The translations under genes were made by a program, and so were the position numbers. Source: Patescibacteria group bacterium (GTDB lineage: Bacteria; Patescibacteriota; Patescibacteriia; UBA2591; UBA6264). Taken from it: 54,652 nt of DNA. Positions within the stretch are counted from its first letter, which is position 1, and every line of letters starts with the position of its first letter. The notes beneath the pieces were generated by a model. The model did not search any database. It was not told where the DNA came from and saw only the letters and a program-made list of their open reading frames with translations. The stretch spans positions 1-54,652 of the forward strand of contig JAIPGN010000005.1 of NCBI GenBank assembly GCA_021735685.1. Reading direction: 5' to 3'. This document shows, in pieces, positions 1 to 54,652 of this stretch.

Positions 1-130
1 CATCTCGAGCACGAGCTCGCGCATTATTCAAGGCAACAACAGCTAAAGCAGCTAACATGCCCATAATGGCAACCACGACCAAAAGCTCAATCAAGGTAAA
101 ACCTTTTTTGGAATTCTTTTGTTGATTCAT
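1..130 (-). CDS. Type IV pilin-like protein, N-terminal part (runs off window edge)
   Basis: Manual translation [43 protein letters not shown]: class III signal G|FTLIE with Glu+5 and a hydrophobic helix. Not in the ORF track. Confidence 0.9.
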
Positions 131-169
131 AAAAATCTTATTAAAAAACTTTGTTAAATATCTATATCA

Positions 170-198
170 ATAATATAAAATGATTTTTCCTCTGTCAA
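170..198 (-). promoter_or_regulatory. sigma70-type promoter for the pilin gene
   Basis: Minus strand TTGACA (198-193), 17 nt, TATTAT (175-170), about 40 nt upstream of the pilin ATG. Confidence 0.6.
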
Positions 199-326
199 GA
201 GTATACCATATTTTTTAAAAAAGTTATACACATCCACTGTAAAGACATGAGACTTAGTTATTTAAAAATTGAATAACAGTTAATCATCAATCATCAACTA
301 TCACAATCATCACAAAAAATAAAGGC

Positions 327-355
327 TTGACTAAGGAAGAAAAATGTGCTATTCT
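327..355 (+). promoter_or_regulatory. sigma70-type promoter with extended -10
   Basis: TTGACT (327-332), 17 nt, TG-n-TATTCT (347-355). No + strand ORF follows; it points into a structured RNA candidate. Confidence 0.65.
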
Positions 356-361
356 TTAAAA

Positions 362-517
362 GATAAAACTAGTTTAGTTTTTCTTTAGTTTTCTGCCTAT
401 CAGTGGCAAAACCAGTCATCCCTCCTAACTGGGAAGTAGCCATTAGTCAAGGTTGATCTTGCTTGTCAAGCGTAGGCCTTGCGCTGATAGGCGGAAAAGT
501 GAAGAAAAATATCTAAG
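362..517 (+). ncRNA. Rod-shaped structured ncRNA candidate (6S RNA-like)
   Basis: 389-409 TTTTCTGCCTATCAGTGGCAA pairs with 479-498 TTGCGCTGATAGGCGGAAAA. The stem extends outward (TTTTTCTTT/GAAGAAAAA). Good promoter directly upstream; convergent with pth. Confidence 0.55.
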
Positions 518-1091
518 AATTGTATTGACTTTGCACCTTAGTAATTCCCTCTTGTTGAGCAAGGTTAAGGGCTTGGCTAGTTAAATCTAAAGACTGCTGA
601 ACAGTCTTTTTTTCTTTTCTTTTAAATTTTTTCAAAACAAAATTTTTAGCATCAATCAAATTTTTTTTCGAATCTCTAATGCCTAATCGAAAGCGAATAA
701 AATTTTTACTATTCAATTGATCAATAATTGACTGAACCCCTTTATGTCCTCCAGCTGTACTATTAAGAGAAATTTTAATTCTTCCCAAGTCTAAATCTAA
801 ATCATCGTGAACGACCCATAGATTAGGTAATTGGGTGCTTGGACAATTAGGTATTTGGGATTTATTTTTAATTAATTTATTTACACTAATCCCGGATTCG
901 TTCATAAAGACATTCGGCTTTACTAAAAGAAAATCTCCTTTTTGAGAAAGATAAGCTAAAGACAATTTATCTAACTTGAATTTAGGAAAATAAAAATCAG
1001 CGGCAAATTTTTCTAAAGCCATTTGTCCTATATTATGTCTGGTTTTTTCATATTCTTTGCCTGGGTTCCCCAGACCAACGACGAAAATCAT
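513..1091 (-). CDS. pth: Peptidyl-tRNA hydrolase
   Basis: GLGNPG..Y..TRHNIG, KP..FMNESG, VHDDLDL, GGHKG motifs. Start moved to MIFVVG (1091). Confidence 0.95.
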   Translation of the reverse strand: MIFVVGLGNPGKEYEKTRHNIGQMALEKFAADFYFPKFKLDKLSLAYLSQKGDFLLVKPNVFMNESGISVNKLIKNKSQIPNCPSTQLPNLWVVHDDLDLDLGRIKISLNSTAGGHKGVQSIIDQLNSKNFIRFRLGIRDSKKNLIDAKNFVLKKFKRKEKKTVQQSLDLTSQALNLAQQEGITKVQSQYNS

Positions 1092-1172
1092 AAGACATAA
1101 AAAGATTAGAAAGTAAGACTTGAACAATTAGGATTTTATCTTAATCAGCAATCCTTAATCCTTCCATTTATT

Positions 1173-2495
1173 CTATGTTCTTTTAATAATCTTAACTTTA
1201 AGAGGAGCGCCACTAAAATCCCATCTATTTCTTAATGCTTTTTTAATAATATTGATTTGAGCATCATTAATAGATTTTCTTTTGAAAATGATATTAGGAA
1301 CAAAAAGAGTGAATTGAGGAGGGTTGACTCCAGTCTGATAAATACGAACCCGGTCCCAAACTTTAACAGAAAAACCCTTTCTCTTGACTAATAGCCGTAA
1401 AAAGTTATTTAACTTCTCTTCTTCAATTCGGCGAGAACAATTTTGCCAAACCCGAACGATCAATTTAAAAATATCTTGAACATTTTTGTTATTTTTAGCG
1501 GAAATAAAAGCAGCTGGAGCCCAAGATCCCAATTCTAAGACAAAATCATTTCTTTTGAATTTTTGTTGAGAAATTAAATCACATTTATTTAAAACAAAAA
1601 TTAACCCCTTTTCTTTGCTGATAATTAAATCGGTCAGAGCTTTATCTTGATGGCTCAAAGATGAGGCAACGTCCAAAACCATCAAAACTACGTCCGCTTG
1701 AGCAACAGAAACTAAAGAGCGGTGTACCCCTTCTTTTTCAATGCTTAATTTAATGCGAGCTCGTCGACGAATGCCAGCCGTATCAATTAAAAGAAACTGA
1801 TGATTATCTTTAAGGACCAGACTGTCTTGGGGCCCTCGCGTAGTGTGGGCCAAGGGAGAAACAATGGCCTTTTCCTCACCAAGCAAAGCATTGAGTAAAG
1901 TAGATTTACCAACATTAGGTTTGCCTAAAATTGCCACTTTAATTAAAGGAACCTCTCTTTCTTCTAAAGAGTCTTCTTCTAATTTCTTTACTTTCTTCAT
2001 TTCGTTAACCACCTCATCTAAAAGATCTCCTACTCCGCTACCATTTAAAGCTGAGACGGAAAAAGATTGATCAAAGCCCATTTTTAACCAATGTTGGCTC
2101 TCCCCCCACTTTCTTTTTCGCGGATTGTCAGCTTTATTTAAAACTACAAAACACTTTTTTCGTGATTGCTTAATTAAACGAGAAATCTCTTGCTCTAAGT
2201 GAGAAATAGGTACTTCAGGAGGACGAATTTCTAAAATAAAAAAAAGAAAATCCGCCTCTTTGATGGCGATTTTGATGTGCCTCAGAACCTCTTCCTTAAA
2301 GTCCTCTGTCTTTTCATCAATGCCTCCCGTGTCAATAAAAGTAATATCCTCACCTCGCCAAGAGCAAAGCCCATAATTACGATCTCGAGTGGTCCCCGGC
2401 AAAACAGAGGTAATGGCCTTAGATTCAGAAATCAAACGATTAAATAAAGTTGATTTTCCGACATTAGTCTGACCAATTAAAGCAATTTTAAACAT
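1173..2495 (-). CDS. der: Ribosome biogenesis GTPase Der (EngA)
   Basis: Two tandem G domains (GQTNVGKST..DTGG; GKPNVGKST..DTAGIRRR) plus a KH-like C-terminus. Confidence 0.95.
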   Translation of the reverse strand: MFKIALIGQTNVGKSTLFNRLISESKAITSVLPGTTRDRNYGLCSWRGEDITFIDTGGIDEKTEDFKEEVLRHIKIAIKEADFLFFILEIRPPEVPISHLEQEISRLIKQSRKKCFVVLNKADNPRKRKWGESQHWLKMGFDQSFSVSALNGSGVGDLLDEVVNEMKKVKKLEEDSLEEREVPLIKVAILGKPNVGKSTLLNALLGEEKAIVSPLAHTTRGPQDSLVLKDNHQFLLIDTAGIRRRARIKLSIEKEGVHRSLVSVAQADVVLMVLDVASSLSHQDKALTDLIISKEKGLIFVLNKCDLISQQKFKRNDFVLELGSWAPAAFISAKNNKNVQDIFKLIVRVWQNCSRRIEEEKLNNFLRLLVKRKGFSVKVWDRVRIYQTGVNPPQFTLFVPNIIFKRKSINDAQINIIKKALRNRWDFSGAPLKVKIIKRT

Positions 2496-2510
2496 AAATA
2501 ATGATTATAC

Positions 2511-3728
2511 TCAAAAACTCAAATCTTGAGCTCCGGCTGAATCTAGAAAAGGAATAATTTGTTCGGAAACCGGTTCTGAGTTAATAAAAATATCACGAGC
2601 TAGGTCTTTTAAATCTTTAAAATCGCCACTCTTGGGGGTCAAAACATAAGCTCCATTAGTAAGAATTTTTTCTTGCAAGAGGCCCTCTTCTCCGTTTTCA
2701 ATAGTTTGAGTGATTATATTTTCTAAAGGGATATAACTGGCCAAACGAGCCAATCTAATCACTTGAGCAATGTCTAAGTTACTACTAATATTTTTATCTA
2801 AAACGCTATAAAAACGTAATATTTTCTGAGGTTTTGCTAAAATATTTTGGTCTAAAACCTTATTAGCAACAGCTTGCAAAAGTTTTTGCTGTCTTTTGCT
2901 TCGCGCAAAATCAGATCCTTCTCCGCTGTCACCGTGTCGAGATCGAACAAATCGCAAAGCTGTCTCGCCGTCCATAATTTGCGGTCCAGCTTCAAAACTC
3001 ACCACCCGATATTGATAATTGACGCCAGGAAACTGATAGTCTGTAAAAGATTTTTCCACATCTATTTTTACCCCGCCCAATTCATCTACCATTTCTTTAA
3101 AAATCTTAAAATCTGAACGAACCCAATAATGAACCGGAACGCTAAAAACATTACTAACGGTTTGGCTAGCTAATTCTCCGCCATCGCCAGAGCGGGCCAT
3201 GCCTAAGGCATTAGCGAAATTAATCTTTTGCCAACCATATTCAGGAATAGGGACATAAAGATCTCGAGGAATAGACAAAAGAGAAATTTGTTGACGAGAA
3301 GGTTTAATGCTTACTAGAATAATAGAATCAGTTAAATAGGGTCCCTCGTGCTCAACCCCTCCCATGCCTAAAAATAAAATATTAATCCGATCCGAAAGCT
3401 CCCCCTTTAAAACTCCGTTTTGTCCGGTGGCGACCTTAATTACTCCCCGCCAAAAAGAAAGTCTGCCCAAATGACGCAAAAAACTATTTTGAGAAACAAC
3501 AGCCTGAGAGAAGAAAATAACAAAAATCAAAAAAACAAAAAATGATATCTTCAAAGAACGAGATATTTTTTTTCTTTTTTCTTCTCGCTGATGACGATAA
3601 CGATCAGGACAAGGTGGGGTATAAACTTGATCAATTAAATTAATTCTTCGATCAGACATAAAATATTTGAACTTTGAAACAAAATTAAAAAAAATAAACG
3701 ACACAATTATTAACAATAATTCTAACAA
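2511..3728 (-). CDS. LytR-CpsA-Psr (LCP) family cell-envelope transferase
   Basis: NILFLG..TDSII..LSIPRDLYV..KIN.A..ALRFVRSRH..SDFARSKRQQ motifs and an N-terminal TM. The true start may be at 3659. Confidence 0.9.
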   Translation of the reverse strand: MLELLLIIVSFIFFNFVSKFKYFMSDRRINLIDQVYTPPCPDRYRHQREEKRKKISRSLKISFFVFLIFVIFFSQAVVSQNSFLRHLGRLSFWRGVIKVATGQNGVLKGELSDRINILFLGMGGVEHEGPYLTDSIILVSIKPSRQQISLLSIPRDLYVPIPEYGWQKINFANALGMARSGDGGELASQTVSNVFSVPVHYWVRSDFKIFKEMVDELGGVKIDVEKSFTDYQFPGVNYQYRVVSFEAGPQIMDGETALRFVRSRHGDSGEGSDFARSKRQQKLLQAVANKVLDQNILAKPQKILRFYSVLDKNISSNLDIAQVIRLARLASYIPLENIITQTIENGEEGLLQEKILTNGAYVLTPKSGDFKDLKDLARDIFINSEPVSEQIIPFLDSAGAQDLSF

Positions 3729-4840
3729 ACTTTTGTTTGCTTTGAAATGGCAACCAAGATTCCAAAAGAGGCCAAAAAAATAACTAAACTAGAACTACCA
3801 TAACTCATAAAAGGAAGAGGGACGCCAGTCACGGGAACCAAATTAAGCATGCCTCCCATATTAATAAAGGCTTGGAGAATAAACCAAAAACCAATTCCCG
3901 CAGCTAAAAGCTGACCAAATTTATCAGAAGAAAGCGAAGCTATTTTGAAAATCCGATAAAAAACAAAAAGATAAAGAAGTAATAAAAGAAAAGTCATTAA
4001 GAAGCCCAATTCCTCAGCGGTTACCGCAAAAATAGAATCACCAATTACTTCAGGAAGACGATAAAATTTCTGCACTGATCGACCCAATCCCGCTCCAAAA
4101 AAACCGCCAGCACTAACCGCTCGCAAAGCTTGGTCCAAATGATACCTGCTCCCCTCACTGACCTCGCTCGAACCAAAAAAAACTAAAATTCTCTCGGTGC
4201 GATAATTAACATAGCGCGTAGAAACTAAGAATAAAGTCCCTAAAAGCAGAAATAAAATTAATAAATGTTTCCAAGGAGTCCCTGCTAAAAAATAAACCAC
4301 CAAAGAAGACAAAATAATAATTAACAAAGTGCTTAAATCTCTTTGAGGTAAAATTAAAGCAGAAATCAGAGCCAAAAAAAACAAAAAAGGCAAAAAAGTC
4401 TGTCCCCAGCTTCGTAAATTAATTTGTTTTTTGGAAAGCCAAGCTGAAAGAAAAAACAAAAAGGCTAGTTTAACTATCTCTGAAGGCTGAAAATTAAAAC
4501 CAAAAATATTTAACCAACGCTGCGACCCTCCAATTTTAAAACCAAATTGAGGCAAAAGCACTAAAACTAAAAGTAAAATAGCGCCTCCCAAAAAAAATAA
4601 AGTCCATTTCCTTAAACGACGATAATCAATACGAGTAAGAAGAAAAAAAAGAAACAAACCCGGCAACAAACCATAGAGCAATTGATGTTTTAAATAAAAA
4701 TAACAATCATTTAATTTTTGGCATCCAATAAAATAACTGGCCGAAGTGAGCATAAAAAGGCCAACTATTAACAAAAAAAATAAACCAAAAATTAAAAAAT
4801 AATCCGGAGAATGACGAGAAGATTCTTTTTTAGTAATCAT
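3722..4840 (-). CDS. ftsW: SEDS family peptidoglycan polymerase FtsW/RodA
   Basis: Multi-TM; GSQRW, FQPSEIVK, PE..GDSIF, TGVPLPFMSYGSSS. Confidence 0.9.
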   Translation of the reverse strand: MITKKESSRHSPDYFLIFGLFFLLIVGLFMLTSASYFIGCQKLNDCYFYLKHQLLYGLLPGLFLFFLLTRIDYRRLRKWTLFFLGGAILLLVLVLLPQFGFKIGGSQRWLNIFGFNFQPSEIVKLAFLFFLSAWLSKKQINLRSWGQTFLPFLFFLALISALILPQRDLSTLLIIILSSLVVYFLAGTPWKHLLILFLLLGTLFLVSTRYVNYRTERILVFFGSSEVSEGSRYHLDQALRAVSAGGFFGAGLGRSVQKFYRLPEVIGDSIFAVTAEELGFLMTFLLLLLYLFVFYRIFKIASLSSDKFGQLLAAGIGFWFILQAFINMGGMLNLVPVTGVPLPFMSYGSSSLVIFLASFGILVAISKQTKVC

Positions 4841-5211
4841 AATTGATAAAAAACAATTAGAAGGAGGTGTAAAATTAAAATTAACTGAACTAAAAAGCTC
4901 GCTCCTAATAAAACAAAAGACAAACGGAATTCTTTGTTTTCGTAGAAACGAGAAGATAAAAAAGAATTAACTAAAAAAATTAATAACCCCAAAAGAGCTA
5001 AAGCTAAAAATCTAACCCAGGGGCCAAAGACAGAAACTCCAGAAAAAAGATCGTAACGTAAAAGAATAAGTCCTTCTTCTTTGGAAAAAACAAAAAATAT
5101 ATAAAAAAATAAAAAAAGATTTAGAGCAAGAGAACCTAAAAAAAGAAAACGGTGGCGAGAGTCTTTCCAGAAATTTACTAAAGGCCGAGAATGAGAAAAT
5201 TCTTTAATCAT
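4837..5211 (-). CDS. Hypothetical membrane protein (3 TM)
   Basis: Hydrophobic ORF; stop overlaps the ftsW start by 4 nt. Confidence 0.65.
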   Translation of the reverse strand: MIKEFSHSRPLVNFWKDSRHRFLFLGSLALNLFLFFYIFFVFSKEEGLILLRYDLFSGVSVFGPWVRFLALALLGLLIFLVNSFLSSRFYENKEFRLSFVLLGASFLVQLILILHLLLIVFYQL

Positions 5212-5233
5212 GAGATAAAAATTCTTAAAAAAT

Positions 5234-5262
5234 TTGACAGAAATTAAAAAAAGTTTTAAAAT
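5234..5262 (+). promoter_or_regulatory. sigma70-type promoter of rpmA
   Basis: TTGACA, 17 nt, TAAAAT. Confidence 0.6.
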
Positions 5263-5324
5263 AAAATTGAATTTAATACGCTGAGCAACAACAAAAATCT
5301 GTTTTGCTATTTAACTTACTAAAT

Positions 5325-5624
5325 ATGTCACACAAAAAAGCGGGCGGATCAACTTCTTTGGGACGCGATTCTCAAGGACAAAGACTAGGGATCAAAGCTT
5401 ACGGAGGAGAAAAAGTAAAAGCCGGGGCCATTCTCGTTAGACAAAGAGGAACTAAGTTTCACCCAGGAGAAGGAGTGCGGCGCGGCAAAGATGACACCCT
5501 TTATGCCTTAAAAGAAGGAAAGGTTACTTTTACTAAAAAGAAAACCATCCGCTTTGACGGTCATCTTCGTTTAAGAAAATTTATTAATATCAACGAACCG
5601 TCAACAAGTAAAAAGAAGAAATAA
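5325..5624 (+). CDS. rpmA: 50S ribosomal protein L27
   Basis: [39 protein letters not shown]. Start set at ATG 5325. Confidence 0.97.
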
Positions 5625-5646
5625 AAAAAGAAGAAATAATTTCTAC

Positions 5647-5679
5647 AAAAACCACGCTTTCTTTTGGCGCGGTTTTTTT
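5647..5679. terminator. Bidirectional intrinsic terminator
   Basis: AAAAACCACGC..GCGCGGTTTTTTT hairpin between convergent rpmA and ctpA. Confidence 0.65.
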
Positions 5680-6880
5680 AATTGCTTAATATTTCAACAG
5701 CCTTTTTCAGCTGCGGATCTCTTTCTTCTAGATAATCCTCTTTGGTCATTTCTACTTCTACTTCAGGAACAATTCCTTCTTCATTAAAAGATCTACCTAA
5801 AGGAGTATACCAATTAGCAATTGTTAGTTTTAAGGCAGACCCATCTGACAAATTTCTTAATTCTTGTACCGAGCCCTTGCCAAAGGTTTGTTGCCCTAAA
5901 ATAGTTGCTATCTCATAATCTTGCAACGCTCCAGCTAAAATCTCAGAAGCCGATGCTGACCCTTGATTAACCAAAACTATTGTAGGCAAATTCTCAAAAT
6001 AACCCGGCCCCGAAGATTTATATTCTCGTTCCCTACTTTCGGCATCTCGAGCCACCACCACCACGTCCTTGGCAAGCCAATAACCGGCAATATCTACAGC
6101 CGTATCTAAATAACCTCCGGGATTGTTACGTAAATCCAAAATTAATCCTTGGGGATTAGCTCCTAAAACCACTTGTGCGATGTTTTGAAAATCACCCCAA
6201 GTATCATCCGAAAAATGACTAATTTTAATATAAGCAATTTTATCTTCTGGTCCCATTAATTCCCAAGAAACAGATTCAACATCAATAGTATCCCGTGTAA
6301 TCGCTATGTCTAGAATTTCTTCTTCTGGTTCTCGAAAAATAGTTAAAATCACCTCCGTTCCTCTTTCTCCCCGAATTAACTCTGCGGCCTCATCCAAGCT
6401 AATTCCTAAAGTATTTTCTCCGTCAATAGCGTAAATTTTATCACCAGAACGAAGTCCAGCTCTAAAAGCCGGCGTATTATCTAAAGGAGCAATGACAGTA
6501 AGTCTTTCATCTTTAATGCCAATCTCAATACCCACGCCCTCGAAACTGCCAGAAACATCCTCTAAAAATCTTTTAGCCAAATCAGGTTTCAAAAAAGAAG
6601 AATAATCATCTCCCAATCCTTCAACTAAACCTTCCAAAGATCCATAAAAAAGATCTTCTTTAACAATGGGCTGCTGGACATAATCTTTTTCAACAATTTG
6701 CCAGACCTGATCAAATAAAGAAAAATCAAATTCCTCGCTAAAATCTTTTTGATCAAATCCCTCCTTAATCATTAACTCTGAAGAAACAACATTATTCTTC
6801 AGAGAAAACCCAAGGGCAAAAGAAAAAAAGGAAAAAGCGATAATTAAAATTATGTTTTTTCGAGAAGCGTTATTTTTCAT
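5678..6880 (-). CDS. ctpA: S41 family C-terminal processing protease
   Basis: N-terminal TM, PDZ domain (GVGIEI), LDLRNNPGG, SASASEILAGALQD, TFGKGSVQ. Confidence 0.92.
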   Translation of the reverse strand: MKNNASRKNIILIIAFSFFSFALGFSLKNNVVSSELMIKEGFDQKDFSEEFDFSLFDQVWQIVEKDYVQQPIVKEDLFYGSLEGLVEGLGDDYSSFLKPDLAKRFLEDVSGSFEGVGIEIGIKDERLTVIAPLDNTPAFRAGLRSGDKIYAIDGENTLGISLDEAAELIRGERGTEVILTIFREPEEEILDIAITRDTIDVESVSWELMGPEDKIAYIKISHFSDDTWGDFQNIAQVVLGANPQGLILDLRNNPGGYLDTAVDIAGYWLAKDVVVVARDAESREREYKSSGPGYFENLPTIVLVNQGSASASEILAGALQDYEIATILGQQTFGKGSVQELRNLSDGSALKLTIANWYTPLGRSFNEEGIVPEVEVEMTKEDYLEERDPQLKKAVEILSN

Positions 6881-7892
6881 TTAAATCTTTTTTATTATTT
6901 TCTAAATGCTGATAAGCTAAAGAGGTTGCTACTCTTCCTCGAGAAGTTCTGTTCAAAAAACCAAGACGAATTAAATATGGTTCGTAAATTTCCTCTAAAC
7001 TAGCCACATCCTCGCCAATGCTAGCTGCCAAAGTTTTAAGACCCACTGGACCACCAGAAAACTTTTGAATCAAAGAAGAGATAATTTCCCGATCAACAAA
7101 ACTAAGACCCAATTCATCAACCCCTAAAAGCTCTAAAAGTTGACCAAGTAAAGAAGTTTTAATAATTTTTTCTTTTTTAATTTGAGCAAAATCGCGAACT
7201 CTTTTTAATAAACGGTTAGCGATCCTTGGGGTGAAACGAGAACGTTTCGCCAATTCAGTTATTGTATCTGCCTTCAATTCTATTTCTAAAATTTTAGCTG
7301 AACGCTTAATAATATTTTCTATTTCCGGAATTTCATAAAAGTTAAGTCGATAAGTCATTCCAAAACGATCTCGCAAAGGAGGAGAAATCAAACTGGGCTT
7401 GGTAGTTGCCCCCACTAAAGTAAAGTGAGGGATATCCAAACGCAAAGTCTTAGCGCTAGGACCCTTGCCTACCACAATATCTAAAGCACATTCTTCCATA
7501 GCTGGATATAAAATTTCCTCAATGTTGCGAGGCAAACGATGTAATTCGTCAATAAACAAAACACCTCCTTCGGGCAAGCTGGTTAGAATGGCAGCTAAAT
7601 CTCCTGCTCTTTCCAAAGCCGGCCCAGAAGTAATTTGAAGATTAACTCCCATTTCCCGAGCGATGATATGAGAAAGAGTGGTCTTGCCTAAACCATGTGA
7701 ACCCTGAAATAAAACATGTTCTAAGGCCTCTCCTCTTTGACGAGCGGCTTCAATAAAAATTTTTAGACCAGCTTTTAATTTTTCCTGGCCAACAAATTCG
7801 TCTAAAGTCTGTGGTCTCAAGGTAAAATCAACAACCTGGTCTTCGGGTAATTCTTCTCGACTAATAATATTTTCTTTAGGCTCAAACGCCAT
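6870..7892 (-). CDS. ruvB: Holliday junction helicase RuvB
   Basis: LRPQTLDEFVGQ, GLGKTTL, FIDELHRL, GATT, RDRFG, EPYL. Confidence 0.97.
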   Translation of the reverse strand: MAFEPKENIISREELPEDQVVDFTLRPQTLDEFVGQEKLKAGLKIFIEAARQRGEALEHVLFQGSHGLGKTTLSHIIAREMGVNLQITSGPALERAGDLAAILTSLPEGGVLFIDELHRLPRNIEEILYPAMEECALDIVVGKGPSAKTLRLDIPHFTLVGATTKPSLISPPLRDRFGMTYRLNFYEIPEIENIIKRSAKILEIELKADTITELAKRSRFTPRIANRLLKRVRDFAQIKKEKIIKTSLLGQLLELLGVDELGLSFVDREIISSLIQKFSGGPVGLKTLAASIGEDVASLEEIYEPYLIRLGFLNRTSRGRVATSLAYQHLENNKKDLNEK

Positions 7893-7980
7893 AATTAAAA
7901 TAAATTTAAAAATAAATCAAATTACTTTCATTATAACAAAAAAACCCATTCTCACAAGTAAAAGAATTTGTCCATCTATT

Positions 7981-8009
7981 TTGACATCAAGGCAAAAAAG
8001 ATCTATGAT
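7981..8009 (+). promoter_or_regulatory. sigma70-type promoter upstream of the tRNA region
   Basis: TTGACA, 17 nt, TATGAT. Confidence 0.55.
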
Positions 8010-8071
8010 AATTAGGAAAGCATTTCCAAATAACAAGAGTGCATAACTCAAAGGCAATCTCTGCTGGCAGG

Positions 8072-8090
8072 CCTATCTGCCGATAGTCAG
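8072..8090. repeat. Degenerate copy of the CCTGCCTGCCGG(T/C)AGGCAGG palindrome
   Basis: CCTATCTGCCGATAGTCAG matches 15 of 19 aligned positions of the consensus; preceded by a partial CTGCTGGCAGG. Confidence 0.45.
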
Positions 8091-8151
8091 AAAATACCAC
8101 CCTTATGACAATAATCTTTTTTTTATTACAATTTCAAGTGAGTGTAAATGT

Positions 8152-8220
8152 GGGCGCATAGCTCAGGAGTACCTGCCTGCCGGTAGGCAGGCCTGCCTGC
8201 CGGTAGGCAGGGAGCGCCAT
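8152..8220 (+). pseudogene. tRNA 5'-half pseudogene interrupted in the D-loop
   Basis: GGGCGCATAGCTCAGGAGTA^GAGCGCCATC with a 40-nt insert; no T-arm or 3' acceptor strand follows. Confidence 0.7.
8172..8211. repeat. Tandem pair of 20-bp REP-like palindromes
   Basis: CCTGCCTGCCGGTAGGCAGG x2, exact. Confidence 0.9.
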
Positions 8221-8228
8221 CTTAAAAA

Positions 8229-8300
8229 GGGCATGTAGCTCAGAGGTAGAGCACTTGACTTATAATCAAGCGGTCCTGGGTTCGATCCCCAGCATGCCCA
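8229..8300 (+). tRNA. tRNA-Ile (anticodon UAU)
   Basis: GGGCATG/CATGCCC acceptor stem, CTTGA-CT TAT AA-TCAAG anticodon arm, GGTTCGA T-loop, discriminator A, CCA not encoded. Confidence 0.88.
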
Positions 8301-8380
8301 CTCCCTTTCAACAAAAATCACAATGTGGAGGTCAAACCCCCACAACATCCAAGTAAAGAAGAAAAAAATAACACAATAAT

Positions 8381-8623
8381 ATGACCAGAGTTTTGGTAGG
8401 AATTTTAATTACAGCTATTGGTTTTTGGGTAGTCTGGAAATCAGAAAAAGTTTTTCGTTTCTTTGGAAGAAGCGCTTGGGCTGAAAAATATCTTCGCTAC
8501 GAAGGTGGCAGTCATCTATTTTACAAATTAATAGGCATAGCAATTATTTTTCTCGGACTTTTTGTAATTAGCAATATCTGGGCAGATATTATGACAGGAA
8601 TTGCCGGGATTTTTGTACAATAA
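8381..8623 (+). CDS. Hypothetical small membrane protein (2 TM)
   Basis: 80-aa ORF with two hydrophobic helices; stop codon abuts tRNA-Ala. Confidence 0.7.
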   Translation: MTRVLVGILITAIGFWVVWKSEKVFRFFGRSAWAEKYLRYEGGSHLFYKLIGIAIIFLGLFVISNIWADIMTGIAGIFVQ

Positions 8624-8698
8624 GGGCCCGTAGTTCAGTGGCAGAACGCCTCATTTGCAATGAGGAAGTCGGCGGTTCAAATCCGCCCGGGTCCACCA
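8624..8698 (+). tRNA. tRNA-Ala (UGC)
   Basis: GGGCCCG acceptor, CCTCA-TT TGC AA-TGAGG, encoded CCA. Confidence 0.95.
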
Positions 8699-8767
8699 TT
8701 TTAAATTAGTCACCCTAAGGTTGAAAGCAAAAAAATTATCCTTTTTAAGGATATTATTTCTACAATT

Positions 8768-9943
8768 ATGTTAATAACCAATCAACAAATCATTGAGGGG
8801 ATTAATCGTAAAAATAAAAAAAATCCCCTTTGGTATATTACTCGGGAACGAGAGCGGGGCCAAGGACTAGAAAGAGTCCTTGAAAATTACAAAATAATTA
8901 CATCCTCTCAGCCGCAAAGTACTTTTCAAATTATTAAATCTCTGAAAGTAAAACCAAATCAGAAAATTATAGTTTTCAAAAATACTCCCCAAATTCAAAG
9001 AATAGCGCACGAAAAAAATATTAAACTGCTGAACCCTCCGGTGAATTTAGTGGAAAAATACGAAAATAAAATTAGTCAATATCATTGGTTAAAAAAAATT
9101 ATTCCCGATTATCTCCCCTCTACTATTATTACTATTCCTCAAGAAAAAAAATATCTAGAATTAAAAAAAGAAATTGGCGAAAAATTTATCTGCCAATTTA
9201 ATCATGGTCACAGTGGAAAAGGAACTCAAATTATTTCCAATCAGAAAAATTGGGGAAAATTACAAAAAAAATTTCCCAAAAGGCCGGTGCGCCTCTCTCA
9301 ATTAATTGAAGGAGAAAGCTTCACTATCAACGTCTGTCTTTGGGGAGATTGCATCTTGTTGGGTAACCCCAGCTATCAAATTACTGGTTTACCAGAATGC
9401 ACCGACTTTCCTTTTGCTACTATTGGCAACGACTGGCATTATGCCAACCAAAATCTTTCTGCTTCAGATTACAAAAAAATAAAAGCAATTTGCCAAAAAA
9501 TAGGAAAATTCATGAACTCAGATGGATGGCAAGGTTTATTTGGACTAGATTTTGTCAGAAACAAAAAAAAAGATTGGAAGGTAATTGAAGTTAATGCTCG
9601 TCAAGCGGCCTCTGTTAATCTAGAAACAATTTTTCAACAAAAAAGCGGACCAGGCTTAAGTATCTTGACCGCCCATTTCGCTGCTTTACTTAAAATACCT
9701 TTAAGGCTCAACCAGAAACAAATTGAAAGATCAGTGCAAGAAATAAAAGAAGGGGCTCGCATTTTAATTAGAAAAAAGAAAAAACAAAATACCAAAAAAA
9801 TAAAAAAGCTTTGGCCAGAAAGTGAGATCAAGAAAATTAAAATTAACGAAATTATTGGCTCTTGGCCAACCGCCCGTGGCGGATTCATTAAAGTCCACAA
9901 CCAATGGAATTCAAAAGCAAAGGAACTGTTAAGGGAGATGTAG
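8768..9943 (+). CDS. ATP-grasp domain ligase
   Basis: ENK, GHSGKGT glycine loop, GLFGLDF..VIEVNAR (ExN metal motif). Confidence 0.8.
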   Translation: MLITNQQIIEGINRKNKKNPLWYITRERERGQGLERVLENYKIITSSQPQSTFQIIKSLKVKPNQKIIVFKNTPQIQRIAHEKNIKLLNPPVNLVEKYENKISQYHWLKKIIPDYLPSTIITIPQEKKYLELKKEIGEKFICQFNHGHSGKGTQIISNQKNWGKLQKKFPKRPVRLSQLIEGESFTINVCLWGDCILLGNPSYQITGLPECTDFPFATIGNDWHYANQNLSASDYKKIKAICQKIGKFMNSDGWQGLFGLDFVRNKKKDWKVIEVNARQAASVNLETIFQQKSGPGLSILTAHFAALLKIPLRLNQKQIERSVQEIKEGARILIRKKKKQNTKKIKKLWPESEIKKIKINEIIGSWPTARGGFIKVHNQWNSKAKELLREM

Positions 9944-10647
9944 ATAAAGAGAAAAGAAGACTTTCTCTTTCACCTTCAGCCCAAGCAGTAATTAATTCTT
10001 ATCTAAAAATGAAAATTGGCAACAAAATTATTGCTTGCCCTTATTTCATTAATCGGCAAGGCGCAAAAGCTGCCTTGCGTGTTTTTTTAGGAAAAGCCTC
10101 ATCTCAAGAAATTAAAGAAGAGATAGAAATGATCGCTCAACAAAAAGAAATTGATTTAAACCAAATGAGCGAAGAAGAAATCTATCAACTCTTGAAGTCC
10201 AAAAGACTGGGCATTGATTGTTCTGGCCTAGTGGTTCATATCTTAAAAGCGGAATATCAAGAGCGCAAAAATATCAACATTCTCCGCCGAATTTACATTA
10301 CCGCCCCTTGGAAGAATCCTTGGCGTTACTTTATTTCTCGTTTCCGTCCCATTGAAAACATTAGCGTCCGCGTCTTAGCTCATCCTTATAACAGTCGGAT
10401 AGTTAAAAATCCAGAAAAAATTCAAGCTGGAGACTTAATTATCTACCAAAGCCTTAAACATGTTCTTTTAATAGAAGAAATAAAATTAAATCAAGAAAAA
10501 ACTATTAAAGAAATCAAAATTATTCACGCTCAAAGAATGAGCCCCGAAGAAGAAGGAGCTCGAGTTAAAAGAATAACTTACTCTTTTTCTGAATTAAAGA
10601 AAAAAATAGAACAAGGCGAAATAATTCTTCGTCGTTTAAAATTCTAA
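9904..10647 (+). CDS. NlpC/P60-like cysteine peptidase, no signal peptide
   Basis: GIDCSGLV catalytic Cys motif, then AGDLI..KHVLL His. Start uncertain (overlaps the upstream gene by 40 nt). Confidence 0.7.
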   Translation: MEFKSKGTVKGDVDKEKRRLSLSPSAQAVINSYLKMKIGNKIIACPYFINRQGAKAALRVFLGKASSQEIKEEIEMIAQQKEIDLNQMSEEEIYQLLKSKRLGIDCSGLVVHILKAEYQERKNINILRRIYITAPWKNPWRYFISRFRPIENISVRVLAHPYNSRIVKNPEKIQAGDLIIYQSLKHVLLIEEIKLNQEKTIKEIKIIHAQRMSPEEEGARVKRITYSFSELKKKIEQGEIILRRLKF

Positions 10648-10649
10648 AT

Positions 10650-11777
10650 ATGGACTTCTTGTATCAAAATTTATTAACTACCATCCTTTTCTTTATTATC
10701 TTTTCTTCGTTGATTGCTTTTGTTTTAGCGCCCCTGATCATTCATCTACTTTACAAATTGAAGATTCAAAGGAAAATGGAACTAGACCCCTCTTTGCAGG
10801 CAAATCAAAAGAGGGTAAAAAAGGCAGGCACTCCTATCATGGGAGGATTGTTGATTATCATCACTATTTTAATCGTCACCCTGCTTTTTAATTTTGAACA
10901 AAAATTTACCTATGTTCCGATTGGCGTTATGGGTCTCTCCGCGCTCTTGGGAGGAATAGATGACTTACTTAATGTTTTTGGGCAAAAAAGGAAAATTCGT
11001 TCCCTAAAATTAACTCTAAAATTAATTCGCTGCCATCGCAATAAATTTTATCGCCTCTGGCTAATTGTTACTATTCCTTGGATTATTTTTCGCAATACTT
11101 TTTTAATACTCAGCTCGCATCCTACTCGCGGCGTTTTACCTCATGAGAAAATAATTCTTCAACTGATTACTGGCTTAATCACTGCCTGGTGGATAGTCTT
11201 TAAACTCGGCAATCAATGGCTTTATATCTGGGTCCCTTTTAATGGAGAAATTTATCTTGGCTATTGGATGATCCCAGTAGTGGTTTTTACAGTCATGTTT
11301 TTCGCCAATGCTGTTAACATCTCTGATGGCCTAGACGGCTTATCGGGCGGAGTACTTCTTTCTGCCTTTGGCGGTCTAGCAATTATTAGTTTTTTGCAAA
11401 ATAATGCTCATTTTGCCATTTTAAACGCCACAGCTATTGGCGCTTTAATCGCTTATATTTATTTTAATATCAAGCCAGCTCGTTTTCAAATGGGAGACAT
11501 TGGCTCCCTTAGTATGGGCGCTTTGTTTGCGGTAACTGCTTTAGCCCAAAACAGACTTTTAATTATTCCCTTTTTCGGCTTTATTTTTATCGTAGAAATT
11601 TTTTCCGTTATTCTTCAAATCATTTGGCGGCACTTGCTCGGCAAAAGACTCTTCAAGATGGCCCCCTTGCATCATCATTTAGAATGCTTGGGATGGAGTG
11701 AAGAGAAAATAGTAATGCGTTTTTGGATTATTAATTTATTCATGATGTTCTTTGGATTATGGATGGCCATGCCTTAG
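10650..11777 (+). CDS. mraY: Phospho-MurNAc-pentapeptide transferase MraY (with loop insertion)
   Basis: KAGTPIMGG, GIDD, NAVNISDGLDGL, QMGDIGS, KMAPLHHHLE. Confidence 0.9.
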   Translation: MDFLYQNLLTTILFFIIFSSLIAFVLAPLIIHLLYKLKIQRKMELDPSLQANQKRVKKAGTPIMGGLLIIITILIVTLLFNFEQKFTYVPIGVMGLSALLGGIDDLLNVFGQKRKIRSLKLTLKLIRCHRNKFYRLWLIVTIPWIIFRNTFLILSSHPTRGVLPHEKIILQLITGLITAWWIVFKLGNQWLYIWVPFNGEIYLGYWMIPVVVFTVMFFANAVNISDGLDGLSGGVLLSAFGGLAIISFLQNNAHFAILNATAIGALIAYIYFNIKPARFQMGDIGSLSMGALFAVTALAQNRLLIIPFFGFIFIVEIFSVILQIIWRHLLGKRLFKMAPLHHHLECLGWSEEKIVMRFWIINLFMMFFGLWMAMP

Positions 11778-12859
11778 ACAATCAATCCTTTAATTTAAAA
11801 AACAAAAAAGTCCTCATTTACACCGGGGACACTTTTGGTTTAGAAGCTCGAAAAAAATTACCCAGCCGACCCAAAACGGCCGATGGAATTTTGCGTTACG
11901 CCCAATACAATATTGTCGGCCTAGTTGACTCTCATTGCTCAAAAAAATTCACCAACCAAATTCTCCCCGACCTCAAAAATAAAATTCCTATTTTTAAAAC
12001 CATTAACGAAGCACAGAAAAAAACATCTGCCCAAGTTTTAATCATTGGGGTAGCCCCTCAAAAGGGAGAAGTTCCTATGAGTTTTACTCGGGAAATAGTT
12101 AAAGCCTTAGAGAATAATCTCGATTTAGTGAGTGGCTTACATCAGCCGCTTTCTTCTTTTTCCTCTATACTAAAAGCCGCTCAAAAAAACTCTCGAAAAA
12201 TATGGGAAGTACGCTACCCTCCACAAAAATTACCCCTAGCTAGCTGCCAAACTTATAAAATCAAAAAACCAATTATACTTACCATTGGCACTGATGCTGC
12301 CTTGGGTAAATTAACCACCACCTACGAAATGTTCCAAAAGGCACGCGCAAAATATCAAGCAGCCTTAATCCCTACAGGACAAACTAGCGTTATTATTGAA
12401 GGCTGGGGAATCTGCGTTGATAAATGTGCTGGTGATTTTATGGCCGGAGCAGTAGAAAAAATGATTCTCCAAAAAGAAAAACAAGAAAATCCAGACTTAT
12501 ATTTTGTAGAAGGACAAGGTTCCCTTGCTCATCCAGCTTTCTCTACCACGGCTATTGCTTTAATGCATGGTGCCTGCCCCACTCACTTAGTCTTGGTTCA
12601 CCGGCCGGCCCGGAAAAGAATGACTCATTGCTCACTCTTGCCAACACCTAGTATCAAAAAATCTATAGAAATAGCAGAAAAAATAATTCTTCCTTCTTAT
12701 TTGAAAAGTAAAGTAGTAGCTATTAGTTTAAATACTCAAGGGATGAACGATAACGAAGCCAAAGAAGAAATTAAAAAAATAAAAAAAGAAACTAATTTGC
12801 CCACTACTGACCAAATTCGTTTTCCTCAAAATTGGACCGAACTATTCTTGAAAAATTAA
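11759..12859 (+). CDS. DUF1611 family protein (Rossmann-like plus P-loop-like domains)
   Basis: KTADGILRY, IIGVAP..G, LTIGTDAALGKLTT, TGQT, VEGQGSL.HPA..ALMHGA.P pattern. Confidence 0.8.
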   Translation: MDGHALDNQSFNLKNKKVLIYTGDTFGLEARKKLPSRPKTADGILRYAQYNIVGLVDSHCSKKFTNQILPDLKNKIPIFKTINEAQKKTSAQVLIIGVAPQKGEVPMSFTREIVKALENNLDLVSGLHQPLSSFSSILKAAQKNSRKIWEVRYPPQKLPLASCQTYKIKKPIILTIGTDAALGKLTTTYEMFQKARAKYQAALIPTGQTSVIIEGWGICVDKCAGDFMAGAVEKMILQKEKQENPDLYFVEGQGSLAHPAFSTTAIALMHGACPTHLVLVHRPARKRMTHCSLLPTPSIKKSIEIAEKIILPSYLKSKVVAISLNTQGMNDNEAKEEIKKIKKETNLPTTDQIRFPQNWTELFLKN

Positions 12860-12935
12860 ACTATTAAGAATTGAGTACACTAAATCATGTTAATCACTAC
12901 TCAAGAACACTAAGCATTAATATTTTTAAAACTTT

Positions 12936-14345
12936 ATGAAACATATTCATTTTATCGGCATTTGCGGAGTAGGTATGGGATCTTTAGCAATTATGTTCAA
13001 AAAAATGGGATGGAAAGTTACAGGTTCAGATAAAGGATTTTTTTCTCCAATGAGCAATCATTTGCGCCAAGCAAAAATAGATTTTTATCCCGGTTGGCAT
13101 CCAGAAAAAATGAAAAAACCAGATCTAATAGTAATGGGAAACTTTGCTTCTTTACATAATCCAGAATATCTTTACGCTCAAGAAAAAAAAATTACTATTA
13201 AATCTTTCCCCGAATTGGTGCAAGAATATATCATTAAAGAAAACTCCATTGTGGTAACCGGAACCTATGCCAAAACCACCATCACCTCTTTTTTGGCCCA
13301 CCTTTTAAAAATAGCCGAGAAAGACCCCAGTTGGTTTGTGGGTGGTTTAGCTCTTAATCTTGCTAACGGAGCTCACTGTGGTAAAGGTGAATGGAGTATA
13401 GTAGAAGGAGATGAGTACAGCACGGCTCGTTGGGATCTTCGCTCCAAATTTTTCTGGTATCAACCCACTCACCTTTTAATTACTTCTGTAATTTGGGATC
13501 ATTTTGACATTTTTCCTCAGAAAGAAAAATATTTAGACGCTTTTCGAAAATTAACCAAAGCCCTTCCTTCTCATGGTCAAATTTTAGCTAATCAAAAAAC
13601 CAGACCCGATAACCATATTGAAGAAATAATTAAAAAAACTTCATCGCCAGTCAAACGTTATGGAAAATTAAACCCTAAAAACAATAATGATTATTCTTAT
13701 CAAATAAATTCTTTTTCTCCCCAAAAAACTATTTTTACCGTCTATAAAAAAAATCAAGAATGGAGCTCATTTTCCACTAATTTATTTGGGGAACACATGA
13801 TCGAAAATTTAACTGCTGGAATTGCTCTCGGAGACTTAATTGGTATCGAGAAAGAAAAAATAAAAAAAGCAGTATCCTCTTTTCAGGGAGTAAAACGTCG
13901 CCTTGAGCTCCGAGGAAATAAAAAAAATATTTTAATTTTTGACGATTTGGCTCATTCTCCCAGTAAGGCTCAAGGCTCTTTAAAAGCCTTACGGCTATAT
14001 TTCCCTCAGGCCAGAATTATCGCCATCTACGAACCCAATGTCGGTAACCGGACTTTAAGTAGTAAAAAATTTTATCGAGACTCTTTCAATCAAGCTGATT
14101 GGGTTATCATTCCCCGATTATCAAAAACCAAAACTAACGCTCAGCAAGAAAAACGTTTGGACGGCGAAGAACTGGCCAAAACTATTAAAGAAAAAAATAA
14201 AAAAACTCTAAGAGTTTCTTATTTCAATAAAGACGATCAATTGGTTGAATCTGTTAAGAAAAAAGTAAAGCCTCAAGATGTAGTCATCTTCTTGGGCTCA
14301 CACAGTTTCAGAGGAATGATTGAAGAGCTGATAACTGAAATTTAA
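12936..14345 (+). CDS. Mur ligase of the Mpl/MurC type
   Basis: HIHFIGICGVGMGSLA, VTGTYAKTTITS, EGDEY, DHFD, GVKRRLE, DDLAHSP. The GICG start and the DD-x-AH motif resemble Mpl (DDFAHHP). Confidence 0.8.
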   Translation: MKHIHFIGICGVGMGSLAIMFKKMGWKVTGSDKGFFSPMSNHLRQAKIDFYPGWHPEKMKKPDLIVMGNFASLHNPEYLYAQEKKITIKSFPELVQEYIIKENSIVVTGTYAKTTITSFLAHLLKIAEKDPSWFVGGLALNLANGAHCGKGEWSIVEGDEYSTARWDLRSKFFWYQPTHLLITSVIWDHFDIFPQKEKYLDAFRKLTKALPSHGQILANQKTRPDNHIEEIIKKTSSPVKRYGKLNPKNNNDYSYQINSFSPQKTIFTVYKKNQEWSSFSTNLFGEHMIENLTAGIALGDLIGIEKEKIKKAVSSFQGVKRRLELRGNKKNILIFDDLAHSPSKAQGSLKALRLYFPQARIIAIYEPNVGNRTLSSKKFYRDSFNQADWVIIPRLSKTKTNAQQEKRLDGEELAKTIKEKNKKTLRVSYFNKDDQLVESVKKKVKPQDVVIFLGSHSFRGMIEELITEI

Positions 14346-14346
14346 G

Positions 14347-14511
14347 TTATTTTCCTTCGTCAATTACCTCTAAGTCAACACGTTCACCATTAATGCTGGT
14401 CACTTCTAGGGTAACACCACAAGTGTTACACTCGATAATGCTCCCCTCTTCTATTTCTGAAGGATCGTCAACATTAATATTGTTTTTACATTCTGGGCAA
14501 AATAATTTCAT
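14347..14511 (-). CDS. LysW-like zinc-ribbon small protein (amino-group-carrier fold), C-terminus DEGK
   Basis: Manual translation MKLFCPECKNNINVDDPSEIEEGSIIECNTCGVTLEVTSINGERVDLEVIDEGK (54 aa): CPEC..CxxCG.TLEV, acidic. Missed by the ORF track. Confidence 0.8.
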   Translation of the reverse strand: MKLFCPECKNNINVDDPSEIEEGSIIECNTCGVTLEVTSINGERVDLEVIDEGK

Positions 14512-14551
14512 ATTAATATTTTAGAAAAAAAGAATTTAATGTCAAGCTTTC

Positions 14552-15430
14552 ATGAAGTCGACTCCGCAAAAAAAATATCCCAATCTGGCTCAAATCCTAA
14601 AAGTTCCTGAAGTTTGGATCAAAGAAGAATACCTTAATAAGTCCGGTTCTCATAAAATCAGATTAATTAATTTTCTTTTTCAAAAATATGTTCGTCAAGG
14701 AAAAAAAGATTTTACCATCTCTTCTTCCGGGAATGCCGCAATTGCCGCAGCCTATTATCTCCAGAAAATCAAAAACCCTCAACTGAATTTAAGTATTTTT
14801 ATTTCGCCTCAAATTGAAAAATCTAAATGGCAACGTTTACTTAAGGTTTGCAATTCTTCTCCGCAAATAAAAATTAAAAAAGCTCGAAGACCAAAACAAG
14901 AAGCCTTTATTTTTGCCCAAAAAAATAAAGCTATTTTTTTACGAGGATCAACCGAGCCACAAGCTGAAAAAGCTTATAAGGGCCTAGGTCAAGAAATGCA
15001 AAAAATTCCCAACCTACAAGCCATTTTTGTTCCTACTTCTTCGGGTCTAACCGCTTTAGGGGTTTCTTCTGCTCTTTCTCAAACAAAGAACAAAACAGAA
15101 ATTCATATTGTGCAAACTGCCAAAATTCATCCTTTTTCTGCAAACTTTGACTCTGAATTTAATCCTCAAGAGACCTCTTTGGCTTCGGCTATTGTGGATC
15201 AAGTCGGAAAAAGAAAAAAAGAAATTATAGAAATGGTCAAAAGAACAAAAGGTTGGGGCTGGACAATTAACGACCAAGAATTAAAAAATGCCCGAAAAAT
15301 TGTTGAATTAAATACAAACCTTGGTAAAATAAACTATGACAGTCTTTTATCAATCGCTGGACTAATCAAAGCGCAAAAAAATGGATGGAATTTTGAAAGA
15401 CCAGTTTGTTGCCTTTTTACCGGAATTTAG
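14552..15430 (+). CDS. PLP-dependent fold-type II enzyme (threonine/cysteine synthase-like)
   Basis: KEEYLNKSGSHK (Schiff-base Lys), SSSGNAA, VPTSSG phosphate loop, C-terminal TG. Confidence 0.8.
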   Translation: MKSTPQKKYPNLAQILKVPEVWIKEEYLNKSGSHKIRLINFLFQKYVRQGKKDFTISSSGNAAIAAAYYLQKIKNPQLNLSIFISPQIEKSKWQRLLKVCNSSPQIKIKKARRPKQEAFIFAQKNKAIFLRGSTEPQAEKAYKGLGQEMQKIPNLQAIFVPTSSGLTALGVSSALSQTKNKTEIHIVQTAKIHPFSANFDSEFNPQETSLASAIVDQVGKRKKEIIEMVKRTKGWGWTINDQELKNARKIVELNTNLGKINYDSLLSIAGLIKAQKNGWNFERPVCCLFTGI

Positions 15431-15452
15431 GATATTAAAATAAATTTAATTT

Positions 15453-16748
15453 ATGAATCTAGAAATTAAGGGAGACAAAAAATTAAAAGGAACGGTAGTC
15501 ACCAATACCTCTAAAAATGCCGCTATGGGCTTAATGGCTGCTAGCCTTTTAAACAAGGGAACAACTCTTTTGCGACAAGTACCAAAAATTGAAGAGGTTA
15601 ACAGAATGATTGAAGTTTTGAGTAGTTTGGGAGTAAAGATACAATGGGTTCAAGACAATAATTTAAAAATTATCCCTCCTTCAAAAATATCTTTAGAAAA
15701 ACTTAATAAAAAATCAGCTATTAAAACTAGAAGTATTATCATGCTTTTGGGTCCGCTGATCCATGAATTCAAAAAATTCAAATTACCCCAACCGGGCGGT
15801 TGCAAGCTTGGTCGCCGCACTGTACGTCCTCACTTGTTTGCCTTGGAAAATCTAGGAGTTAAAATCGAAACCCGCTCCAAATATTATGAAGTTGCTCGCC
15901 AAAAACTAAAAGCTGCGGAAATAGTTCTTTACGAATCTGGAGACACCACCACGGAAAACGTTATTATGGCCGCCGCCAAAATTCCAGGCAAAACTACAAT
16001 TAAATTAGCTTCAGCCAACTATCAGGTTCAAGATCTTTGTCATTTTCTTTCTCTTTTGGGAGTTAAAATTAAGGGCATTGGCACCACCACTCTTACTATC
16101 AATGGTCAGCCAGAAATTCACAAAAATATAGAATATCATTTAAGCGAAGATCCAATAGAAAGTATGTTTTTTTTAGCAGTGAGCGCCACCACCAACTCTC
16201 CTTTATTGATCAAAAGATGTCCGATTGATTTCCTTGAGCTAGAGCTTCTAAAACTAGAGAAAATGAATTTTAAATTCAAAATAATTAAGAGATATAAGGC
16301 TAAAAATAAATTTACTAACCTAGTAGATATTAAAACTTATCCTTCTCAATTACAAGCCTTAGAGGAAAAAATATACGCCCGACCCTTTCCTGGTCTAAAT
16401 ATTGATAATTTGCCCTTTTTTGTACCCATCGCCACTCAAGCTAAAGGACAAACTCTTATTCACGACTGGGTTTACGAACATCGAGCCATTTATTATACTG
16501 AATTATCAAAACTAGGAGCAAAAATAATTTTAGCCGACCCTTACCGAGTTTACATTGATGGCCCCAGCAAACTTAAAGCTGCGGAAATTATTTGCCCTTC
16601 TGCTCTCCGGCCAGCAACAATTATACTTATCGCCATGCTCAATGCTAAGGGAACCTCAATTTTACGCAACATCTATTCTATTAATCGTGGTTACGAAAAT
16701 CTGAGCGAACGCTTGAATAATTTAGGGGCAGAAATTAAAATAATATAA
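15453..16748 (+). CDS. murA: UDP-N-acetylglucosamine 1-carboxyvinyltransferase
   Basis: SKNAA, PGGCKLGRR (catalytic Cys), TENVIMAA, PFPG, RGYE. Confidence 0.92.
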   Translation: MNLEIKGDKKLKGTVVTNTSKNAAMGLMAASLLNKGTTLLRQVPKIEEVNRMIEVLSSLGVKIQWVQDNNLKIIPPSKISLEKLNKKSAIKTRSIIMLLGPLIHEFKKFKLPQPGGCKLGRRTVRPHLFALENLGVKIETRSKYYEVARQKLKAAEIVLYESGDTTTENVIMAAAKIPGKTTIKLASANYQVQDLCHFLSLLGVKIKGIGTTTLTINGQPEIHKNIEYHLSEDPIESMFFLAVSATTNSPLLIKRCPIDFLELELLKLEKMNFKFKIIKRYKAKNKFTNLVDIKTYPSQLQALEEKIYARPFPGLNIDNLPFFVPIATQAKGQTLIHDWVYEHRAIYYTELSKLGAKIILADPYRVYIDGPSKLKAAEIICPSALRPATIILIAMLNAKGTSILRNIYSINRGYENLSERLNNLGAEIKII

Positions 16749-16840
16749 AAACCGTTAAAAAATTGACGCTTTTAAAAAATCACCCCAAAAAACCTTTCTC
16801 TGAGTAGTTTTTAAAGAAGCAGTTTTTGGGGTCTGGTCCC
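16748..16840 (+). repeat. Dispersed intergenic repeat ending in the GGGGTCTGG(T/C)CCC palindrome
   Basis: CGTTAAAAAATTGACGCTTTT..GAAGCAGTTTTTGGGGTCTGGTCCC; homologous to 26547-26694 and to the reverse strand of 52344-52578. Confidence 0.8.
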
Positions 16841-16865
16841 AATTAAATTAACTAATTTTATTTAT

Positions 16866-17429
16866 ATGTCTGGAGAAAAAAAACAAATTGTCAAAGACAA
16901 TGTAGTTGACGCTCGTAGCCTTTTAGAAGAAGCGGGCTTAGAGGAAAAAATGACTGTAGCTGATTTGGGCTGTGGTAGCCGCGGTTATTTTGCCATTCAA
17001 GCCGCCAAACTTATTGGAGAAGACGGATTAGTTTATGCCGTAGACATTGTAAAGCCAGCCCTCAAAAACGTTCAAAACACGGCTCATCTTTTCGGAATCA
17101 CAAATTTAAGAACAGTTTGGGGAGACTTAGAACGGCCCCAAGCCATTAAAATTCCCGCAGAAAGCTTAGATTTAGCCATGCTTAACAATATGCTTTTTCA
17201 AAACCAAAAAATAGAAGAAATTATTAAAGAAGCGACTCGTCTCTTGAAAAAACAGGGTAAACTTTTGATTACTGACTGGAAAAAAATAAAAACTCCCTTA
17301 GGACCGCCCTTAGAAAACCGCATCTCCCCAGAAGAAGTTAAAAAAAATGCCGAAAAAGCGAACCTTCAATATCAAAAAGAGTTAATAGCTGGTCCCTATC
17401 ATTATGCCTTAATGTTTGTTAAAAAATAG
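16866..17429 (+). CDS. Class I SAM-dependent methyltransferase
   Basis: VADLGCGSRG motif I, YAVDI, DLAML, LLITDW. Confidence 0.85.
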   Translation: MSGEKKQIVKDNVVDARSLLEEAGLEEKMTVADLGCGSRGYFAIQAAKLIGEDGLVYAVDIVKPALKNVQNTAHLFGITNLRTVWGDLERPQAIKIPAESLDLAMLNNMLFQNQKIEEIIKEATRLLKKQGKLLITDWKKIKTPLGPPLENRISPEEVKKNAEKANLQYQKELIAGPYHYALMFVKK

Positions 17430-17542
17430 AGAAAAAGAATGAAGAAGGGGTTGCCCTTTTCTAAAAAAGAATATATAATAAAAAAGAATTAACTAACCCG
17501 CCCAGGTTAGTTATATTTATCTAAAAAAATAAAATAATTAGT

Positions 17543-18829
17543 ATGGAAACAACTATTCTTTCCGCTATTCAACAAATTTGCGAAGAAAAAAACCTTTCAG
17601 CCGAACAGGTTTTAGGGGCTATTGAGCAAGCACTGGCAGCTGCTTTTCGCAAAGATTTTGGCGAAAAAAATCAAAATATTAAAGTAGAATTTAACCCCGA
17701 AAGCAAAAAAATGAAAGTCTTTGATGTCAAAACCGTAGTAGAAGATTTGCCAGAAGAAGACGAAGAAGAGAAGGGCGAAGAAAAGGAAGAGAAAGAAGAG
17801 CGAAGACGCTTTAATCCTCGCTCCGAAATACAAATTTCCGAAGCTAAACTTTTATCTCCCCAAGAACACGAAATGCCTTCTCGATCAAAATTGAAAGTTG
17901 GAGATATTATTCGCACTCCCCTTGAAGCCCCCAGTGAATTTGGGAGAATTGCAGCTCAAACCGCCAAACAAGTAATTACCCAAAGACTGAGAGAGGCCGA
18001 AAGAGAAATAATTTTTGAAAAATATCAAGAAAAAGAAGGAACAATTATTAACGGCACCATTCAAAGAAAAGAAAAATATGCCATCTTTGTAGATCTAGGT
18101 GACACCACCGCCATTCTTCCAACCCAACAACAAATTAGAGAAGAAAGGTACTCTTTGGAACAAAAAATTAAAGTTTTTGTTCTATCAGTTGACCAAGGGC
18201 CTAAAGGTCCTGAGATAATAGTTTCCCGTCGTCATCCCAATATTCTCCGAAATCTTTTCGAAACTGAAATTCCAGAAATTGCCAACGGAACTGTAGAAAT
18301 TAAAGCCATTGCTCGCGAACCAGGATCACGTACCAAAATTGCCGTTTGGAGTGACGAGAAGAACCTTGACCCTATTGGTAGTTGCGTTGGACAGAGAGGA
18401 ATTAGAATTCAAACCATTATTAATGAATGTGGCGGAGAAAAAATAGATATCATTAAATATTCTGAAGATCCCAAAGAATTCATAACCAATGCCCTTTCTC
18501 CGGCTAAAATCTACTCAATTGATTTAGACGAAAAAGAGGGAAACGCTTTGGTTAAAGTAAAAAAGGACCAACTTTCCTTAGCAATTGGTAAAGCTGGTCA
18601 AAATGTTCGCTTAGCCGCTCGTCTCAGTGGATGGAAAATCAATATCCAAGAACATATTGAAGAAGACGAAGAAGAGAAGGGCGAAGAAAAAGAAAAAGGG
18701 AAGAACGAAGAAGAGAAAGTTGAAGAAAAAAAGACTTTGGAAAAGAAAATCAAAAAAGATGATCAAGAAGAGAAAGAGAAAAAGAAAAGCACAAAGAAAG
18801 CAAAGAAAAGCACAAAATCTAAAAAATAA
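17543..18829 (+). CDS. nusA: Transcription factor NusA
   Basis: FGRIAAQTAKQVI, S1 and KH domains (AREPGSRTKIAV, CVGQRG, LAIGKAGQNVRLAA); acidic/basic tail. Confidence 0.97.
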   Translation: METTILSAIQQICEEKNLSAEQVLGAIEQALAAAFRKDFGEKNQNIKVEFNPESKKMKVFDVKTVVEDLPEEDEEEKGEEKEEKEERRRFNPRSEIQISEAKLLSPQEHEMPSRSKLKVGDIIRTPLEAPSEFGRIAAQTAKQVITQRLREAEREIIFEKYQEKEGTIINGTIQRKEKYAIFVDLGDTTAILPTQQQIREERYSLEQKIKVFVLSVDQGPKGPEIIVSRRHPNILRNLFETEIPEIANGTVEIKAIAREPGSRTKIAVWSDEKNLDPIGSCVGQRGIRIQTIINECGGEKIDIIKYSEDPKEFITNALSPAKIYSIDLDEKEGNALVKVKKDQLSLAIGKAGQNVRLAARLSGWKINIQEHIEEDEEEKGEEKEKGKNEEEKVEEKKTLEKKIKKDDQEEKEKKKSTKKAKKSTKSKK

Positions 18830-18858
18830 AGGATAATAAATAAAAAAAGAGGTGAAAA

Positions 18859-20133
18859 ATGCAAATTGAATCTAAAAAATTACCTAAAAATTTAATAGAA
18901 GTAAAAGTAGAGTTAACAAATAAAGAATTATTAACCTTTGAAGAGAAAGCACTAAAGAATCTAGCTAAAGAAACTAAGATAGAAGGCTTCCGCCCAGGAA
19001 AAGCTCCTTTAGAAATTTTAAAACAAAGAATACCAACTGCTAAAGTTATGGAAGAAACAGCTCACTTAGCTATTAACGAAAAATATCCAGAAATACTTGA
19101 AAAAGAAAACCTACAACCCGTCGCCCCTCCTCAGGTAGAAATCATTAAAATGGCCCCAGAAAATCCTTTGATTTTTAAATTAAAAATCCCTTTAATGCCC
19201 AAAATTAAATTAGGCAAATACCAAAACATTAAAGTTGAAAAAAAAGAAACTAAAATTGAAGAAACACAAGTTGAAAAAGTTATTACTGAATTACAGGCTA
19301 TGCGCGGACAAGAAAAAACAGTTCTCCGTGAAGCAAAAGAAGGAGATAAAGTAAAAGTTGACCTAGAATTATTCCACGACAAAGTTCTTTTAGAGAATGG
19401 CCAAATTAAAGACATGGAATTAATCTTGGGAGACTCTAAAGAATATTTCCCTGGGTTAAGTAAACAAATACTGGGAATGAAAAAAGGAGAAAACGCTGAA
19501 TTTTCCAACCCTTACCCCTCTTCTCATCCTGATAAAAAAGTAGCTGGCAAGAAAATTGACTTTAAAGTGAAAGTAAAAGAAATTTATCAAATTGATTTAC
19601 CAGAAATTAACGATCAATTTGCTCAAAATGTTGGGCCATTTAAGAACTTGGAAGAATTAAAAAAACAAATTAAAAAGAACTTAGAGGAAAACGCAGCTAC
19701 TAAAGAAAACCAAAGACAAGAAGTTGAGATTATTCAAAAATTGATAGCCCAAACTGAATTTGAAGAAATACCAGAGAGTCTAGTTAAGCACGAGGCAGAA
19801 AAAATGGTAGCCGAGCTTAAGGCCTCAATAGAACAATCTTCTGGAAATTTTGAAGACTACTTACAAAGTATTAAAAGCGATGCAAAAACTTTACGAGAAA
19901 AGTTTATTCCCAAGGCCGAAGAAAGGGTGAAAAGCGCTCTTTGTATCAGAGAAATTGCTAAAAAAGAAAATATAAAGATTAGCCCAGAAGAGATGGCAAC
20001 AGAAATGAAAAAAATATCTGATCTCTATAAAAATCAAGAAGAATTACTGAAAAACTTAGGAACTGAATCCGGCCAAAACTATCTTCGTAATTTATTGACT
20101 AACCGCAAAGTACTTGATATATTAAGAAAGTAA
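18859..20133 (+). CDS. tig: Trigger factor
   Basis: GFRPGKAP ribosome-binding motif, FKBP-like middle domain. Confidence 0.95.
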   Translation: MQIESKKLPKNLIEVKVELTNKELLTFEEKALKNLAKETKIEGFRPGKAPLEILKQRIPTAKVMEETAHLAINEKYPEILEKENLQPVAPPQVEIIKMAPENPLIFKLKIPLMPKIKLGKYQNIKVEKKETKIEETQVEKVITELQAMRGQEKTVLREAKEGDKVKVDLELFHDKVLLENGQIKDMELILGDSKEYFPGLSKQILGMKKGENAEFSNPYPSSHPDKKVAGKKIDFKVKVKEIYQIDLPEINDQFAQNVGPFKNLEELKKQIKKNLEENAATKENQRQEVEIIQKLIAQTEFEEIPESLVKHEAEKMVAELKASIEQSSGNFEDYLQSIKSDAKTLREKFIPKAEERVKSALCIREIAKKENIKISPEEMATEMKKISDLYKNQEELLKNLGTESGQNYLRNLLTNRKVLDILRK

Positions 20134-20144
20134 TAAAAAGAAGA

Positions 20145-20219
20145 GCGGGAGTAGTTCAGCGGTAGAACGTTTCGTTGCCAACGAAAAGATCGCGGGTTCG
20201 ATCCCCGTCTCCCGCTCCA
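20145..20219 (+). tRNA. tRNA-Gly (GCC)
   Basis: GCGGGAG/CTCCCGC acceptor, TTTCG-TT GCC AA-CGAAA, CCA. Confidence 0.95.
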
Positions 20220-20284
20220 TAACTTTTTATTATTAAGCAAAGAAGAGACAGCGCAAAAACTAAATTTTCAATAAATTTTATCAG

Positions 20285-20314
20285 AAAAGCACGAAGCCTT
20301 ATATTCGTGCTTTT
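20285..20314. terminator. Bidirectional terminator
   Basis: AAAAGCACGAA..TTCGTGCTTTT between convergent tRNA-Gly and alaS. Confidence 0.7.
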
Positions 20315-20389
20315 TTATTTATTTTAAACAAAAAAATGCCTAGGTCTAATCTAGGCAAATGACTTAAGGCTCAAACTCCTAAGTAAATA

Positions 20390-22180
20390 TTACTTTAGCA
20401 AAACTGCTTTGATTCGACGAACTCCAGCACTAGAAGAAGATTCTTTGATAATTTTAAACTTTCCTAGCTCCGCTGTATGTTTAACATGTGGACCAGCACA
20501 AATTTCTTTAGAAAAACTTCCTACAGAATAAACGCTGACCTTTTCTGGATATTTCTCTTTAAAAAAGGCTAAAGCTCCTGACTGAACAGCTTCTTGGTAA
20601 GACATTTCTTCTTTTTTTACCTTCAAATCCTCTTCAATTTTTTGATTAACCATTCTCTCCACATGATCAATTTCTTCGGAATCCATTTTAGTATTATGAA
20701 AAAAATCAAAACGCAAGCGTTCCGCATTAATATCAGAACCCATTTGCTGAACTTGCTTTCCTAAAACCACTCTCAAGGCCTGATGTAAAAGATGAGTGGC
20801 CGTGTGCAGTTTAGTAGCCATATAACCAGCCTCTCGATCCACACCTCCAAACTTTGCTTTTGAGCCCTTGCGAGAAATTTCTTGATGTTTTTTTAATTCT
20901 CGCTCAAAACCTTCTTGGTCGATCCCTACCTTTCTTTCTCGGGCCAATTCTTTGATTAATTCCAAAGGAAAGCCATAACTCTGATAGAGTTTAAAGGCCT
21001 CCTTGGCCCCAATTATCTTGGGATTCGAAATCATTAACTTGTCAAATTCTTTAAGCCCCCTTTGAAGGGTTTGATTAAATTTATTTTCTTCTTTTCGAAT
21101 CACTTTATTAATTTCCTCCTGCTTCTCCTCAAGCTCTGGATAAAAAGATGAATATTTTTTTATTACCTCTTTAGCTAAAAGAAGAAGGAAGTCACCAGGA
21201 GCCTTTATAATCTGACCATAACGAATAGATCTTCTGAGAATACGACGAAGAATATAACCTCTCTCCACATTGCTAGGCAAAATGCCTTCTGCGATCAAAA
21301 AAACAATTCCTCGAATATGGTCAGAAATAATTCTAAAAATCCTTTTTTGGTCTTCATACTTTTGCTGAACAACTTCCTCCATTTTTTTAATAATTCCCAC
21401 AAATAAATCTGTTTCAAAAGAAGATTTTTTCTTTTGTAAAATAGCAGTCAATCTTTCTAATCCGGCACCAGTATCAACATTTTTTTGCGATAATTTATGA
21501 TAGTTGCCCTTCTGGTCTTTTTCGTATTCCATAAAAACCAAATTCCAAGCTTCAACAAAACGATCACAATGGGGACAGTTAGGCCCACAATCTAAAGAAT
21601 CGCAACCAAATTCTGAACCTCGGTCATAATGTATTTCCGAACAAGGCCCACAAGGTCCGGTATCTCCGGCAATCCAAAAATTATCCTTTTCTCCAAACTC
21701 TTTAATTCTTTCTAAGGGAATGCCATTCTTTTGCCAAATTTGAATTGACTCCTCATCTTCTGGAATAAACTCATTCCCCTTAAAAACAGTAACCCAAAGT
21801 TTATCCTTATTTAAGCCCAATTCTTGAATAAAAAAATCAAGAGCTAATTCAATAGCTCCTGCCTTAAAATAACCCTTTTTCGAGTCTTCACCAATAGACC
21901 AATTCCCTAACATTTCAAAAAAAGTATGATGAATGTCATCGCCAACCGAATCAATATCTAGAGTGCGAAAACACTTTTGTGAAGAAGTCAAATGACGTGA
22001 TTTAAAATCTTGAAGAACGCTTTTTTCTCCGGAAAGATAGGGAACAAACTGTTGCATGCCCGCCGAAGTTAAAAGCACGGTCTGATCTAAAGGGATTAAA
22101 GAAGCAGAAGGCACTATTTGATGCCCTCTTTCCTGAAAAAACTTTAAAAATCTTTTTCTGATCTCTTCGCTAGAATACAT
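20390..22180 (-). CDS. alaS: Alanine--tRNA ligase, short form
   Basis: GMQQF, HHTFFEMLGNWS, GPCGPCSE, DTGAGLER, editing HTATHL..C.GPH; ends at GVRRIKA. Confidence 0.95.
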   Translation of the reverse strand: MYSSEEIRKRFLKFFQERGHQIVPSASLIPLDQTVLLTSAGMQQFVPYLSGEKSVLQDFKSRHLTSSQKCFRTLDIDSVGDDIHHTFFEMLGNWSIGEDSKKGYFKAGAIELALDFFIQELGLNKDKLWVTVFKGNEFIPEDEESIQIWQKNGIPLERIKEFGEKDNFWIAGDTGPCGPCSEIHYDRGSEFGCDSLDCGPNCPHCDRFVEAWNLVFMEYEKDQKGNYHKLSQKNVDTGAGLERLTAILQKKKSSFETDLFVGIIKKMEEVVQQKYEDQKRIFRIISDHIRGIVFLIAEGILPSNVERGYILRRILRRSIRYGQIIKAPGDFLLLLAKEVIKKYSSFYPELEEKQEEINKVIRKEENKFNQTLQRGLKEFDKLMISNPKIIGAKEAFKLYQSYGFPLELIKELARERKVGIDQEGFERELKKHQEISRKGSKAKFGGVDREAGYMATKLHTATHLLHQALRVVLGKQVQQMGSDINAERLRFDFFHNTKMDSEEIDHVERMVNQKIEEDLKVKKEEMSYQEAVQSGALAFFKEKYPEKVSVYSVGSFSKEICAGPHVKHTAELGKFKIIKESSSSAGVRRIKAVLLK

Positions 22181-22191
22181 ATTTTTTGTAA

Positions 22192-22278
22192 TGGTGGGCA
22201 GGGTAGGATTCGAACCTACGTAGGCATAAAGCCATCAGATTTACAGTCTGATGCGTTTGACCACTCCGCCACCTACCC
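22192..22278 (-). tRNA. tRNA-Tyr (GUA)
   Basis: TCAGA-CT GTA AA-TCTGA, long variable arm, CCA. Confidence 0.95.
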
Positions 22279-22296
22279 TCAAAAATCAAATAATAA

Positions 22297-22371
22297 TGGA
22301 GCCAACGGTCGGACTTGAACCGACGACCTACTCCTTACCATGGAGTTGCTCTACCACTGAGCTACGTTGGC
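22297..22371 (-). tRNA. tRNA-Thr (GGU)
   Basis: GCCAACG acceptor, ACTCC-AT GGT AA-GGAGT, CCA. Confidence 0.95.
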
Positions 22372-22406
22372 CTATCTTTTCACTTGAAAAACAAAAACAA
22401 AATTCA

Positions 22407-22471
22407 CCTTACCATGGAGTTGCTCCCTGCCTGCCGGCAGGCAGGTACCACTGAGCTCTACGTTGGCCTAT
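22407..22471 (-). pseudogene. Duplicate 5' half of tRNA-Thr(GGU) interrupted in the D-loop
   Basis: Copy of 22333-22375 with a 20-bp palindrome at GGTA^GAGC plus a 2-nt CT duplication; ends just past the anticodon loop. Confidence 0.85.
22426..22445. repeat. 20-bp REP-like palindrome
   Basis: CCTGCCTGCCGGCAGGCAGG, perfect inverted repeat. Confidence 0.9.
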
Positions 22472-22761
22472 TTTTTCTTCTTAATCAATTTTATCAAATT
22501 TTTAAGATAAAACAAGATTTCTTTAAAAAACTTTTGACCCAATAAATAAAAAAACCTTATCTTAATAAATAGTTTTTGCTGAAAATGAACCAAATCTCGA
22601 CTAATCTTTCTTTCTAGTAATCTCCTTTTCATTATATTCTCTCTTTCTTGGGGAATTTGGGAAAGATCAAGATGCAGAAGAAGAAAAAATTTACGGCCAA
22701 TAATAAAAATAATTCCCCCCCAGGCCAGAAAAAAAACAACTAAACAAATAAAATAAATCAT
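22468..22761 (-). CDS. Hypothetical membrane protein
   Basis: N-terminal TM; start overlaps the tpiA stop by 4 nt. Confidence 0.55.
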   Translation of the reverse strand: MIYFICLVVFFLAWGGIIFIIGRKFFLLLHLDLSQIPQERENIMKRRLLERKISRDLVHFQQKLFIKIRFFYLLGQKFFKEILFYLKNLIKLIKKKK

Positions 22762-23531
22762 TTTTTAGTAATTAATCGACAAAGAGCAATAAATTCATCG
22801 AGATCTAAAGAAGCCTTGCCTATTAAAAAACCATCAGTTAAACCTTTTTCAAAGAAAGGACTGGCGTTACAAGAATCAACACTTCCTCCATAAATAAACC
22901 TAATATTATTTTTAACCAGGGGACGAGGATAAAGATCAATCATTCTCTGAAAAATTATTTTATTCATGTAAATAGCCTCTTCAGGAGAAATGGCTTGTCC
23001 CGAATTTTTAACCCAAACTGGCTCATAGGCAATTATTATTTTCTGAGTAGCCCTTAAATTAATATTCTGTAAAGCGCCAGAGATTTGATCCAAAACTACA
23101 TAATCCTTAGCTCCTTTTCTCCTTTCCTCAATAGTTTCACCTACACAAATAATAGGAGTTAATCCGGCTAATAAAGCAGCTCCAACTTTGGCATTAATTT
23201 TTTGATTGTTTTCTTGGAAATAAATTCTTCTTTCCGAATTACCTAAAATAACATAATCGCAACCCAAATCTTTCAAAGCCGAAGGAGAAACCTCTCCCGT
23301 GTAATCCCCTTTTAATTTCCAAAAGCAATCTTGTGCTCCTAAGAATAAATTAGATTCCTTGGAAAAATTTCCCGCCTTGCTTATGCTTTCCAAGTCTAAA
23401 AAAGAAGGACAAAGCACCACGTCTAGTCCAGACCAACCAGATAGTCTTTGCTTTAAAGACATTGCTTTTTTTTGAGCTAGAGTGCCAACTAAATTCATTT
23501 TCCAGTTGACAACAATAATTGGTTTTTTCAT
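22758..23531 (-). CDS. tpiA: Triosephosphate isomerase homolog with degenerate active site
   Basis: VNWKMN, LGAQD, YTGEVS, AYEPVW, YGGSV present; GHSERR is GNSERR. Confidence 0.85.
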   Translation of the reverse strand: MKKPIIVVNWKMNLVGTLAQKKAMSLKQRLSGWSGLDVVLCPSFLDLESISKAGNFSKESNLFLGAQDCFWKLKGDYTGEVSPSALKDLGCDYVILGNSERRIYFQENNQKINAKVGAALLAGLTPIICVGETIEERRKGAKDYVVLDQISGALQNINLRATQKIIIAYEPVWVKNSGQAISPEEAIYMNKIIFQRMIDLYPRPLVKNNIRFIYGGSVDSCNASPFFEKGLTDGFLIGKASLDLDEFIALCRLITKK

Positions 23532-23535
23532 TGGT

Positions 23536-23997
23536 TTAAAAAAAAGATAAAGAAATGCCCAGAGTTAAAAAAGTAACCACAGCTCCAGAAATCAAAACTC
23601 CAATTGTAATCAAACCCAAAGCACGAGCATAAGGAATCCCAAAAAGAAAAGCCGCTAAACTGCCGGTCCAAGCTCCGGTAAATGGCAAGGGAATGGCCAC
23701 TAATAGAATTAGGGCTAAATCCCCATAAAGAGAATAATTTTTGTAAAAACGCTTCCTGGTTCTTTGTAGAATCCAATCAAGAAAATTCTTGATTAATCCA
23801 CTCTGTTGCGCTCCAAAACGAAAAATATGTTTCCAGAAAAAAAGCAGAAACAAAATAGGCAAAATGTTTCCTAAACAGGCCAAAAAAAAGGCTTTTAAAG
23901 GATCCAAATTATAAGCTATGATAGCCACGGGAATAGTTCCTCTCAATTCATTAATCGGAGCCATGGCTAAAAAAATTGTTTTTAATTCTGGCCACAT
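23536..23997 (-). CDS. Small multi-drug export-type membrane protein
   Basis: P..ELRGTIP, VAIPLPFTGAWTGSLAA pattern. Confidence 0.75.
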   Translation of the reverse strand: MWPELKTIFLAMAPINELRGTIPVAIIAYNLDPLKAFFLACLGNILPILFLLFFWKHIFRFGAQQSGLIKNFLDWILQRTRKRFYKNYSLYGDLALILLVAIPLPFTGAWTGSLAAFLFGIPYARALGLITIGVLISGAVVTFLTLGISLSFF

Positions 23998-24024
23998 TCT
24001 TTTCTAGTGAAAATTAAAAAGTTT

Positions 24025-24957
24025 TTATTCTTCTTGTTCTTGAAAATTCTTAGCTTCTTTCTCTTGTTGCGTTGCCCACCAAATCAAGGATTTAGCCTCT
24101 TGAAATCTATTCTCGTTGCTATCCGCCCCTAAAACTATTACAATCAACTTTTGGTCATCATAATTACTTACGCCGGCAAAACAATAACCACTAGCATCTA
24201 AATAACCAGTTTTGGCACCCTCAATTTTAATAAAATTTCCTAAAAGTTGATCGGTGTTATAGACCCGTTGATAAAGAGCGCGCCCGTTTCTTTTCAATTC
24301 TAAATCATAAGTAGCCTGTGACAGGGCTTCTTTAATTTCCTTATGTTGAAAAGCAGCTCGCACTAGCTTGGTTAAATCCCGAGCGCTGGAACGATTAGAA
24401 GAGCTTAAGCCAGTTGGTTCCAAAAAATAAGTATCTCGCATTCCCAACTCTTGAGCCTTTTCATTCATTAAGTCAGCAAAATTTTGACCGCAACAAACCA
24501 CTGTTCTCGCTAAAATCTTACTGGCATTATTAGCCGATCGAATCAAGCCAGAATTGAAAACGTCCCGCAAGGTCAGTTCATCTCCAATTAAAACATCTAA
24601 TAAGGCTGGCTGCATTTCTTCGCCACCCCCTTTATTAGTAAATTTAATCAAATCCTGTTCGGAAACTTGAATAATTTCATTCCAGTCTTTTTTATTGTTT
24701 TCCAAAAAAACCAAAGCAGTCATTAGTTTACTAATACTGGCAATGGGTAAAATTTCTTCAGAATTCTTTTCAAACAAAATCTTCCCCGAATTAAAATCCA
24801 CAACCAAAGCACTGCGGGCGCTTAATTTAGGACCCAAAGAATAAGAAGAATTAATTTCAGGGCCTGAGCTTTCAATTAAATTATTCCAAGTGATGACTTC
24901 TTGATAAAGAGGAGAGGCTGACAGAAAAAAAATTGTAGCTAAAATCGAAAAAAGCAT
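24025..24957 (-). CDS. S11 family D-alanyl-D-alanine carboxypeptidase/endopeptidase
   Basis: PIASISK (SxxK), RSANN (SxN), AKTGY (KTG); signal peptide. Confidence 0.9.
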   Translation of the reverse strand: MLFSILATIFFLSASPLYQEVITWNNLIESSGPEINSSYSLGPKLSARSALVVDFNSGKILFEKNSEEILPIASISKLMTALVFLENNKKDWNEIIQVSEQDLIKFTNKGGGEEMQPALLDVLIGDELTLRDVFNSGLIRSANNASKILARTVVCCGQNFADLMNEKAQELGMRDTYFLEPTGLSSSNRSSARDLTKLVRAAFQHKEIKEALSQATYDLELKRNGRALYQRVYNTDQLLGNFIKIEGAKTGYLDASGYCFAGVSNYDDQKLIVIVLGADSNENRFQEAKSLIWWATQQEKEAKNFQEQEE

Positions 24958-24965
24958 AATCAGTT

Positions 24966-25922
24966 TTATTTTTTAAAAATTTTGCCCACCCGATAAAGAT
25001 TATACCAAAAACTAGAGAAAGGTAAATCAAAGGTGCCGGGATAAGTGACTTGGCGACAACCAAAGTTCATTTTAAATTTCGTTAAACCTGGCCATTTTTG
25101 AGAATCAATCCCCCAAAAATCATAATACTCGCATTTATTATTGTTGGCAATTCGAATGGCCTCCCAATGTAAAAGATGAGGGGCCATCACCTGTGAAAAC
25201 TCACGAGAAGAACCACCGTGCACATAAAAAGCCCTTTGATTAAAAAAAATAACTAAATGAGCAGCTAAAATTTTATCCAAATAACGAGCTAGATACAATT
25301 TACTTTGGGAAAGATTTAATAATTCTCGATAATATTCAAAATCATGGATTTGAAATTCTTCCCTCTTGGCGGTTTCTTGTAAAAGTCTCCAAAAGCAATC
25401 TAAGCTTTGACTTTCTTCAATTTCCACCCCTTTTCTCTGAGCTAAACGAATGTTATAACGGGTTTTAGAGTGCATAGCTGATAAAAGATCGGCTTCCTTC
25501 TTTTGTAAATCCAAAAAAGCAGTCTGGCTAGGCTGAACATCTGAAGTTTTTTTTATTTTCAAAGAAAGACTTATCTCTTTCAAGGGCTCAAAACGAAAAA
25601 AAATCGCTTTTTCTTGATCAGCCAAAACCTTAATTTGTTTAAAGAAAAAATCAAGAGTAACTTGACCAGAAACATCTTGAAAAAAGGGACCACGCGGACA
25701 ATATAAATAACCAAAACCCAAGGGAAGAGAATTTTTAATTATTAGAGCCTGAACCAAGGTTTTGTTTTTCTCCTGCACGGCTAAGCGCCAAATTTTCCTT
25801 CCCATTTTTTTTTGAAAATCTCCCCACTCCCAAGATTGTAAAAACTGATCACCAGTTTGCCAATTTTCTTTTTCCTGAATCTCTCTAATTTCCATAAATA
25901 AATCTAATTTTATTTTTGTCAA
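24966..25922 (-). CDS. FemABX family peptidoglycan bridge peptidyltransferase
   Basis: FLQSWEWG, YCPRGP, KTRYNIRLAQRKGV, YDFWGI, GLTKFK. Confidence 0.88.
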   Translation of the reverse strand: MTKIKLDLFMEIREIQEKENWQTGDQFLQSWEWGDFQKKMGRKIWRLAVQEKNKTLVQALIIKNSLPLGFGYLYCPRGPFFQDVSGQVTLDFFFKQIKVLADQEKAIFFRFEPLKEISLSLKIKKTSDVQPSQTAFLDLQKKEADLLSAMHSKTRYNIRLAQRKGVEIEESQSLDCFWRLLQETAKREEFQIHDFEYYRELLNLSQSKLYLARYLDKILAAHLVIFFNQRAFYVHGGSSREFSQVMAPHLLHWEAIRIANNNKCEYYDFWGIDSQKWPGLTKFKMNFGCRQVTYPGTFDLPFSSFWYNLYRVGKIFKK

Positions 25923-25982
25923 AATTGCCCCCCCCTTAAAAGGAAAAACCTAAGATAGAATTTACAAGAATCGTCCTCTAGT

Positions 25983-26006
25983 AAAAAGGGCCGACAATGT
26001 CGGCCC
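25983..26006 (-). terminator. Intrinsic terminator
   Basis: Minus strand GGGCCGACA-T-TGTCGGCCC followed by a T run, just after the 26020 ORF stop. Confidence 0.7.
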
Positions 26007-26019
26007 GGGAAAGTTTGTT

Positions 26020-26256
26020 CTAAAACATGTCTTTATGTTTTAGAACCGGCTCCAAATGAGTAGGAGCCATGCGCAGCCGACCGTTGTTGGCCAGCCTTTT
26101 GATCCCTTCTCGTATTTTTACAAGAGGATAATCCTCTTCTAATTGTACGACAAGGTGTAACCCACACCCTTTGATTTCAACTTCCCGACCGGAGTCGGAA
26201 ACTTCAACTTCAATGGGATTAGTTACAACCTGAAAAGTGTGTTTCGGATCTTTCAT
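26020..26256 (-). CDS. Orphan hypothetical protein
   Basis: AAGGAGG SD before MKDPKH, TTGACA upstream, terminator downstream. Confidence 0.65.
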   Translation of the reverse strand: MKDPKHTFQVVTNPIEVEVSDSGREVEIKGCGLHLVVQLEEDYPLVKIREGIKRLANNGRLRMAPTHLEPVLKHKDMF

Positions 26257-26327
26257 TTTTCCTCCTTTGCTTGTCCCTAAGTTTAACAAAACAAAGTCTT
26301 TTTGTCAAGATTCTTTCTTTTTTTTAT

Positions 26328-26340
26328 GGGGACAGTCCCC
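26328..26340. repeat. GGGGACAGTCCCC short palindrome
   Basis: 6-bp arms; related to the GGGGTCTGGCCCC family. Confidence 0.5.
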
Positions 26341-26546
26341 CCAAAGTAAGGCCACCAAACCCGCTTCTTAAGCAAGAAGTAGAAGCAAAAATTCAATTTG
26401 GCGAGAAAATGACCTTTTTCGCTTGAACCCAAGAAATTCAACTCAGAAAATAGAACTGAAGAAAATATAGAAGCTCAATCTCTAGAGTACAGCCCCAAAA
26501 CACAGCTGAGTGCTGGAAAATAAAACAAAAAAACAACTAATCTTAC

Positions 26547-26694
26547 TTTGGGATCTGGCCCCAACTAAAAACGTTAAAAAACTAACGGTTTTGAAAAATT
26601 GCCATGGAAACAAGCACAGAGAGCTGGTTTCCGAGAAGCAGTTTTTGGGGTCTGGCCCCAAAAAAAGTGTTAAAAAATTGACGCTTTTAGGAAA
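26547..26694 (+). repeat. Dispersed intergenic repeat, about 1.5 tandem units
   Basis: Two GGG(G/A)TCTGGCCCC ends and two (C/T)GTTAAAAAA-x-T-x-ACG heads, period about 100 nt. Confidence 0.8.
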
Positions 26695-26780
26695 ATAAAA
26701 CCAATTATTTTCTAAGAATTTACTCCTGAAGATTTTTACTTTGAAATTTACTTTTAGGGGCTCACCCTCCAAGGGTTTAA

Positions 26781-27824
26781 TTATTTTTGAAGATAAAGGG
26801 TTTGGGTGGGATAGGCCATTTCTATCTTTTCCTGAGCAAACTTATCTTTAATTGCTAAAAGAATTTTTTGATGCAAGTCTCGATAAACATTATAATCTTG
26901 AGAAAGAACATAATAAACAACTTCAAGGCTAAGAGCAGAATCATCAAAACTTACAAAATGAGCCCGATCAAAACGAGCCATTTCTTGTCTTTTAATAATT
27001 TCTTCAATAAACAAAGGAATTTTCTTCAATTGGTCCGAAGTGGTTCCGTAAACCAATCCCAAAGAAAAAGCCACTCTTCTTTCTTCCATTTTTCTGAAAT
27101 TTTGAATTCGACTAGAAGTTAATTCTCGATTAGAAATCACAATTTGCTCTCCTTGTAAGGCCATTAAACGAGTGGTCTTTAACCCAATTTTCTGCACAAT
27201 GCCAGATTGCTGACCAACCACAATATAATCACCCACTTGAAAGGGTTTGTCAAAATAAATAGAAAAAGAGCTAAAAAGGTCTCCTAAAATATTTTGTAAA
27301 GCTAAAGCAACGGCTACACCCCCAATTCCTAAACCAGCCACCAAAGAAGTAATATTTACTCCCAGATTAGACAGAACCAAAAGTAAGCCCACTATCCAAA
27401 GAACTGCTTTTAAGATTTGACCAATAAGCTGAATCGCCATTTTAGATTCCTCCTCTTTTTTTTGAGACAAAAAATATTTTTTCAGCAAACGGTCAATTAA
27501 AACCTGAAGAAGTAAAATAAGCTGAATCACCAACCAAAGCACAAAAACTGCATTAGCAATTCTCTGAACCAGAGGGGAAGTTTCTAAAAACTGAAAACCA
27601 AGATAAAGAGAAAAAAGGAAATAAGAAAACGGCTTAATGGCTTTAATTAATTTAATAACAAAATCATCAAACTTTACTCTACTTTTATCAGCAATCTTAG
27701 TTAAACGCTTTAAAAAATAAAAGCGGAAAATCCGAAAAAATAAAAAAGAGCCCAAGAAAACTAGCAAAAAGGTGCTAATAGATCTAAAAAAATTAGTTAA
27801 ACTAACCATCAAAGAATAAAACAT
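26781..27824 (-). CDS. mscS: Small-conductance mechanosensitive channel
   Basis: GLGIGGVAVALALQNILGD..DKPFQVGDYI..IGLKTT. Confidence 0.92.
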   Translation of the reverse strand: MFYSLMVSLTNFFRSISTFLLVFLGSFLFFRIFRFYFLKRLTKIADKSRVKFDDFVIKLIKAIKPFSYFLFSLYLGFQFLETSPLVQRIANAVFVLWLVIQLILLLQVLIDRLLKKYFLSQKKEEESKMAIQLIGQILKAVLWIVGLLLVLSNLGVNITSLVAGLGIGGVAVALALQNILGDLFSSFSIYFDKPFQVGDYIVVGQQSGIVQKIGLKTTRLMALQGEQIVISNRELTSSRIQNFRKMEERRVAFSLGLVYGTTSDQLKKIPLFIEEIIKRQEMARFDRAHFVSFDDSALSLEVVYYVLSQDYNVYRDLHQKILLAIKDKFAQEKIEMAYPTQTLYLQK

Positions 27825-27840
27825 AATATATAACTTTTAT

Positions 27841-28056
27841 TTAATTAATTATTTCTATAATTTTATTTTGAGAACGTCCACCTTTTTTAATTTTTACTTT
27901 AGTGCCTGGAAAATGTTGAGACAAAAGAGAAAGCATTTCTTGGTTAGCTTGATTTTGCTGAGGTTTATTTTTTAAATAAATTTCCCAAGAATCATTTTGT
28001 TTCTTTAAAATCTTCCTTTGTTTAGAGTTAGGAAAAACTTTGACTTTAACTAACAT
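27841..28056 (-). CDS. DUF167 (YggU-like) protein
   Basis: MLVKVKVFPNS..ANQEMLSLLS..IKKGGRSQNKIIEI. Start moved to 28056. Confidence 0.7.
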   Translation of the reverse strand: MLVKVKVFPNSKQRKILKKQNDSWEIYLKNKPQQNQANQEMLSLLSQHFPGTKVKIKKGGRSQNKIIEIIN

Positions 28057-28070
28057 AAAAAATTTTAAAA

Positions 28071-28099
28071 TTGACAAATTAAAATTATTTTGCTTTAAT
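28071..28099 (+). promoter_or_regulatory. sigma70-type promoter
   Basis: TTGACA, 17 nt, TGn-TTTAAT. Confidence 0.55.
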
Positions 28100-28123
28100 A
28101 AAAGAATCAGAAAGGAGGACAAA

Positions 28124-28333
28124 ATGGAGAAAAAAACAAAGCTCTTTTTTTTATTGTCAGATCCAGACGCTTCCAACGTCTGGAAGCTGAACAGTAAATT
28201 AAAAGAAAAGGGAATTTTCTTCAAGCATGGCAAGTACGCAAACATGCATGCTTGGATTTTCTCATCGCAAGCCGACCTGGAGTTGGCTCGCGAAATTATT
28301 AAAGAATTTTTTCCGGCTGCCCAAGAATCTTAA
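28124..28333 (+). CDS. Orphan hypothetical protein
   Basis: AAGGAGG SD before MEKKTK; own promoter and terminator. Confidence 0.65.
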   Translation: MEKKTKLFFLLSDPDASNVWKLNSKLKEKGIFFKHGKYANMHAWIFSSQADLELAREIIKEFFPAAQES

Positions 28334-28355
28334 GGGCAGTAACTCTATGCGATAC

Positions 28356-28383
28356 GAGCAGGGAAATCCCTGCTCTTTTTTTT
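28356..28383 (+). terminator. Intrinsic terminator
   Basis: GAGCAGGG-AAAT-CCCTGCTC followed by a T run. Confidence 0.8.
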
Positions 28384-28993
28384 AAAGACTTTTTCTATTT
28401 TGAAGAGCAGCAGCTAAAGTTAAATCATCGGCATATTCTATTTCTGCACCTAAAGGCAAGCCTCGTGCCATCTGACTTAATTTTATTCTTTTTTTTAAAG
28501 AAAAATCTTTATTAATTAAATTAGTAAGATAAAGAGCCATACCCTCACCCTTAACATTAAGATCAAAGCCAAAAATTAACTCTTTAATTCTTTGATCTTC
28601 TTTTAAACGACCAATTAAGCCCTGACTGATATTTTCGATAAAATTATTGCTTTCTGTGCCTTGAGAAGCTTTGGTTAAAAGATAATAAAGGCCCTGATAT
28701 TGACCAGATTTTTCTAAAGCCATTAAATCCTGAGGTCGAGCTACCAACAAAAGTAAAGAAGGGTCTCGTCGTGGGTCCCTACAAAGAGGGCAAGGATCTT
28801 GATCAGAAAAGTTACGGCAAAGAGAACAAGATTTTATTTTTTCTAAATCTTTAATCGCTTTAGCTAAATTAACTCGCTTCTCTTTTTCCACTCTCAAAAG
28901 ATAAAAAACAAAACGCTGGGCAGCTTTAGGGCCAATCCCAGGAAAATGACTAAAAAAATCAATTAATTTCTGAATTTCAGAAGGATAGATCAT
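28382..28993 (-). CDS. recR: Recombination protein RecR
   Basis: PGIGPKAAQR HhH, CxxC..CxxC zinc finger, Toprim-like region, GLPLGAEIEYAD. Confidence 0.93.
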   Translation of the reverse strand: MIYPSEIQKLIDFFSHFPGIGPKAAQRFVFYLLRVEKEKRVNLAKAIKDLEKIKSCSLCRNFSDQDPCPLCRDPRRDPSLLLLVARPQDLMALEKSGQYQGLYYLLTKASQGTESNNFIENISQGLIGRLKEDQRIKELIFGFDLNVKGEGMALYLTNLINKDFSLKKRIKLSQMARGLPLGAEIEYADDLTLAAALQNRKSL

Positions 28994-29005
28994 ATAAAAA
29001 ATAAA

Positions 29006-30403
29006 CTAAAAAGGATCTTCTTCGGCCATAGACTCTTTGTGCTCTTTGTCTAAATTTTTGAAACTAGCGGTAGTGCTGTCAAAAAATAAAGGCACCATTA
29101 CTCCAGCTGGCCCATGACGATGTTTAGATATATGAACTTCGGCTATATTCTTTTCTTCTTCTGGACAATTCTTAATACCCTTGTCCATAAATTTACGATA
29201 GATAAACATTACCACATCGCTATCTTGTTCTAAGCTCCCACTTTCTCTTAGGTCAGACAAACGAGGAATAGCTGGGGTGCGAGCTTCAGGCGCACGAGAA
29301 AGCTGAGACAAAGCTAAAACTGGAATATTCAAATCCCGAGCAATGGCCTTTAGGGCCCGAGAAATTTCCGAAACTTCCTGAACTCTGCCATCACGAGACC
29401 TCTCTCCTTCCATTAATTGTAAATAATCGACTACTAATAATTCGATTTTATGCTCAAATTGCAATCGACGAGCCTTGGCTCTAATTTCAGCAACACTAAG
29501 GGTAGCCGAATCATCAATAAAAATAGAAGCCTCTGCCAAGCGACCAATGGCCTGGCCTAATTTCTTAAAATCTCCATCTCCTTTTTTCTTAGAAAGATTA
29601 CCGGTACGCAATTGCCAAAGATTAACTCCTGATTCTGCGCAAATTATCCGATCACTAACCTGTTCTTTAGACATTTCTAAGCTAAAAATTCCAACAGCGG
29701 CCTTGTGTGTTAAAGCAGCATGGCGAGCAATGTCTAAAGCCAAACTACTTTTACCAATAGAAGGACGAGCTGCCAAGATAATTAATTCTGATTTTTGTAA
29801 ACCAGCTAAAACATTATCTAAATCCGTGAAACCGGTAGAAATGCCTCGCACCGAACGATCGCCTCTTTGGAGCTCATCCAATCTTTCAAAAGAACTAGCT
29901 AAAGTATCTTTAAGGGAGGTAAAATTTTGTTTAGCAAAATTCTGAGAAATATTAAACAATTTTTGCTCGGCTTTATCTAAAATTTTTAAAGCATCCATTT
30001 CTTCTTCATAAGCCATTCTTACTATTTCCGTTGAAGCCTCAATAGATCGACGGAGAATAGATTTTTTTTGAACAATCTGAGCATAAGAAGCAATATGACT
30101 AGCCGTAGGCACACTATTGGCTAAAGAAGCTAAATAGCTACGACCACCAATTAAGTCTAAACTCTTTTTCTCTTGTAAGCGATTGGCTACGCTCAAAATA
30201 TCAATCGGCTCCCTTTGTTCCCAAATCTCTAAGATGGCATCATAAATTTTTTGATGAATTTCTCGATAAAAATCCTTAGCTACAATAAGATCAGCCACCC
30301 GCACAATCGCTTCTTGGTCAATCAAAAGTGAGCCCAAGAGAGCTTGCTCTGCTTCTATATTCTGTGGAGGAAGTTTTTCTATAATTTTTTCGGCATTAGC
30401 CAT
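29006..30403 (-). CDS. dnaB: Replicative DNA helicase DnaB
   Basis: PPQNIEAEQ, AARPSIGKS, VDYLQLM, LSQLSR, DLRESGSLEQD. Confidence 0.97.
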   Translation of the reverse strand: MANAEKIIEKLPPQNIEAEQALLGSLLIDQEAIVRVADLIVAKDFYREIHQKIYDAILEIWEQREPIDILSVANRLQEKKSLDLIGGRSYLASLANSVPTASHIASYAQIVQKKSILRRSIEASTEIVRMAYEEEMDALKILDKAEQKLFNISQNFAKQNFTSLKDTLASSFERLDELQRGDRSVRGISTGFTDLDNVLAGLQKSELIILAARPSIGKSSLALDIARHAALTHKAAVGIFSLEMSKEQVSDRIICAESGVNLWQLRTGNLSKKKGDGDFKKLGQAIGRLAEASIFIDDSATLSVAEIRAKARRLQFEHKIELLVVDYLQLMEGERSRDGRVQEVSEISRALKAIARDLNIPVLALSQLSRAPEARTPAIPRLSDLRESGSLEQDSDVVMFIYRKFMDKGIKNCPEEEKNIAEVHISKHRHGPAGVMVPLFFDSTTASFKNLDKEHKESMAEEDPF

Positions 30404-30617
30404 AAATTATATTTTACAATTTATTATTTTTGTTGTATAATTTCATTATATAAATAATTTCATTTTTATTCAAGCAATTGAAATTCTTTTTTTACACACT
30501 TTATTAACATTGATTCTATAATGTTGATTCTCAGAACCTTCCGTTATTCCACTCTTCCAGAGCCTTGAACCCTGCCTACCAAAATAGGCAGACTCTATAA
30601 AACCTTGAATTAAAAAT

Positions 30618-30845
30618 ATGCTCACAAAAAATGTGCATGGCTACACAGTTCATTATAAGAGAAAAGCCCGCAAAGGGGTTGATCACTTAGCCTACGTCTT
30701 AACTTATGACGAGGCCAATTCTCTCTTTCAATCAGCTCTCAACACAATGGAAAAAGTCAAATTTGAAGATCGAGTTGGACGAAATTTTACTCTAAGAAGA
30801 ATCGGAATCGCTAAATTTTCTTTGAAGAAAAGGAAAGGATGGTAA
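30618..30845 (+). CDS. Hypothetical small basic protein
   Basis: 75-aa ORF in an otherwise empty interval before tRNA-Lys. Confidence 0.6.
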   Translation: MLTKNVHGYTVHYKRKARKGVDHLAYVLTYDEANSLFQSALNTMEKVKFEDRVGRNFTLRRIGIAKFSLKKRKGW

Positions 30846-30872
30846 GTAATAAAAAAATAAATATCTCAATAA

Positions 30873-30943
30873 GCCCCCTTAGCTCAATGGCAGAGCAGCT
30901 GCCTTTTAAGCAGTTGATGTAGGTTCGATTCCTACAGGGGGTA
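30873..30943 (+). tRNA. tRNA-Lys (UUU)
   Basis: GCCCCCT/AGGGGGT acceptor, GCTGC-CT TTT AA-GCAGT; CCA not encoded. Confidence 0.92.
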
Positions 30944-30978
30944 TCTTTTTATATCTATTTCAAAATTAAAAAGTAAAC

Positions 30979-33570
30979 ATGGAAAACCTTTGGCACCATT
31001 TAAGCGGAGACCAAATTGAAAAAAGGCTGCAAACTTCTAAAAATGGGATCACGGAAAAAGAAGCTCAGAAAAGATTAAAAAAATACGGCCCAAATCAATT
31101 ACCAGCCAAGAAAAAACTTCCTGCTTTTAAATTATTTATTAATCAATTTAAAAGCCCTTTAGTTTATATTCTCTTAGGAGCCAGCATTATTTCCTGTTTA
31201 TTAAAAGAATTAAATGACGCCCTGATCATTGCTTTAGCCCTGCTAATCAATGCTCTGGTTGGCTTTATTCAAGAATCTAAGGCGGAAAAAACCTTTCTCC
31301 GTCTTAAATCTTTAGTCCATCATTCAGCTAAAGTAATTCGACAAGGAAAAACCAAAATTATCCCCAGTAGTCAACTAGTGCCTGGGGATATTATTATTTT
31401 AGGGGCTGGTGACTTAGTGCCAGCTGATGCTCGTCTACAAAAAAATTACGATCTCCAATCTCAAGAAGCTGCCTTAACCGGTGAGTCTGAAGCCTCTCGA
31501 AAAAAAAATGAAATTTTGCCAGCCAATACTAATTTAGCTGACCGAGAAAATATGGTCTACTTTGGAACCAACATCACCCAAGGCAAAGGACAAGCTATAG
31601 TAGTTAGCACTGGCCTTGAAACTAAATTGGGGCAAATCGCTCAATTAATCAAGGAAACAAAAGAAAGAAGCACGCCTTTGCAGAAAAAAATAACATCTCT
31701 AGCTCAAACTATTACTTTTATTTTAGGGGGATTGTGTTTGCTTTTATTTTCCTTAGGTTTAATTCGTGGCTATTCCTTAACTGAAATGATCTTAACCTCT
31801 GTGGCTGTAGCTGTGGCCGGAATCCCCGAAGGTCTTGCTATTGCGGTCACCGTTTGTTTGGCTATTGGAATGCAAAGCGTTCTTCGTAAAAAAGCCTTAG
31901 TGAAAAAATTAGTTGCCGCAGAAACTTTAGGTTCGGTGGATATTATTGCTGTTGATAAAACCGGTACCATTACCAAGGGCATTATGAGCGTAGATCAAAT
32001 TCATCCAGGAACGCAAAAAAACGCCAAAGATTTGATGAGAGTCGGCCTACTTTGCAATAACGCCATTATTAAAAATCTAGAAAAAAAAGAAATGCAGGGC
32101 GATACTACGGAAACAGCCCTTTTGAAAGCAGCTCTGGAATTTGGTTTAAAAAAAGAAAAAATCGAAAAAATTTATCCTCGCCTCGACGAAATACCTTTTG
32201 ACTCTCAAAATATGTATATGGCCACCCTTCACGCTCAACCAGAAAACAAAGGGCAAATTATTTTAGTCAAAGGGGCGCCAGAAAAAATCTTAGAATTTTG
32301 TAACCTGGAAAAGAAAAAAGAGAAAGAAATCAGGAAAGAGTTCGAACAATTAACCAAAAAAGGTTTAAGAGTCTTAGCTTTTGCCCAACAAAAAACCAGG
32401 GCAAAGGAAATCAAAAAAGAGCTTTTAGCTGACTTAGATTTTGTGGGGTTTATTGCCCTTAAAGACCCCTTGCGTCCCGCCATCAAAGAAACAATTAAAA
32501 ATTGCCAAGCAGCTGGCATTCGCCCTTTGTTAATCACGGGAGATCATAAATTAACCGCTGCTAACATTGCTCAAGAAATAGGATTATCAAAGAACTTCCA
32601 CCCCAAGATATTAGACGGAGAAGAGTTGGATCAAATCTCTGATCAAAAACTGGCAAAATTATTAAAATCTGAAGCAAATAATATCTTTGCTCGAGTAGAA
32701 CCTCGTCACAAAATAAGAATAGTTAAAATTCTTCAAAGCCAAGATCATGTTATTGCTATGACCGGTGATGGAATTAACGATGCTCCCGCCATTAAAGCCG
32801 CAGATATTGGCATTGCCCTGGGTTCTGGATCAGAGGTCACTAAAGAAACAGCAGATATCATTCTCTTAGATGACAATCTACAAACAATTATAGAGACGGT
32901 TAAAACTGGACGTAACATTTTCAGTAATATTCAAAGGGTTATTCTTTATCTTTTAAGTGGTGGGTTCTCTGAATTTATTTTAATTGGTGGAGCAATTTTC
33001 TTAGGCTTACCCTTGCCGGTTTTAGCCGCTCAAATTCTTTGGATTAACATCGTAGAAGACACTTTACCAGCTATGGCTCTTTCTTATGAAAAAGAAAAAA
33101 AAGGGGCTTTGGAGAAAAAAAATCTAAAAAAGAAAAGCAAAATTTTAGACAAAAAAATGAAACTCTTGATTACTTTAATTGCCTTAAGTACTGATTTCAT
33201 TTTATTAGCTTTATTTATTCACCTTTATAAAATTAATTGGGGCATTGAACATTTACGAACCCTCTTTTTTGCGGCCTTGGCTTTAGATGGCCTCTTCTTT
33301 GTTTTTTCCTGCAAAGATCTAAAAAAACCAATCTGGCGCTACAAGCTTTTCGACAACCTTCTTCTTAACCTAAGCGTGGTTATAGGCATTCTCTTGGTTT
33401 TAGGAGCAATTTATACCCCCTTCCTTCAAAATATACTGTCTCTTCATCCCTTAAATTTCTGGGATTGGATTATCTTAATAGCTATTGTTCTTTTTAATGT
33501 TCTTGTGATCGAACTAGGGAAAATAATTTTACTTAACAAGGAATCTCTCCAAATCAAAAAAACGAAATGA
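30979..33570 (+). CDS. Cation-transporting P-type ATPase (Ca2+-type, P-II)
   Basis: TGES, IPEGL, DKTGT, KGAPE, DPLRP, TGDH, TGDGINDAPA. Confidence 0.95.
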   Translation: MENLWHHLSGDQIEKRLQTSKNGITEKEAQKRLKKYGPNQLPAKKKLPAFKLFINQFKSPLVYILLGASIISCLLKELNDALIIALALLINALVGFIQESKAEKTFLRLKSLVHHSAKVIRQGKTKIIPSSQLVPGDIIILGAGDLVPADARLQKNYDLQSQEAALTGESEASRKKNEILPANTNLADRENMVYFGTNITQGKGQAIVVSTGLETKLGQIAQLIKETKERSTPLQKKITSLAQTITFILGGLCLLLFSLGLIRGYSLTEMILTSVAVAVAGIPEGLAIAVTVCLAIGMQSVLRKKALVKKLVAAETLGSVDIIAVDKTGTITKGIMSVDQIHPGTQKNAKDLMRVGLLCNNAIIKNLEKKEMQGDTTETALLKAALEFGLKKEKIEKIYPRLDEIPFDSQNMYMATLHAQPENKGQIILVKGAPEKILEFCNLEKKKEKEIRKEFEQLTKKGLRVLAFAQQKTRAKEIKKELLADLDFVGFIALKDPLRPAIKETIKNCQAAGIRPLLITGDHKLTAANIAQEIGLSKNFHPKILDGEELDQISDQKLAKLLKSEANNIFARVEPRHKIRIVKILQSQDHVIAMTGDGINDAPAIKAADIGIALGSGSEVTKETADIILLDDNLQTIIETVKTGRNIFSNIQRVILYLLSGGFSEFILIGGAIFLGLPLPVLAAQILWINIVEDTLPAMALSYEKEKKGALEKKNLKKKSKILDKKMKLLITLIALSTDFILLALFIHLYKINWGIEHLRTLFFAALALDGLFFVFSCKDLKKPIWRYKLFDNLLLNLSVVIGILLVLGAIYTPFLQNILSLHPLNFWDWIILIAIVLFNVLVIELGKIILLNKESLQIKKTK

Positions 33571-34502
33571 TTATCCATTTACTAACCATTGTCCTGGCCT
33601 CAATCTCCTTGGTTAAGGCCGCTCAATGGACAATTAATGCTTTGGTTTATTTAGCTCGCCGGCTAAGATTATCTAAATTTGTGATCGCCTTTGTGCTGGC
33701 CAGCTTTGCTAGCTCTTTGCCAGAATTTTTCGTGGGCATCTCAGCCGCCCTTGACCAAAAATCAATTCTTTCTCTCTCTAATGTTTTTGGTTCTAATATA
33801 GCTAACATCACTCTTGTTTTGGGACTTAGCGTTCTTTTGGTCAAAGGTCTTAAAATTAAAACCAAAACTATTCAAAGAAACATTATTTATACTCTTTTGC
33901 TTCTTTTCTACTCTGTTCTTCTGTGCTTAGATGGAGTCCTGTCACGCTTAGACGGAGTTGCTTTATTAATCAGCTTTACTTTATACAACATCATCTTAAT
34001 TTACCAGAATAAAGACCGCCGCCAAATTATTGAAAAAGCTAAAAAAGGAGAAACTTTTTATCAAATTTTAAAATTCATTCTAAGTATCTCCCTTCTTCTT
34101 CTAAGCTCAAAAATTATTGTGGAAACTTCCCAAAAACTAGCAGAAACAATTAATATCCCCCTTTTTATTGTTGGTCTCTTAGTAATAGCTGTCGGAACTT
34201 CTTTGCCAGAATTAATATTTGGCCTCCAGGCAATTCGAGGAAAGCACAAAGATATGATTTTAGGATCTCTTCTCGGCTCAACTATTGTTAATTCTACGGC
34301 AGTCATAGGCTTAACCGCCATTATTTACCCTATTACCATTCAAGAAAATAACCTCTTTCTAATAAGTGTTGCTTTTATGTTAGGCACTTATATTCTCTTC
34401 GCTGTTTTCTCTCGCTCTCATGAAAAGATTTCTTGGGGAGAGGCACTAATTCTAGTTTTTTCTTATGTGACTTTTATTATTGTCCAATTTTTGATAAAAT
34501 AA
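33567..34502 (+). CDS. Ca2+/Na+ antiporter (CaCA, YrbG-like)
   Basis: Two alpha repeats SSLPE..GSNIAN and GTSLPE..GSTIVN. Confidence 0.9.
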   Translation: MIIHLLTIVLASISLVKAAQWTINALVYLARRLRLSKFVIAFVLASFASSLPEFFVGISAALDQKSILSLSNVFGSNIANITLVLGLSVLLVKGLKIKTKTIQRNIIYTLLLLFYSVLLCLDGVLSRLDGVALLISFTLYNIILIYQNKDRRQIIEKAKKGETFYQILKFILSISLLLLSSKIIVETSQKLAETINIPLFIVGLLVIAVGTSLPELIFGLQAIRGKHKDMILGSLLGSTIVNSTAVIGLTAIIYPITIQENNLFLISVAFMLGTYILFAVFSRSHEKISWGEALILVFSYVTFIIVQFLIK

Positions 34503-34540
34503 AAAAAATAAAAAAAGAATATCTAAAATAAATTATCTTT

Positions 34541-35842
34541 ATGGCTTCTCTTACTTTAATCAAAAAAATTCAAAAAGAAACAGTCGGACAAACCGTAACC
34601 CTGCGAGGCTGGGCGCATAATATTAGATCCTCGGGATCAATTATTTTTATAGAAATCAGAGATGGAAGTGGTTTTATTCAGGGAATAATAGAAAAAAAAC
34701 AATTAGGAAAAAAAGGATGGGCCGAAGCGGAAAAAATTACCAGAGAAACTTCTTTAGAAATAGAAGGCTTGATTCAAGAGCACCCTCGTCAAAAAGGCGT
34801 TTTTGAAGCACAAATTAAAAAAATCTCCCTGAAGCAAGTGGCTGATGAATACCCTATTGGCAAAAAAAACCATGGGCCTGATTTTTTATTAGATCATCGC
34901 CACCTTTGGCTGAGAGATCAAAAACAGTGGGCTATTCAAAGTATTCGTCAAGAAATCATTAAAAGCACCTATCAATTTCTTTGGCAAAATGATTTTACAA
35001 AAATTGACTCACCAATTTTGACTCCTACGGCTTGCGAAGGGACAACCACTCTTTTCGAATTAGAATATTTTAATTTAGGAAAAGCTTATCTTTCTCAATC
35101 CGGACAACTTTATCTAGAAGCCGCTATCGCCGCCCATAATAAAGTTTTTGACTTTGGGCCCACTTTCCGTGCTGAAAAATCCAAAACCCGCAAACATTTA
35201 ATTGAATTTTGGATGATGGATGCTGAAATGGCTTTTGTGGAACACCAAGAAAGCATGAATATTCAAGAAAAATTAATCTCTTTTATCGTCCAAAGAGTTT
35301 TAAAAAATAAAGGGCCCGAACTCGACTTACTTGCCCGAAATAAAGAAAAATTAGAAAAAACAAAACCTCCTTTCTCGCGCTTAACCTATCAAGAGGCTAT
35401 TCAAAAATTACAAAAAATGGGCTCAAAAATTAAATTCGGAGACGACTTTGGAGCTGAAGACGAAACCTTAATTACCGCTGATAGCGAAATTCCTGTTTTT
35501 ATAGAAAAATGGCCAGAAAAAATTAAAGCTTTCTATATGAAGTCCGATCCCCAAAACAATAAACTGGTCTTAGGAGCAGATTTAATTGCTCCCGAAGGAT
35601 ATGGAGAAATTATCGGCGGCTCTCAACGAGAAGATGATTATCAAATTTTGAAAAAAAAGATGAAAGCAGCCAAAATTCCCTTACAATATTTCCAGTGGTA
35701 CCTAGACTTAAGAAAGTATGGGTCGGCTCCTCATTCTGGCTTTGGTTACGGTCTCGAGAGAATAGTGGCTTGGATTTGCGGCTGTCAACATATTCGCGAA
35801 ACCATCCCCTTTCCCCGATTAATTAATCGCTTAACTCCTTAA
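34541..35842 (+). CDS. asnS: Asparagine--tRNA ligase
   Basis: CEGTTTLF, YLSQSGQLY, FRAEKS..HLIEFWM, GEIIGGSQRE, GFGYGLER. Confidence 0.95.
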   Translation: MASLTLIKKIQKETVGQTVTLRGWAHNIRSSGSIIFIEIRDGSGFIQGIIEKKQLGKKGWAEAEKITRETSLEIEGLIQEHPRQKGVFEAQIKKISLKQVADEYPIGKKNHGPDFLLDHRHLWLRDQKQWAIQSIRQEIIKSTYQFLWQNDFTKIDSPILTPTACEGTTTLFELEYFNLGKAYLSQSGQLYLEAAIAAHNKVFDFGPTFRAEKSKTRKHLIEFWMMDAEMAFVEHQESMNIQEKLISFIVQRVLKNKGPELDLLARNKEKLEKTKPPFSRLTYQEAIQKLQKMGSKIKFGDDFGAEDETLITADSEIPVFIEKWPEKIKAFYMKSDPQNNKLVLGADLIAPEGYGEIIGGSQREDDYQILKKKMKAAKIPLQYFQWYLDLRKYGSAPHSGFGYGLERIVAWICGCQHIRETIPFPRLINRLTP

Positions 35843-35844
35843 AA

Positions 35845-37266
35845 ATGTTCCGAACTAAAATTAAAGAAACTTCAAAAAAGGCCAATCAAAAAGTTAAAAT
35901 TTGCGGTTGGGTCCAAAGAAGACGCAATTTGGGGAAAATTGTTTTTTTAACTTTGCGAGATCAATCCGGCTTAGTTCAAGTGGTAGCCGCGCCCCAAGAT
36001 CTTGATTCCGAGTCGCAAAAAACTTTAGAAAAGATTCGCCATGAATTCGTAATAAGCATAGAAGGACAAGTCAATCAAAGACCTCAAAGTCAAATTAATA
36101 AAGAAATGGAAACTGGATCTGTAGAGATTCTAGCCCAAAAGATTACTATTCTCAACGAATCTTTAACCCCTCCCTTTGAAATTGGCAATGAGGAAAAACA
36201 AGCCAAGGAAGAATTACGGCTTCAGTACAGATACCTAGACCTCCGCCAAGAAAGAATGAAAAAAAACATAATGGCCCGTTCTCAAGTAATTCATGCTATT
36301 AGGAATTTTTTAAATAAAAAAGGATTTACTGAAATTCAAACTCCTATTTTATCCAAATCTACTCCCGAAGGAGCTCGCGATTATTTAGTTCCTTCTCGAG
36401 TCCATTCCGGCAAATTTTTTGCCCTACCTCAAGCCCCCCAACAATACAAGCAAATGTTAATGATTGCTGGTATCGAAAAATATTTTCAAATTGCTCCTTG
36501 TTTTCGCGATGAAGACGCTCGCGCCGACCGTTCTCCCGGAGAATTTTATCAAATTGACATGGAAATGTCTTTTGTGGAGCAAGAAGAAATTCTTGACATA
36601 ACTGAAGAAATGTTTAAAAAAATTATCAGTCAGCTTTTCCCAGAGAAAAAAATTACCTCCTCTCCTTGGCCTCGTCTTGATTACGAAGAAGTAATAAAAA
36701 AATATAAAACCGACAAACCAGACCTAAGAAAAGACAAAGAAGATCCTCAGGAATTAGCCTTTGCCTGGATTTTAAATTTCCCCCTTTTGGTTCAACAAGA
36801 ACAGCAAAAGGAAAAATTTGTCGGAATAAAAAGCAAATGGGCTCCAAGTCACAATATGTTTACTCGGCCTCAAGAAAAAGATCTTTCTCTTTTAGATACT
36901 GACCCTGGTCAAGTTAAGTCTTATCAACACGACTTGGTTTTGAACGGAATAGAAGTGGGGGGAGGAGCTATGCGCATTCATCAAGCAAAGCTACAAGAAA
37001 AAATTTTCAAACTAATTGGATTAGAAGAAGAGCAGAAAAAAGAATTTTCTCACTTTCTCCGCGCTCTAAAATACGGAGCCCCTCCGCACGGAGGAATTGC
37101 TCCAGGATTAGACCGACTTTTATCTGTACTCTTGAATGAAAAAAATATACGAGAAACGATTGCCTTTCCTTTAACCTCAGACGCTCGCGACCCCTTAATG
37201 GATGCCCCTAGCAAAGTTGACCCCCAACAATTAAAAGAATTGGGTATTATAATCAAGAAAAAATAA
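35845..37266 (+). CDS. aspS: Aspartate--tRNA ligase, short form without the GAD insertion
   Basis: TPEGARDYLVPSR, LPQAPQQYKQ, CFRDED, YGAPPHGG. Confidence 0.95.
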   Translation: MFRTKIKETSKKANQKVKICGWVQRRRNLGKIVFLTLRDQSGLVQVVAAPQDLDSESQKTLEKIRHEFVISIEGQVNQRPQSQINKEMETGSVEILAQKITILNESLTPPFEIGNEEKQAKEELRLQYRYLDLRQERMKKNIMARSQVIHAIRNFLNKKGFTEIQTPILSKSTPEGARDYLVPSRVHSGKFFALPQAPQQYKQMLMIAGIEKYFQIAPCFRDEDARADRSPGEFYQIDMEMSFVEQEEILDITEEMFKKIISQLFPEKKITSSPWPRLDYEEVIKKYKTDKPDLRKDKEDPQELAFAWILNFPLLVQQEQQKEKFVGIKSKWAPSHNMFTRPQEKDLSLLDTDPGQVKSYQHDLVLNGIEVGGGAMRIHQAKLQEKIFKLIGLEEEQKKEFSHFLRALKYGAPPHGGIAPGLDRLLSVLLNEKNIRETIAFPLTSDARDPLMDAPSKVDPQQLKELGIIIKKK

Positions 37267-38162
37267 TGAAAATTCTAAAATTAGCTTTCCAAAATTTTTT
37301 TCGTAATTTTTGGTTATCTTTGACCAGCATCATTATTATTCTTTTAATGATTTTTGTTCTAACTTTTCTTTACAGCATCAATGCTTTGGGCAATCAAGCT
37401 CTGCAAAATATTTCCGATAAAATGGATTTAGGAATATATTTTAAAGAAAATATTAATCAAAACATTTTAAATGAAATGATAGCAGAATTAGAAAGTTGCC
37501 CCGAAGTTAAAGAAATTGAATATTTAAACTCAGCTGATTCTTTAATTAAATTCAAAGAAAGACATCAAGAAGATACCTTAATTCTAAAATCATTAGAAGA
37601 GCTTGGAGAAAACCCCTTAGGTTCATCCCTTTCTCTAAAATTAATAGATCCAACCAAGCATCAGACCACTCTAGCCATTGTCGGCCAAGAAAAATATCAA
37701 GAAATAATTCATAATCAAAATTTTTATGATTATCAAGAATTAATTGCTCTTTTTAATAATTTTAACAATAAAATATATCACCTGGGCTTGGTAGTTAGCG
37801 GAATCTTTCTCATTATCACCATTTTGGTCATTTTCACAGCCATTAAAATGGGAGCCATATCTCGTCAAAAGGAAATTAAAATTATGCGTTTAGTGGGAGC
37901 TTCTTCCTCTTTTATTCGCGCACCTTTTCTAATCGAAGGTTCTCTTTACGCTTTAACTGCCTGGCTCTTAAATCTGGCTTTAATTTGGCCTCTTTCTCTT
38001 TTTATTCAACCTCAAATTAATAATTTTTTGCAAATCGATTTTGATTTATTTTATTTCCTTCGTTTTCAAAGTCTACAATTCTGGATCATTCTTCTGATTT
38101 TCTCTATTTTAATATCCATGATGGCCAGCTTTTTAGCGGTTAATAAATATGCTCGCACCTAA
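37266..38162 (+). CDS. ftsX: FtsX-like permease
   Basis: 4-TM layout, EIKIMRLVGAS..IRAPFLIEG. Confidence 0.88.
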   Translation: MKILKLAFQNFFRNFWLSLTSIIIILLMIFVLTFLYSINALGNQALQNISDKMDLGIYFKENINQNILNEMIAELESCPEVKEIEYLNSADSLIKFKERHQEDTLILKSLEELGENPLGSSLSLKLIDPTKHQTTLAIVGQEKYQEIIHNQNFYDYQELIALFNNFNNKIYHLGLVVSGIFLIITILVIFTAIKMGAISRQKEIKIMRLVGASSSFIRAPFLIEGSLYALTAWLLNLALIWPLSLFIQPQINNFLQIDFDLFYFLRFQSLQFWIILLIFSILISMMASFLAVNKYART

Positions 38163-39180
38163 AATACTAAAATTAGAACAATTTGACTATTATCTTCCTC
38201 CAAATTTAATAGCTCAGAAACCAAGTAAGCCTCGAGATCATTCGAGGCTAATGATTTTAAACCGAGACAAAAAAACCATTAAACATGATTATTTTTACAA
38301 TCTTCCTCAATATCTTGACCCTGGTTCTTGCTTAGTGGCCAACAATTCAAAGGTGATTCCCGCCCGCTTAATAGGTGAAAAAGATTTGACTCAAGGAAAA
38401 ATTGAAATTCTTCTCCTAGAAGAAACAAAAAAATCTTGCTGGAAGATAATGCTTAAAGGAAAGGGCCACTCTGGCTTAAAAATTAATTTTAAAAATATTT
38501 TTTCCGGAATACTAGAAAAACAATTGAGCGAACAAACCTGGTTAATGCAATTTTCAAAAACTAAAAATTTCTTTTCAATAATAGAAAAAATTGGGCAAAC
38601 TCCCTTACCACCCTACATCAAAGAAAAGGCCAAGCCCCAAGAATATCAAACCATTTATGCTCAAAAACTCGGCTCAGCTGCGGCACCCACAGCCGGCTTT
38701 CACTTCACTTCTAATCTTATCCAAACCTTAAAACAAAAGAAAATAAAGCTTGAATTCATTACTCTCCATGTCGGCCTTGGCACTTTTCAACCCGTTAGAG
38801 TCACTAACATCAGGGAGCATCAAATGCATGCAGAATGGGGAGAAGTAGAAAAAAAAGTTACCCAAAATTTAAACCAAATTAAAAATCAAGGGCAAAAAAT
38901 AATTGCTATTGGCACCACTTCTTGTCGCGTATTAGAATCTTTTAGTAATTCTTCAAAAAAAATAAAAGCGCAAAGCAAAAAAATACAAACCTTCATCTAT
39001 CCCGGTTATAAATTCAAATTTATAGACGGCCTTATTACCAATTTCCATTTACCAAAATCTACTCTTTTGATGCTGGTCTCCGCTTTTGCCGGACGAAAAT
39101 TCATTCTTCAAGCCTATCAAGAAGCTATTCAAAAAAAATATCGCTTCTATTCTTTTGGAGACGCCATGCTCATCCTTTAA
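38149..39180 (+). CDS. queA: S-adenosylmethionine:tRNA ribosyltransferase-isomerase
   Basis: FDYYLP..IAQKP, PLPPYI, YQTIYA, AAPTAGFHF, NFHLPKSTL, FYSFGDAM. Confidence 0.97.
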   Translation: MLAPKILKLEQFDYYLPPNLIAQKPSKPRDHSRLMILNRDKKTIKHDYFYNLPQYLDPGSCLVANNSKVIPARLIGEKDLTQGKIEILLLEETKKSCWKIMLKGKGHSGLKINFKNIFSGILEKQLSEQTWLMQFSKTKNFFSIIEKIGQTPLPPYIKEKAKPQEYQTIYAQKLGSAAAPTAGFHFTSNLIQTLKQKKIKLEFITLHVGLGTFQPVRVTNIREHQMHAEWGEVEKKVTQNLNQIKNQGQKIIAIGTTSCRVLESFSNSSKKIKAQSKKIQTFIYPGYKFKFIDGLITNFHLPKSTLLMLVSAFAGRKFILQAYQEAIQKKYRFYSFGDAMLIL

Positions 39181-39230
39181 TTTTAAAATAATGGACAAAG
39201 GGTCTTTTTTGTGCTAAAGTGAAAATGTGG

Positions 39231-39303
39231 GGCCAGGTAGCCAAGTGGCTAAGGCGTCGGTCTGCAAAACCGATATACACGGGTTCGACTCCCGTCCTGG
39301 CCT
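39231..39303 (+). tRNA. tRNA-Cys (GCA)
   Basis: GGCCAGG/CCTGGCC acceptor, TCGGT-CT GCA AA-ACCGA, U discriminator. Confidence 0.93.
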
Positions 39304-39334
39304 TTTTTTAATCTCCAAGAAGAGGTATATTTTT

Positions 39335-40264
39335 ATGAAAAAATTTTACATTATTGACGCTTCAGCCATTTTACATCGATCTTGGCACGCCCTACCTCAC
39401 TTGAAAAATAATCGCGGAGAAACCATTAATGCTGTTTATGGATTCACCTCGGTCTTACTAAAAATATTAAACCAGGAAAAACCTCCTTTTCTCGCTATTG
39501 CTTTTGATACTAAAAGTCCCACTTTTCGCCACCAGGCCTACAAAGAATATAAAGCTAATCGCGTTACTCAACCTCCCGAATTCTATCAACAAATTCCTTG
39601 GGTTAAAAGAATACTAGACAGCCTAGAATTGAAATCCTTTGCCTGCCCTGGACTGGAAGCTGATGATTTAATTGGGGCCCTAGATGAAGCCAAAAAACAA
39701 TCTCCGCAAAACCTTAAATCCCACATTATTACTGGCGATCTAGACTTATTACAATTAGTGGAAGCCGAAACAGAGGTTTGTTTTCTACAACAAGGCTTAA
39801 AAGCTAATAAAATATACGATCCCTTTGAAGTTAAAAAAAGGTTTGGGGTAACACCTCAACAAATAACTGATTTCAAGTCTTTGGTAGGAGATACAGCTGA
39901 TAATATTAAAGGAGTAAAAAGTGTCGGCCCGAAAACGGCGGCTTTTTTAATTCAAAAATTCGAAAACATTGAGAACATCTATCAATGCTTATCAAAAAAT
40001 AAACAAAAGGAAGATAAAAATTTCCTCAAAGAATCTTTAAGAAAAAAACTTCTCGAAAATAAAGATCAAGTATTTCTCAATAAAAGACTAGTAACTATTC
40101 AAAAAAAAGCGCCAAACATCAATCCGCAAACCATCTTAGGATGTAAAGTAGAAAAACTAAATTTAGAAAAAGCTTTTCCTGTTTTAAAAGAGATAGGATT
40201 AAAAAAATTTAGCGAAAAAGTCAAGGAAATGAGTCAGGGACTAAAACAAAATAAACTATTTTAA
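39335..40264 (+). CDS. Stand-alone 5'-3' exonuclease (Pol I N-terminal-like)
   Basis: IIDAS, TFRH..YK.YKANR, EADD, GDLD, GDTADNIKGV..VGPKTA. Start moved to 39335 because the track ORF overlaps tRNA-Cys. Confidence 0.9.
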   Translation: MKKFYIIDASAILHRSWHALPHLKNNRGETINAVYGFTSVLLKILNQEKPPFLAIAFDTKSPTFRHQAYKEYKANRVTQPPEFYQQIPWVKRILDSLELKSFACPGLEADDLIGALDEAKKQSPQNLKSHIITGDLDLLQLVEAETEVCFLQQGLKANKIYDPFEVKKRFGVTPQQITDFKSLVGDTADNIKGVKSVGPKTAAFLIQKFENIENIYQCLSKNKQKEDKNFLKESLRKKLLENKDQVFLNKRLVTIQKKAPNINPQTILGCKVEKLNLEKAFPVLKEIGLKKFSEKVKEMSQGLKQNKLF

Positions 40265-40267
40265 AAA

Positions 40268-41260
40268 ATGATTATTTTTTTGTACGGCGGAGACGCTTAT
40301 CGCATTCAACAAAAATTAACCTTATTAAAAGAAAAATTTATCTCTGTTCGCTCCCAGAGTAAGCTTAATTTGTCCACTTTTGATCTCCCGAAATTAAATA
40401 TTAACGAATTGCGAGTCGCTCTTTTGAGTAAAGGACTGTTTTCAGAAAAAAGAATGACTATTCTGCACAACGCCCTCACTAAAAAAAGTAACGAATTATT
40501 TCGAAAAACTATCGCCCATTTAGTAGAGAACTATTCGCTACTCCAAAAAGATCAAAAAAACATCATTATTTTTCAAGAAGGAGAGATAAAATTAAAAGAT
40601 TTGGGAACAGAACAAAAAAAACTTTTCTCTCTATTAAAAAGAGAAAAGTTTTATCCAGAATTTCGGCCCTTAACCAAAGCTCAAGCCAAAAAATGGGCTC
40701 AGGACTATGCTGAAAAAAAGAAAATAAAAATAGAAAAAAGAGCCCTTGATTATATTGTTGATTCTCTAGGTAATGATCTTTGGGCGGTCAAAAACGAATT
40801 AGATAAAATTAAATGCTCCTTCAAGCCAACAACTAAAATCTCCTTAGAAAAAATAAAAACAACTATTAACACTCAACCAGAAGAAAATATTTGGAATTTA
40901 ATTGAAGCTTTTGGACAAAGAGACAAAAAACAAGCAAGCAAATTACTAATAGACCAAATTGAAGCGGGAATGGGCACTGATTATATGATTTCTATGCTCG
41001 CTTATCAATATCGCACTATCTTAAGGGTAAAATCTTATTTAGAAAGAAAAAAAAGGGAAAATTTTTCTTCTTCCCAAGCAATGGCCAAAGAATTAGGTCT
41101 CCATCCTTATGTTTTTCAAAAAGCCCTTAATCAACAAAAAAAATACGACCTTTCTGAGTTAAAGGACGTTTATCGAAACTTGTTAGAAATAGACATTTTA
41201 AAAAAAACTCGGCAAATTAATGCCGAAATTCTTCTTAATCTTTTGATTTTAAAAAATTAA
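40268..41260 (+). CDS. holA: DNA polymerase III delta subunit
   Basis: MIIFLYG.D, SKGLFSEKR, NELDK, LGLHPYVFQK. Confidence 0.88.
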   Translation: MIIFLYGGDAYRIQQKLTLLKEKFISVRSQSKLNLSTFDLPKLNINELRVALLSKGLFSEKRMTILHNALTKKSNELFRKTIAHLVENYSLLQKDQKNIIIFQEGEIKLKDLGTEQKKLFSLLKREKFYPEFRPLTKAQAKKWAQDYAEKKKIKIEKRALDYIVDSLGNDLWAVKNELDKIKCSFKPTTKISLEKIKTTINTQPEENIWNLIEAFGQRDKKQASKLLIDQIEAGMGTDYMISMLAYQYRTILRVKSYLERKKRENFSSSQAMAKELGLHPYVFQKALNQQKKYDLSELKDVYRNLLEIDILKKTRQINAEILLNLLILKN

Positions 41261-41520
41261 TTAAGCTTATTTACTTTTTTGAACAAACGAGACTTACTGC
41301 GACTAGCGGTATTTTTTTTAATAGCTCCCTTTTGAACAGCTTTATCTAAAGCTTTTTGCAATTTCAAATATAAGGACTGTGCTCCTTTTTTATCTTTAGC
41401 GTTAATTGCTTTTAAGAATTGTCGCCTCAGCCAATTAAGACCAGCTTTAACTTTGTTGTGACGAATTCTCTTTTTTTCGGATTGACGCAGCGCTTTCAAC
41501 GCTGATTTTTTAATCGGCAT
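41257..41520 (-). CDS. rpsT: 30S ribosomal protein S20
   Basis: MPIKKSALKALRQSEK..LDKAVQKGAIKKNTASRSKSRL. Confidence 0.95.
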   Translation of the reverse strand: MPIKKSALKALRQSEKKRIRHNKVKAGLNWLRRQFLKAINAKDKKGAQSLYLKLQKALDKAVQKGAIKKNTASRSKSRLFKKVNKLN

Positions 41521-41543
41521 AAGAAACTAAAATTACATTATTC

Positions 41544-41831
41544 TTAAAAAAGATCTTTTGAGTCTGTGTCTTCTTCTTCGTTAAAAATCTTCTCTTCTCG
41601 GGCAATCAAATCATCCCATTTATTGCCTCCTCCCACCAAGACATCCAAGCGAGACTTGAAATTATCATTAAATTCTTTAACCTTTTTTAAATCTTTACTA
41701 AAAATATTAAAAAGCTCTTCTAGGACACTTTCTGGTAAAATCGGCAAAAAAACCAACAAATCATTTTGATCGGTAGCGGAAATTGAAGAAGAAATAATGA
41801 CTTCTCTTAATTTTTGCAACACTTTTGACAT
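41544..41831 (-). CDS. Hypothetical acidic helical protein
   Basis: 95-aa ORF tightly packed with its neighbours. Confidence 0.65.
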   Translation of the reverse strand: MSKVLQKLREVIISSSISATDQNDLLVFLPILPESVLEELFNIFSKDLKKVKEFNDNFKSRLDVLVGGGNKWDDLIAREEKIFNEEEDTDSKDLF

Positions 41832-41840
41832 AAATTTATC

Positions 41841-42101
41841 TTAAAACCTTTCGGGATTCTCAACAATCATCCGACCCAATTTTTGACTGGCCCTAATGAT
41901 TCTAACCCGAGGATCTTGATCAGCAAACTTTTGCAACAATTCCTCTTCTTTTTGCTCTCCTTGAGAAACAGATTCCAAAGATAAAACCCCCTCTTGTTTT
42001 TTTTGTTGAATTTCTTTAACCAATAATTGCCCCTCTGAACTTAAAACATTTTCTTGGTTTTCGAATGGCGTTCCTCCTGATTCAAAGTTGTTGTAAATCA
42101 T
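41841..42101 (-). CDS. Hypothetical protein
   Basis: 86-aa ORF, co-oriented with rpsT. Confidence 0.55.
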   Translation of the reverse strand: MIYNNFESGGTPFENQENVLSSEGQLLVKEIQQKKQEGVLSLESVSQGEQKEEELLQKFADQDPRVRIIRASQKLGRMIVENPERF

Positions 42102-42200
42102 AACAATTATTATATTAAACCCATTTCTTGATTAGATAAAAATTATAATAACAAATTTTCTCTCTCTTGTCAAATCTAAAAAAACCTTTAAAATAAAACT

Positions 42201-42779
42201 ATGATTTCATCCATTGAAGGAACAGTTAGCCAAAAAAACAAAGAGTCAATTGAGATTAATGTCCAGGGACTAGGATATAAAGTTTTTGTTACCCAACCTT
42301 TGTTGAACAAGGTTAAAGTTGGCCAAAAAATGAAACTTTTAACAGAATTACGAATCAAGGATGAGGTCCCTAGCCTTTATGGATTTCTTTCTGACGCGGA
42401 AATGGAATATTTTCATTACTTAACATCTATTTCCGGCATTGGAGCTAAATCCGGCTTAAACATTCTTTCTCTAATTAGTCTTAAAAAATTACAATCAGCT
42501 ATTGCCAGCGAAAGGGCCGAAGTTTTAACTAAAGTTTCCGGCATTGGTAAAAAAACAGCAGAAAGAATTATTTTAGAATTAAAAGGTAAAATTAAAAAAA
42601 GTTGCTTTTCAGAAAAAGATATTCGCAACGACAATTTAGCCATTGATGCCTTGATCGGCATGGGTTATCCTGCCGAAGAAGCTCGTCGTGCTCTCCGAGA
42701 AATAAACATTGATCAAGCTTCCGACGAACTAACAGCTGAAGAAAAAATAAAAAAAGCTCTTCAATATTTATCTTCTTAA
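42201..42779 (+). CDS. ruvA: Holliday junction DNA-binding protein RuvA
   Basis: VQGLGY, LYGF, SGIGAKS, SGIGKKTAERIILELK. Confidence 0.95.
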   Translation: MISSIEGTVSQKNKESIEINVQGLGYKVFVTQPLLNKVKVGQKMKLLTELRIKDEVPSLYGFLSDAEMEYFHYLTSISGIGAKSGLNILSLISLKKLQSAIASERAEVLTKVSGIGKKTAERIILELKGKIKKSCFSEKDIRNDNLAIDALIGMGYPAEEARRALREINIDQASDELTAEEKIKKALQYLSS

Positions 42780-42798
42780 TTGTCCAATTATTAAATAA

Positions 42799-43188
42799 TT
42801 ATTTTTGAACTGACGGTTTCTTCTTTTTAGAAGCCGTAGTTTTTTTTGGAGTTGTTTTATTAGCAGACGATGACTTAATGCCAATAATTTTAATTTCGGT
42901 CTGTAACTGACGGTGCCCTTGTTTTTTGTGATAACGGGTCTTGGGCTTGTATTTTACAACCTCTATTTTTTTGCCTTTTTTTTGAGCTAAAATTTCCGCC
43001 TCTACCGATATTTTTAAAAAAGGAGAGCCGATTTCTACCTTTTCTTTGTCCAAATCAGCCCAAAGCAAAACCTCGGAAAAGGTAATTTTATCTTGAGGTT
43101 GACCTTCTAATTTTTCTATCAACAAAACATCTCCCTCTTTAACTAAATATTGTTTTCCGCCTGTCTTAATTACTGCTATTTTTTCCAT
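42799..43188 (-). CDS. rplU: 50S ribosomal protein L21
   Basis: AVIKTGGKQY.V, KKQGHRQ. Confidence 0.96.
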   Translation of the reverse strand: MEKIAVIKTGGKQYLVKEGDVLLIEKLEGQPQDKITFSEVLLWADLDKEKVEIGSPFLKISVEAEILAQKKGKKIEVVKYKPKTRYHKKQGHRQLQTEIKIIGIKSSSANKTTPKKTTASKKKKPSVQK

Positions 43189-43256
43189 ATTCTACGAATC
43201 TTAATTTAAATAAATATTCCTTTATTATAAAGAAAATTAAGAATTAAGCAAGTTTT

Positions 43257-45992
43257 CTAAAAACGTGAAGCTTTTTCCACTCTTAAGTTTCCTCCTTTCT
43301 CCAAAACTAGAGTATCTCGGCGCCCCACCTTTCCCTTAAGAAGGAAATCAGCGATAAGATTCTCTACTCGATCCTGAATAGCTCGTCGCAAAGGACGGGC
43401 CCCAAAAAGAGGATCAAAGCCAGCCTCAGCCAATTCCTGAATTGCCGCCTCGCTAGCACGGAAACCAATCCCCTTTTTTTCCAAGGTTTTCTCTAATTTT
43501 TTCAACATTAAGCTAGCAATTTGCTTAATCTCTTCCCTTTTTAAAGGTTTAAAAACAATCAAACCGTCAAAACGATTCAAAAATTCGGGACGAAAGGAAG
43601 TTCTTAATTTTTCTTTTAGTAAAATCTCACCAATCTCTTCAATGGAAAGACCCTTTTTTAAACTATCTTGAATGAAATTAGACCCCGCATTAGAAGTAGC
43701 AATCAAAATTATATTAGTGAAATCAATAGTTCTTCCCAGGGCATCTGTTAAGCGCCCATCCTCCATTACCTGCAAGAAAAGATTCAAAATATCTGGACTA
43801 GCTTTTTCAATTTCATCTAAAAGAAGGAGAGAGTAAGGATTATGGCGTACAGCCTCAGTTAAATATCCTCCCTTATTTTGACTAGCTGAGCCAAGAAGAC
43901 GTTCCACGCTGGCCGCACTCTGGTATTCACTCATGTCAATTCTAATCATTCTTTCCTCATCACCAAAATAAACTTCAGCCACTGTCTTCGCTAATTCGGT
44001 TTTACCGACACCCGTGGGCCCCAAAAACAATAAATTAGTAATTGGTCGTTTTTCGTTTCTTAGTTCTGTTCGGGCGCGTCGAAGAGCAGTAGCAACCGCT
44101 TTTACTGCTTCGGTTTGATCAATTAAACGTTGATGAATCCTTTCCTCTAGATCTAAAAGGTTAACTGTCTCCTCTTGCGTGAGCTTAGTAAGAGGAATCT
44201 TTACCTTTTGAGCAATTAATTTTGCTACATGCTCGGAACGGACAATGCTCTTTTTGCCTTCTGTCCTTTTAACCATAATCGCTACTTCTTTTAAAATATT
44301 AACCGCTTTTTCTGGGAAAAAACGGTCATGGACATAGCGTTCACTTAAATCAATAATCTTCTCTAGGGCTCGGTAAGAAAAATAAACCTTTTCTTCTGAC
44401 TCCACAAAGGCAGCATGAGCTTCTAAAATTTGAATATTAATATTTCTTTCTGGTTCTTCAATTTCAACTTTTTGCAAAGAATCTCCTAAAGATTGTCCTT
44501 CAATTAAACGATGATACTCCTTGGGAATAGAGGTGGCAATTAGAAGAAAAACTCTTGACTTTAGGGCGTTGGCTAAAATCTCTGAAGCGTCCATTTCTCC
44601 TTGAGTAGTTTTAACGCCAATCATGTTATGAATATCTTTAATAAAAAGAACAATATTGCCAGAGAGGGTGACTTCTTGAATAATGGCCTGTAAGCGAGCT
44701 TCTATTTCCCCCGATTGAGAAGCTCCGGCGATTAAACGAGCCAAGCTAAGACTAACTAACCTTTTGTCCTTTAAAATGGGCGGCACTTCTTCTGTGACCA
44801 TTAAACGAGCCAAACCTCCCACCAAAGTTGACTTACCCACTCCGGGCTGACCCACTAAGATAAGACTTTGTCGCTCTGTGCTAAAAATTCTAAAAATATC
44901 TTCTTTCTCTTCTTCGCGATCAACGCAAAATTGTAAATAATTGTTCCGCGCCAGTTGAGTTAAATCTTGGCTATAAGCATCAAGATTAGGAGTAGCAATT
45001 GCTGTATAAGCCTTGTTAATCGCCCCCTTGGGTTTAAAACGAGAACGTTGTGCAAAGAAACTTTGCCGAGACTGAAAATCTTTATAGAAATTCATCCATA
45101 AACAAACGTTCTTGATTTGATGAAAATCAATTTCAAAATCATAAAAAATTTCTCGGACCAAATCATCGTCCACAGAAAGAGCTTCCAGAATCTCCAAAGA
45201 AGAAATATTTTTTTTTCTTTTCTCGCCAGCCAAAATATAAGCAGACAGTAAAACTTTTTTAAGTCCCTTACTAGAAAAAATCGAAGAGCTTGATTTTTTT
45301 TCTTTAGAAATTTTTATTTTCTTTAAAGCTCGATCCACTACCTCCATTACCCTGCGATGATCTATTGCTAAACGAGCTAAAACTGACTTTACGTCAGAAT
45401 CTTTTAATGCGGCTCGGAAAAGGTGAATCGGATAAATAAAAGAATGGCCTTGTTGATGAGCTAAAGCCCAAGACTCTCGAACTAAAATTCTTGCCGGTCG
45501 GGACAAAGAAGAATAAACATTGATTTTGTATTTTTTTCCCATTTCTTGAGCCTCTTCAAAACTAGATATATCCTTGGTTCTAATAATTTTAGACTTAGGC
45601 CAAATTTTAATTTTTCTTTCTCGTCGAAAAGATCGCCAAAAATAGCCATAACAAAGCAAAAGCACCGCTCCCCAACAAACTAAATCCAGGTTATTAATTG
45701 GTAAAAAATCAAGTACAGCGACAGGAAAAACAGAAAAATTAAAAAAATCAGAAACAATCTTCAAGAAACAAGCTCCTCCCCAAATAAGAAAAACGAAAAA
45801 AACAATTTTAAAAATTATTCTTAAAAAAAACCTTCCCCGAGACTCTATTTTCTCGTGCGAGCTAAAAACTTTTCGAAAAAACAAAACATAACCACCAAAA
45901 AGAGAATAAATTCCCCTGCCTCGGCAAAATGAACACTTCTTATTATTTTGTCGGCTTTGGCCCTGACATTGAGGGCAAAAATAAAAACGCAT
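43257..45992 (-). CDS. ClpA/B-family AAA+ ATPase with N-terminal CxxC motifs and two TM helices
   Basis: Two AAA modules (GQPGVGKS; GPTGVGKT, RIDMSEY, LLDEIEK, FRPEFLNRFD, GARPLRR). Confidence 0.9.
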   Translation of the reverse strand: MRFYFCPQCQGQSRQNNKKCSFCRGRGIYSLFGGYVLFFRKVFSSHEKIESRGRFFLRIIFKIVFFVFLIWGGACFLKIVSDFFNFSVFPVAVLDFLPINNLDLVCWGAVLLLCYGYFWRSFRRERKIKIWPKSKIIRTKDISSFEEAQEMGKKYKINVYSSLSRPARILVRESWALAHQQGHSFIYPIHLFRAALKDSDVKSVLARLAIDHRRVMEVVDRALKKIKISKEKKSSSSIFSSKGLKKVLLSAYILAGEKRKKNISSLEILEALSVDDDLVREIFYDFEIDFHQIKNVCLWMNFYKDFQSRQSFFAQRSRFKPKGAINKAYTAIATPNLDAYSQDLTQLARNNYLQFCVDREEEKEDIFRIFSTERQSLILVGQPGVGKSTLVGGLARLMVTEEVPPILKDKRLVSLSLARLIAGASQSGEIEARLQAIIQEVTLSGNIVLFIKDIHNMIGVKTTQGEMDASEILANALKSRVFLLIATSIPKEYHRLIEGQSLGDSLQKVEIEEPERNINIQILEAHAAFVESEEKVYFSYRALEKIIDLSERYVHDRFFPEKAVNILKEVAIMVKRTEGKKSIVRSEHVAKLIAQKVKIPLTKLTQEETVNLLDLEERIHQRLIDQTEAVKAVATALRRARTELRNEKRPITNLLFLGPTGVGKTELAKTVAEVYFGDEERMIRIDMSEYQSAASVERLLGSASQNKGGYLTEAVRHNPYSLLLLDEIEKASPDILNLFLQVMEDGRLTDALGRTIDFTNIILIATSNAGSNFIQDSLKKGLSIEEIGEILLKEKLRTSFRPEFLNRFDGLIVFKPLKREEIKQIASLMLKKLEKTLEKKGIGFRASEAAIQELAEAGFDPLFGARPLRRAIQDRVENLIADFLLKGKVGRRDTLVLEKGGNLRVEKASRF

Positions 45993-45995
45993 ATT

Positions 45996-46355
45996 TTATA
46001 TTAATCTGATTACAATTTGCCAAGTGGCAATAATGGGCAAAAGGGTTAAACCCAAGAAAAGAAGCAAGAGGCTCAAAAAACCAATCAAAAACAAAAAAAT
46101 TCTCCAAAGAAGAAGAACCGTTCTCATAAAAAAACTAATCATTCTGCCTTGTCGAGAATAATCACCAAACATAGGCTTAAAATAATTAGTAAACATAATT
46201 TTAAGAGCTAATGCATTAGATAAAGCCTTAATTCGTTCCTTAAAAAAAAGAAACCTCTTCTTCAATCCTTTGGTGTACCACCAAATCGGAAAATAAAAAA
46301 TACTCAATAAAGTTTCAAAAAAAAATGATTTAACAATATTGAGTAACGCAAACAT
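45996..46355 (-). CDS. Hypothetical membrane protein
   Basis: Hydrophobic ORF between yidC and the Clp ATPase; 3-nt gap to the ATPase start. Confidence 0.7.
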   Translation of the reverse strand: MFALLNIVKSFFFETLLSIFYFPIWWYTKGLKKRFLFFKERIKALSNALALKIMFTNYFKPMFGDYSRQGRMISFFMRTVLLLWRIFLFLIGFLSLLLLFLGLTLLPIIATWQIVIRLI

Positions 46356-46369
46356 ATTACAAAAATAAT

Positions 46370-47083
46370 TTATTTTCTTTTAAAAACAATTTTTTGCTCA
46401 AGAAGAGTAAAAATTATTCCAACTAACCAATAAAGCATCAAACCACTAGGTAAAGTAGATCCAATAATCACGGTCATTAAGGGCATCATGAACCTCATCT
46501 GTTTGTTCATGGTAGTCATCATACTTTCGTCTTTTACTCCTTCTTTGTGAGCAACAGCGCGAGGGGGTGTAGAACCAGAAAGCATTTTGGTTTGAAAATA
46601 TTGCATTAATCCGGTAAAAGCAGCTAAGAAAATATTAGATTTCTCTAAGGCTAAAAATCCAAAACCTAAAGTATTTAAAGGGCCAGGATTAGAAAGAAAA
46701 GAATAAACCGGTAAGTCAACGCTAGTCAAACCAGTCCGAAAAACCTGAAAAACAGCAATTAAAATTGGCAACTGAATCAAAAGAGGAAGACAAGAAGAAA
46801 AAGGATTAACTTTGTTCTCTTTATATAAAGCCATGATAGCCTTAGTTTGCTTTTGCTTATCATCAGCGTATTTTTTCTTAATTAAATTCAATTTCGGCTG
46901 TAACTCCTTCAACTCTTTTTGTCCTTTGACGGCCTTTAGGGAAAGAGGAAGCAACAATAATTTGATGCTTAAAGTTAAAAAAATAATCGCTACTCCCAAA
47001 TCATGACCGGGAATTATATTATAGAAAAAAACCAATAAGTTTAGAAATGGTTCATATAAAACAACTTTAAAAAGTTCAATCAT
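46370..47083 (-). CDS. yidC: Membrane insertase YidC (short form)
   Basis: ELQPKLN.IKKKY, YKENKVNPFSSCLPLLIQLPI, PSGLMLYW. Confidence 0.95.
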   Translation of the reverse strand: MIELFKVVLYEPFLNLLVFFYNIIPGHDLGVAIIFLTLSIKLLLLPLSLKAVKGQKELKELQPKLNLIKKKYADDKQKQTKAIMALYKENKVNPFSSCLPLLIQLPILIAVFQVFRTGLTSVDLPVYSFLSNPGPLNTLGFGFLALEKSNIFLAAFTGLMQYFQTKMLSGSTPPRAVAHKEGVKDESMMTTMNKQMRFMMPLMTVIIGSTLPSGLMLYWLVGIIFTLLEQKIVFKRK

Positions 47084-47106
47084 AAATCAAATAATTCTTT
47101 AATAAA

Positions 47107-47367
47107 TTAAGGCTCATCCCAACCCCCAGAAGACCAAGGGTGACAACGCATAATTCTCCAACCGGCTTTGCCAATTCCTTTAATCAAGCCATATTTTTCG
47201 ATAGCTTGAATAGCGTATTCAGAGCAAGTAGGACGAAATTTGCAAACACCAAAGCCATTGGGAGAAAGAAAACGCAAAAAACCATGATCTCTGGAAATAG
47301 TTTTCTGATAAAAACGAATAATTTGCACAATCCAGAATTTCGGAGAAAAAATTAAAATTAATCGCAT
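47107..47367 (-). CDS. yidD: Membrane protein insertion efficiency factor
   Basis: IRFYQK.IS, CKFRPTCSEYA, RIMRCHPWS.GG.D. Confidence 0.93.
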   Translation of the reverse strand: MRLILIFSPKFWIVQIIRFYQKTISRDHGFLRFLSPNGFGVCKFRPTCSEYAIQAIEKYGLIKGIGKAGWRIMRCHPWSSGGWDEP

Positions 47368-47372
47368 TTTAA

Positions 47373-47720
47373 TTAAGAAGATAATAATTTATTTTTGCGT
47401 AAAATTTGCTCTAACCTTTTCTTCAATTCCGAAAAAGACAATTCTTTGATCTGAGGTCGAGCAATCAAAACAATGTCCTTTTGAAGAGGCCAAGAATTTA
47501 TATTTTCCCGCAAAATAGCCCGAAGGCGCCTTTTAATTTTATTTCTAATTACCGCTTTTTTATCAACTTTCCGCGAAACAATTATCCCCCAACGAGAACA
47601 TTCTTTTCTATTATCTTTTACCCATCTTAAAATTAATTCCGGAGAAAAAAATTTGTAGCCATAACGATAAATTCGATTAAAATCTCGAGTTTTTTTCAAA
47701 CGATTTTTAGGGGGAAGCAT
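47373..47720 (-). CDS. rnpA: RNase P protein component
   Basis: NRLKK..DF, IVSRKVDKKAVIRNKIKRRLR (RNR motif). Confidence 0.93.
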   Translation of the reverse strand: MLPPKNRLKKTRDFNRIYRYGYKFFSPELILRWVKDNRKECSRWGIIVSRKVDKKAVIRNKIKRRLRAILRENINSWPLQKDIVLIARPQIKELSFSELKKRLEQILRKNKLLSS

Positions 47721-47730
47721 AACTAAAAAA

Positions 47731-47868
47731 TTACACCGATAATTTTTGGCGTCCCTTAGCTCTTCTTCTTTTCAAAATTTTCTTTCCAGCTAAAGTTCTC
47801 ATTCTTTTAAGAAAACCATGTTTACGAGCTCTTTTTCTTTTTTTCGGTTGATAAGTTCTTTTAGGCAT
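47731..47868 (-). CDS. rpmH: 50S ribosomal protein L34
   Basis: Manual translation [45 protein letters not shown]. Not in the ORF track. Confidence 0.96.
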
Positions 47869-47925
47869 AACATTAGTATATAATAATTCCTTTAATTAAA
47901 CAACATACGTTCTTGAATCCTCTCT

Positions 47926-49440
47926 CTATCGCGCGTATTCACTAATTCTATTTTCTCGAATGACCGTCACTTTAATTTCTCCAGGATATTTCAATTCTTC
48001 TTCAACTCGATCCGCTATTTTACGAGCTAACTTACTAGCTCCCAAGTCATCGGTCTTAACGGGAGAGACAAAAACCCTTAACTCTCGTCCTGCCTGAATA
48101 GCGTAAACCCTCTCCACTTCATTAAACTTGCGAGCTATATTTTCTAATTCTTCTAATCTTTGAATATATTCTTGATAAGATCCTTTTCTGGCTCCGGGCC
48201 GTGCACTAGAAATAGCATCAGCCACCTTAACAATTATTGCCTCTAAAGTGGGTGGATGATCGTCGTGGTGAGTAGCAATCGGTGTAATAACCTCAGGAGC
48301 AAGATTATATTTTTCTCCAATATCCTTGCCAATCTCGGGATGAGTTCCTTGAATTTCAAAATCCATAGCCTTGCCAATATCATGCAATAATCCTGCCTTA
48401 CGGCAAATGGCCACCTTGGCCCCTAATTCTTCGGCTAACATTGCCGATAAATTGGCGACCTCTAGAGAATGTTGCAAAACATTTTGACCATAACTGGTTC
48501 GATATTTTAACCTTCCCAATAATTGTACCAATTTGGGATCTAAGCCCGTAACCCCAACTTGATAAATAGCGTCTTCGCCTGCCTTACGAATATCTCGAGC
48601 CAACTCTTTCTTAGTATCTTGAACCACTCTTTCAATCCGTGCTGGCTGAATTCTCCCGTCTAAAATCAGCTTATCTAAAACCAATTTAGCTAATTGGCGA
48701 CGAATTGGATTAAAGGCAGAAACAAAAACCACTTCTGGCGTGTCGTCCACCACAATCTCCACTCCTGTCAATTGCTCTACCACTCTGATGTTACGTCCTT
48801 CTCGACCAATGATTCTTCCTTTAATCTCATCTGAAGGCAAAGAAACAGAGCTGGTGGTCACTTCTGCCGTATGAGCAGCAGCGCAACGTTCAATTACACT
48901 AGTAATTAAACTTTTGGCCCGTTCCTCTATTTCCTCTGATCCATATTTCTCTAACTTTTTAATTCTTTCCAGAATATCATCCTTAATTTTTTCTTCTGTA
49001 CTCTCCAATAAAAGCTCTTTAGCTTCTTCAACGCTTAAGCTAGAAATTCTCTCCAACTCTGCACGTGCTTTCTCATAAATCTGACGAATCTTATCTTTGG
49101 CTTGTTCAATGCTGTCTTTTTCTTGATTCAGTTTTTTTCTATTCTCCTCTAATTCTAAAATTTTTTCCTCGAAAACTGTTTGCCGTCTCTCCATCCTTTG
49201 TTCGGTTTTTTTGATCTCTCTTCTTCGTTCATCTTCTTCTTTTTTGGCTTGGTCCAAAATTTTTAAAGAATCTTCTTTGGCTTTTAATAAGATTTCTTGT
49301 TGCTTAGCTTTAGCTTTATTTAGAATTTCCTTAGCTTTTGCCTCCGCAGATTGAGTCAAATGACTAGCAATCTTTTGTCTAATCACCCAGCCCAGCAAAA
49401 TTCCACCTAAGAGGGAGATAACTATTTGTATGTAAATCAT
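47926..49440 (-). CDS. rny: Ribonuclease Y
   Basis: N-terminal TM, coiled coil, KH (KGRIIGREGRNIR), HD (LLHDIGK). Confidence 0.96.
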   Translation of the reverse strand: MIYIQIVISLLGGILLGWVIRQKIASHLTQSAEAKAKEILNKAKAKQQEILLKAKEDSLKILDQAKKEEDERRREIKKTEQRMERRQTVFEEKILELEENRKKLNQEKDSIEQAKDKIRQIYEKARAELERISSLSVEEAKELLLESTEEKIKDDILERIKKLEKYGSEEIEERAKSLITSVIERCAAAHTAEVTTSSVSLPSDEIKGRIIGREGRNIRVVEQLTGVEIVVDDTPEVVFVSAFNPIRRQLAKLVLDKLILDGRIQPARIERVVQDTKKELARDIRKAGEDAIYQVGVTGLDPKLVQLLGRLKYRTSYGQNVLQHSLEVANLSAMLAEELGAKVAICRKAGLLHDIGKAMDFEIQGTHPEIGKDIGEKYNLAPEVITPIATHHDDHPPTLEAIIVKVADAISSARPGARKGSYQEYIQRLEELENIARKFNEVERVYAIQAGRELRVFVSPVKTDDLGASKLARKIADRVEEELKYPGEIKVTVIRENRISEYAR

Positions 49441-49470
49441 AAGCTTGAATTAATAAGATCTTAATTAATA

Positions 49471-49496
49471 AAACCGAGTATCAAAAACTCGGCTTT
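49471..49496 (-). terminator. Hairpin/terminator between clpP and rny
   Basis: AAACCGAGT..ACTCGGCTTT inverted repeat. Confidence 0.5.
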
Positions 49497-49538
49497 CAAA
49501 AAAAGCATTAAGCTCAACAATTTACAAGACAAAATTTT

Positions 49539-50117
49539 CTACTTTTTGATAATCTTGTCGATTAAACCGTATTTTTTTGCGTCTTGCGGGCTCATAAAAA
49601 AATCTCGATCCGTATCTTTCTCGATCTTTCCCAAGGGCTGTTTAGATTTTGCGGCTAAAATTTTATTTATCCGATTTCTTACCTTAAGAATATGCTCAGC
49701 TCCGATTTTTACATCCGCAGCTGGGCCTTCAGTTCCACCAATAACTTGATGAAGCATAATTTCTGAATTAGGCAAAGCTAACCTTTTGCCTCTTGAGCCA
49801 GCAGCCAAAAGAACGGCGCCCATAGAAGCCGCAATACCAACGCAAATTGTACTTACTGAAGGATTAACATATTGCATGGTATCATAAATAGCTAATCCAG
49901 CTGTTACTGAGCCTCCGCGTGTATTGATATAAAGCTTAATGTCTTTATTTTTGTCTTCGCTTTCAAGAAATAAAAGTTGGGCAATAATAGTATTAGCGAC
50001 ACTATCAGTGACAGTGTCTCCCAAAAAAATAATTCTCTCTCTTAAAAGCCGAGAATATATGTCATAAGCCCTTTCTCCGTGAGCAGACTTTTCAACAACT
50101 GTAGGGACAAAATGCAT
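49539..50117 (-). CDS. clpP: ATP-dependent Clp protease proteolytic subunit
   Basis: [17 protein letters not shown] (Ser), MLHQ (His), DRD. Confidence 0.97.
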
Positions 50118-50193
50118 ATATTTTATTAAAAAAATTTATAAATTATATTTAATATTTTACCATGAACAAAAATAATGTCAAACTATTCAAAAA

Positions 50194-51429
50194 TTATTTT
50201 TTCCTCTTAATTTTAGCCCTCACTACAGCCAAAGAAGGGAAACTAAATGAACTAGGTATTTTCACATAGTAACTATTATGAGCGGATTCAGCTTGTTTTT
50301 CTTTCTTCAAGTCAAAGATTTCTCGCACTTTAAATTTAACTATCTTTTTGTTTTGATAATTTAAAATTTCTATAACTTGACCCCTTTTAATTTCATTGCG
50401 AACCCGCAAATAAAGTTCTTTTTGTCGGGGATCATGCTTTTCCACCAAGCCAACTAAATTATATTTTTGAATATAGCCAGAAGAAACCTGATTTAAGGTG
50501 TTATCATTAAATCCTTCCCAGAAATTTATAGTATAATCGCGATGAGAAACATTAATCAATTCTTTTTGATAATAATTCAAATTTTGCTGAAATAAGGCCG
50601 AAGAAGAGAAATAGTCATCAATAGCTTGACGATAGATCATCGTAACCAAAGCCACATAATAAGGACTCTTCATCCGCCCCTCTACCTTCAGGGCAGTGGG
50701 CCGAAGCTTGATAATTTCCGGCAATTTCTTTAATAAACACAAATCTTTAGAATTCAAAATATAATTAAGGCCATTTTCTTGCTCAAATCTTAATTTTCTC
50801 TCAGGATTAATGGTTTCTTGGCCTTGCCACTCCCAACGACAAGGCTGAACGCAATTACCTTGATTGGCGTCTTGATCAATCAAATATTTACTTAAATAAC
50901 AACGACCCGAATATGAAATACAAAGCGCCCCGTGAACAAAAATCTCAATCTCAATGTTCTTGATCGCTTTTCTAATTTTTTGTAACTGAGAAAAAGAAAG
51001 CTCGCGGGCTAAAATAATCCTTTGAACTCCATTTTTTCGCCAAAATTTAACACTTTCTGAATTAAGGGTATTAGCCTGAGTAGAAAGATGAAGAGGAATT
51101 TTATTTTCAACTTTTTGAGCCAAAGCAATAACCCCTGGGTCAGCGATAATCAAACCATGGGGCTTTAATTGATTTATTTTTTTCAACAACTTTTCTATTT
51201 CTTTAAGGTCTTGTTCATAAACAAAAGAATTAAGAGCTAAATATATTTTCTTATCATATTTTTTAGCTAAATTAATGGCTTTTTCTAATTCCGAGCACTT
51301 AATCTCTGATTTCTCCGCTCTCAAGGAAAAACCCTGCACTCCTAAATAACAAGCATCCGCGCCATATAAATAGGCGACTTCCTGTTTTTCTAAATTGCCG
51401 GCTGGAACTAATAATTCTGGTTTAAGCAT
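50194..51429 (-). CDS. U32 family protein (TrhP/YegQ-like tRNA hydroxylation protein)
   Basis: PELLVPAG, LSTQAN, LARELS, HGALCISYSGRC, CVQPCRW, KVEGRMK. Confidence 0.85.
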   Translation of the reverse strand: MLKPELLVPAGNLEKQEVAYLYGADACYLGVQGFSLRAEKSEIKCSELEKAINLAKKYDKKIYLALNSFVYEQDLKEIEKLLKKINQLKPHGLIIADPGVIALAQKVENKIPLHLSTQANTLNSESVKFWRKNGVQRIILARELSFSQLQKIRKAIKNIEIEIFVHGALCISYSGRCYLSKYLIDQDANQGNCVQPCRWEWQGQETINPERKLRFEQENGLNYILNSKDLCLLKKLPEIIKLRPTALKVEGRMKSPYYVALVTMIYRQAIDDYFSSSALFQQNLNYYQKELINVSHRDYTINFWEGFNDNTLNQVSSGYIQKYNLVGLVEKHDPRQKELYLRVRNEIKRGQVIEILNYQNKKIVKFKVREIFDLKKEKQAESAHNSYYVKIPSSFSFPSLAVVRAKIKRKK

Positions 51430-51452
51430 TGATTCTATTTTTACAAAATAGT

Positions 51453-51526
51453 TGGTGGACCTAGGGAGAATCGAACTCCCGTCTCCGCAATGCGAATGCG
51501 ATGTACTACCACTGTACTATAGGCCC
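51453..51526 (-). tRNA. tRNA-Ala (CGC)
   Basis: GGGCCTA/TAGGTCC acceptor, TCGCA-TT CGC AT-TGCGG, CCA. Confidence 0.92.
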
Positions 51527-51605
51527 CATAAGCTTAAGATATCAAAAAAAAACAAGTTTGGCAATTTAATAATTTAATTAAATTTTAGTTATCCACAACC
51601 TAAAT

Positions 51606-51639
51606 TTGACAAAAAAGAATTATGAGTATATACTCATAA
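51606..51639 (+). promoter_or_regulatory. Promoter with an overlapping perfect 20-bp operator palindrome
   Basis: TTGACA, 17 nt, TATACT; TTATGAGTAT/ATACTCATAA (51620-51639) covers the -10. Confidence 0.75.
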
Positions 51640-51689
51640 CAGCAAGGTCGAATTATTATCAAAAAATTAAAAACAAAAAGAGGTAAAAT

Positions 51690-51926
51690 ATGCCTAGATT
51701 AGATGGAACTGGTCCTCAAGGACAAGGTCCAACAACCGGCCGAGGCTTTGGTCCCTGCGGAGCTGGATTCAGACGAGGCTGTGGCTATGGTCGTGGCTGG
51801 GGAAGACAAAGATTCATTTCCCCTAAAAATGAATTAAGCGCCTTAGAACAAGAAGAAAAGGCTTTGCAAGAAGAATTAGAGGCAATCCAAGAAGAAAAGA
51901 AGGCCTTAAAGGACCAGCAAAAATAA
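51690..51926 (+). CDS. DUF5320-like Gly/Arg-rich small protein
   Basis: MPRLDGTGPQGQGPTTGRGFGPC..GRG plus a coiled-coil tail; GAGG SD. Confidence 0.8.
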   Translation: MPRLDGTGPQGQGPTTGRGFGPCGAGFRRGCGYGRGWGRQRFISPKNELSALEQEEKALQEELEAIQEEKKALKDQQK

Positions 51927-51985
51927 AAGAAGGCTTGGGAGTCCAGTCCTTCGCTCAAAGCAAAGGGCTGGTCAGCCTTCTTTCT
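51927..51985 (+). terminator. Long hairpin/terminator
   Basis: AAGAAGGCT/AGCCTTCTT outer stem and CCAGTCCTT/AAGGGCTGG inner stem, followed by Ts. Confidence 0.6.
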
Positions 51986-52024
51986 TATTAAATTAACACA
52001 AAAAATAAAAATAATCAACTTTAT

Positions 52025-52303
52025 ATGCCTAGACCTAGACTTTGTCGAAAAATTAAATTCAACCCGCACGTTACCTATTTTAAACCCCAAGGCGTGCCCA
52101 TGAGAAATTTAAAAATAATTAAATTGAGCCTAGAAGAGGCCGAGGCTTTGCGTCTCAAGAACATTGAAAGGCTGGAACAAATAAAATGCGCTCAGAAAAT
52201 GAATACTTCGCAAAGTACTTTTCAAAGAATTCTAACCTCTGCCTACCAAAAAACCTCTTTAGCGCTGATCAAAGGCTACGCCATCCAAATCATCAACAAA
52301 TAA
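52025..52303 (+). CDS. DUF134 family HTH DNA-binding protein
   Basis: MPRPRLCRKI..FKPQGVP..EEAEALRLK..Q..A..M..SQSTFQRIL.SA..K. Confidence 0.85.
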   Translation: MPRPRLCRKIKFNPHVTYFKPQGVPMRNLKIIKLSLEEAEALRLKNIERLEQIKCAQKMNTSQSTFQRILTSAYQKTSLALIKGYAIQIINK

Positions 52304-52315
52304 AATAATCAAATT

Positions 52316-52340
52316 ATGTACGAGGTTCGACCTCGTACAT
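52316..52340. repeat. Perfect 11-bp-arm palindrome (REP-like)
   Basis: ATGTACGAGGT-TCG-ACCTCGTACAT. Confidence 0.75.
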
Positions 52341-52343
52341 TAT

Positions 52344-52578
52344 TTTTTGAGGGGCCAGACCCCAAAAACCGCTTCCTTGAAACCGAGACAGAGAAAGGGT
52401 TCTGGGAACGATTTTTCAAAAACGTTAATTTTTTAACGCTTTTCTGATTTGCTGAAAAATATTTTGAGGGGCCAGACCCCAAAAACCGCTTCCTTGAAAC
52501 CGAGACAGAGAAAGGGTTCTGGGAACGATTTTTCAAAAACGTTAATTTTCTAACGCTTTTCTGATTTGCTGAAAAATA
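52344..52578 (-). repeat. Two tandem 117-bp copies of the dispersed repeat
   Basis: Units begin at 52349 and 52466 and differ by one substitution as far as I could see; both carry GGGGCCAGACCCC. Confidence 0.9.
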
Positions 52579-52610
52579 TGGACGAAATGAAATAAAGCTA
52601 AACATACGCT

Positions 52611-52916
52611 GTTAGGCGAAGATTCTCTGAGCAGAACGGCGTTGGTAACATCGGGCTTAAGGGAAGTTTTTTGCGTAGCAAAAAATTTAGGAGAGCGAAG
52701 TGCAACGAGCGAACCCTTTAAGCCCTGTTAAATCCGCCGACGAATGAAGTGAGGAGAGTGCAACGTGCCCGAGCGGAATGAAATGGAGCGAAGGAGTAAT
52801 TTTGAGAGGCGTCCTATCCAGAGAACAAAGTGATACATAACGGACAAGAATCAAGGGGACAATTTCTTTTTATCAAGAGCGAAGCTCCTTTTATTATTAC
52901 ATCAAGGGGCAATTTC
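52611..52916 (+). other. Structured attC/REP-like element, left flank of the radical-SAM cassette
   Basis: GTTAGGC; stem CGGCG..TAACA..GGGCTTAAGGG / CCCTTTAAGCCC-TGTTA..CGCCG; inner TTTTTTGC-GTA-GCAAAAAA; then TAATTTTGAGAGGC and two AAGGGG(A)CAATTTC. Confidence 0.55.
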
Positions 52917-52918
52917 GT

Positions 52919-53953
52919 TTAGTTAGTTATTTCTAAAACTTCTTTTAAACAGTTTGAATTTAGAACCCTCATAACCTTACATCCCCCTCTGCATTTTGAG
53001 AAGTGATCACAAGAATAGCAATTATCTTTAAATTTCATATTTCGAAATTTGTTTAAGCCTTTTTCCCAGATTTTTTTAAATGATTTTTTCCTAATATTTC
53101 CTTCAATGTAATCATTTTCTTCAAAAATTGGACAAGCCATTATATCTCCATTTGCCATAATCGCACAAGAAGTCCAACCACATCCGCAAAAAAATGAGCC
53201 ATTTCTGATTTTTTTATCCCAGTCTCCTAAATATCCTGCTTCAGAACAAATATCAATTCTGTATTTTTTCTTGTTTTCTTCTATGAAGTGGAATAAATCT
53301 AATATTTTATTTTTGTCTAAATGAAGCCAATCCTTATTCTTTGCTCTACCTTCAGGAAGGATAATATTAATATACCAATGATTACATCCGATGGAAAAAA
53401 TCAAATCTCTTAATTGTTCCAGTTCTTTTAAATTAGATTTATACACTGTTGTACAAACACTTATTTTAGGCGTTTTTATCTTTTTAAAATATTTTATTGC
53501 ATTAATGGTATTATCAAAATTATTATTTTTGCCTCTTATTTTCTTATGACTATATTTTAACCCATCTAAACTAACCATAACCGCATTCAATTTTAAATTT
53601 TCTAATTCTTTTTTAAAATTAGAAATGAGTGAACAATTAGTTGATAATCCTATTTTCAAACCTTTATTTTTGGCATAAGATAATACTTCAAAAATGTCTT
53701 TTCTTAATAGTGGTTCTCCTCCTGTGGCAATAAAATATTTTACTCCCATGAGAGCCATATCATCAATTGCTTTTTTTATTTCTTCGTAAGCTAATTCATC
53801 CTTTAATGGTTTTCCAGCATTAACCATACAATGCTCACAAGAAAAATTACATGAATGGGTAGAAATCCACTGTACTGAAATGGGCGCTTCAAGTAAACCG
53901 ATTTTATTTCTTATTCTAAAGATTGATTCTTTTATCTTGCTTTGTGAAATCAT
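52919..53953 (-). CDS. Radical SAM protein with SPASM domain
   Basis: CNFSCEHC, TGGEPLLR, STN, SLDG; C-terminal CGCG..C..DIMACP..C..C..C.GGC. Confidence 0.92.
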   Translation of the reverse strand: MISQSKIKESIFRIRNKIGLLEAPISVQWISTHSCNFSCEHCMVNAGKPLKDELAYEEIKKAIDDMALMGVKYFIATGGEPLLRKDIFEVLSYAKNKGLKIGLSTNCSLISNFKKELENLKLNAVMVSLDGLKYSHKKIRGKNNNFDNTINAIKYFKKIKTPKISVCTTVYKSNLKELEQLRDLIFSIGCNHWYINIILPEGRAKNKDWLHLDKNKILDLFHFIEENKKKYRIDICSEAGYLGDWDKKIRNGSFFCGCGWTSCAIMANGDIMACPIFEENDYIEGNIRKKSFKKIWEKGLNKFRNMKFKDNCYSCDHFSKCRGGCKVMRVLNSNCLKEVLEITN

Positions 53954-53978
53954 AAGAATGAAGTATAAGGGGAGTTAT

Positions 53979-54380
53979 TTATTTGTTTCTTAAATTCTCA
54001 AGACAATTATTTATACAATCTCTTGTTGCATTAGTTATTTCTTGAGTAGTATTTCTACACATTTCATAACATTGTTCATGGAGAGGATCAATCATAGCTA
54101 CTCCAGCAGTTCTTTCACCACCTGCACCTATGTACCAAAATCCTAAAACAAAGATAATACCTGCTGGGATAAAAAAAGCGATACTCGCGTATTTGAATGC
54201 TCTAAATGTATCAAATTTTTTGACTTTTTTTGTGATGAAAAATGTAATTAAACCAATAGCTAATGGAATCATCATAATTAAGCCTGTAGATGGTTCCTTG
54301 AATAAAACGAATATGCTGAAACCTAACCAAATTAGATTCAATACAGTTAGTATTCCAACAAATATTTTTTGACCATTCAT
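53979..54380 (-). CDS. Hypothetical 3-TM protein with a Cys-rich C-terminal tail
   Basis: Three hydrophobic helices, then CYEMC..CINNC. Confidence 0.75.
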   Translation of the reverse strand: MNGQKIFVGILTVLNLIWLGFSIFVLFKEPSTGLIMMIPLAIGLITFFITKKVKKFDTFRAFKYASIAFFIPAGIIFVLGFWYIGAGGERTAGVAMIDPLHEQCYEMCRNTTQEITNATRDCINNCLENLRNK

Positions 54381-54443
54381 AATATTATTCTTATTAATTA
54401 GCTTCTATTTAAATATTCCGGTGACTTCAAATTGAGTTGAATA

Positions 54444-54652
54444 GAGATTGCCCCTTTCATAGTTTAAGAAATTGTCCCCCTTCTACTTTTTAGCCTCTCA
54501 AAATTATTGGATTTAATGGGCGGCGGTATGATCCGACGTCCTGAAGAAATTGTAGCACAATTTCGAAAGGATGTTGGATATACCGCAGTTAGACGACGTC
54601 GCGTAGCGAGGAGTCTAACAAGGCGAAGCCGCCGCCCATTAGCCAACGAGCG
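54444..54652 (-). other. Structured attC/REP-like element, right flank of the cassette (inverted relative to the left element)
   Basis: Minus strand reads hairpin, TTAAATCC, TAATTTTGAGAGGC, AAGGGGGACAATTTC, AAGGGGCAATCTC; GTTAGAC/GTCTAAC pair. Confidence 0.55.

Follow-up and report, generated by a model that had tools for sequence, protein, structure and literature searches.

The window, that is, the whole stretch of 54,652 nt of a Patescibacteria-type genome that was analysed, contains two tRNA loci at which a 20-nt palindrome, here named P, is found. Each P copy of the window lies within a displaced 5′ half of a tRNA gene, with the intact cognate gene 0 to 35 nt downstream. The surrounding DNA has a G+C content of about 35% and encodes bacterial proteins (RuvB, Mur ligases, RNase Y, FemAB, and a short AlaRS). 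Among named organisms, the closest matches of the encoded proteins are from Patescibacteria. P has the sequence CCTGCCTGCCGG(C/T)AGGCAGG, is a single symmetric unit with no distinct left and right ends, and folds as an uninterrupted 8-bp hairpin; a tandem pair can fold into an 18-bp hairpin of −25 kcal/mol. The 20-mer is expected 0.00 times in the window, according to 100 dinucleotide-preserving shuffles. Two other GC-rich hairpins of the window (at 25988 and 28356) look like ordinary terminators.

At the tRNA-Ile locus (locus 1, forward strand), the order is A″ (8037 to 8107), spacer L (8108 to 8151), A′ (8152 to 8228), and an intact tRNA-Ile(UAU) gene (8229 to 8301; anticodon TAT in the DNA). 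The latter is the working gene; it is of the GGGCATG type, was called by ARAGORN, and scores 77 bits with Rfam. A′ starts with a tRNA-type 5′ piece (8152 to 8171), GGGCGCATAGCTCAGGAGTA, which comprises the acceptor strand, the D-stem, and the D-loop up to GTA. Next comes the T variant of P, CCTGCCTGCCGGTAGGCAGG, in two exact copies arranged in tandem (8172 to 8191 and 8192 to 8211), and directly after the pair GAGCGCC (8212 to 8218). The remainder of A′, GAGCGCCATCTTA followed by AAAA (8212 to 8228), runs from the 3′ strand of the D-stem to the anticodon loop and is homologous to GAGCGCCACTCTTATA of the relatives described below. An earlier reading of this locus from its sequence only had described a tRNA 5′ end, two tandem 20-mers, and GAGCGCC without a target duplication, and this was confirmed; it had also described a truncated fragment of about 30 nt. 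The fragment is indeed truncated, but its tRNA homology reaches position ~8224 (GAGCGCCA-TCTTA, into the anticodon loop), and therefore, the 5′ half is ~33 to 37 nt long. A′ matches none of the 8 tRNAs of the window, and its 5′ piece aligns with the GGGCGTATAGCTCAGGGGT tRNA-Ile of the relatives over 19/19 nt, of which 17 are identical.

A″ is the oldest, decayed copy. Its tRNA-Ile-type 5′ piece, GAGTGCATAACTCAAAGGCAA (8037 to 8057), was recognized by local alignment to GGGCGCATAGCTCA, with a score that was matched by 6 of 1000 shuffles. The D-loop of A″ is interrupted by two degenerate tandem copies of P, TCTCTGCTGGCAGG and CCTATCTGCCGATAGTCAG (8058 to 8090), at the same position as the perfect pair of A′; aligned to a P-P tandem, this segment has a score of 36, which was reached by none of 1000 shuffles. 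The remainder, AAAATACCACCCTTATG (8091 to 8107), ends in the anticodon loop and aligns to GAGCGCCACTCTTATA of the relatives L169 and L170. The successive 5′ halves are separated by the 44 nt of spacer L, in which ACAATAATCTTTTTTTTATTACAATTTCAAGTGAGTGTAAATGT aligns to GCGATAACTTCTTCTTTATTACAATTTCAAGTGGGCGTAAATAT of L168 to L173. On the other side of the intact gene, a possible decayed 3′ half, B′ (AATGTGGAGGTCAAACCCCCACAACATCCA, 8323 to 8352), aligns weakly to AAAGTGGATGTCGCAGGTTCAAATCCTGCTACGCCCA; the match was rejected as not significant, with 37 of 500 shuffles scoring as high.

Locus 2 is on the reverse strand and contains an intact tRNA-Thr(GGU) gene (22297 to 22371; ARAGORN and Rfam). The displaced tRNA-Thr(GGU) 5′ piece, GCCAACGTAGAGCTCAGTGGTA, with an extra AG (22446 to 22467), is followed by the C variant of P, the perfect palindrome CCTGCCTGCCGGCAGGCAGG (22426 to 22445), inserted at GGTA^GAGC. 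The rest of the displaced half, GAGCAACTCCATGGTAAGG (22407 to 22425), extends to about position 40 as judged from the alignment to the intact gene. This block is separated from the intact gene by a spacer of 35 nt (22372 to 22406), in which the final ~14 nt are a repeat of the native upstream flank. Hence, the fragment is a copy of positions 1 to 40 of the adjacent tRNA-Thr plus ~14 nt of the upstream flank. The junction GGTA^GAGC is identical at both loci, as had been noted before.

Chimeric reads can yield palindromes and the carriers of P are mostly metagenome bins, which would fit an artefact of assembly or library preparation. That P at the tRNA halves arose in this way is hardly credible. 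Two runs of a single lake-water study gave Logan contigs that cover positions 7950 to 8450 (in a 17.7-kb contig) and 7979 to 8432 (a 454-nt contig) with 0 differences, and contigs from a second study cover 8060 to 8209 and 8184 to 8449. Since assembled contigs (not raw reads) of independent runs and studies reproduce the junctions, these are not assembly chimeras. Furthermore, decayed and orthologous copies of P are present in relatives that differ by 10 to 20% in protein sequence, and cultured isolates from different laboratories also carry P.

tRNA halves with and without P in related genomes

Six metagenome contigs (L168 to L173), whose RuvB is 80 to 84% identical to that of the window, have a nested array of the form (A-L)n – intact tRNA-Ile – (R-B)m at the same place. 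Part A corresponds to tRNA positions 1 to 37 and ends in the anticodon loop, L is the conserved 44-nt spacer, R is a spacer of ~79 nt, and B comprises the tRNA from position 34/38 onward. L168 has outermost halves derived from a GGGCATG-type tRNA-Ile and an inner gene of the GGGCGTA type; in the window, the situation is reversed. The outer half of L169 carries one P (GGGGTCA^GAGC), and the next, otherwise identical repeat is empty. Empty halves are also found in L168 and L170 to L173; thus, the halves exist without P. At the tRNA-Thr locus, the insert differs between close relatives as well. The closest one, L183 (TIM 91% identical), has a clean tRNA-Thr gene from which the whole block of fragment, P, and spacer is absent, and L188 (TIM 81% identical) has the same tRNA-Thr fragment, a homologous spacer, and P in the T variant at the identical site. 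No recombinase was found between or beside the tRNA repeats of the window, L168 to L173, L183, and L188, in which the spacers measure 0 to 80 nt.

No flank is duplicated at any P junction, neither at the window loci nor in the comparison of filled with empty sites of the relatives. Since close relatives have empty sites, P is a true insertion that leaves no target duplication. In this respect, the empty sites (second repeat of L169, L168, and L170 to L173) and the missing block in L183 bear out the idea of a nonautonomous palindrome family that inserts without target duplication. The accompanying proposal that P inactivates tRNA genes did not hold up: the halves are redundant, the intact cognate gene adjoins, and halves without P exist in relatives, so P breaks no working gene. 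The "broken tRNAs" of the window are therefore redundant displaced 5′ halves, left behind when the 5′ part of a tRNA gene was altered. The only surviving P copies of this Patescibacteria-type genome lie in already redundant tRNA sequence.

Distribution and flanks of P

An exact-match scan with one genome per species revealed the 20-mer in the genomes of at least 120 species, which represent about 10 phyla. Among the matches listed, about 33 carriers are Patescibacteria and about 40 are Bacteroidota, the latter including cultured Winogradskyella (e.g., W. echinorum KCTC 22026), Flagellimonas, Olivibacter, Longitalea, and Flavivirga. Carriers with a complete or nearly complete sequence include WWE3 RIFOXYC1_FULL_40_10 (MEWB01000001) and a Flagellimonas chromosome (OZ247584). 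Other carriers belong to, among others, the Omnitrophota, Planctomycetota, uncultured Gammaproteobacteria, Nitrospirota, Chloroflexi, Ignavibacteria, Bdellovibrionales, and other "delta" bins. The exact 20-mer was also present in 47 viral-contig stretches with G+C contents of 33 to 70%. When the three central bases (positions 12 to 14) were left free in a count on viral contigs, the central triplet was GCA in 39 cases, GTA in 14 cases, and each of the others in at most 2, indicating two real subfamilies with the centers GGCAGG (C variant, the commoner one) and GGTAGG (T variant). P is nested in its own center in L020 and L026; other copies form tandems or have landed within short tandem repeats or, in one case, within a REP. 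Nesting, tandems, and presence/absence patterns show that the element is mobile on its own.

About 90% of the copies elsewhere have unrelated flanks, and for about 90% of the copies, the surrounding 4 kb contain neither a tRNA nor a GIY-YIG gene. Only the adjoining bases show a weak preference, which is for G or A at −1 and G or T at +1 in T variants and for A at −1 and T at +1 (40% each) in C variants. The flank profile revealed no conserved target tetranucleotide or pentanucleotide. A literature search for the 12-mers of P gave no mention in a bacterial context.

P in tRNA loops

tRNA D-arms are a strongly overused landing place of P: about 6% of the copies are found in tRNA-derived sequence, and only about 0.3% of the DNA examined is of this kind. 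In dead tRNA copies, P is mostly found in the D-loop and sometimes in the anticodon, variable, or T-loop, and according to our count, ~23 of 27 hairpin insertions in tRNA-derived sequence are within cloverleaf loops. The D-loop junctions vary (GGTA^GAGC, GGTAGA^GC, GGATA^GAAT, CAATG^GATAG, GGCG^GAAC, GGCGGA^ATTGG, and GGCGGAA^TTGG). With an insertion point that varies within the D-loop, targeting follows the loop and not the sequence GTAGAGC; the earlier suggestion that P targets GTAGAGC is contradicted by these shifts and by the unrelated flanks of most copies. Loop targeting is shown for tRNA-derived sequence only, since the "empty" flanks of 176 P sites, folded alongside 1638 control positions, had the junction in a hairpin loop in 20% versus 16% of the controls (P = 0.17, not significant), and general hairpin-loop targeting was rejected.

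The T-variant copies in tRNA fragments all read GGTAGG on the tRNA sense strand, a bias that comprises only about 5 independent events, and the sense strand of the T variant keeps a G·T pair in the single-stranded DNA hairpin (−7.0 versus −6.1 kcal/mol). The common orientation and the G·T pair kept on the sense strand suggest that the sense strand is the substrate. P is also found in two full-length tRNAs, a tRNA-Phe in L234 and a tRNA-Met in L151.

Other GC-rich palindromes unrelated to P are found at comparable sites. A 32/33-nt element is inserted at GGTTA^GAGC in L054 and L063, 15-mers are present in L063 and L117, and dead halves of L168 carry inserts in the D-arm and T-loop. L183 has two hairpins of 20 nt (8-bp stem, 4-nt loop) that interrupt the T-loop of dead 3′ fragments of tRNA-Tyr. 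When viral contigs were scanned without bias for inserts of 16 to 44 nt at TAGCTCAGTTGGTA^GAGC, there was one GC-rich palindrome, P itself in L162; the rest was ordinary variation or truncated copies.

GIY-YIG nuclease cassettes

When the 2661 ORFs around P were clustered all against all, the recurrent families were housekeeping ones, with one exception, a family of small GIY-YIG proteins, which is the only recurrent neighbor of a mobile type; no transposase family recurred. An inverted-repeat-bounded 1.4-kb segment in the viral contig L147 also lacks a transposase-like ORF. The GIY-YIG proteins (PF01541) have 77 to 88 amino acids (87 in L162) and more than 7000 relatives in Patescibacteria, Omnitrophota, and Bacteroidota; their nearest solved structures are UPF0213 proteins and SLX1. 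The arrangement is constant, with a tRNA 5′ fragment of 30 to 58 nt, often with P, followed by the GIY-YIG ORF and the intact cognate tRNA. In L162, L093, L052, L025, L117, and L111, the ORF has the P-bearing fragment on one side and the intact tRNA on the other, and the same architecture was found in L203, L220, L223, L233, L234, and L238. The stop codon of the nuclease gene abuts or overlaps the first bases of the intact tRNA, and therefore, its transcription has to start at the promoter of the tRNA and to pass through the fragment.

When cassettes were sampled regardless of P, hairpins of the P family were present in 7 of 9 independent cassette families. Exact copies occur in L220 and L238, two exact copies and one variant in L233, and an exact copy in the full-length duplicate tRNA-Phe of L234; L223, L203, and L202 have variants, and L201 and L204 have none. 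The junctions differ among cassettes on similar tRNA-Leu genes (GGCG^GAAC, GGCGGA^ATTGG, GGCGGAA^TTGG, and GAATTG^GCAG), which indicates repeated independent hits of the D-loop and neither a single inherited insertion nor a sequence-specific target. phmmer detected no GIY-YIG ORF in the 54-kb window, and alignments of the window spacers (X and L) to GIY-YIG ORF starts were borderline and inconsistent, with z scores of −1.5 to 3.8. Literature searches returned nothing on GIY-YIG cassettes with a tRNA 5′ duplication and no described role for the small "GIY-YIG nuclease family proteins," of which thousands are annotated.

Discussion

Our data point toward P as a miniature hairpin element that is mobilized in trans and persists in redundant tRNA copies, with a GIY-YIG nuclease as the candidate enzyme; we assign this reading a probability of about 0.6. 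In our model, an insertion or a duplication that affected a tRNA transcription unit in its 5′ part would leave an old 5′ half, a spacer, and the intact tRNA. Repetition of such events at the tRNA-Ile locus could have produced the nested array. In many other genomes, the spacer is a live gene for a GIY-YIG nuclease of ~80 amino acids, and the window loci look like versions without the ORF, so that their spacers may be decayed cassettes. P would then enter the loops of the dead tRNA copy, moving as a hairpin that an enzyme acting in trans joins into the exposed loops of folded, single-stranded tRNA-gene DNA of the sense strand. Selection would remove those P copies that hit a working tRNA copy. 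The likeliest candidate for this enzyme, ahead of RAYT, is the linked structure-specific GIY-YIG nuclease of the UPF0213/SLX1 branch. The 3′ halves (R-B) of the tRNA-Ile nest do not fit a cassette that duplicates the 5′ part and are not explained by this model. Furthermore, the link between P and the cassettes could be indirect, in that the cassettes make dead tRNA halves and P tolerates or prefers those.

The model can be extended to a selfish system. P and the UPF0213/SLX1-type GIY-YIG nuclease of ~80 amino acids might together be an undescribed, pan-bacterial selfish system inside tRNA transcription units, in which the nuclease cuts folded single-stranded tRNA-gene DNA or hairpins and P is the mobile partner in cis. 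The cassette would duplicate the tRNA 5′ half and thereby leave the host with a working gene, and phylum boundaries could be crossed because the only homology needed is the tRNA itself. If true, a GIY-YIG enzyme would act as a hairpin "transposase." We consider this extension possible but doubtful.

Alternatively, P may be a working part of the GIY-YIG/tRNA cassette instead of a parasite and travel with it between phyla via the conserved tRNA homology. It is imaginable that P is a palindromic binding or cleavage site of the nuclease, or an operator; P might also split the duplicated tRNA segment and thus block both the repeat recombination that deletes the nuclease gene and the tRNA-like folding of the leader. 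The P-family hairpins in 7 of 9 independently sampled cassettes, the position of P near the middle of the repeated segment, and the overlap of the taxa that have the nuclease family with those that have P are consistent with such a role. So are the lack of room for a promoter of its own in front of the nuclease gene, which has to be transcribed through the fragment, and the perfect 20-bp palindrome, which would suit a dimeric protein. We nevertheless regard a working part as rather unlikely, since the position of P differs among the cassettes, as expected for repeated acquisition and not for inheritance as one unit, and unrelated palindromes occupy the same places in L054, L063, L117, L168, and L183. 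Moreover, most copies of P are far from any cassette, and those of the window have no nuclease gene to serve. A further idea is that the palindromes are small intron-like intervening sequences of tRNAs, like those that some archaea have at noncanonical positions, and are removed from the RNA. The positions of P (D-loop ~20/21, 37/38, variable loop, and T-loop ~56/57) match known archaeal intron sites, and the full-length tRNA-Phe of L234 and tRNA-Met of L151 carry P. This is very improbable, however: the host is bacterial by its RuvB, Mur ligases, RNase Y, and FemAB, P is by inspection a continuous helix that has no bulge-helix-bulge, and the carriers in the window are truncated halves that cannot make a tRNA.

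A last alternative, favored by the sequence-only reading, is that P is a REP/REPIN-type element mobilized by RAYT, an HUH (Y1) enzyme, and that D-arms are hit as single-stranded DNA hairpins. Like REPs and REPINs, P is a short, GC-rich palindrome in noncoding DNA that occurs in tandem and leaves no target duplication, and the core of its T variant, CC-GGTA-GG, resembles the 13-nt GTAG-loop REPs (GAGCCGTAGGCTC and GTCCCGTAGGGAC) in front of Chitinophagaceae RAYT genes. RAYT-like ORFs were present in 3 Bacteroidota P loci, somewhat above chance. However, the 20-bp P is identical in about 10 phyla and in viral contigs, whereas REPs are lineage specific, and it does not flank RAYT genes: a Y1 ORF is within reach in only 3 to 4 of 167 P loci, and none is present in the 54-kb window. 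The only adjacent case is L047, in which P lies 25 nt before a RAYT gene (PF01797) and there interrupts the RAYT's own REP (TCCCATAGG^P^GAC). At ten orthologous RAYT loci, the native element is the 13-nt GTAG-loop hairpin (GTCCCGTAGGGAC or GAGCCGTAGGCTC), and 0 of 10 have P. The commoner C variant contains GGCAGG and no GTAG (GGTAGG and GGCAGG stand at 14:39 in viral contigs), and there is no conserved target tetranucleotide. Hence, a RAYT-driven P is unlikely, and the argument from C^T cleavage that had been drawn with it was a resemblance that nothing in our analysis supports. The earlier interpretation as a whole is partly supported: the general class that it had named, a nonautonomous palindrome without target duplication, is right.

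Compared with known systems, the trans-mobilized element that we favor stands apart in several respects. IS200/IS605-derived PATEs and bacterial MITEs are likewise nonautonomous, hairpin based, and without target duplication, possibly with a strand bias as in P, but they have 100 to 400 bp, two different ends, and a fixed 4- to 5-nt target, whereas P is a symmetric 20-mer with a weak flank preference. Mobile GC-rich palindromes also include the GC clusters of yeast mitochondria, the double-hairpin elements of Allomyces, and the palindromic elements of Rickettsia. These, too, are hairpins of high G+C content that have multiplied in AT-rich genomes, where structured RNA genes can be among their targets, but they have other hosts and sizes, and the families are lineage restricted; to our knowledge, none of them is tied to tRNA halves or GIY-YIG cassettes. 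Phage T4 has free-standing GIY-YIG homing endonucleases, the Seg proteins, of which SegB is encoded in the T4 tRNA cluster. As there, the GIY-YIG gene of the cassettes is wedged against tRNA genes and is present or absent between relatives. In contrast to the Seg proteins, the nucleases found here have only ~80 amino acids and no DNA-binding domain, UPF0213/SLX1 are their nearest solved structures, and homing is putative; furthermore, the cassette comes with a palindrome and with a second copy of the tRNA 5′ half.

Integrating elements are known to leave partial copies of a tRNA next to the intact gene when they insert (PMC9897764), and a tRNA-Thr(GGU) 5′ fragment with a recombinase element was described in Caldiarchaeum (PMC3293823). 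The loci described here are similar in that the partial copy adjoins the intact gene and that one of the fragments, as in Caldiarchaeum, is a 5′ part of tRNA-Thr(GGU). They differ by the absence of an integrase, by spacers of 0 to 80 nt or a single gene of 80 codons, by the nesting of the tRNA-Ile array on both sides, and by the palindromes in the loops.

P is part of a wider association, apparently not described before, in which hairpins inserted into loops occur together with duplicated halves of tRNAs and minimal GIY-YIG nuclease cassettes. If it is mobilized in trans, the 20-bp P would rank with the smallest known mobile DNAs. Unusually, its sequence is identical in Patescibacteria, Bacteroidota, Omnitrophota, Planctomycetota, and phage-like contigs, which implies either frequent transfer between phyla or an enzyme of very conserved specificity. 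The tie of P to minimal GIY-YIG nucleases encoded just before tRNA genes suggests a class of selfish, tRNA-resident cassettes that is as yet unstudied. On the practical side, tRNA halves and hairpin-bearing duplicates mislead tRNA annotation, as exemplified by the 95-nt "tRNA-???" that ARAGORN calls in L234, and fragment metagenome assemblies. In the comparison of independent assemblies, metagenome contigs were seen to break at P.

Mobile DNA and rearranged tRNA genes at related loci

The tRNA-Ile(UAU) locus upstream of ruvB, which occupies positions 8037-8352 of the window and recurs in the related metagenome contigs L168-L173, is a nested array in which 5′ halves, spacers, the intact gene, further spacers, and, at least in the relatives, 3′ halves follow one another. 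The break site is invariably the anticodon loop, with an overlap of 4 nt (TATA), and the arrangement is that of a tRNA gene that sits, together with short flanks, inside the anticodon loop of its own homologue. Two tRNA-Ile sequence types exchange the inner and the outer role among the relatives. Directly adjoining the nest in L168 is a gene (721-2145, minus strand) for a 474-aa Schlafen/AlbA_2 + HATPase_c_4 protein; it is also present in part in L170 and L173, whereas the window, L169, L171, and L172 lack it.

Three layers of mobile DNA were seen in a single tRNA locus of L162, an IMG/VR contig with recR upstream (456-816 and 826-1462). A 5′ fragment bearing the 20-bp mobile palindrome P comes first, followed by the small GIY-YIG nuclease gene and then by the working tRNA copy, which is itself interrupted. 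The insert splits the anticodon loop (…GGTAAAGGTATAGTCCGAC…), encodes an HNH endonuclease, and looks like a group I intron.

P is also carried by two full-length tRNAs. One is a duplicate tRNA-Phe in L234-L236 (1047-1141), with P at GGTA^GAGC (the caret marks the insertion junction), and the other is a tRNA-Met in L151 (2239-2330), which contains P in its variable loop and is still called by ARAGORN as a 92-nt tRNA-Met. The D-loop junction used by P is also occupied, at TAGCTCAGTTGGTA^GAGC, in tRNA-like sequences from giant-virus bins of IMG/VR (L210, L212, and L219). Their insert, cagtttaattactgcaacaaa, is 20 to 21 nt long and AT-rich rather than a GC-rich palindrome.

In L183, the closest relative, a tandem pair of identical units lies downstream of tRNA-Tyr (4258-4480), each composed of a 43-nt spacer and a 28-nt 3′ fragment of tRNA-Tyr. 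The T-loop of each fragment holds two different 20-nt hairpins, GCCCGGTCATACGACCGGGC and GGGGGGTCGCATGACCCCCC, with 8-bp stems and 4-nt loops, whereas neither the units nor their hairpins are present in the window. In the region 4517-6016 of L183, a radical-SAM/SPASM enzyme gene, flanked by tRNA-Tyr and alaS, is adjoined by a gene for a 52-aa cysteine-rich peptide (…CCDSDGCDCGDSCVSGCDGDDGCNCNNSTCED). The two genes resemble a small peptide-maturation pair, which is missing from the window at the corresponding position.

Repeats and an ORF-poor stretch

The window is free of ORFs of at least 100 aa over an unusually long stretch, 25923-26780, in which a small ORF is present on the minus strand. 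The stretch gave no Rfam family match at the gathering score. Two GGGRTCTGGCCCCAA motifs that resemble each other occur in it, and sequence similar to AAAAA(C/G)TGTTAAAAAA comes after each of them.

At Chitinophagaceae RAYT loci (L190-L199), hairpin arrays precede the RAYT genes, ~330 nt upstream. These arrays consist of several different hairpins of 13 to 16 nt (GTGGCGTAGCCAC, CGGACTTAAGTCCG, CCGGAATAAATTCCGG, and GAGCCGTAGGCTC), and one part is repeated in tandem. P is often surrounded by short imperfect tandem repeats of 6 to 9 nt, as seen at many loci (e.g., L071, L080, L122, L015, and L115), and at some P loci, the inverse of these repeats lies across from them, with P in between.

What the first reader, a model, noticed from the sequence alone, without database searches (positions are those of the whole stretch)
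8768..16748. Candidate undescribed cell-wall peptide pathway: ATP-grasp + NlpC/P60 + MraY + DUF1611 + Mpl-like ligase + LysW-like carrier + PLP enzyme + MurA
Seen: four overlapping or abutting genes (ATP-grasp, NlpC/P60, mraY, DUF1611), then an Mpl/MurC-like ligase, a small zinc-ribbon gene, and a PLP enzyme-murA pair. MurD/E/F/G and ddl are absent from the window. Knowledge: MurA, a Mur ligase and MraY bracket lipid I synthesis; ATP-grasp ligases load amino acids onto LysW-type carriers; cytoplasmic NlpC/P60 (YkfC-type) and Mpl act in murein peptide recycling. Inference: a CPR module that salvages host muropeptides and/or builds a non-canonical stem or bridge peptide on a protein carrier, then feeds it to UDP-MurNAc and a specialised MraY. 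This would fit an auxotrophic episymbiont.
Basis: partly seen in the sequence, partly recalled or inferred. Interest (0 to 1): 0.88.

Follow-up and report, generated by a model that had tools for sequence, protein, structure and literature searches.

The report
Cell-wall operon with lysine-tailed carrier protein
This is the ordinary cell-wall precursor operon of a tiny Patescibacteria (CPR) bacterium, but it carries a conserved, undescribed four-gene module built around a small LysW-like protein that always ends in lysine. The module probably makes or delivers an unusual amino acid for the cell wall.

Summary
All eight genes are real and sit at the stated coordinates. The arrangement is not chance: it recurs in more than 120 Patescibacteria loci, even where protein identity falls to 25–40%.

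It is not a free-standing salvage module. It is a variant of the mur/dcw operon. MraY, MurA and probably the MurC/Mpl-family ligase are the housekeeping enzymes. murB, murD, murE, murF, ftsW, murG and ftsA/Z flank the same genes in related genomes.

The new part is an invariant quartet:
- **Carrier-like protein:** an acidic zinc-ribbon protein related to LysW. Its C-terminus is always Lys (…DEGK or …EEK) instead of LysW's Glu.
- **PLP enzyme:** fold-type II, from the ThrC/dehydratase/racemase wing.
- **ATP-grasp ligase:** a sequence-novel family with a PurK/biotin-carboxylase-like fold.
- **Cytoplasmic NlpC/P60 cysteine hydrolase.**

A second unit pairs the Mpl-like ligase with an upstream "slot" gene. 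That slot holds an arginyltransferase-like gene in most lineages and DUF1611 in the window's clade.

My best guess is a load–modify–unload cycle on the carrier's terminal Lys that supplies a D-form or otherwise unusual acidic amino acid for peptidoglycan. I put the carrier cycle at about 0.4 and the specific cargo at about 0.2.

No canonical ddl was seen in any locus. Whether ddl, alr or murI are absent genome-wide could not be tested here.

The parts
8768..9943 (+). ATP-grasp ligase of a sequence-novel, Patescibacteria-restricted family; first gene of the operon
   Evidence: PF02655 E=3e-6. The Mg/ATP motif E274-x-N276-x-R278 and K101 are invariant in 72 homologs. The AF2 model has pLDDT 94.8 and its best folds are PurK/biotin carboxylase/PurD at TM~0.6. 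A profile search finds no PDB relative below E=0.019. There are no Ddl, LysX or RimK HMM hits.
9904..10647 (+). Cytoplasmic NlpC/P60-type cysteine hydrolase with a conserved N-terminal domain (CPYFxN...AALRV); overlaps the ATP-grasp gene by 40 nt
   Evidence: C106/H186/H208 are conserved in 84 homologs. Pfam scores 19 bits (sub-threshold). HHalign against MepS gives 85%. No hydrophobic segment. Adjacent to the ATP-grasp in 83 of 85 loci.
10650..11777 (+). MraY (phospho-MurNAc-pentapeptide translocase), most likely the housekeeping copy
   Evidence: TIGR00445 188.5 bits, PF00953 E=5e-25. DDLLN104 and HHH341 are present. 46-88% identity across 68 loci.
11759..12859 (+). DUF1611 protein, a distant relative of the D-glutamate N-acetyltransferase DgcN. 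It fills the 'slot' upstream of the ligase that holds an ATE_C-like gene in most other lineages
   Evidence: PF07755 E=2e-57, and NF041892 DgcN 214 bits against a 480 cutoff. PDB 2obn E=7e-55. The slot holds ATE in 47 loci and DUF1611 in 5, never both.
12936..14345 (+). MurC/Mpl-family UDP-MurNAc ligase of a distinct clade (motif EPNVGNRT)
   Evidence: murC 283/335 and mpl 246/389 bits. Top PDB hit 3hn7, followed by MurCs. Closer to E. coli Mpl than MurC in 56 of 56 loci, sharing two indels with Mpl. Co-varies with the upstream slot gene.
14347..14511 (-). 54-aa acidic LysW-like zinc-ribbon protein with the invariant C-terminus ...DEGK-COOH; candidate carrier protein
   Evidence: PF21344 41.9 bits, and carrier_LysW_Arch E=2e-11. 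Terminal Lys in 54 of 55 homologs. Tails are DEGK/EEGK/EEEK/..EEK, while true LysW (EDWGE) appears only as weaker hits.
14518..14545 (-). Promoter-like site for the small gene (TTGACA-16-TAAAAT)
   Evidence: Best sigma-70-like match (11 of 12) in 8300-17000, and 7 nt upstream of the start codon. This is a consensus match only.
14552..15430 (+). Fold-type II PLP enzyme (PALP) with PLP-Lys35 and an invariant SSSGNAA loop; divergent from the small gene
   Evidence: PF00291 E=8e-30. K35, S57-S59, G60 and R131 are invariant in 64 homologs. AF2 pLDDT 94.6. Foldseek gives ThrC 0.84, Thr/Ser dehydratases 0.82-0.84 and Ser/Asp racemases 0.80-0.83, against CysK/SbnA 0.73-0.76.
15453..16748 (+). MurA (UDP-GlcNAc enolpyruvyl transferase); a neighbour of the module only in the window's clade and in compact dcw clusters
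   Evidence: NF006873 340 bits, above the 297 cutoff. GGC-KLG active-site Cys visible in the translation.

Best explanation
**What it is.** The region is the mur (peptidoglycan-precursor) operon of a Patescibacteria lineage. MurA, MraY and the MurC/Mpl-family ligase do the ordinary lipid-I steps, together with murB, murD, murE and murF encoded nearby or elsewhere.

**What is new.** A conserved four-protein module is embedded in the operon. I propose it works as a load-modify-unload cycle on a carrier protein:
1. The ATP-grasp ligase activates a carboxyl group of an amino acid. My best guess is the side-chain carboxyl of Glu or Asp. It joins that group as an amide to the epsilon-amino group of the carrier's invariant C-terminal Lys.
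2. This leaves the cargo's alpha-amino and alpha-carboxyl groups free, so the fold-II PLP enzyme can act on the alpha-carbon. Epimerisation to the D-form is the most likely reaction.
3. The cytoplasmic NlpC/P60 cysteine hydrolase belongs to a family specialised in gamma-D-glutamyl-Lys/DAP amide bonds. It releases the product, or transfers it, for use in the stem peptide or its bridge.

This would be LysW logic with reversed polarity: a Lys-NH2 handle instead of a Glu-COOH handle.

**Second unit.** An acyl/aminoacyl-transferase 'slot' gene (ATE-like, or DUF1611 here) is paired with the Mpl-like ligase. It probably acts on the free alpha-amine of an acidic residue.

**Shown:** gene identities, the conservation of the module and of the Lys terminus, intact catalytic residues, and the fold classes.
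**Inferred:** every chemical step and the cargo.

**Rough probabilities.** Housekeeping mur operon with an undescribed conserved module: 0.9. Carrier-based load-modify-unload cycle: 0.4. Cargo is an acidic amino acid converted to its D-form: 0.2.
For: - **Synteny.** The genes are syntenic across 86 genome loci and 36 metagenome loci, in three operon arrangements.
- **Carrier homology.** The zinc ribbon is homologous to LysW (PF21344 above threshold; LysW/ArgW carrier model E=2e-11). Genuine EDWGE-tailed LysW proteins appear as weaker hits in the exhaustive search.
- **Carrier features.** It is acidic (window protein 13 D/E vs 4 K/R; homolog cores median net -4). Its terminal Lys is kept in 54 of 55 homologs, including the most divergent ones.
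- **LysW precedent.** Known LysW systems combine a carrier, an ATP-grasp loader and a hydrolase that unloads (PMC12998189). All three classes are present here and always linked.
- **Active enzymes.** The ATP-grasp keeps its ATP/Mg residues. NlpC/P60 keeps its Cys-His-His triad. PALP keeps its PLP-Lys and carboxylate-binding loop.
- **PLP fold class.** PALP is structurally nearer the racemase/dehydratase/ThrC wing than the CysK-type beta-replacement enzymes.
- **NlpC/P60 link.** Two non-orthologous cytoplasmic NlpC/P60 forms associate with the module.
- **Acidic-residue theme.** Three accessory genes come from families that act on acidic residues: ATE/Bpt-like, DgcN-like DUF1611 (PMC12363236), and S51 PepE-like in L004. 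murD, the D-Glu-adding step, abuts the PALP/carrier pair in 42% of loci.
- **No ddl.** No canonical ddl was found in any locus, even in full dcw clusters.
Against: - There is no biochemical evidence, and no structure of any complex.
- The ATP-grasp is not related to LysX/RimK. Its nearest folds (PurK, biotin carboxylase) say nothing about a protein substrate.
- The PLP enzyme is equally close to threonine synthase and to dehydratases, so racemase activity is a guess.
- Known NlpC/P60 enzymes cut gamma-Glu linked to the alpha-amine of Lys/DAP, not to an epsilon-amine.
- In the window-type operon, the carrier gene is adjacent to PALP but about 5 kb from the ATP-grasp.
- I could not test whether these genomes lack murI, alr or ddl, which is the motive for such a pathway.
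- Tethering a cargo just to racemise it has no precedent.
Confidence: 0.4

Rival explanations
1. **Non-orthologous Ddl and racemase.** The PLP enzyme is a free-amino-acid racemase, replacing Alr. The ATP-grasp is a D-Ala-D-Ala (or D-Ala-D-X) ligase, replacing Ddl. The zinc ribbon and NlpC/P60 are accessory or regulatory, for example a specificity subunit and a proofreading dipeptidase.
For: - The two enzyme classes match exactly what a dcw cluster needs but lacks here. No canonical ddl appears in more than 120 loci, including complete rsmH...ftsZ clusters.
- In compact clusters, PALP and the ATP-grasp sit just upstream of ftsW/murG/ftsA/ftsZ.
- The window encodes an S11 DD-carboxypeptidase, which implies D-Ala-D-Ala-type termini.
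- PALP is close to fold-II Ser/Asp racemases (TM 0.80-0.83).
Against: - It gives no role to the invariant Lys terminus of the LysW-like protein, or to the obligatory and often overlapping NlpC/P60 gene.
- The ATP-grasp shows no Ddl-specific similarity. The best DdlB match is E~1e-5, which is generic.
- ddl may simply lie elsewhere in these genomes (untested).
Confidence: 0.2
2. **Bridge or side-chain building.** The ATP-grasp adds a D-acidic amino acid (D-Asp or D-Glu), made by the PLP racemase, onto the epsilon-amine of residue 3 of the nucleotide precursor just before MraY. This follows the E. faecium D-aspartate ligase plus racemase operon, which I recall from my own knowledge. The ATE-like enzyme then extends the branch's free alpha-amine, or DUF1611 caps it. 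The Lys-tailed zinc ribbon mimics or shuttles the acceptor.
For: - The ATP-grasp-NlpC-MraY order is the most conserved unit.
- ATE/Bpt and DgcN families both act on the alpha-amine of acidic residues, and they occupy one slot.
- FemAB genes lie nearby in the window, L004 and L091.
- The carrier's N-alpha-acylated C-terminal Lys resembles the Lys of UDP-MurNAc-tripeptide (inference).
Against: - The roles of the zinc ribbon and NlpC/P60 remain ad hoc.
- The similarity to the D-aspartate ligase could not be tested, because no reference sequence was available.
- A bridge modification would not be expected to be this universally conserved alongside core mur genes.
Confidence: 0.15
3. **Muropeptide salvage.** Imported host stem peptides are trimmed by the cytoplasmic NlpC/P60, and by an amidohydrolase or S51/M16 peptidases in some lineages. 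The Mpl-like ligase then re-ligates them to UDP-MurNAc. DUF1611 handles the released D-Glu.
For: - The ligase is closer to E. coli Mpl than to MurC and shares Mpl's indels.
- A cytoplasmic NlpC/P60 is the YkfC-type arrangement.
- Extra peptidases occur in some loci (M16 in L001, S51 in L004, amidohydrolase in L126/L097).
- DgcN-family enzymes act on D-Glu.
Against: - The clusters hold no peptide transporter, LD-carboxypeptidase or Ala-Glu epimerase.
- The genes are embedded among de novo synthesis genes (murA, B, D, E, F), and no second MurC is visible. If this ligase did only salvage, MurD would have no substrate.
- NCBIfam scores murC above mpl.
- Salvage does not explain the carrier, the PLP enzyme or the ATP-grasp.
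Confidence: 0.1
4. **Terminal-residue cycle.** NlpC/P60 removes the C-terminal Lys and the ATP-grasp re-adds it, as vasohibin and tubulin-tyrosine ligase do with tubulin's encoded Tyr. While Lys is N-alpha-protected on the protein, the PLP enzyme alkylates its epsilon-amine by beta-replacement with Ser or phospho-Ser. The released product is a diamino-dicarboxylic acid that serves as a DAP surrogate for MurE.
For: - The encoded terminal residue is invariant, while position -1 varies (G/E/K).
- Precedent exists for a fold-II PLP enzyme working with a small carrier (CysM-CysO) and for a fold-II enzyme making a DAP surrogate (Fusobacterium lanthionine synthase). Both are from my own knowledge.
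- L004's MurE keeps the Arg of the DNPR motif (EDPR), which reads a distal carboxylate.
Against: - PALP is structurally less similar to the beta-replacement wing (CysK/SbnA TM 0.73-0.76) than to the racemase/dehydratase wing.
- The product would be three atoms longer than DAP.
- It gives no explanation for the accessory enzymes specific to acidic residues.
Confidence: 0.07

Closest known systems
LysW/ArgW amino-group carrier protein system (LysW + LysX/ArgX ATP-grasp + LysZ/Y/J + LysK hydrolase) of Thermus and archaea
   Same: - A small, acidic zinc-ribbon protein homologous to LysW.
- Obligatory genomic linkage to an ATP-grasp ligase, a cargo-modifying enzyme and an amide hydrolase.
- A strictly conserved C-terminal residue preceded by acidic residues.
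   Different: - The terminal residue is Lys (an amine handle), not Glu (a carboxyl handle).
- The ATP-grasp is not of the LysX/RimK family.
- The modifying enzyme is a fold-II PLP enzyme rather than a kinase/reductase/aminotransferase.
- The hydrolase is NlpC/P60 rather than M20.
- The context is the peptidoglycan operon of amino-acid-auxotrophic CPR bacteria rather than Lys/Arg biosynthesis.
Canonical dcw/mur cluster (mraZ-rsmH-ftsL-ftsI-murE-murF-mraY-murD-ftsW-murG-murC-murB-ddl-ftsQAZ)
   Same: It contains mraY, a murC-family ligase, murA/murB/murD/murE, ftsW, murG and ftsA/Z in related loci. The module sits between mraY or murD and ftsW in the compact forms.
   Different: - ddl is never seen.
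- murF and murD are missing from the compact clusters.
- Five non-canonical genes are inserted: the carrier, PALP, the ATP-grasp, NlpC/P60, and ATE-like or DUF1611.
Mpl (murein peptide ligase) with YkfC-type cytoplasmic NlpC/P60 recycling enzymes
   Same: The ligase resembles Mpl in pairwise scores and indels. The NlpC/P60 protein is cytoplasmic.
   Different: - Both the murC and mpl equivalog cutoffs are missed.
- It appears to be the only MurC-type ligase in the clusters.
- No recycling partners are present (LdcA/YkfA, YkfB epimerase, transporter).
Glutathionylspermidine synthetase/amidase and the tubulin tyrosine ligase/vasohibin pair (from my own knowledge)
   Same: An ATP-grasp-type ligase is coupled to a papain-like cysteine amidase that acts on the same amide bond. 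In tubulin, the cycled residue is the genetically encoded C-terminal one.
   Different: These are unrelated proteins with unrelated substrates. Here the two activities are separate, translationally coupled genes, joined by a PLP enzyme.
DgcN/DgcA irreversible racemisation pathway for D-acidic amino acids
   Same: DUF1611 belongs to the DgcN family. The concept of derivatise, then racemise, then hydrolyse parallels the proposed cycle.
   Different: - The window protein is far below the DgcN cutoff (214 vs 480 bits).
- No DgcA-type racemase is present.
- DUF1611 occurs only in the window's clade and is replaced by an ATE-like gene elsewhere.

Membership tests
LysW/ArgW amino-group carrier protein | Zinc-ribbon globular domain homologous to LysW | tested here: met
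   PF21344 scores 41.9 bits (GA 27). carrier_LysW_Arch E=2e-11 and TIGR01206 E=7e-7, both below their equivalog cutoffs. True LysW proteins appear among the phmmer hits.
LysW/ArgW amino-group carrier protein | C-terminal Glu (EDWGE tail) whose gamma-carboxyl holds the cargo's amino group | tested here: not met
   The terminal residue is Lys in 54 of 55 homologs and in all tail variants (DEGK, EEGK, EEEK, xEEK). LysW uses its C-terminal Glu (PMC12998189).
LysW/ArgW amino-group carrier protein | Partner ATP-grasp of the LysX/ArgX (RimK) family and LysZ/Y/J/K enzymes in the neighbourhood | tested here: not met
   The window ATP-grasp has no rimK_fam or LysX hit at E<0.01. No LysZ/Y/J/K homologs were found in any locus.
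LysW/ArgW amino-group carrier protein | Covalent loading of cargo on the C-terminal residue | not testable with these tools
   Needs mass spectrometry or in vitro reconstitution.
MurC (UDP-MurNAc:L-Ala ligase) | Equivalog HMM score and three Mur-ligase domains | tested here: inconclusive
   All three domains are present. TIGR01082 scores 283 bits, below the 335 cutoff. It lacks the QPH..RT motif seen in the canonical-type MurC of L095-L098 and has EPNVGNRT instead.
Mpl (murein tripeptide ligase) | Equivalog HMM score; preference for tri/tetrapeptide substrate | tested here: inconclusive
   TIGR01081 scores 246 bits, below the 389 cutoff. Even so, it is closer to E. coli Mpl than to MurC (181 vs 136 bits) and shares two indels with Mpl. 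Substrate preference cannot be tested here.
MraY | GT4 fold, DDxxD/N Mg site, MraY-specific HHH loop, equivalog score | tested here: met
   PF00953 E=5e-25. DDLLN104 and HHH341 are present. TIGR00445 scores 188.5 against a cutoff of 192.05, marginally below.
MurA | HMM above cutoff; active-site Cys loop | tested here: met
   NF006873 scores 340.5, above the 297 cutoff. 'PGGCKLGRR' is visible in the translation.
NlpC/P60 cysteine peptidases | Cys-His-His/Glu catalytic triad in the papain-like core | tested here: met
   GIDCSG (C106), H186 and H208 are conserved in 84 homologs. HHalign against MepS gives 85% over the His-His half. Pfam scores 19 bits, below the GA of 23.
D-Ala-D-Ala ligase (Ddl) | Dala_Dala_lig_N/C domains | tested here: not met
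   No Ddl Pfam or NCBIfam hit for the ATP-grasp. phmmer with E. coli DdlB gives at best E=9e-6 on two homologs. Foldseek's top 50 hits are PurK, BC and PurD.
DgcN (D-glutamate N-acetyltransferase) | Equivalog score; DUF1611 N and C domains | tested here: inconclusive
   Both DUF1611 domains hit strongly. NF041892 scores 214 bits, below the 480 cutoff.
Fold-type II PLP racemases (Ser/Asp racemase) | PALP fold with PLP-Lys and a second catalytic base (Ser of the SSGN loop); racemase activity | tested here: inconclusive
   K35 and the SSSGN loop are invariant, but human serine dehydratase has the same loop. TM is 0.80-0.83 to racemases and equal or higher to ThrC and dehydratases.
YkfABCD-type murein peptide recycling | LD-carboxypeptidase, L-Ala-D/L-Glu epimerase and peptide transporter alongside the NlpC/P60 endopeptidase | tested here: not met
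   None of these appeared among the annotated genes of any surveyed locus.

The most novel reading that the evidence does not exclude
The Lys-terminated LysW relative is the first 'carboxyl-group carrier protein'. It would be a reversed-polarity version of the LysW system in which an ATP-grasp enzyme tethers an amino acid through a carboxyl group to the carrier's C-terminal Lys. A PLP enzyme edits the cargo while it is tethered, and a cytoplasmic NlpC/P60 enzyme releases or transfers it.

Together with an aminoacyl-tRNA-dependent (ATE-like) or DUF1611 transferase and an Mpl-like ligase that attaches a pre-made peptide to UDP-MurNAc, this would be a non-canonical route to part of the peptidoglycan stem peptide. 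It would replace murI/ddl, and in some lineages murD/murF, in a large group of Patescibacteria.
Probability: 0.25. Interest if true: 0.9.

Novelty: new variant of a known kind. Interest (0 to 1): 0.74.

Why it matters
Peptidoglycan precursor synthesis is among the best-charted and most conserved pathways in bacteria, and it is a major antibiotic target. A conserved extra module inside the mur/dcw operon of hundreds of Patescibacteria species would be a real addition to that pathway. It includes a carrier-like protein with a new kind of functional terminus.

It could explain how these auxotrophic, host-dependent bacteria obtain D-amino acids or other special building blocks for their walls.

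It would also extend the LysW carrier principle beyond lysine and arginine synthesis.

All the proteins are small and soluble, so the hypothesis can be tested directly in vitro.

Tried and rejected
- **Possible dcw cluster at 30979-41260 in the window.** Rejected. It encodes a P-type ATPase, a Ca/Na antiporter, AsnRS, AspRS, FtsX, QueA, a 5'-3' exonuclease and HolA.
- **MurD-bypass as a general explanation.** Weakened. A divergent but genuine murD (MurD-like_N domain) abuts the cluster in 23-25 loci.
- **PLP subfamily assignment from sequence and structure.** Unresolved among ThrC, dehydratase and racemase.
- **Word-indexed homolog search for the 54-aa protein.** It found one hit. The exhaustive HMMER search was needed instead.
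- **L056 'MraY' next to mraZ/rsmH.** It is only a weak GT4 hit and says nothing about a second MraY.
- **Literature searches** for DUF1611+peptidoglycan, LysW+Patescibacteria, LysW+peptidoglycan+ATP-grasp, 'LysW-like', and CPR+ddl found no prior description.
- **Genome-wide presence or absence of ddl, alr, murI, murC and murF** in genomes that carry the module. 

Full report
**1. The observation**

| Gene | Coordinates | Key evidence |
|---|---|---|
| ATP-grasp | 8768-9943 (+) | PF02655 |
| NlpC/P60-like | 9904-10647 (+) | Pfam sub-threshold, catalytic triad conserved |
| MraY | 10650-11777 (+) | TIGR00445 188.5 vs cutoff 192 |
| DUF1611 | 11759-12859 (+) | PF07755 E=2e-57 |
| MurC/Mpl-family ligase | 12936-14345 (+) | three Mur-ligase domains |
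| LysW-like zinc ribbon, 54 aa | 14347-14511 (-) | PF21344 above threshold |
| Fold-type II PLP enzyme (PALP) | 14552-15430 (+) | PF00291 E=8e-30 |
| MurA | 15453-16748 (+) | NF006873 above cutoff |

- The first four genes overlap or abut: a 40-nt overlap, a 2-nt gap and a 19-nt overlap.
- The NlpC/P60 call rests on more than the weak Pfam hit (19 bits). The GIDCSG Cys, H186 and H208 are conserved in 84 homologs. HHalign against E. coli MepS gives 85% probability over the His-His half.
- The rest of the window is housekeeping: RuvA/B, NusA, trigger factor, AlaRS, DnaB, AsnRS, AspRS, FtsX, QueA, ClpP, YidC and others.
- The window contains no murD/E/F/G, ddl, alr or murI. It does contain FtsW/RodA, an LCP protein, an S11 DD-carboxypeptidase and a FemAB enzyme, so the organism makes a peptidoglycan wall.

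**2. Conservation**

The ATP-grasp family is restricted to Patescibacteria. The large protein database holds 103 cluster representatives, labelled Parcubacteria, Magasanikbacteria or Dojkabacteria where named. 422 GTDB species genomes encode a relative.

I surveyed 86 loci with my own ORF calls and phmmer. Among the 55 loci with at least 8.5 kb downstream:

| Gene | Share of loci |
|---|---|
| NlpC-like | 100% |
| MraY | 96% |
| Ligase | 93% |
| Zinc ribbon | 93% |
| PALP | 89% |
| ATE_C-like (arginyltransferase-like) | 85% |
| DUF1611 | 9% (never together with ATE) |
| murD, downstream and convergent | 42% (MurD-like_N domain) |
| murB, upstream and divergent | 31% |

DUF1611 and MurA are therefore specific to the window's clade, not core members.

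A second scan with divergent family members retrieved 36 metagenome loci. They show two further arrangements.
- **Compact dcw cluster:** rsmH-ftsI-murE-ATE-ligase-(murA)-mraY-NlpC-carrier-PALP-ATP-grasp-ftsW-murG-ftsA-ftsZ.
- **murD-type cluster:** mraY-amidohydrolase-NlpC/P60-...-murD-carrier-PALP-ATP-grasp-ftsW-murG-murC-murB.

L004 additionally shows MurE, a divergent MurF, FemAB and MurG beside the module. So the cluster is a variant of the mur/dcw operon, not a separate pathway.

**3. The conventional members**

- **MraY.** It has the DDxxN Mg site and the HHH loop, and is 46-88% identical across 68 loci. That is far more constrained than its neighbours, and no second copy appears in any locus. 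I read it as the housekeeping MraY.
- **MurA.** It passes its curated cutoff.
- **The ligase.** This is ambiguous.
  - NCBIfam scores murC at 283 and mpl at 246 bits, both below cutoff.
  - The best PDB match is 3HN7, which from my own knowledge is the Psychrobacter Mpl deposited under a MurC name. Gammaproteobacterial MurCs follow closely.
  - Against the E. coli pair, all 56 cluster ligases score higher to Mpl (mean 177 vs 121 bits), and they share two indels with Mpl.
  - The family has its own motif, EPN(V/I)GNRT, where MurC has QPH..RT.
  - The Mpl-like ligases almost always have the ATE-like or DUF1611 gene directly upstream (65 of 67). The three loci with a canonical-type MurC (MurC score above Mpl, QPHQHNRT) have none. 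Only about two of those three are independent, so lineage effects cannot be excluded.
  - Because it is the only MurC-type ligase seen beside murB, murD and murE, it most likely fills the MurC step. A different substrate, such as a pre-made dipeptide, is not excluded.

**4. The unconventional quartet**

*(a) The small protein*
- It is a true LysW relative (PF21344 above threshold; LysW/ArgW carrier model E=2e-11).
- It is acidic: 13 D/E against 4 K/R.
- Its C-terminus is D-E-G-K in 52 of 55 homologs of the window type.
- In the exhaustive search of 1.84 billion representatives, the tails were DEGK x23, EEGK x3, EEEK x8 and DDKK x1. Genuine LysW proteins ending in EDWGE appeared as weaker hits.
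- The divergent loci end in xEEK. The terminal Lys is kept in 54 of 55 homologs.
- In LysW, the cargo is attached to the C-terminal Glu by the ATP-grasp LysX and removed by LysK (PMC12998189). Here the handle is an amine, not a carboxyl.
- The gene is always on the opposite strand, wedged between the ligase and PALP. Here the gaps are 1 nt and 40 nt. The best sigma-70-like match of the whole region lies just upstream of it.

*(b) PALP*
- It keeps the PLP lysine and an invariant SSSGNAA loop.
- Its AF2 model (pLDDT 94.6) is closest to threonine synthase (TM 0.84), Thr/Ser dehydratases (0.82-0.84) and Ser/Asp racemases (0.80-0.83).
- It is less close to the CysK/SbnA beta-replacement enzymes (0.73-0.76).

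*(c) The ATP-grasp*
- It keeps its nucleotide/Mg residues and models with pLDDT 94.8.
- It has only generic PurK/biotin-carboxylase/PurD neighbours and no Ddl, LysX/RimK or glutathione-synthetase signal.

*(d) NlpC/P60*
- It is cytoplasmic and translationally coupled to the ATP-grasp.
- In the murD-type loci, a different and more canonical cytoplasmic NlpC/P60 (Pfam E=2.5e-21) takes its place, together with an amidohydrolase. This argues that the activity itself is what is required.

**5. Mechanism**

A LysW-family protein with an invariant terminal residue, an ATP-dependent amide ligase, a cargo-modifying enzyme and an amide hydrolase together match the logic of amino-group carrier proteins. 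But the terminal Lys reverses the polarity.

My preferred model runs as follows:
1. The ATP-grasp acyl-phosphorylates a carboxyl of the cargo and links it to the carrier's Lys epsilon-amine.
2. That leaves the cargo's alpha-amino acid moiety free, which a PLP enzyme needs.
3. PALP then acts at the alpha-carbon, most simply by epimerisation.
4. NlpC/P60 comes from a family known for gamma-D-Glu-Lys/DAP bonds. It releases or transfers the product.

An acidic cargo (Glu or Asp) is suggested by three accessory families that act on acidic residues:
- ATE/Bpt-like transferases, whose acceptor is an N-terminal Asp or Glu.
- An S51 PepE-like peptidase in L004.

The frequent adjacency of murD points the same way.

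All chemical steps are inference. I put about 0.4 on a carrier-based cycle and about 0.2 on the acidic-D-amino-acid cargo.

**6. Rivals**

1. PALP and the ATP-grasp are non-orthologous replacements of Alr and Ddl (0.2). This is attractive because no ddl is found in any of the 120+ loci, even at relaxed thresholds. It leaves the carrier and NlpC/P60 unexplained.
2. A bridge-building system like the D-aspartate ligase plus racemase of enterococci (0.15).
4. A terminal-Lys removal and re-addition cycle that produces a DAP surrogate (0.07).

**7. Novelty and limits**

No paper in the searchable library describes this module.

I file it as a new variant of a known kind. It uses the LysW-type carrier logic in a mur operon, with a defining feature of the LysW family (the terminal Glu) tested and not met.

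The decisive gap is a genome-wide census of ddl, alr, murI, murC, murD and murF in genomes that carry the module. Biochemical reconstitution is also needed.

Noticed in passing
window 8229-8301: A tRNA-Ile with anticodon UAU (tat). Most bacteria instead use a lysidine-modified CAU tRNA to read AUA. This may mean the organism lacks TilS.
   Followed up: no
window 14345-14552; also L-loci: The small carrier gene is wedged antisense into the + strand operon, 1 nt from the ligase stop and 40 nt from the PALP start. In other genomes its 3' end overlaps the ligase's 3' end by 20-32 nt. The best promoter-like site of the region (TTGACA-16-TAAAAT, 14545-14518, minus strand) drives it. Read-through of the operon would be antisense to it, which may be a form of regulation.
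   Followed up: partly
window 24025-25922 (-): An adjacent FemAB-family aminoacyl-tRNA transferase and an S11 DD-carboxypeptidase. They imply a branched stem peptide with D-Ala-D-Ala-type termini in this organism.
   Followed up: no
window 39227-40264 and tRNA-Cys 39230-39304: The mechanical ORF for the 5'-3' exonuclease (GTG start at 39227) overlaps a tRNA-Cys on the same strand. The HMM alignment starts near residue 37, so the true start is probably downstream of the tRNA.
   Followed up: no
P0065, P0084, P0091, P0095-P0097; L005 1220-2848; L091 9397-9834: In several Magasanikbacteria the ATP-grasp is fused to a C-terminal NUDIX hydrolase domain, and a separate NUDIX gene lies near the module in L091. 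This hints that a nucleotide-linked substrate or by-product is involved.
   Followed up: no
L005 7810-8721: A second, RimK/LysX-like ATP-grasp (rimK_fam E=5e-11, LysX_arch E=4e-8) lies between the ATE-like gene and the ligase in one Magasanikbacteria locus. It is the only LysX-type enzyme seen near the LysW-like protein.
   Followed up: no
P0228, P0245, P0258, P0268: Proteins of 272-447 aa that contain 4-7 tandem copies of the LysW-like zinc ribbon turned up in the exhaustive search. Their nature is unknown.
   Followed up: no
L003 3275-6526: In one relative, an EcoRV-like restriction-modification pair plus SMODS and SLATT genes (a CBASS-like defence set) is inserted just upstream of the ATP-grasp, between it and ruvB.
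   Followed up: no
L004 18115-19377: The MurE next to the module lacks the usual N-terminal domain (420 aa, aligned from profile position 67). It has EDPR where DAP-type MurE has DNPR, so the Arg that reads a distal carboxylate is kept.
   Followed up: partly
L126 2489-5266; L097 3-2221: In the murD-type arrangement, a 550-aa amidohydrolase and a canonical cytoplasmic NlpC/P60 (with a ~185-aa N-terminal region) lie between mraY and murD. The amidohydrolase is 94% identical between two samples.
   Followed up: partly
L007-L086 record titles: Many GTDB MAG records that carry this Patescibacteria-type cluster are titled 'uncultured Gammaproteobacteria bacterium' or 'Candidatus Saccharibacteria'. 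These titles are unreliable as taxonomy.
   Followed up: no
window 35845-37266: The AspRS is only 473 aa and matches the bacterial model in two stretches, so it seems to lack the usual insertion domain. It sits directly after an AsnRS.
   Followed up: no

What the first reader, a model, noticed from the sequence alone, without database searches (positions are those of the whole stretch)
14347..14511. Hidden LysW-like carrier protein ending in DEGK rather than EDWGE
Seen: an unannotated 54-aa acidic ORF with CPEC and CNTCG zinc knuckles and TLEV, convergent with the Mur ligase and divergent (40-nt gap) from the PLP enzyme. Knowledge: LysW/AmCP proteins carry substrates on the gamma-carboxyl of the terminal Glu of EDWGE, loaded by ATP-grasp LysX; no lysX/Z/Y/J/K genes are present here. 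Inference: a variant carrier with a terminal Lys could present an amine (or the Glu of EGK) and tether acyl or peptidyl intermediates with reversed polarity for cell-wall precursor synthesis. That would be a new carrier chemistry.
Basis: partly seen in the sequence, partly recalled or inferred. Interest (0 to 1): 0.88.

Follow-up and report, generated by a model that had tools for sequence, protein, structure and literature searches.

The report
LysW-like carrier protein ending in lysine
A tiny uncalled gene encodes a zinc-binding relative of the lysine-pathway carrier LysW that always ends in lysine rather than glutamate and, across Patescibacteria, travels with a vitamin-B6 (PLP) enzyme, an ATP-grasp ligase and a cysteine hydrolase in the cell-wall precursor cluster, which suggests an undescribed carrier-protein route.

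Summary
ORF 14347-14511(-) encodes a 54-aa acidic zinc ribbon ending in DEGK. It is a real gene: more than 1,500 90%-identity clusters match it.

- **Conserved C-terminus.** A DNA pattern covering only the two knuckles found 117 orthologues, and all end in Lys (DEGK 107). Every synonymous codon is used.
- **LysW fold.** The protein passes Pfam Zn_ribbon_LysW. LysW structures are the top five PDB matches to its model (TM up to 0.71).
- **Not a LysW member.** It fails the curated LysW models and lacks EDWGE. No lysXZYJK genes are in the window.
- **Conserved neighbours.** Its constant partner is a fold-type II PLP enzyme on the opposite strand (114 of 120 loci). An ATP-grasp ligase and a cytoplasmic NlpC/P60-like hydrolase recur in four different gene orders, beside MraY, MurC or MurD.

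Best reading, inferred and at about 0.4: the ATP-grasp tethers an amino acid to the Lys54 epsilon-amine, the PLP enzyme modifies it, and the hydrolase releases it for cell-wall synthesis. The main rival is a non-covalent partner whose tail inserts into the PLP enzyme, as in the SAT-CysK complex. I found no description of this family in the papers searched.

The parts
14347..14511 (-). Gene for the 54-aa LysW-like zinc-ribbon protein ('ZR'), stop codon included
   Evidence: Translation. PF21344 scores 41.9 bits, above the cut-off of 27. 1,546 homologous clusters. AF2 model pLDDT 87, and the top five PDB matches are LysW.
14488..14499 (-). First zinc knuckle, C5-P-E-C8 (family motif CPECKN)
   Evidence: C5, P6, E7, C8, K9 and N10 are invariant in 121 sequences.
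14416..14430 (-). Second zinc knuckle, C28-N-T-C31-G32
   Evidence: E27, C28, C31 and G32 are invariant.
14350..14361 (-). C-terminal motif D51-E52-G53-K54, the proposed functional end
   Evidence: Across 117 orthologues found with a knuckle-only pattern: K 117/117, E(-3) 115/117, G(-2) 111/117, D(-4) 109/117. All synonymous codons and all three stop codons are used.
14518..14545 (-). Sigma-70-like promoter TTGACA-16-TAAAAT, ending 6 nt before the ZR ATG
   Evidence: 11 of 12 consensus matches. Comparable sites with at least 9/12 matches lie upstream of ZR in 50 of 75 relatives, though the AT-rich background makes this weak evidence.
14552..15430 (+). Fold-type II PLP enzyme, the constant partner of ZR, transcribed divergently
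   Evidence: PF00291 at 8e-30. Catalytic Lys (SHK) and the SSSGN loop are invariant. A homologue is present in 114/120 ZR loci. In the reciprocal test, 6 of 9 metagenomic relatives have ZR upstream. It is about equally distant from threonine synthases, Ser/Thr dehydratases and Ser/Asp racemases.
8768..9943 (+). ATP-grasp ligase (PurK / biotin carboxylase / L-amino-acid-ligase-like), the proposed loading enzyme
   Evidence: PF02655. AF2 model pLDDT 94, with Foldseek top hits PurK, biotin carboxylase, PurD and L-amino-acid ligase; no entry described as LysX or RimK is in the top 50 listed. It overlaps the PLP gene's stop by 4-8 nt in L123, L130 and L132.
9904..10647 (+). Cytoplasmic NlpC/P60-CHAP-like Cys/His hydrolase, always paired with the ATP-grasp; the proposed release enzyme
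   Evidence: A DCSG cysteine and two histidines are invariant in 20 homologues. 11 of 20 homologues hit PF00877, and others hit Amidase_6 or CHAP. No signal peptide is visible. Adjacent to ZR in L132.
10650..11777 (+). MraY (phospho-MurNAc-pentapeptide transferase), cluster context
   Evidence: TIGR00445 at 2e-55. Present in 56/120 loci, a count limited by the 8-kb blocks.
11759..12859 (+). DUF1611 / DgcN-like P-loop protein, at the position where most relatives carry an ATE_C-like gene
   Evidence: PF07755 plus PF17396; NF041892 DgcN scores 213 bits, below its cut-off. ATE_C-like gene in 67 loci.
12936..14345 (+). MurC-like Mur ligase, convergent with ZR
   Evidence: TIGR01082 at 4e-84. Present in 101/120 loci. 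Its 3' end overlaps the ZR 3' end by 20-32 nt in 17 of 92 loci.
15453..16748 (+). MurA, immediately downstream of the PLP enzyme in this window
   Evidence: NF006873 at 1e-101, above its cut-off.

Best explanation
SHOWN. The ORF is a real, selected gene for a small acidic zinc-ribbon protein that is homologous to, and folds like, the amino-group carrier LysW. It belongs to a subfamily found here almost only in Patescibacteria (CPR) MAGs. Its C-terminus is fixed as [D/E]-E-[G/E]-K with an invariant terminal Lys. The gene is paired on the opposite strand with a fold-type II PLP enzyme. Both travel with an ATP-grasp ligase and a cytoplasmic NlpC/P60-type Cys hydrolase inside the peptidoglycan-precursor cluster (MraY, MurC, MurD, Fem/ATE-like transferases).

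INFERRED. ZR works as a carrier or scaffold, like LysW but with reversed polarity.
1. The ATP-grasp activates a carboxylate of an amino acid, most coherently the side-chain carboxylate of Glu or Asp, and couples it to the epsilon-amine of Lys54.
2. The tethered residue keeps its free alpha-amine and alpha-carboxylate, so the PLP enzyme can bind and transform it. Racemisation is the most plausible reaction, given the need for D-amino acids next to MurC and MurD.
3. The NlpC/P60-like hydrolase then releases or hands on the product for the Mur ligases.

Loading driven by ATP and selective unloading would make the conversion one-directional.
For: Real gene and family:
- 78 representative clusters and 1,546 clusters match.
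- 117 orthologues were found with a pattern that did not include the C-terminus.
- The last four residues are conserved with free synonymous codon use.

LysW homology:
- PF21344 scores above its cut-off.
- The model has pLDDT 87.
- The top five PDB matches are LysW, with TM 0.65-0.71 and 32-36% identity.
- When the C-termini are aligned end to end (LysW EDWGE against ZR IDEGK), D(-4) and G(-2) are shared and the terminal E becomes K. The LysW sequence was recalled, not retrieved.

Module synteny in four different arrangements:
- ATP-grasp> P60> MraY> ATE> MurC> ZR< PLP>.
- ZR< PLP> ATP-grasp> P60> MraY> (L016, L048, L103 and L130; L069 is cut after the ATP-grasp).
- P60> Mur ligase> ZR< PLP> ATP-grasp> (L123).
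- P60> ZR< PLP> ATP-grasp> FtsW> (L132).
- The PLP and ATP-grasp genes overlap by 4-8 nt in L123, L130 and L132.

Other support:
- The PLP enzyme keeps the catalytic Lys and the carboxylate-binding SSSGN loop, so it should need a substrate with a free alpha-amine and alpha-carboxylate.
- The P60-like protein keeps its Cys/His residues and has no signal peptide.
- A canonical Ddl is present beside the module in L132, so the ATP-grasp is not simply Ddl.
- A MurD-like gene flanks the PLP gene in 31 loci.
- ZR is acidic (mean net charge -5.4), as LysW is, which argues against nucleic-acid binding.

Precedents, from my own knowledge: ATP-grasp enzymes that use a peptide amine or a Lys epsilon-amine as nucleophile (PGM1 in pheganomycin; microviridin lactam ligases), and the ATP-grasp plus CHAP pairing in glutathionylspermidine synthetase/amidase.
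Against: - No biochemical datum exists. Attachment site, substrate and reaction type are all inferred.
- The ATP-grasp is not of the LysX/RimK class.
- In most loci the ATP-grasp and P60 genes are separated from ZR and the PLP gene by MraY, ATE and MurC, so the two pairs could be independent peptidoglycan functions.
- The PLP enzyme cannot be assigned to racemase, dehydratase or beta-replacement type.
- The model leaves only about 3 residues free beyond a hairpin, which is short for reaching buried active sites.
- NUDIX fusions to the ATP-grasp hint at a nucleotide-linked substrate rather than a protein.
- One PLP orthologue has no ZR beside it (L125).
- This window also carries a DgcN-like gene that may deal with D-Glu by another route.
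Confidence: 0.4

Rival explanations
1. ZR is a non-covalent partner or regulator of the PLP enzyme. Its invariant C-terminal ...E-G-K-COOH inserts into the active site, with the terminal carboxylate sitting in the SSSGN carboxylate loop. This mirrors how the C-terminal Ile of serine acetyltransferase (and the CdiA-CT 'GYGI' tail) plugs CysK. ZR would gate, inhibit or stabilise the enzyme without ever being loaded.
For: - The ZR-PLP pair is much the strictest link (114/120 loci). It persists where MurC, the ATP-grasp and P60 are not adjacent.
- Opposite-strand, divergent pairing with a median 86-nt gap is typical of regulator and target.
- The invariant residue is the very last one, so a free alpha-carboxylate is part of the motif.
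- Only about 3 residues are free in the model.
- CysK is also a fold-type II PLP enzyme (own knowledge).
Against: - This does not explain why the nearest homologues are covalent carriers.
- It does not explain why the ATP-grasp gene overlaps the PLP gene in an operon directly next to ZR in several lineages.
- It does not explain the conserved acidic residue next to the Lys.
Confidence: 0.25
2. ZR's Lys54 epsilon-amine is the nucleophile in a beta-replacement catalysed by the PLP enzyme. An aminoacrylate made from Ser, O-phosphoserine or Cys is captured by ZR. This resembles CysO thiocarboxylate with CysM, or glutamate with SbnA, and would give a lysinoalanine-type adduct that is later processed by the P60-like hydrolase. 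The ATP-grasp would act elsewhere in peptidoglycan synthesis.
For: - The ZR-PLP pair alone would be self-sufficient, which matches its stricter linkage.
- SbnA and CysM are among the PDB relatives of the PLP enzyme.
- CysO-CysM is a precedent for a small protein donating a nucleophile to a fold-type II enzyme (own knowledge).
Against: - Similarity to SbnA and CysM is weaker (E 1e-5 to 1e-6) than to threonine synthase and Ser dehydratase.
- No downstream enzyme of SbnB type was seen in the loci.
- No peptidoglycan component of that kind is known to me.
Confidence: 0.1
3. ZR is a classical-polarity amino-group carrier. The nearly invariant Glu52 (or a C-terminal carboxylate) is the attachment point for a substrate's amino group, as with LysW Glu54. 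Lys54 would serve as a recognition element or be trimmed off first.
For: - E(-3) is present in 115/117 orthologues.
- Homology to LysW.
- An ATP-grasp is present in the module.
Against: - Blocking the substrate's alpha-amine would make it unusable by the one enzyme that is always present, a fold-type II PLP enzyme with an intact carboxylate/amine binding loop.
- The terminal Lys, not the Glu, is the only absolutely invariant tail residue. In L130 the tail is ...IAEK, which shifts the Glu.
- The ATP-grasp is not LysX/RimK-like.
Confidence: 0.1
4. ZR is a generic zinc-ribbon protein, such as a nucleic-acid binder, a transcription factor or an RNA-polymerase/ribosome accessory (some pipelines name it this way). 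Its position in the cell-wall cluster would be incidental.
For: Source annotations include 'RPC12/RpoP', 'ribosomal protein S27E' and 'Zn ribbon nucleic-acid-binding protein'. It has its own promoter-like site.
Against: - It is strongly acidic.
- The best structural and sequence matches are LysW, while RPB12 matches are at chance level.
- Synteny is conserved across many lineages and four arrangements.
Confidence: 0.03

Closest known systems
LysW / ArgW amino-group carrier proteins (AmCP) of Thermus, Sulfolobus, Thermococcus and Streptomyces
   Same: - Same length (about 54 aa), same CxxC...CxxC zinc ribbon and acidic surface.
- Best PDB matches, with TM 0.65-0.71 and 32-36% identity.
- Pfam PF21344 scores above its cut-off.
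- D at -4 and G at -2 of the tail are shared.
- Accompanied by an ATP-grasp ligase and a hydrolase.
   Different: - Terminal residue is Lys, not Glu, and there is no Trp (DEGK against EDWGE).
- Scores are below both curated NCBIfam LysW cut-offs.
- No lysX/Z/Y/J/K genes are present.
- The partner ATP-grasp is PurK/BC/Lal-like.
- The constant partner is a fold-type II PLP enzyme.
- The context is peptidoglycan precursor synthesis in organisms whose window shows no amino-acid biosynthesis genes.
CysO-CysM (and the SbnA type): a small protein or amine delivered to a fold-type II PLP enzyme
   Same: A small dedicated protein whose C-terminal group would react in, or dock to, a fold-type II PLP enzyme encoded next door.
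   Different: CysO is a beta-grasp protein with a GG-thiocarboxylate end. ZR is a zinc ribbon ending in Lys. No sulfur-activating enzyme or JAMM protease was seen.
Serine acetyltransferase-CysK complex / CdiA-CT-CysK
   Same: An invariant C-terminal residue of a partner protein, with its free carboxylate, fits the active site of a fold-type II PLP enzyme.
   Different: The partner there is a large enzyme or toxin ending in Ile, and the binding is regulatory. No ATP-grasp or hydrolase is involved.
Glutathionylspermidine synthetase/amidase (ATP-grasp + CHAP)
   Same: An ATP-grasp amide-forming enzyme is coupled to a papain-like (CHAP/NlpC-P60) amidase that undoes the same kind of bond.
   Different: It is a fused single protein acting on small molecules, with no carrier protein and no PLP enzyme.
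ATP- or acyl-driven one-way D/L-glutamate conversions: MurD2/MurL (Xanthomonas) and DgcN/DgcA
   Same: The logic of 'derivatise, epimerise, release' to make or consume D-Glu irreversibly (PMC8788868, PMC12363236). This window carries a DgcN-like DUF1611 gene in the same cluster.
   Different: The derivatising group there is UDP-MurNAc-L-Ala or an acetyl group, not a protein. No PLP enzyme is involved.
Scaffold-peptide ('pearlin') biosynthesis and ATP-grasp peptide ligases (PGM1, microviridin lactam ligases)
   Same: A ribosomal peptide serves as a handle on which an amino acid is built or attached and then cleaved off. ATP-grasp enzymes use a peptide amine or Lys epsilon-amine as the nucleophile.
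   Different: Those are secondary-metabolite systems with variable peptides. ZR is a folded, highly conserved housekeeping-type protein in a core cell-wall cluster.

Membership tests
LysW/AmCP (amino-group carrier protein) | LysW-type zinc-ribbon globular domain | tested here: met
   PF21344 scores 41.9 bits against a cut-off of 27. AF2 model pLDDT 87. Foldseek ranks 1-5 are LysW chains (3wwl, 3wwn_B, 5eio_C, 5k2m_E/F), with TM 0.65-0.71.
LysW/AmCP (amino-group carrier protein) | Score above the curated NCBIfam LysW models | tested here: not met
   NF041070 scores 43.7 bits against 75. TIGR01206 scores 29.1 against 53.2.
LysW/AmCP (amino-group carrier protein) | C-terminal EDWGE-type tail with a terminal Glu whose gamma-carboxyl carries the substrate | tested here: not met
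   The tail is IDEGK. The terminal Lys is present in 117/117 orthologues. True LysW proteins (…EDWGE) appear only as weak hits (P0067, P0079).
LysW/AmCP (amino-group carrier protein) | Gene neighbourhood with lysX/argX (RimK-type ATP-grasp), lysZ, lysY, lysJ and lysK | tested here: not met
   None were found in the window. The linked ATP-grasp is closest to PurK, biotin carboxylase and L-amino-acid ligase, and no entry described as LysX or RimK is in the top 50 listed.
LysW/AmCP (amino-group carrier protein) | ATP-dependent covalent loading of a substrate on the C-terminus | not testable with these tools
   This needs intact-protein MS after co-expression with the ATP-grasp.
Tail-insertion partner of a fold-type II PLP enzyme (SAT-CysK type) | The partner enzyme is a fold-type II PLP enzyme with an intact carboxylate-binding loop | tested here: met
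   PF00291 at 8e-30. K35 and S59-G60-N61 are invariant.
Tail-insertion partner of a fold-type II PLP enzyme (SAT-CysK type) | Invariant last residue with a free alpha-carboxylate | tested here: met
   K is the last residue in 117/117 orthologues, followed directly by a stop codon. The residue is Lys rather than the Ile of SAT.
Tail-insertion partner of a fold-type II PLP enzyme (SAT-CysK type) | A physical complex that competes with the substrate | not testable with these tools
   No complex prediction or binding assay was available.
Graspetide / RiPP precursor modified by an ATP-grasp | Leader plus variable core peptide with repeated Thr/Ser/Lys and Asp/Glu cross-link motifs | tested here: not met
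   ZR is a folded zinc ribbon with a highly conserved sequence (mean column identity 56% over 121 sequences). It has no repeated core motif.
Ubiquitin-like / sulfur-carrier proteins (ThiS, MoaD, CysO) | Beta-grasp fold with a C-terminal Gly-Gly | tested here: not met
   The fold is a zinc ribbon and the tail ends in Gly-Lys.

The most novel reading that the evidence does not exclude
ZR is a 'carboxyl-group carrier protein', a LysW homologue with inverted chemistry. An L-amino acid (Glu or Asp) is tied through its side-chain carboxylate to the terminal Lys epsilon-amine by an ATP-grasp. It is epimerised or otherwise remodelled on the carrier by a fold-type II PLP enzyme. An NlpC/P60-type amidase then releases it stereoselectively. 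Together these would form a protein-templated, ATP-driven supply line of a D- or non-standard amino acid for the Mur ligases of Patescibacteria.
Probability: 0.25. Interest if true: 0.9.

Novelty: new variant of a known kind. Interest (0 to 1): 0.72.

Why it matters
Carrier-protein-mediated amino-acid chemistry is so far known only with the substrate's amino group attached to a terminal Glu, as in LysW/ArgW/AmCP. A phylum-wide relative with an invariant terminal Lys, wired to a PLP enzyme, would extend that principle. The new chemistry would leave the alpha-amine free, making PLP reactions possible on a tethered substrate.

It would also fill a gap in how the very reduced Patescibacteria build their cell wall. 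It would give four conserved genes of unknown role a testable function: ZR, the PLP enzyme, the ATP-grasp and the P60-like hydrolase. It also flags a gene that callers sometimes miss. Even if the protein proves to be a non-covalent regulator, it would be a new example of tail-plug control of a fold-type II PLP enzyme.

Tried and rejected
- **The search for related loci with ZR alignments A1 and A2.** I replaced them with a degenerate DNA pattern for the two knuckles.
- **The same kind of pattern in viral contigs.** No matches.
- **Word-indexed homologue search with the single peptide.** Only one hit. The exhaustive and profile searches were needed.
- **Profile searches of the ATP-grasp and P60-like families against PDB sequences.** No hits.
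- **Overlap with MurC as the cause of tail conservation.** The 3' ends overlap in only 17 of 92 loci, and codons vary freely, so this was rejected.
- **ATP-grasp as a Ddl substitute.** Rejected, because a canonical Ddl sits beside the module in L132.
- **Isoelectric points of partner enzymes**, looking for basic docking surfaces. Uninformative.
- **Assigning a reaction type to the PLP enzyme from motif alignment.** The threonine synthase residue that I recall as the phosphate-binding Arg aligns with a non-basic residue. The Asn loop resembles that of Ser dehydratases. No assignment was possible.
- **Literature searches.** LysW together with Patescibacteria/CPR terms, and amino-group carrier protein, found no description of this family. 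Whether MurL belongs to DUF1611 could not be verified. Iyer et al. 2009 on amidoligases is not held.

Full report
**1. The observation**

The minus-strand ORF 14347-14511 translates to MKLFCPECKNNINVDDPSEIEEGSIIECNTCGVTLEVTSINGERVDLEVIDEGK.

- A MurC-like gene (12936-14345, +) converges on it with 1 nt between the two stop codons.
- A PLP-enzyme gene (14552-15430, +) diverges from it across a 40-nt gap.
- Pfam scans of every ORF of at least 100 aa in the window show housekeeping and cell-wall genes typical of a small Patescibacteria-type genome. The GC content is about 35%. No lysX/Z/Y/J/K genes were found.
- The protein database lists the window's ATP-grasp (P0234) but not this peptide. The same ORF was left uncalled in one related assembly (L133). 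'Hidden' is therefore fair.

**2. It is a real gene and a large family**

- The peptide passes Pfam Zn_ribbon_LysW (41.9 bits against a cut-off of 27). It fails both curated NCBIfam LysW models.
- Exhaustive phmmer found 78 representative clusters. A profile search found 1,546 clusters at 90% identity. Sources name them 'hypothetical', 'LysW', 'RPC12' and the like.
- To test the C-terminus without bias, I scanned GTDB genomes with a degenerate DNA pattern covering only the two knuckles. Nearly all are Patescibacteria MAGs: Magasanikbacteria, Taylorbacteria, Paceibacterota, Nomurabacteria, Spechtbacteria and Dojkabacteria. Some carry doubtful automatic labels.
- 117 of 118 complete ORFs are small proteins with a core of about 54 aa. 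They end in DEGK (107), EEEK (4), EEGK (3), DAGK, DESK or ETEK.
- In those 117 orthologues the terminal Lys is invariant. E(-3) is present in 115, G(-2) in 111 and D(-4) in 109. All synonymous codons and all three stop codons are used. Selection therefore acts on the protein, not on the DNA.
- The MurC and ZR 3' ends overlap in only 17 of 92 loci, so the overlap cannot explain the conservation.
- More distant members end in ...LEEEK or ...IAEK. The Lys is the constant feature.

**3. Relation to LysW**

- An AlphaFold2 model built on 121 sequences has pLDDT 87.
- The five best PDB matches are all LysW chains, with TM 0.65-0.71, rmsd 2.0 Å over 50 columns for the best (3wwl), and 32-36% identity.
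- LysW is also the best sequence-profile hit, though only for the globular part.
- With the two 54-residue proteins anchored at their ends, LysW ...EDWGE lines up with ZR ...IDEGK. D(-4) and G(-2) are shared, and the terminal Glu has become Lys. The LysW sequence came from memory, not from a tool.
- The model puts residues 34-51 in a beta-hairpin and leaves only E52-G53-K54 free.
- ZR is a homologue of LysW but not a member of the functional LysW family. The terminus, the curated thresholds and the neighbourhood all fail.

**4. Neighbourhood**

BLAST of the window's proteins against ORFs in the 120 loci found these homologues (the 8-kb block edges limit the counts):

| Gene | Loci with a homologue |
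|---|---|
| PLP enzyme | 114 |
| MurC-like ligase | 101 |
| ATE_C-like transferase | 67 |
| MraY | 56 |
| P60-like hydrolase | 43 |
| ATP-grasp | 32 |
| MurD-like ligase (flanking the PLP gene) | 31 |

- The usual order is ATP-grasp> P60> MraY> ATE_C-like> MurC> (NUDIX>) ZR< PLP>.
- ZR is always on the strand opposite the PLP gene. The median gap between their start codons is 86 nt.
- Three other arrangements keep the same four genes together:
  - ZR< PLP> ATP-grasp> P60> MraY> (L016, L048, L103 and L130; L069 is cut after the ATP-grasp).
  - P60> Mur ligase> ZR< PLP> ATP-grasp> (L123).
  - P60> ZR< PLP> ATP-grasp> FtsW> (L132).
- In L123, L130 and L132 the PLP and ATP-grasp genes overlap by 4-8 nt.
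- In the reciprocal test, 6 of 9 metagenomic relatives of the PLP enzyme have ZR just upstream on the other strand. One clear orthologue (L125) lacks it.
- A canonical Ddl lies beside the module in L132, so the ATP-grasp is not a Ddl replacement.

**5. The partner enzymes**

- **PLP enzyme.** It keeps the catalytic Lys and an invariant SSSGN loop. It is about equally distant from threonine synthases, Ser/Thr dehydratases and Ser/Asp racemases. Its reaction type is open.
- **ATP-grasp.** The model has pLDDT 94 and resembles PurK, biotin carboxylase, PurD and an L-amino-acid ligase. No entry described as LysX or RimK is in the top 50 listed. Some homologues are fused to a NUDIX domain.
- **P60-like protein.** It has an invariant DCSG cysteine and two invariant histidines and no signal peptide. 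More than half of its homologues hit NlpC/P60, Amidase_6 or CHAP.

**6. Interpretation**

Shown: ZR is a conserved LysW homologue with an invariant terminal Lys. It is genetically coupled to a fold-type II PLP enzyme, an ATP-grasp ligase and a cytoplasmic papain-like hydrolase inside the peptidoglycan-precursor cluster.

Inferred: the set 'carrier + ATP-grasp + modifying enzyme + hydrolase' parallels LysW, LysX, the modifying enzymes and LysK. A fold-type II PLP enzyme needs a free alpha-amine and alpha-carboxylate. The coherent chemistry is therefore to tether an amino acid through a side-chain carboxylate to the Lys54 epsilon-amine, transform it on the carrier, and release it with the amidase. 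Racemisation is the most plausible transformation next to MurC and MurD. I put this at about 0.4.

Rivals:
- A non-covalent tail plug of the PLP enzyme, of the SAT-CysK type (0.25).
- Lys54 acting as nucleophile in a beta-replacement (0.1).
- Classical attachment at Glu52 (0.1).
- A generic zinc-ribbon role (0.03). This is disfavoured by the acidity of the protein and by the synteny.

Points that weaken the best model:
- The ATP-grasp is of a different class from LysX.
- The ATP-grasp and P60 genes are usually separated from ZR and the PLP gene.
- The free tail is short.
- The NUDIX fusions hint at a nucleotide-linked substrate.

**7. Novelty**

Searches of the paper library found nothing that links LysW-like proteins with Patescibacteria, or that describes this module. 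I rate it a new variant of a known kind. It would be a new carrier chemistry if loading on Lys is demonstrated.

**8. Expression signals**

A near-consensus sigma-70-type promoter (TTGACA-16-TAAAAT, 11 of 12 matches) ends 6 nt before the ZR start codon. Comparable sites occur upstream of ZR in 50 of 75 relatives, but the AT-rich background makes this weak evidence.

Noticed in passing
window 8229-8301 (+): tRNA-Ile with anticodon UAU, to my knowledge rare in bacteria, followed by tRNA-Ala(UGC) at 8624-8698. The listed ORF 8163-8348 (-) overlaps the tRNA and is probably spurious.
   Followed up: no
window 39227-39304: tRNA-Cys(GCA) at 39230-39304 overlaps the GTG start of the 5'-3' exonuclease ORF 39227-40264. 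The Pfam match begins at residue 39, so the true start is probably downstream.
   Followed up: no
window 11759-12859 (+): A DUF1611 / DgcN-like P-loop gene sits between MraY and MurC, where 67 related loci have an ATE_C-like (aminoacyl-tRNA transferase fold) gene. Only L002 and L082 share the DUF1611 arrangement. DgcN acts on D-glutamate (PMC12363236), which hints at a D-Glu link. Whether MurL belongs to this family could not be verified.
   Followed up: partly
P0210, P0220-P0222; NUDIX genes such as L012:2704-3261 and L056:3506-4057: In Magasanikbacteria the ATP-grasp is fused to a NUDIX domain, or a roughly 183-aa NUDIX gene lies between MurC and ZR. This suggests that a nucleotide-linked substrate or by-product is involved. 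It remains unexplained.
   Followed up: partly
related loci; window 14343-14349: The 3' ends of MurC and ZR abut (1 nt apart in the window) or overlap by 20-32 nt on opposite strands in 17 of 92 loci. No terminator-like site lies between them, so convergent transcripts must overlap.
   Followed up: partly
L125:583-1557: A PLP-enzyme orthologue lies directly after MurC with no ZR gene beside it. It has N- and C-terminal extensions, the latter acidic (...GKGDKDEEN).
   Followed up: no
L133:8961-9113 (-): The ZR ORF is intact but was not called as a gene in this assembly. It was called in the near-identical locus L132. The family is probably under-annotated.
   Followed up: yes
window 24025-25922 (-): A FemAB-family transferase (24966-25922) lies next to a D-Ala-D-Ala carboxypeptidase S11 (24025-24957). 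This suggests a branched, Lys-type peptidoglycan in this organism.
   Followed up: no
window 34541-37266 (+): Two tandem class II aminoacyl-tRNA synthetases of the Asp/Lys/Asn family (433 and 473 aa) are separated by 2 nt.
   Followed up: no
window 51785-54380 (-): A radical SAM/SPASM enzyme (52919-53953) is flanked by ORFs with no Pfam match (53979-54380 and 51785-52090). This could be a peptide-maturation locus.
   Followed up: no
P0005, P0022, P0035, P0045, P0078: Multi-repeat proteins carry 2-7 LysW-like zinc ribbons, each followed by an internal W-S-(D/N/K)-W-G-(E/R) motif. They are a different, apparently uncharacterised branch of the LysW-like superfamily.
   Followed up: no

What the first reader, a model, noticed from the sequence alone, without database searches (positions are those of the whole stretch)
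14552..15430. PLP fold-II enzyme coupled to murA: possible maker of an unusual wall amino acid
Seen: compact threonine/cysteine-synthase-like enzyme 22 nt upstream of murA, with no amino-acid biosynthesis genes nearby. Knowledge: fold-II enzymes do beta/gamma replacement, elimination or racemisation; Fusobacterium uses one to make lanthionine as a DAP substitute in peptidoglycan. Inference: it supplies a diamino or D-amino acid for the stem peptide.
Basis: inference. Interest (0 to 1): 0.58.

Follow-up and report, generated by a model that had tools for sequence, protein, structure and literature searches.

The report
PLP enzyme paired with LysW-like carrier
This vitamin-B6 enzyme is not a threonine synthase: across Patescibacteria it sits beside a tiny carrier protein ending in lysine, inside a cell-wall gene module found only in genomes lacking MurC, MurD and glutamate racemase, so it probably helps make the wall's D-glutamate by an undescribed route.

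Summary
The ORF at 14552-15430 encodes a 292-aa fold-II PLP enzyme, 22 nt upstream of murA.

The murA link is local to the window's own clade. The conserved partner is a 54-aa LysW-like zinc-ribbon gene at 14347-14511 on the minus strand:
- It lies divergently upstream in 50 of 50 loci with enough flank.
- It always ends in lysine.
- It comes with a MurC/Mpl-like ligase, MraY, an ATP-grasp ligase, an NlpC/P60-like hydrolase, and either a Bpt/ATE-like or a DUF1611 transferase.

The enzyme derives from threonine synthase, but thrB and hom were not found, so it is not ThrC.

In 121 genomes of the same class, the 8 carriers of the family compare with the other 113 as follows:

| Gene | Carriers | Others |
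|---|---|---|
| MurD | 0/8 | 106/113 |
| MurI | 0/8 | 79/113 |
| canonical MurC | 0/8 | 105/113 |
| alanine racemase (control) | 5/8 | 68/113 |

A phylum sample gives the same picture: 15 of 16 carriers lack MurD.

Best reading (about 0.4): a carrier-dependent PLP enzyme, most likely an epimerase of glutamate tethered to the carrier's terminal lysine. It would supply the stem peptide's D-Glu. The chemistry is inferred, not shown.

An earlier scan note on this window had already flagged the carrier.

The parts
14552..15430 (+). The finding: a 292-aa ThrC-derived fold-II PLP enzyme. Family-invariant residues include K35 (PLP lysine), S57-S58-S59-G60, P161/S163/S164/G165 in the PTSSG loop, Q188, D216, R221, K222, K92, K115 and R131; N61, T162 and T189 are nearly invariant.
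   Evidence: Pfam PALP 104.6 bits. Alignment A1 of 24 members. AlphaFold pLDDT 93.6. Foldseek best hit is Aquifex threonine synthase 2zsj, TM 0.84, 20% identity.
14347..14511 (-). A 54-aa LysW-like zinc-ribbon carrier protein with four Cys and an acidic tail ending VIDEGK. It is transcribed divergently from the PLP enzyme.
   Evidence: Pfam Zn_ribbon_LysW 41.9 bits against a cut-off of 27. It matches LysW chains 3wwl, 5k2m and 3vpb. It is present in 84 of 87 loci, adjacent and divergent in 83 of those 84, and the terminal K is invariant.
14518..14545 (-). A near-consensus sigma-70-type promoter (TTGACA, 16 nt, TAAAAT; 11 of 12 positions) just upstream of the LysW-like gene.
   Evidence: Pattern scan. 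This is a consensus match only.
12936..14345 (+). MurC/Mpl-like ligase. It is the only MurC-type ligase in the genome and scores below the cut-offs for both murC and mpl.
   Evidence: TIGR01082 283 bits against 335; mpl 246 bits against 389. All genomes carrying the family have only such sub-cut-off ligases, beside the PLP gene.
11759..12859 (+). DUF1611 (DgcN-like) protein. It sits in the slot between MraY and the ligase that most other loci fill with a Bpt/ATE-like GNAT-fold transferase.
   Evidence: Pfam DUF1611 194 and 72 bits. NF041892 DgcN 214 bits against 480. Slot occupancy: 44 Bpt/ATE-like plus 5 DUF1611 in 50 loci. ATE_C and arginyltransferase hits.
10650..11777 (+). MraY, the genome's only true MraY.
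   Evidence: TIGR00445 188.5 bits against 192. The other two GT4 genes are WecA-like, scoring 65-68 bits on the mraY model.
9904..10647 (+). Divergent NlpC/P60-like cysteine hydrolase with an invariant GxDCSG cysteine and invariant histidines. It overlaps the end of the ATP-grasp gene.
   Evidence: Alignment A3. Pfam NLPC_P60 is weak but hits 15 of 24 members, best E 1.9e-5. The domain is fused to the ATP-grasp in L001 and to the MurC-like ligase in L098 (hhalign 99.9%).
8768..9943 (+). ATP-grasp ligase of unknown specificity, at the head of the cluster.
   Evidence: Pfam ATP-grasp_3 27.8 bits. AlphaFold pLDDT 92.9. Foldseek hits are biotin carboxylase, PurK and L-amino-acid ligase types at TM about 0.6.
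15453..16748 (+). MurA, 22 nt downstream of the PLP gene. This neighbour is specific to the window's clade.
   Evidence: NF006873 340 bits. MurA is adjacent in 9 of 87 loci.

Best explanation
The gene encodes a threonine-synthase-derived fold-II PLP enzyme that has left threonine synthesis. It works with the Lys-terminated LysW-like carrier protein encoded divergently next to it.

The two genes belong to a conserved module: ATP-grasp ligase, NlpC/P60-like hydrolase, MraY, a Bpt/ATE-like or DUF1611 transferase, a MurC/Mpl-like ligase, the carrier and the PLP enzyme. This module stands in for canonical MurC, MurD and glutamate racemase.

The proposed mechanism is inferred step by step; none of it is shown:
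1. The ATP-grasp ligase joins the gamma-carboxyl of L-glutamate to the epsilon-amine of the carrier's terminal lysine. This leaves a free alpha-amino acid head group.
2. The PLP enzyme binds that head group and inverts C-alpha from L to D.
3. The Bpt/ATE-like or DUF1611 enzyme acylates the glutamate alpha-amine with L-alanine.
4. The Mpl-like ligase joins UDP-MurNAc to this carrier-borne mimic of L-Ala-gamma-D-Glu-Lys.
5. The P60 hydrolase cuts the gamma-D-Glu-Lys bond. This frees UDP-MurNAc-L-Ala-D-Glu for the canonical MurE and recycles the carrier.

My odds:
- The module replaces MurC/MurD/MurI: about 0.75.
- The PLP enzyme acts on or with the carrier: about 0.65.
- It is specifically a tethered-glutamate epimerase: about 0.35-0.4.
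For: Shown by tool results:

1. Pairing with the carrier.
- The LysW-like gene is present in 84 of 87 loci, and adjacent and divergent in 83 of those 84.
- In the 50 loci with at least 8 kb of upstream flank: carrier 50, MurC-like 49, MraY 49, slot enzyme 49, ATP-grasp or P60 at least 32.
- The same module occurs in other classes. There the carrier tails read ILEEK, LVEEEK, YLMIEK and YLYVQK, so only the terminal lysine is invariant.

2. Gene-loss pattern in 121 genomes of the same class, carriers against non-carriers:
- MurD 0/8 against 106/113.
- MurI over its cut-off 0/8 against 79/113.
- MurC over its cut-off 0/8 against 105/113. Carriers have only a 263-297-bit ligase beside the PLP gene.
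- Negative control, alanine racemase: 5/8 against 68/113.

3. Phylum sample of 301 genomes.
- 15 of 16 strong carriers lack MurD, against 47 of 285 others.
- None of the 15 family carriers searched there has MurI over its cut-off.
- Five Magasanikbacteria genomes agree, one a complete chromosome.

4. No other D-Glu source was found. The fold-IV D-amino-acid aminotransferase family was not found in 5 carriers.

5. The steps downstream are canonical: MurE 380 bits, MurF 266 bits. In some lineages MurE sits inside the module.

6. Not ThrC. thrB and hom were not found, and ThrC models score at most 53 bits.

7. Fusions link the P60 domain to the ATP-grasp and to the MurC-like ligase.

8. The complex prediction of enzyme with carrier gave weak support only.
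- ipSAE was 0.40 against a best control of 0.20.
- That mark was reached by 58 of 80 solved complexes and by 2 of 110 mismatched pairs. At 0.60 or under, only 7 of those 80 solved complexes reached it, as did both mismatches that passed.
- The runs agree in at least 78% of contacts, and the partner's pLDDT is 80.

From established knowledge:
- NlpC/P60 enzymes typically cut gamma-D-Glu-diamino-acid bonds.
- Bpt/ATE enzymes acylate N-terminal Asp or Glu from aminoacyl-tRNA.
- DgcN N-acetylates D-Glu.
- Mpl ligates a preformed L-Ala-gamma-D-Glu-diamino-acid peptide.
- LysW carries substrates on its terminal residue.
- Fold-II racemases use the PLP lysine and the serine before the GN of the SSGN loop. 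Here that serine is the invariant S59. The title of PDB entry 4h27 records protein engineering of the functions of human serine racemase and serine dehydratase.
Against: - No biochemical datum exists. The reaction type cannot be read from the sequence.
- Foldseek places the model equally far (16-21% identity) from threonine synthase, Ser/Thr dehydratases, Asp/Ser racemases and SbnA.
- The serine at S59 is also present in cysteine synthases.
- The family descends from ThrC, a gamma-elimination and beta-addition enzyme, not from a racemase.
- No PLP-dependent fold-II glutamate racemase is known to me.
- The complex prediction gave only weak support, with no interface reported.
- No enzyme-carrier fusion was found among seven longer members.
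- The ATP-grasp resembles biotin carboxylase and PurK types, not LysX or RimK specifically.
- One carrier genome, G145 (85% complete, 150 contigs), also has a MurD hit at 8.5e-69.
- The carrier genomes fall in about ten GTDB families that are related to each other, so the contrasts overstate independence.
- 47 of 285 non-carriers also lack MurD, so loss of MurD does not require this module.
Confidence: 0.38

Rival explanations
1. A carrier-dependent beta- or gamma-replacement enzyme. The PLP enzyme forms an aminoacrylate or vinylglycine intermediate from Ser, phosphoserine or phosphohomoserine. It then adds it to a nucleophile on the carrier, for example the epsilon-amine of the terminal lysine, much as SbnA does with an amine. 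This would build a non-standard wall residue, which is the first reader's 'unusual amino acid' reading.
For: - The family derives from ThrC. Distant members keep the ThrC-type N-terminal GIWKY motif, and the top sequence and fold hits are ThrC.
- SbnA structures are among the fold hits.
- The invariant terminal lysine offers an amine nucleophile.
- Conserved basic residues in the mobile domain (K92, K115, R131) could bind a phosphate leaving group.
Against: - MurE and MurF are canonical, so a normal UDP-MurNAc-L-Ala-D-Glu-like acceptor is expected.
- The gene-loss pattern points at D-Glu supply and positions 1-2, not at the diamino acid.
- No kinase or dehydrogenase that would make a phospho-substrate or process an SbnA-type adduct is conserved in the module.
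- thrB was not found.
- SbnA and CysK models score at noise level, 29 bits against 350.
Confidence: 0.2
2. A racemase for a free amino acid (glutamate, or a broad range). It would replace MurI directly, with the LysW-like protein acting only as an accessory or regulatory subunit, or serving another enzyme of the module.
For: - Carriers lack MurI and the fold-IV D-amino-acid aminotransferase family.
- G145 has the module and also a MurD hit, but no MurI. That fits a plain D-Glu supplier.
- Fold-II Asp and Ser racemases are among the fold hits, and S59 is invariant.
Against: - The pairing with the carrier gene is the tightest in the module, tighter than with any ligase.
- MurD and canonical MurC are lost together with MurI, which a simple racemase swap does not explain.
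- The weak complex signal favours contact between enzyme and carrier.
Confidence: 0.17
3. A salvage module. The P60 hydrolase and the Mpl-like ligase would reuse L-Ala-D-Glu-containing peptides taken from a host's wall, which makes MurC, MurD and MurI dispensable. The PLP enzyme and the carrier would then do something unrelated or peripheral, such as modifying or detoxifying an imported amino acid.
For: - The ligase is Mpl-like, and the P60 and DUF1611 genes are of kinds seen in murein-peptide recycling.
- By general knowledge, Patescibacteria are episymbionts with very small biosynthetic capacity.
- thrB and hom were not found in six carrier genomes, and the semialdehyde dehydrogenase family not in this genome.
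Against: - The PLP enzyme and the carrier are the most constant members of the module. The module is all-or-none: five genomes without MurD and without the PLP family also lack the ATP-grasp.
- An ATP-grasp ligase and an aminoacyl-transferase-like enzyme are not needed for simple salvage.
Confidence: 0.08
4. An ordinary threonine synthase or a catabolic serine/threonine dehydratase that merely lies next to wall genes.
For: - Sources annotate relatives as threonine synthase or threonine dehydratase.
- The best PDB sequence hits are serine dehydratases and ThrC.
Against: - thrB and homoserine dehydrogenase were not found in 6 carrier genomes.
- All ThrC and dehydratase models score far below their cut-offs.
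- The window's protein lacks the ThrC N-terminal segment: the match starts at profile position 62.
- Synteny with wall genes and the carrier is conserved across classes.
Confidence: 0.04

Closest known systems
Short-type threonine synthase (ThrC; e.g. Aquifex 2zsj, M. tuberculosis 2d1f, B. subtilis 6cgq)
   Same: - Fold-type II PLP fold: TM 0.84 to 2zsj.
- Best profile hits against solved structures.
- Shared motifs: the PLP lysine, the S-x-G-N loop, an A-x-A-I segment and the C-terminal C-L-x-T-G.
- Distant family members keep a ThrC-like N-terminus.
   Different: - Only 18-20% identity. The middle (mobile) domain does not align.
- NCBIfam ThrC models score 20-53 bits against cut-offs of 167-421.
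- No thrB or hom was found to make the substrate.
- It is always paired with a carrier-protein gene.
Fold-II PLP racemases (serine racemase 3l6b/1v71; aspartate racemase 5ybw)
   Same: - Same fold, TM 0.80-0.82.
- The serine preceding the GN of the SSGN loop is invariant here (S59). In these racemases it is the second catalytic base (my own knowledge).
   Different: - 16-18% identity.
- No known member acts on glutamate or on a protein-tethered amino acid.
- The same serine also occurs in enzymes that are not racemases.
LysW/ArgW amino-group carrier protein systems (Thermus, Sulfolobus, Thermococcus, Streptomyces)
   Same: - A zinc-ribbon carrier of about 54 aa with an acidic tail (Pfam PF21344, 41.9 bits; PDB hits 3wwl, 5k2m, 3vpb).
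- It is encoded together with an ATP-grasp ligase and a hydrolase that could load and unload it.
   Different: - The tail ends in lysine, not the EDWGE glutamate. The attachment chemistry must therefore be reversed: an amine instead of a gamma-carboxyl.
- No LysY-type reductase was found in the window's genome (semialdehyde dehydrogenase family). The LysZ kinase and LysJ aminotransferase families were not searched across the genome, and nothing like them lies in the module.
- The PLP partner is fold II, not the fold-I LysJ.
- The ATP-grasp is not LysX-like by fold.
- The context is wall-precursor synthesis.
MurD2/MurL alternative D-Glu route of Xanthomonas (PMC8788868)
   Same: A precedent for bacteria without glutamate racemase that bring D-Glu into the stem peptide by inverting glutamate after it has been ligated.
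   Different: That route keeps a MurD homologue and uses a cofactor-independent epimerase on the UDP-linked dipeptide. Here no MurD homologue was found, and the candidates are a PLP enzyme and a carrier protein.
SbnA (staphyloferrin B precursor synthesis) and the CysM-CysO pair
   Same: - Both are fold-II enzymes that add an unusual nucleophile to a PLP-bound aminoacrylate: an amine for SbnA, and the C-terminus of a small carrier protein for CysM-CysO (my own knowledge).
- SbnA is among the fold hits.
   Different: - The SbnA model scores 29 bits against 350.
- CysO is a beta-grasp protein with a Gly-Gly thiocarboxylate, not a zinc ribbon ending in lysine.

Membership tests
Fold-type II PLP enzymes (Pfam PF00291 PALP) | Profile match over the curated cut-off, covering both domains | tested here: met
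   104.6 bits against 35; residues 3-271 match profile positions 7-275 of 295.
Fold-type II PLP enzymes (Pfam PF00291 PALP) | Schiff-base lysine, carboxylate-binding S-x-G-N loop and phosphate-binding glycine-rich loop, all conserved | tested here: met
   K35 in GSHK, S57-S58-S59-G60 and P161/S163/S164/G165 are invariant in 24 members; N61 and T162 are nearly invariant. K35 aligns with the PLP lysine region of 2zsj, 2rkb and 1pwe.
Threonine synthase (ThrC) | Score over the curated cut-off of a ThrC equivalog model | tested here: not met
   Best is NF006205 at 53 bits against 358; TIGR00260 scores 19.8 against 167.
Threonine synthase (ThrC) | A genome that supplies O-phosphohomoserine (homoserine dehydrogenase and homoserine kinase) | tested here: not met
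   TIGR00191 and PF00742 were not found in the window's genome or in five other carriers. The semialdehyde dehydrogenase family was not found in the window's genome.
Threonine synthase (ThrC) | ThrC N-terminal segment present | tested here: not met
   The match starts at profile position 62 of NF006205. Only distant, longer family members keep a GIWKY-type N-terminus.
Fold-II amino-acid racemases (serine/aspartate racemase) | Second catalytic base: a serine immediately before the GN of the asparagine loop | tested here: inconclusive
   S59 is invariant, but the same residue occurs in enzymes that are not racemases. Racemase structures are no closer than dehydratases or ThrC.
Fold-II amino-acid racemases (serine/aspartate racemase) | Racemase activity | not testable with these tools
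   This needs an enzyme assay.
SbnA / cysteine synthase type beta-replacement enzymes | Score over the family cut-off | tested here: not met
   TIGR03945 scores 29.3 bits against 349.95. No CysK or CysM model is listed.
LysW amino-group carrier proteins (the partner gene) | Zinc-ribbon globular domain with four cysteines; Pfam PF21344 over its cut-off | tested here: met
   41.9 bits against 27. C5, C8, C28 and C31 are invariant.
LysW amino-group carrier proteins (the partner gene) | C-terminal EDWGE tail, with the terminal glutamate as the attachment site | tested here: not met
   All 84 copies end in lysine; tails include DEGK, EEGK, EEEK, IEK and VQK.
LysW amino-group carrier proteins (the partner gene) | Companion enzymes LysZ, LysY and LysJ | tested here: inconclusive
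   The semialdehyde dehydrogenase family (LysY/ArgC) was not found in the window's genome. The kinase and aminotransferase families were not searched genome-wide; nothing like them lies in the module.

The most novel reading that the evidence does not exclude
In at least ten families of Patescibacteria, the first two residues of the peptidoglycan stem peptide are not made by MurC, MurD and MurI. They are assembled on a ribosomally made carrier protein whose terminal lysine mimics stem position 3. On this reading, glutamate is tethered by an ATP-grasp ligase and inverted to D by this PLP enzyme. It is then N-alanylated by a tRNA-dependent Bpt/ATE-like (or DUF1611) enzyme and joined to UDP-MurNAc by an Mpl-like ligase. 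A P60 hydrolase finally cuts it free. This would be the first carrier-protein-templated step in murein precursor synthesis, and the first PLP-dependent epimerase acting on a protein-tethered amino acid.
Probability: 0.3. Interest if true: 0.9.

Novelty: new variant of a known kind. Interest (0 to 1): 0.78.

Why it matters
The cytoplasmic Mur pathway is treated as near-universal in wall-bearing bacteria, and it is a classic antibiotic target. Here a sizeable group of Patescibacteria keeps MurA, MurB, MurE, MurF and MraY, yet no canonical MurC, MurD, MurI or D-amino-acid aminotransferase was found. A fixed seven-gene module sits in their place.

If the module does what its parts suggest, three things follow:
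- It answers where D-glutamate comes from in these genomes.
- It extends the LysW carrier principle from amino-acid biosynthesis to wall synthesis, with reversed attachment chemistry.
- It adds a new reaction setting to fold-II PLP enzymes.

The question is directly testable with recombinant proteins from uncultured organisms.

Tried and rejected
- **Standard ThrC or dehydratase:** rejected.
- **Lanthionine/CysK analogy:** no model support.
- **Enzyme-carrier fusion (Rosetta stone):** seven longer family members were read. Their extensions are spurious or ThrC-like N-termini, not zinc ribbons.
- **ATP-grasp as a LysX/RimK relative:**
  - The single-sequence PDB search found nothing useful.
  - The profile search hit PurK-type chains at E about 1e-5.
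  - The fold search gave generic biotin carboxylase, PurK and L-amino-acid ligase hits at TM about 0.6.
- **P60 domain against solved structures:** only the GxDCSG motif aligns to LytE, at E about 0.8.
- **A natural experiment with a partial module:** five genomes without MurD and without the PLP family have no ATP-grasp either, so the module is all-or-none.
- **G145 as a clean 'MurD present, MurI absent' case:** it carries the whole module on a 4.6-kb contig, so it says little.
- **Fold-III racemases as the general D-Glu source:**
  - They are present in only 6 of 16 carriers.
  - They show no association with the family.
  - The Orr-like gene was seen only in the window's genome.
- **ATP-grasp as a Ddl substitute:** Ddl is variably present among carriers.
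- **Literature:** searches on LysW with peptidoglycan or Patescibacteria, on glutamate racemase with CPR and MurD, on DgcN/DUF1611, and on carrier protein with threonine synthase found no description of this pair. The DgcN search was swamped by unrelated acronyms.
- **ESM Atlas:** gave only unnamed PALP clusters from Magasanikbacteria.
Full report
**1. The observation**

The ORF at 14552-15430 (+) encodes 292 aa.
- It matches Pfam PALP at 104.6 bits against a cut-off of 35.
- MurA follows after 22 nt, at 15453-16748 (NF006873, 340 bits).
- It is the only PALP gene in the genome, which has 611 kb in 7 contigs and is 94.9% complete; the window is contig 6.
- It has 530 homologues in the 90%-identity collection and 487 clusters at 50% identity. 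Where a source names the organism, all are Patescibacteria, mostly Magasanikbacteria.
- The AlphaFold model is confident, at pLDDT 93.6.

The gene is therefore real and conserved.

**2. What kind of PLP enzyme it is**

All curated family models score far below their cut-offs:

| Model | Score (bits) | Cut-off (bits) |
|---|---|---|
| archaeal-type ThrC | 53 | 358 |
| dehydratases | up to 41 | 310-500 |
| SbnA | 29 | 350 |

- A profile of 24 members finds ThrC chains first among solved structures. Only the N- and C-terminal thirds align; the mobile middle domain does not.
- Foldseek places the model equally far from ThrC (TM 0.84), serine dehydratase, aspartate and serine racemases, TdcB and SbnA, all at 16-21% identity.
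- Distant, longer members keep a ThrC-type N-terminus.
- Invariant residues are K35 (Schiff-base lysine), S57-S58-S59-G60, P161/S163/S164/G165, Q188, D216, R221, K222, K92, K115 and R131; N61, T162 and T189 are nearly invariant.

This is a separate, ThrC-derived branch of fold type II. Its reaction cannot be read from motifs.

**3. Not threonine synthesis**

Homoserine kinase and homoserine dehydrogenase were not found in the window's genome or in five other genomes that carry the family. The controls matched in all 14 reference genomes. The semialdehyde dehydrogenase family was also not found in the window's genome.

**4. The conserved neighbourhood**

Between the MurC-like gene and the PLP gene, on the minus strand at 14347-14511, lies an uncalled 54-aa ORF.
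- It matches Pfam Zn_ribbon_LysW at 41.9 bits against a cut-off of 27, and it matches solved LysW chains.
- A near-consensus promoter precedes it.

I examined 87 loci: the window, 6 loci from exact look-ups and 80 from GTDB species representatives.
- This gene is present in 84 of them.
- In 83 of the 84 it lies directly upstream of the PLP gene on the other strand.
- Every copy ends in lysine. The tail is DEGK or EEGK in the window's class and reads IEK, IQK, VQK, VEK or EEK in other classes. Only the terminal K is invariant.

Counts in the 50 loci with at least 8 kb of upstream flank:

| Gene | Loci |
|---|---|
| LysW-like carrier | 50 |
| MurC-like ligase | 49 |
| MraY | 49 |
| slot between MraY and the ligase filled | 49 (44 Bpt/ATE-like, 5 DUF1611/DgcN-like as in this window) |
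| ATP-grasp or P60 | at least 32 |
| MurA adjacent | 4 |

Further points on the module:
- The Bpt/ATE-like protein has a GNAT fold. It hits ATE_C, Acetyltransf_6 and the NCBIfam arginyltransferase models, all below cut-off.
- The P60-like domain has an invariant GxDCSG cysteine and invariant histidines.
- That domain is fused to the ATP-grasp in Magasanikbacteria and to the MurC-like ligase in another lineage (hhalign 99.9%).
- In some lineages MurE lies in the same cluster.
- In the window's genome each module gene is single-copy, and the cluster's MraY is the only true MraY.

**5. What the carrier genomes lack**

The window's genome has three Mur ligases: the cluster's MurC/Mpl-like ligase (283 bits on murC against a cut-off of 335), MurE (380 bits) and MurF (266 bits). 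No MurD, no Asp/Glu racemase family member and no Ddl were found.

In an even sample of 121 genomes of the same class, 8 carry the PLP family:

| Gene | Carriers | Non-carriers |
|---|---|---|
| MurD (E up to 1e-35) | 0/8 | 106/113 |
| MurI over its cut-off | 0/8 | 79/113 |
| MurC over its cut-off | 0/8 | 105/113 |
| alanine racemase (negative control) | 5/8 | 68/113 |

- The carriers have only a 263-297-bit MurC-type ligase, lying beside the PLP gene.
- In a phylum sample of 301 genomes, 16 carry the family strongly (at least 169 bits), in families of at least two classes. Of these, 15 lack MurD, against 47 of 285 others.
- None of the 15 family carriers searched has MurI over its cut-off.
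- The background tally includes one unpublished genome, G271. It is a non-carrier with MurD, and no claim depends on it.
- Five Magasanikbacteria genomes, one a complete chromosome, agree.
- The fold-IV D-amino-acid aminotransferase family was not found in five carriers.
- Five genomes that lack both MurD and the PLP family also lack the ATP-grasp, so the module is all-or-none.

Caveats:
- The carriers fall in about ten related GTDB families, so these are not independent trials.
- The genomes are samples, and most are metagenome-assembled.
- One carrier, G145, also has a MurD hit.

**6. Interpretation**

The module replaces the enzymes that make and attach the first two stem-peptide residues, and the enzyme that makes D-Glu. 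The canonical MurE and MurF downstream argue that the product is a normal UDP-MurNAc-L-Ala-D-Glu-like acceptor.

Each module family has a known chemistry that touches glutamate or the gamma-D-Glu-diamino-acid bond:
- P60 enzymes cut that bond.
- Bpt/ATE enzymes acylate N-terminal Glu or Asp from aminoacyl-tRNA.
- DgcN N-acylates D-Glu.
- Mpl ligates a preformed L-Ala-gamma-D-Glu-diamino-acid peptide.
- LysW carries substrates on its last residue.

A carrier ending in lysine can hold glutamate by its gamma-carboxyl, which leaves the head group free for a PLP enzyme. From this I infer the five-step scheme given under the best explanation, with the PLP enzyme as the L-to-D inverting step. The perfectly conserved carboxylate-binding loop and the invariant S59 are compatible with this but do not prove it.

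The enzyme-carrier complex prediction gave weak support only:
- ipSAE 0.40 against a best control of 0.20.
- That mark was reached by 58 of 80 solved complexes and 2 of 110 mismatches. At 0.60 or under, only 7 of the 80 solved complexes reached it, as did both mismatches that passed.
- The runs agree in at least 78% of contacts, and the partner's pLDDT is 80.

**7. Rivals**

- A carrier-dependent beta- or gamma-replacement remains possible.
- A plain free-glutamate racemase is possible too.
- So is a salvage module in which the PLP enzyme is peripheral.
- An ordinary ThrC or dehydratase is very unlikely.

**8. Comparison with what is known**

The nearest relatives by sequence and fold are short threonine synthases. 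The nearest by logic are the LysW carrier systems and the MurD2/MurL route of Xanthomonas (PMC8788868). None shares the defining combination found here: a lysine-terminated carrier, a fold-II PLP enzyme and a wall-precursor cluster.

I found no paper describing it in the held library.

Earlier notes of this scan on the same window had already flagged the carrier, the cluster and a possible recycling signature. I re-derived the carrier and cluster observations independently. I added the genome-wide loss pattern, the control, the fusions and the cross-class conservation.

**9. Verdict**

- This is a new variant of known kinds, and it is computationally well supported at the module level.
- The chemistry is unproven. 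Interest is high.

Noticed in passing
whole genome G000; window 8768-9943: No D-Ala-D-Ala ligase (PF07478) was found in the window's 94.9%-complete genome, although MurF and an alanine racemase are present. Among other carrier genomes Ddl is variable, so the source of the MurF substrate here is open.
   Followed up: partly
L009:1090-2178 (G000:C3, around 229689-230351): A second fold-III racemase resembles ornithine racemase Orr (NF040742, 267 bits against 480). No second fold-III racemase hit appeared in the 15 other carrier genomes searched.
   Followed up: partly
L101:8412-11361 (G000:C3): A 545-aa asparagine-synthase-like gene overlaps the start of MurE by 8 nt. It may be a stem-peptide amidotransferase.
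   Followed up: no
L098:10386-12473: In one lineage (G210) the MurC/Mpl-like ligase is fused at its C-terminus to the P60-like hydrolase. In Magasanikbacteria the same hydrolase is fused to the ATP-grasp (L001:2246-4282).
   Followed up: yes
L097:2222-3406 and L096:3386-4546: MurE copies of only 386-394 aa lie at the head of the module. They score well over the murE cut-off but lack a Pfam match to the N-terminal Mur ligase domain.
   Followed up: partly
L001:8870-13840, L003, L005 (downstream of the PLP gene): In Magasanikbacteria the PLP gene is followed by a conserved set: a convergent methyltransferase, an ELP3-like radical SAM protein, SHMT and TsaE. In the window's genome the same genes lie together on another contig (C4:5480-13024).
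   Followed up: partly
L003:7169-7807: In some Magasanikbacteria, a 212-aa HAD/NT5C-like phosphatase gene is inserted between the MurC-like ligase and the carrier gene.
   Followed up: no
L094 (G145:C8:1-4654): One carrier genome, 85% complete in 150 contigs, has the module and also a MurD hit at 8.5e-69. This could be a transitional state, contamination or a paralogue.
   Followed up: partly
class sample: Several genomes without the PLP family also lack MurD, and some of them canonical MurC as well: G028, G008, G048, G068 and G044. G028 and G044 keep MurI. They may use yet another route or may have lost the wall.
   Followed up: partly
L101:4228-5322 and L102:2951-3889 (G000:C3): Two WecA-like GT4 phosphotransferases occur besides MraY. 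One lies next to a PseC/LegC-like aminotransferase, which suggests a separate lipid-linked glycan.
   Followed up: no
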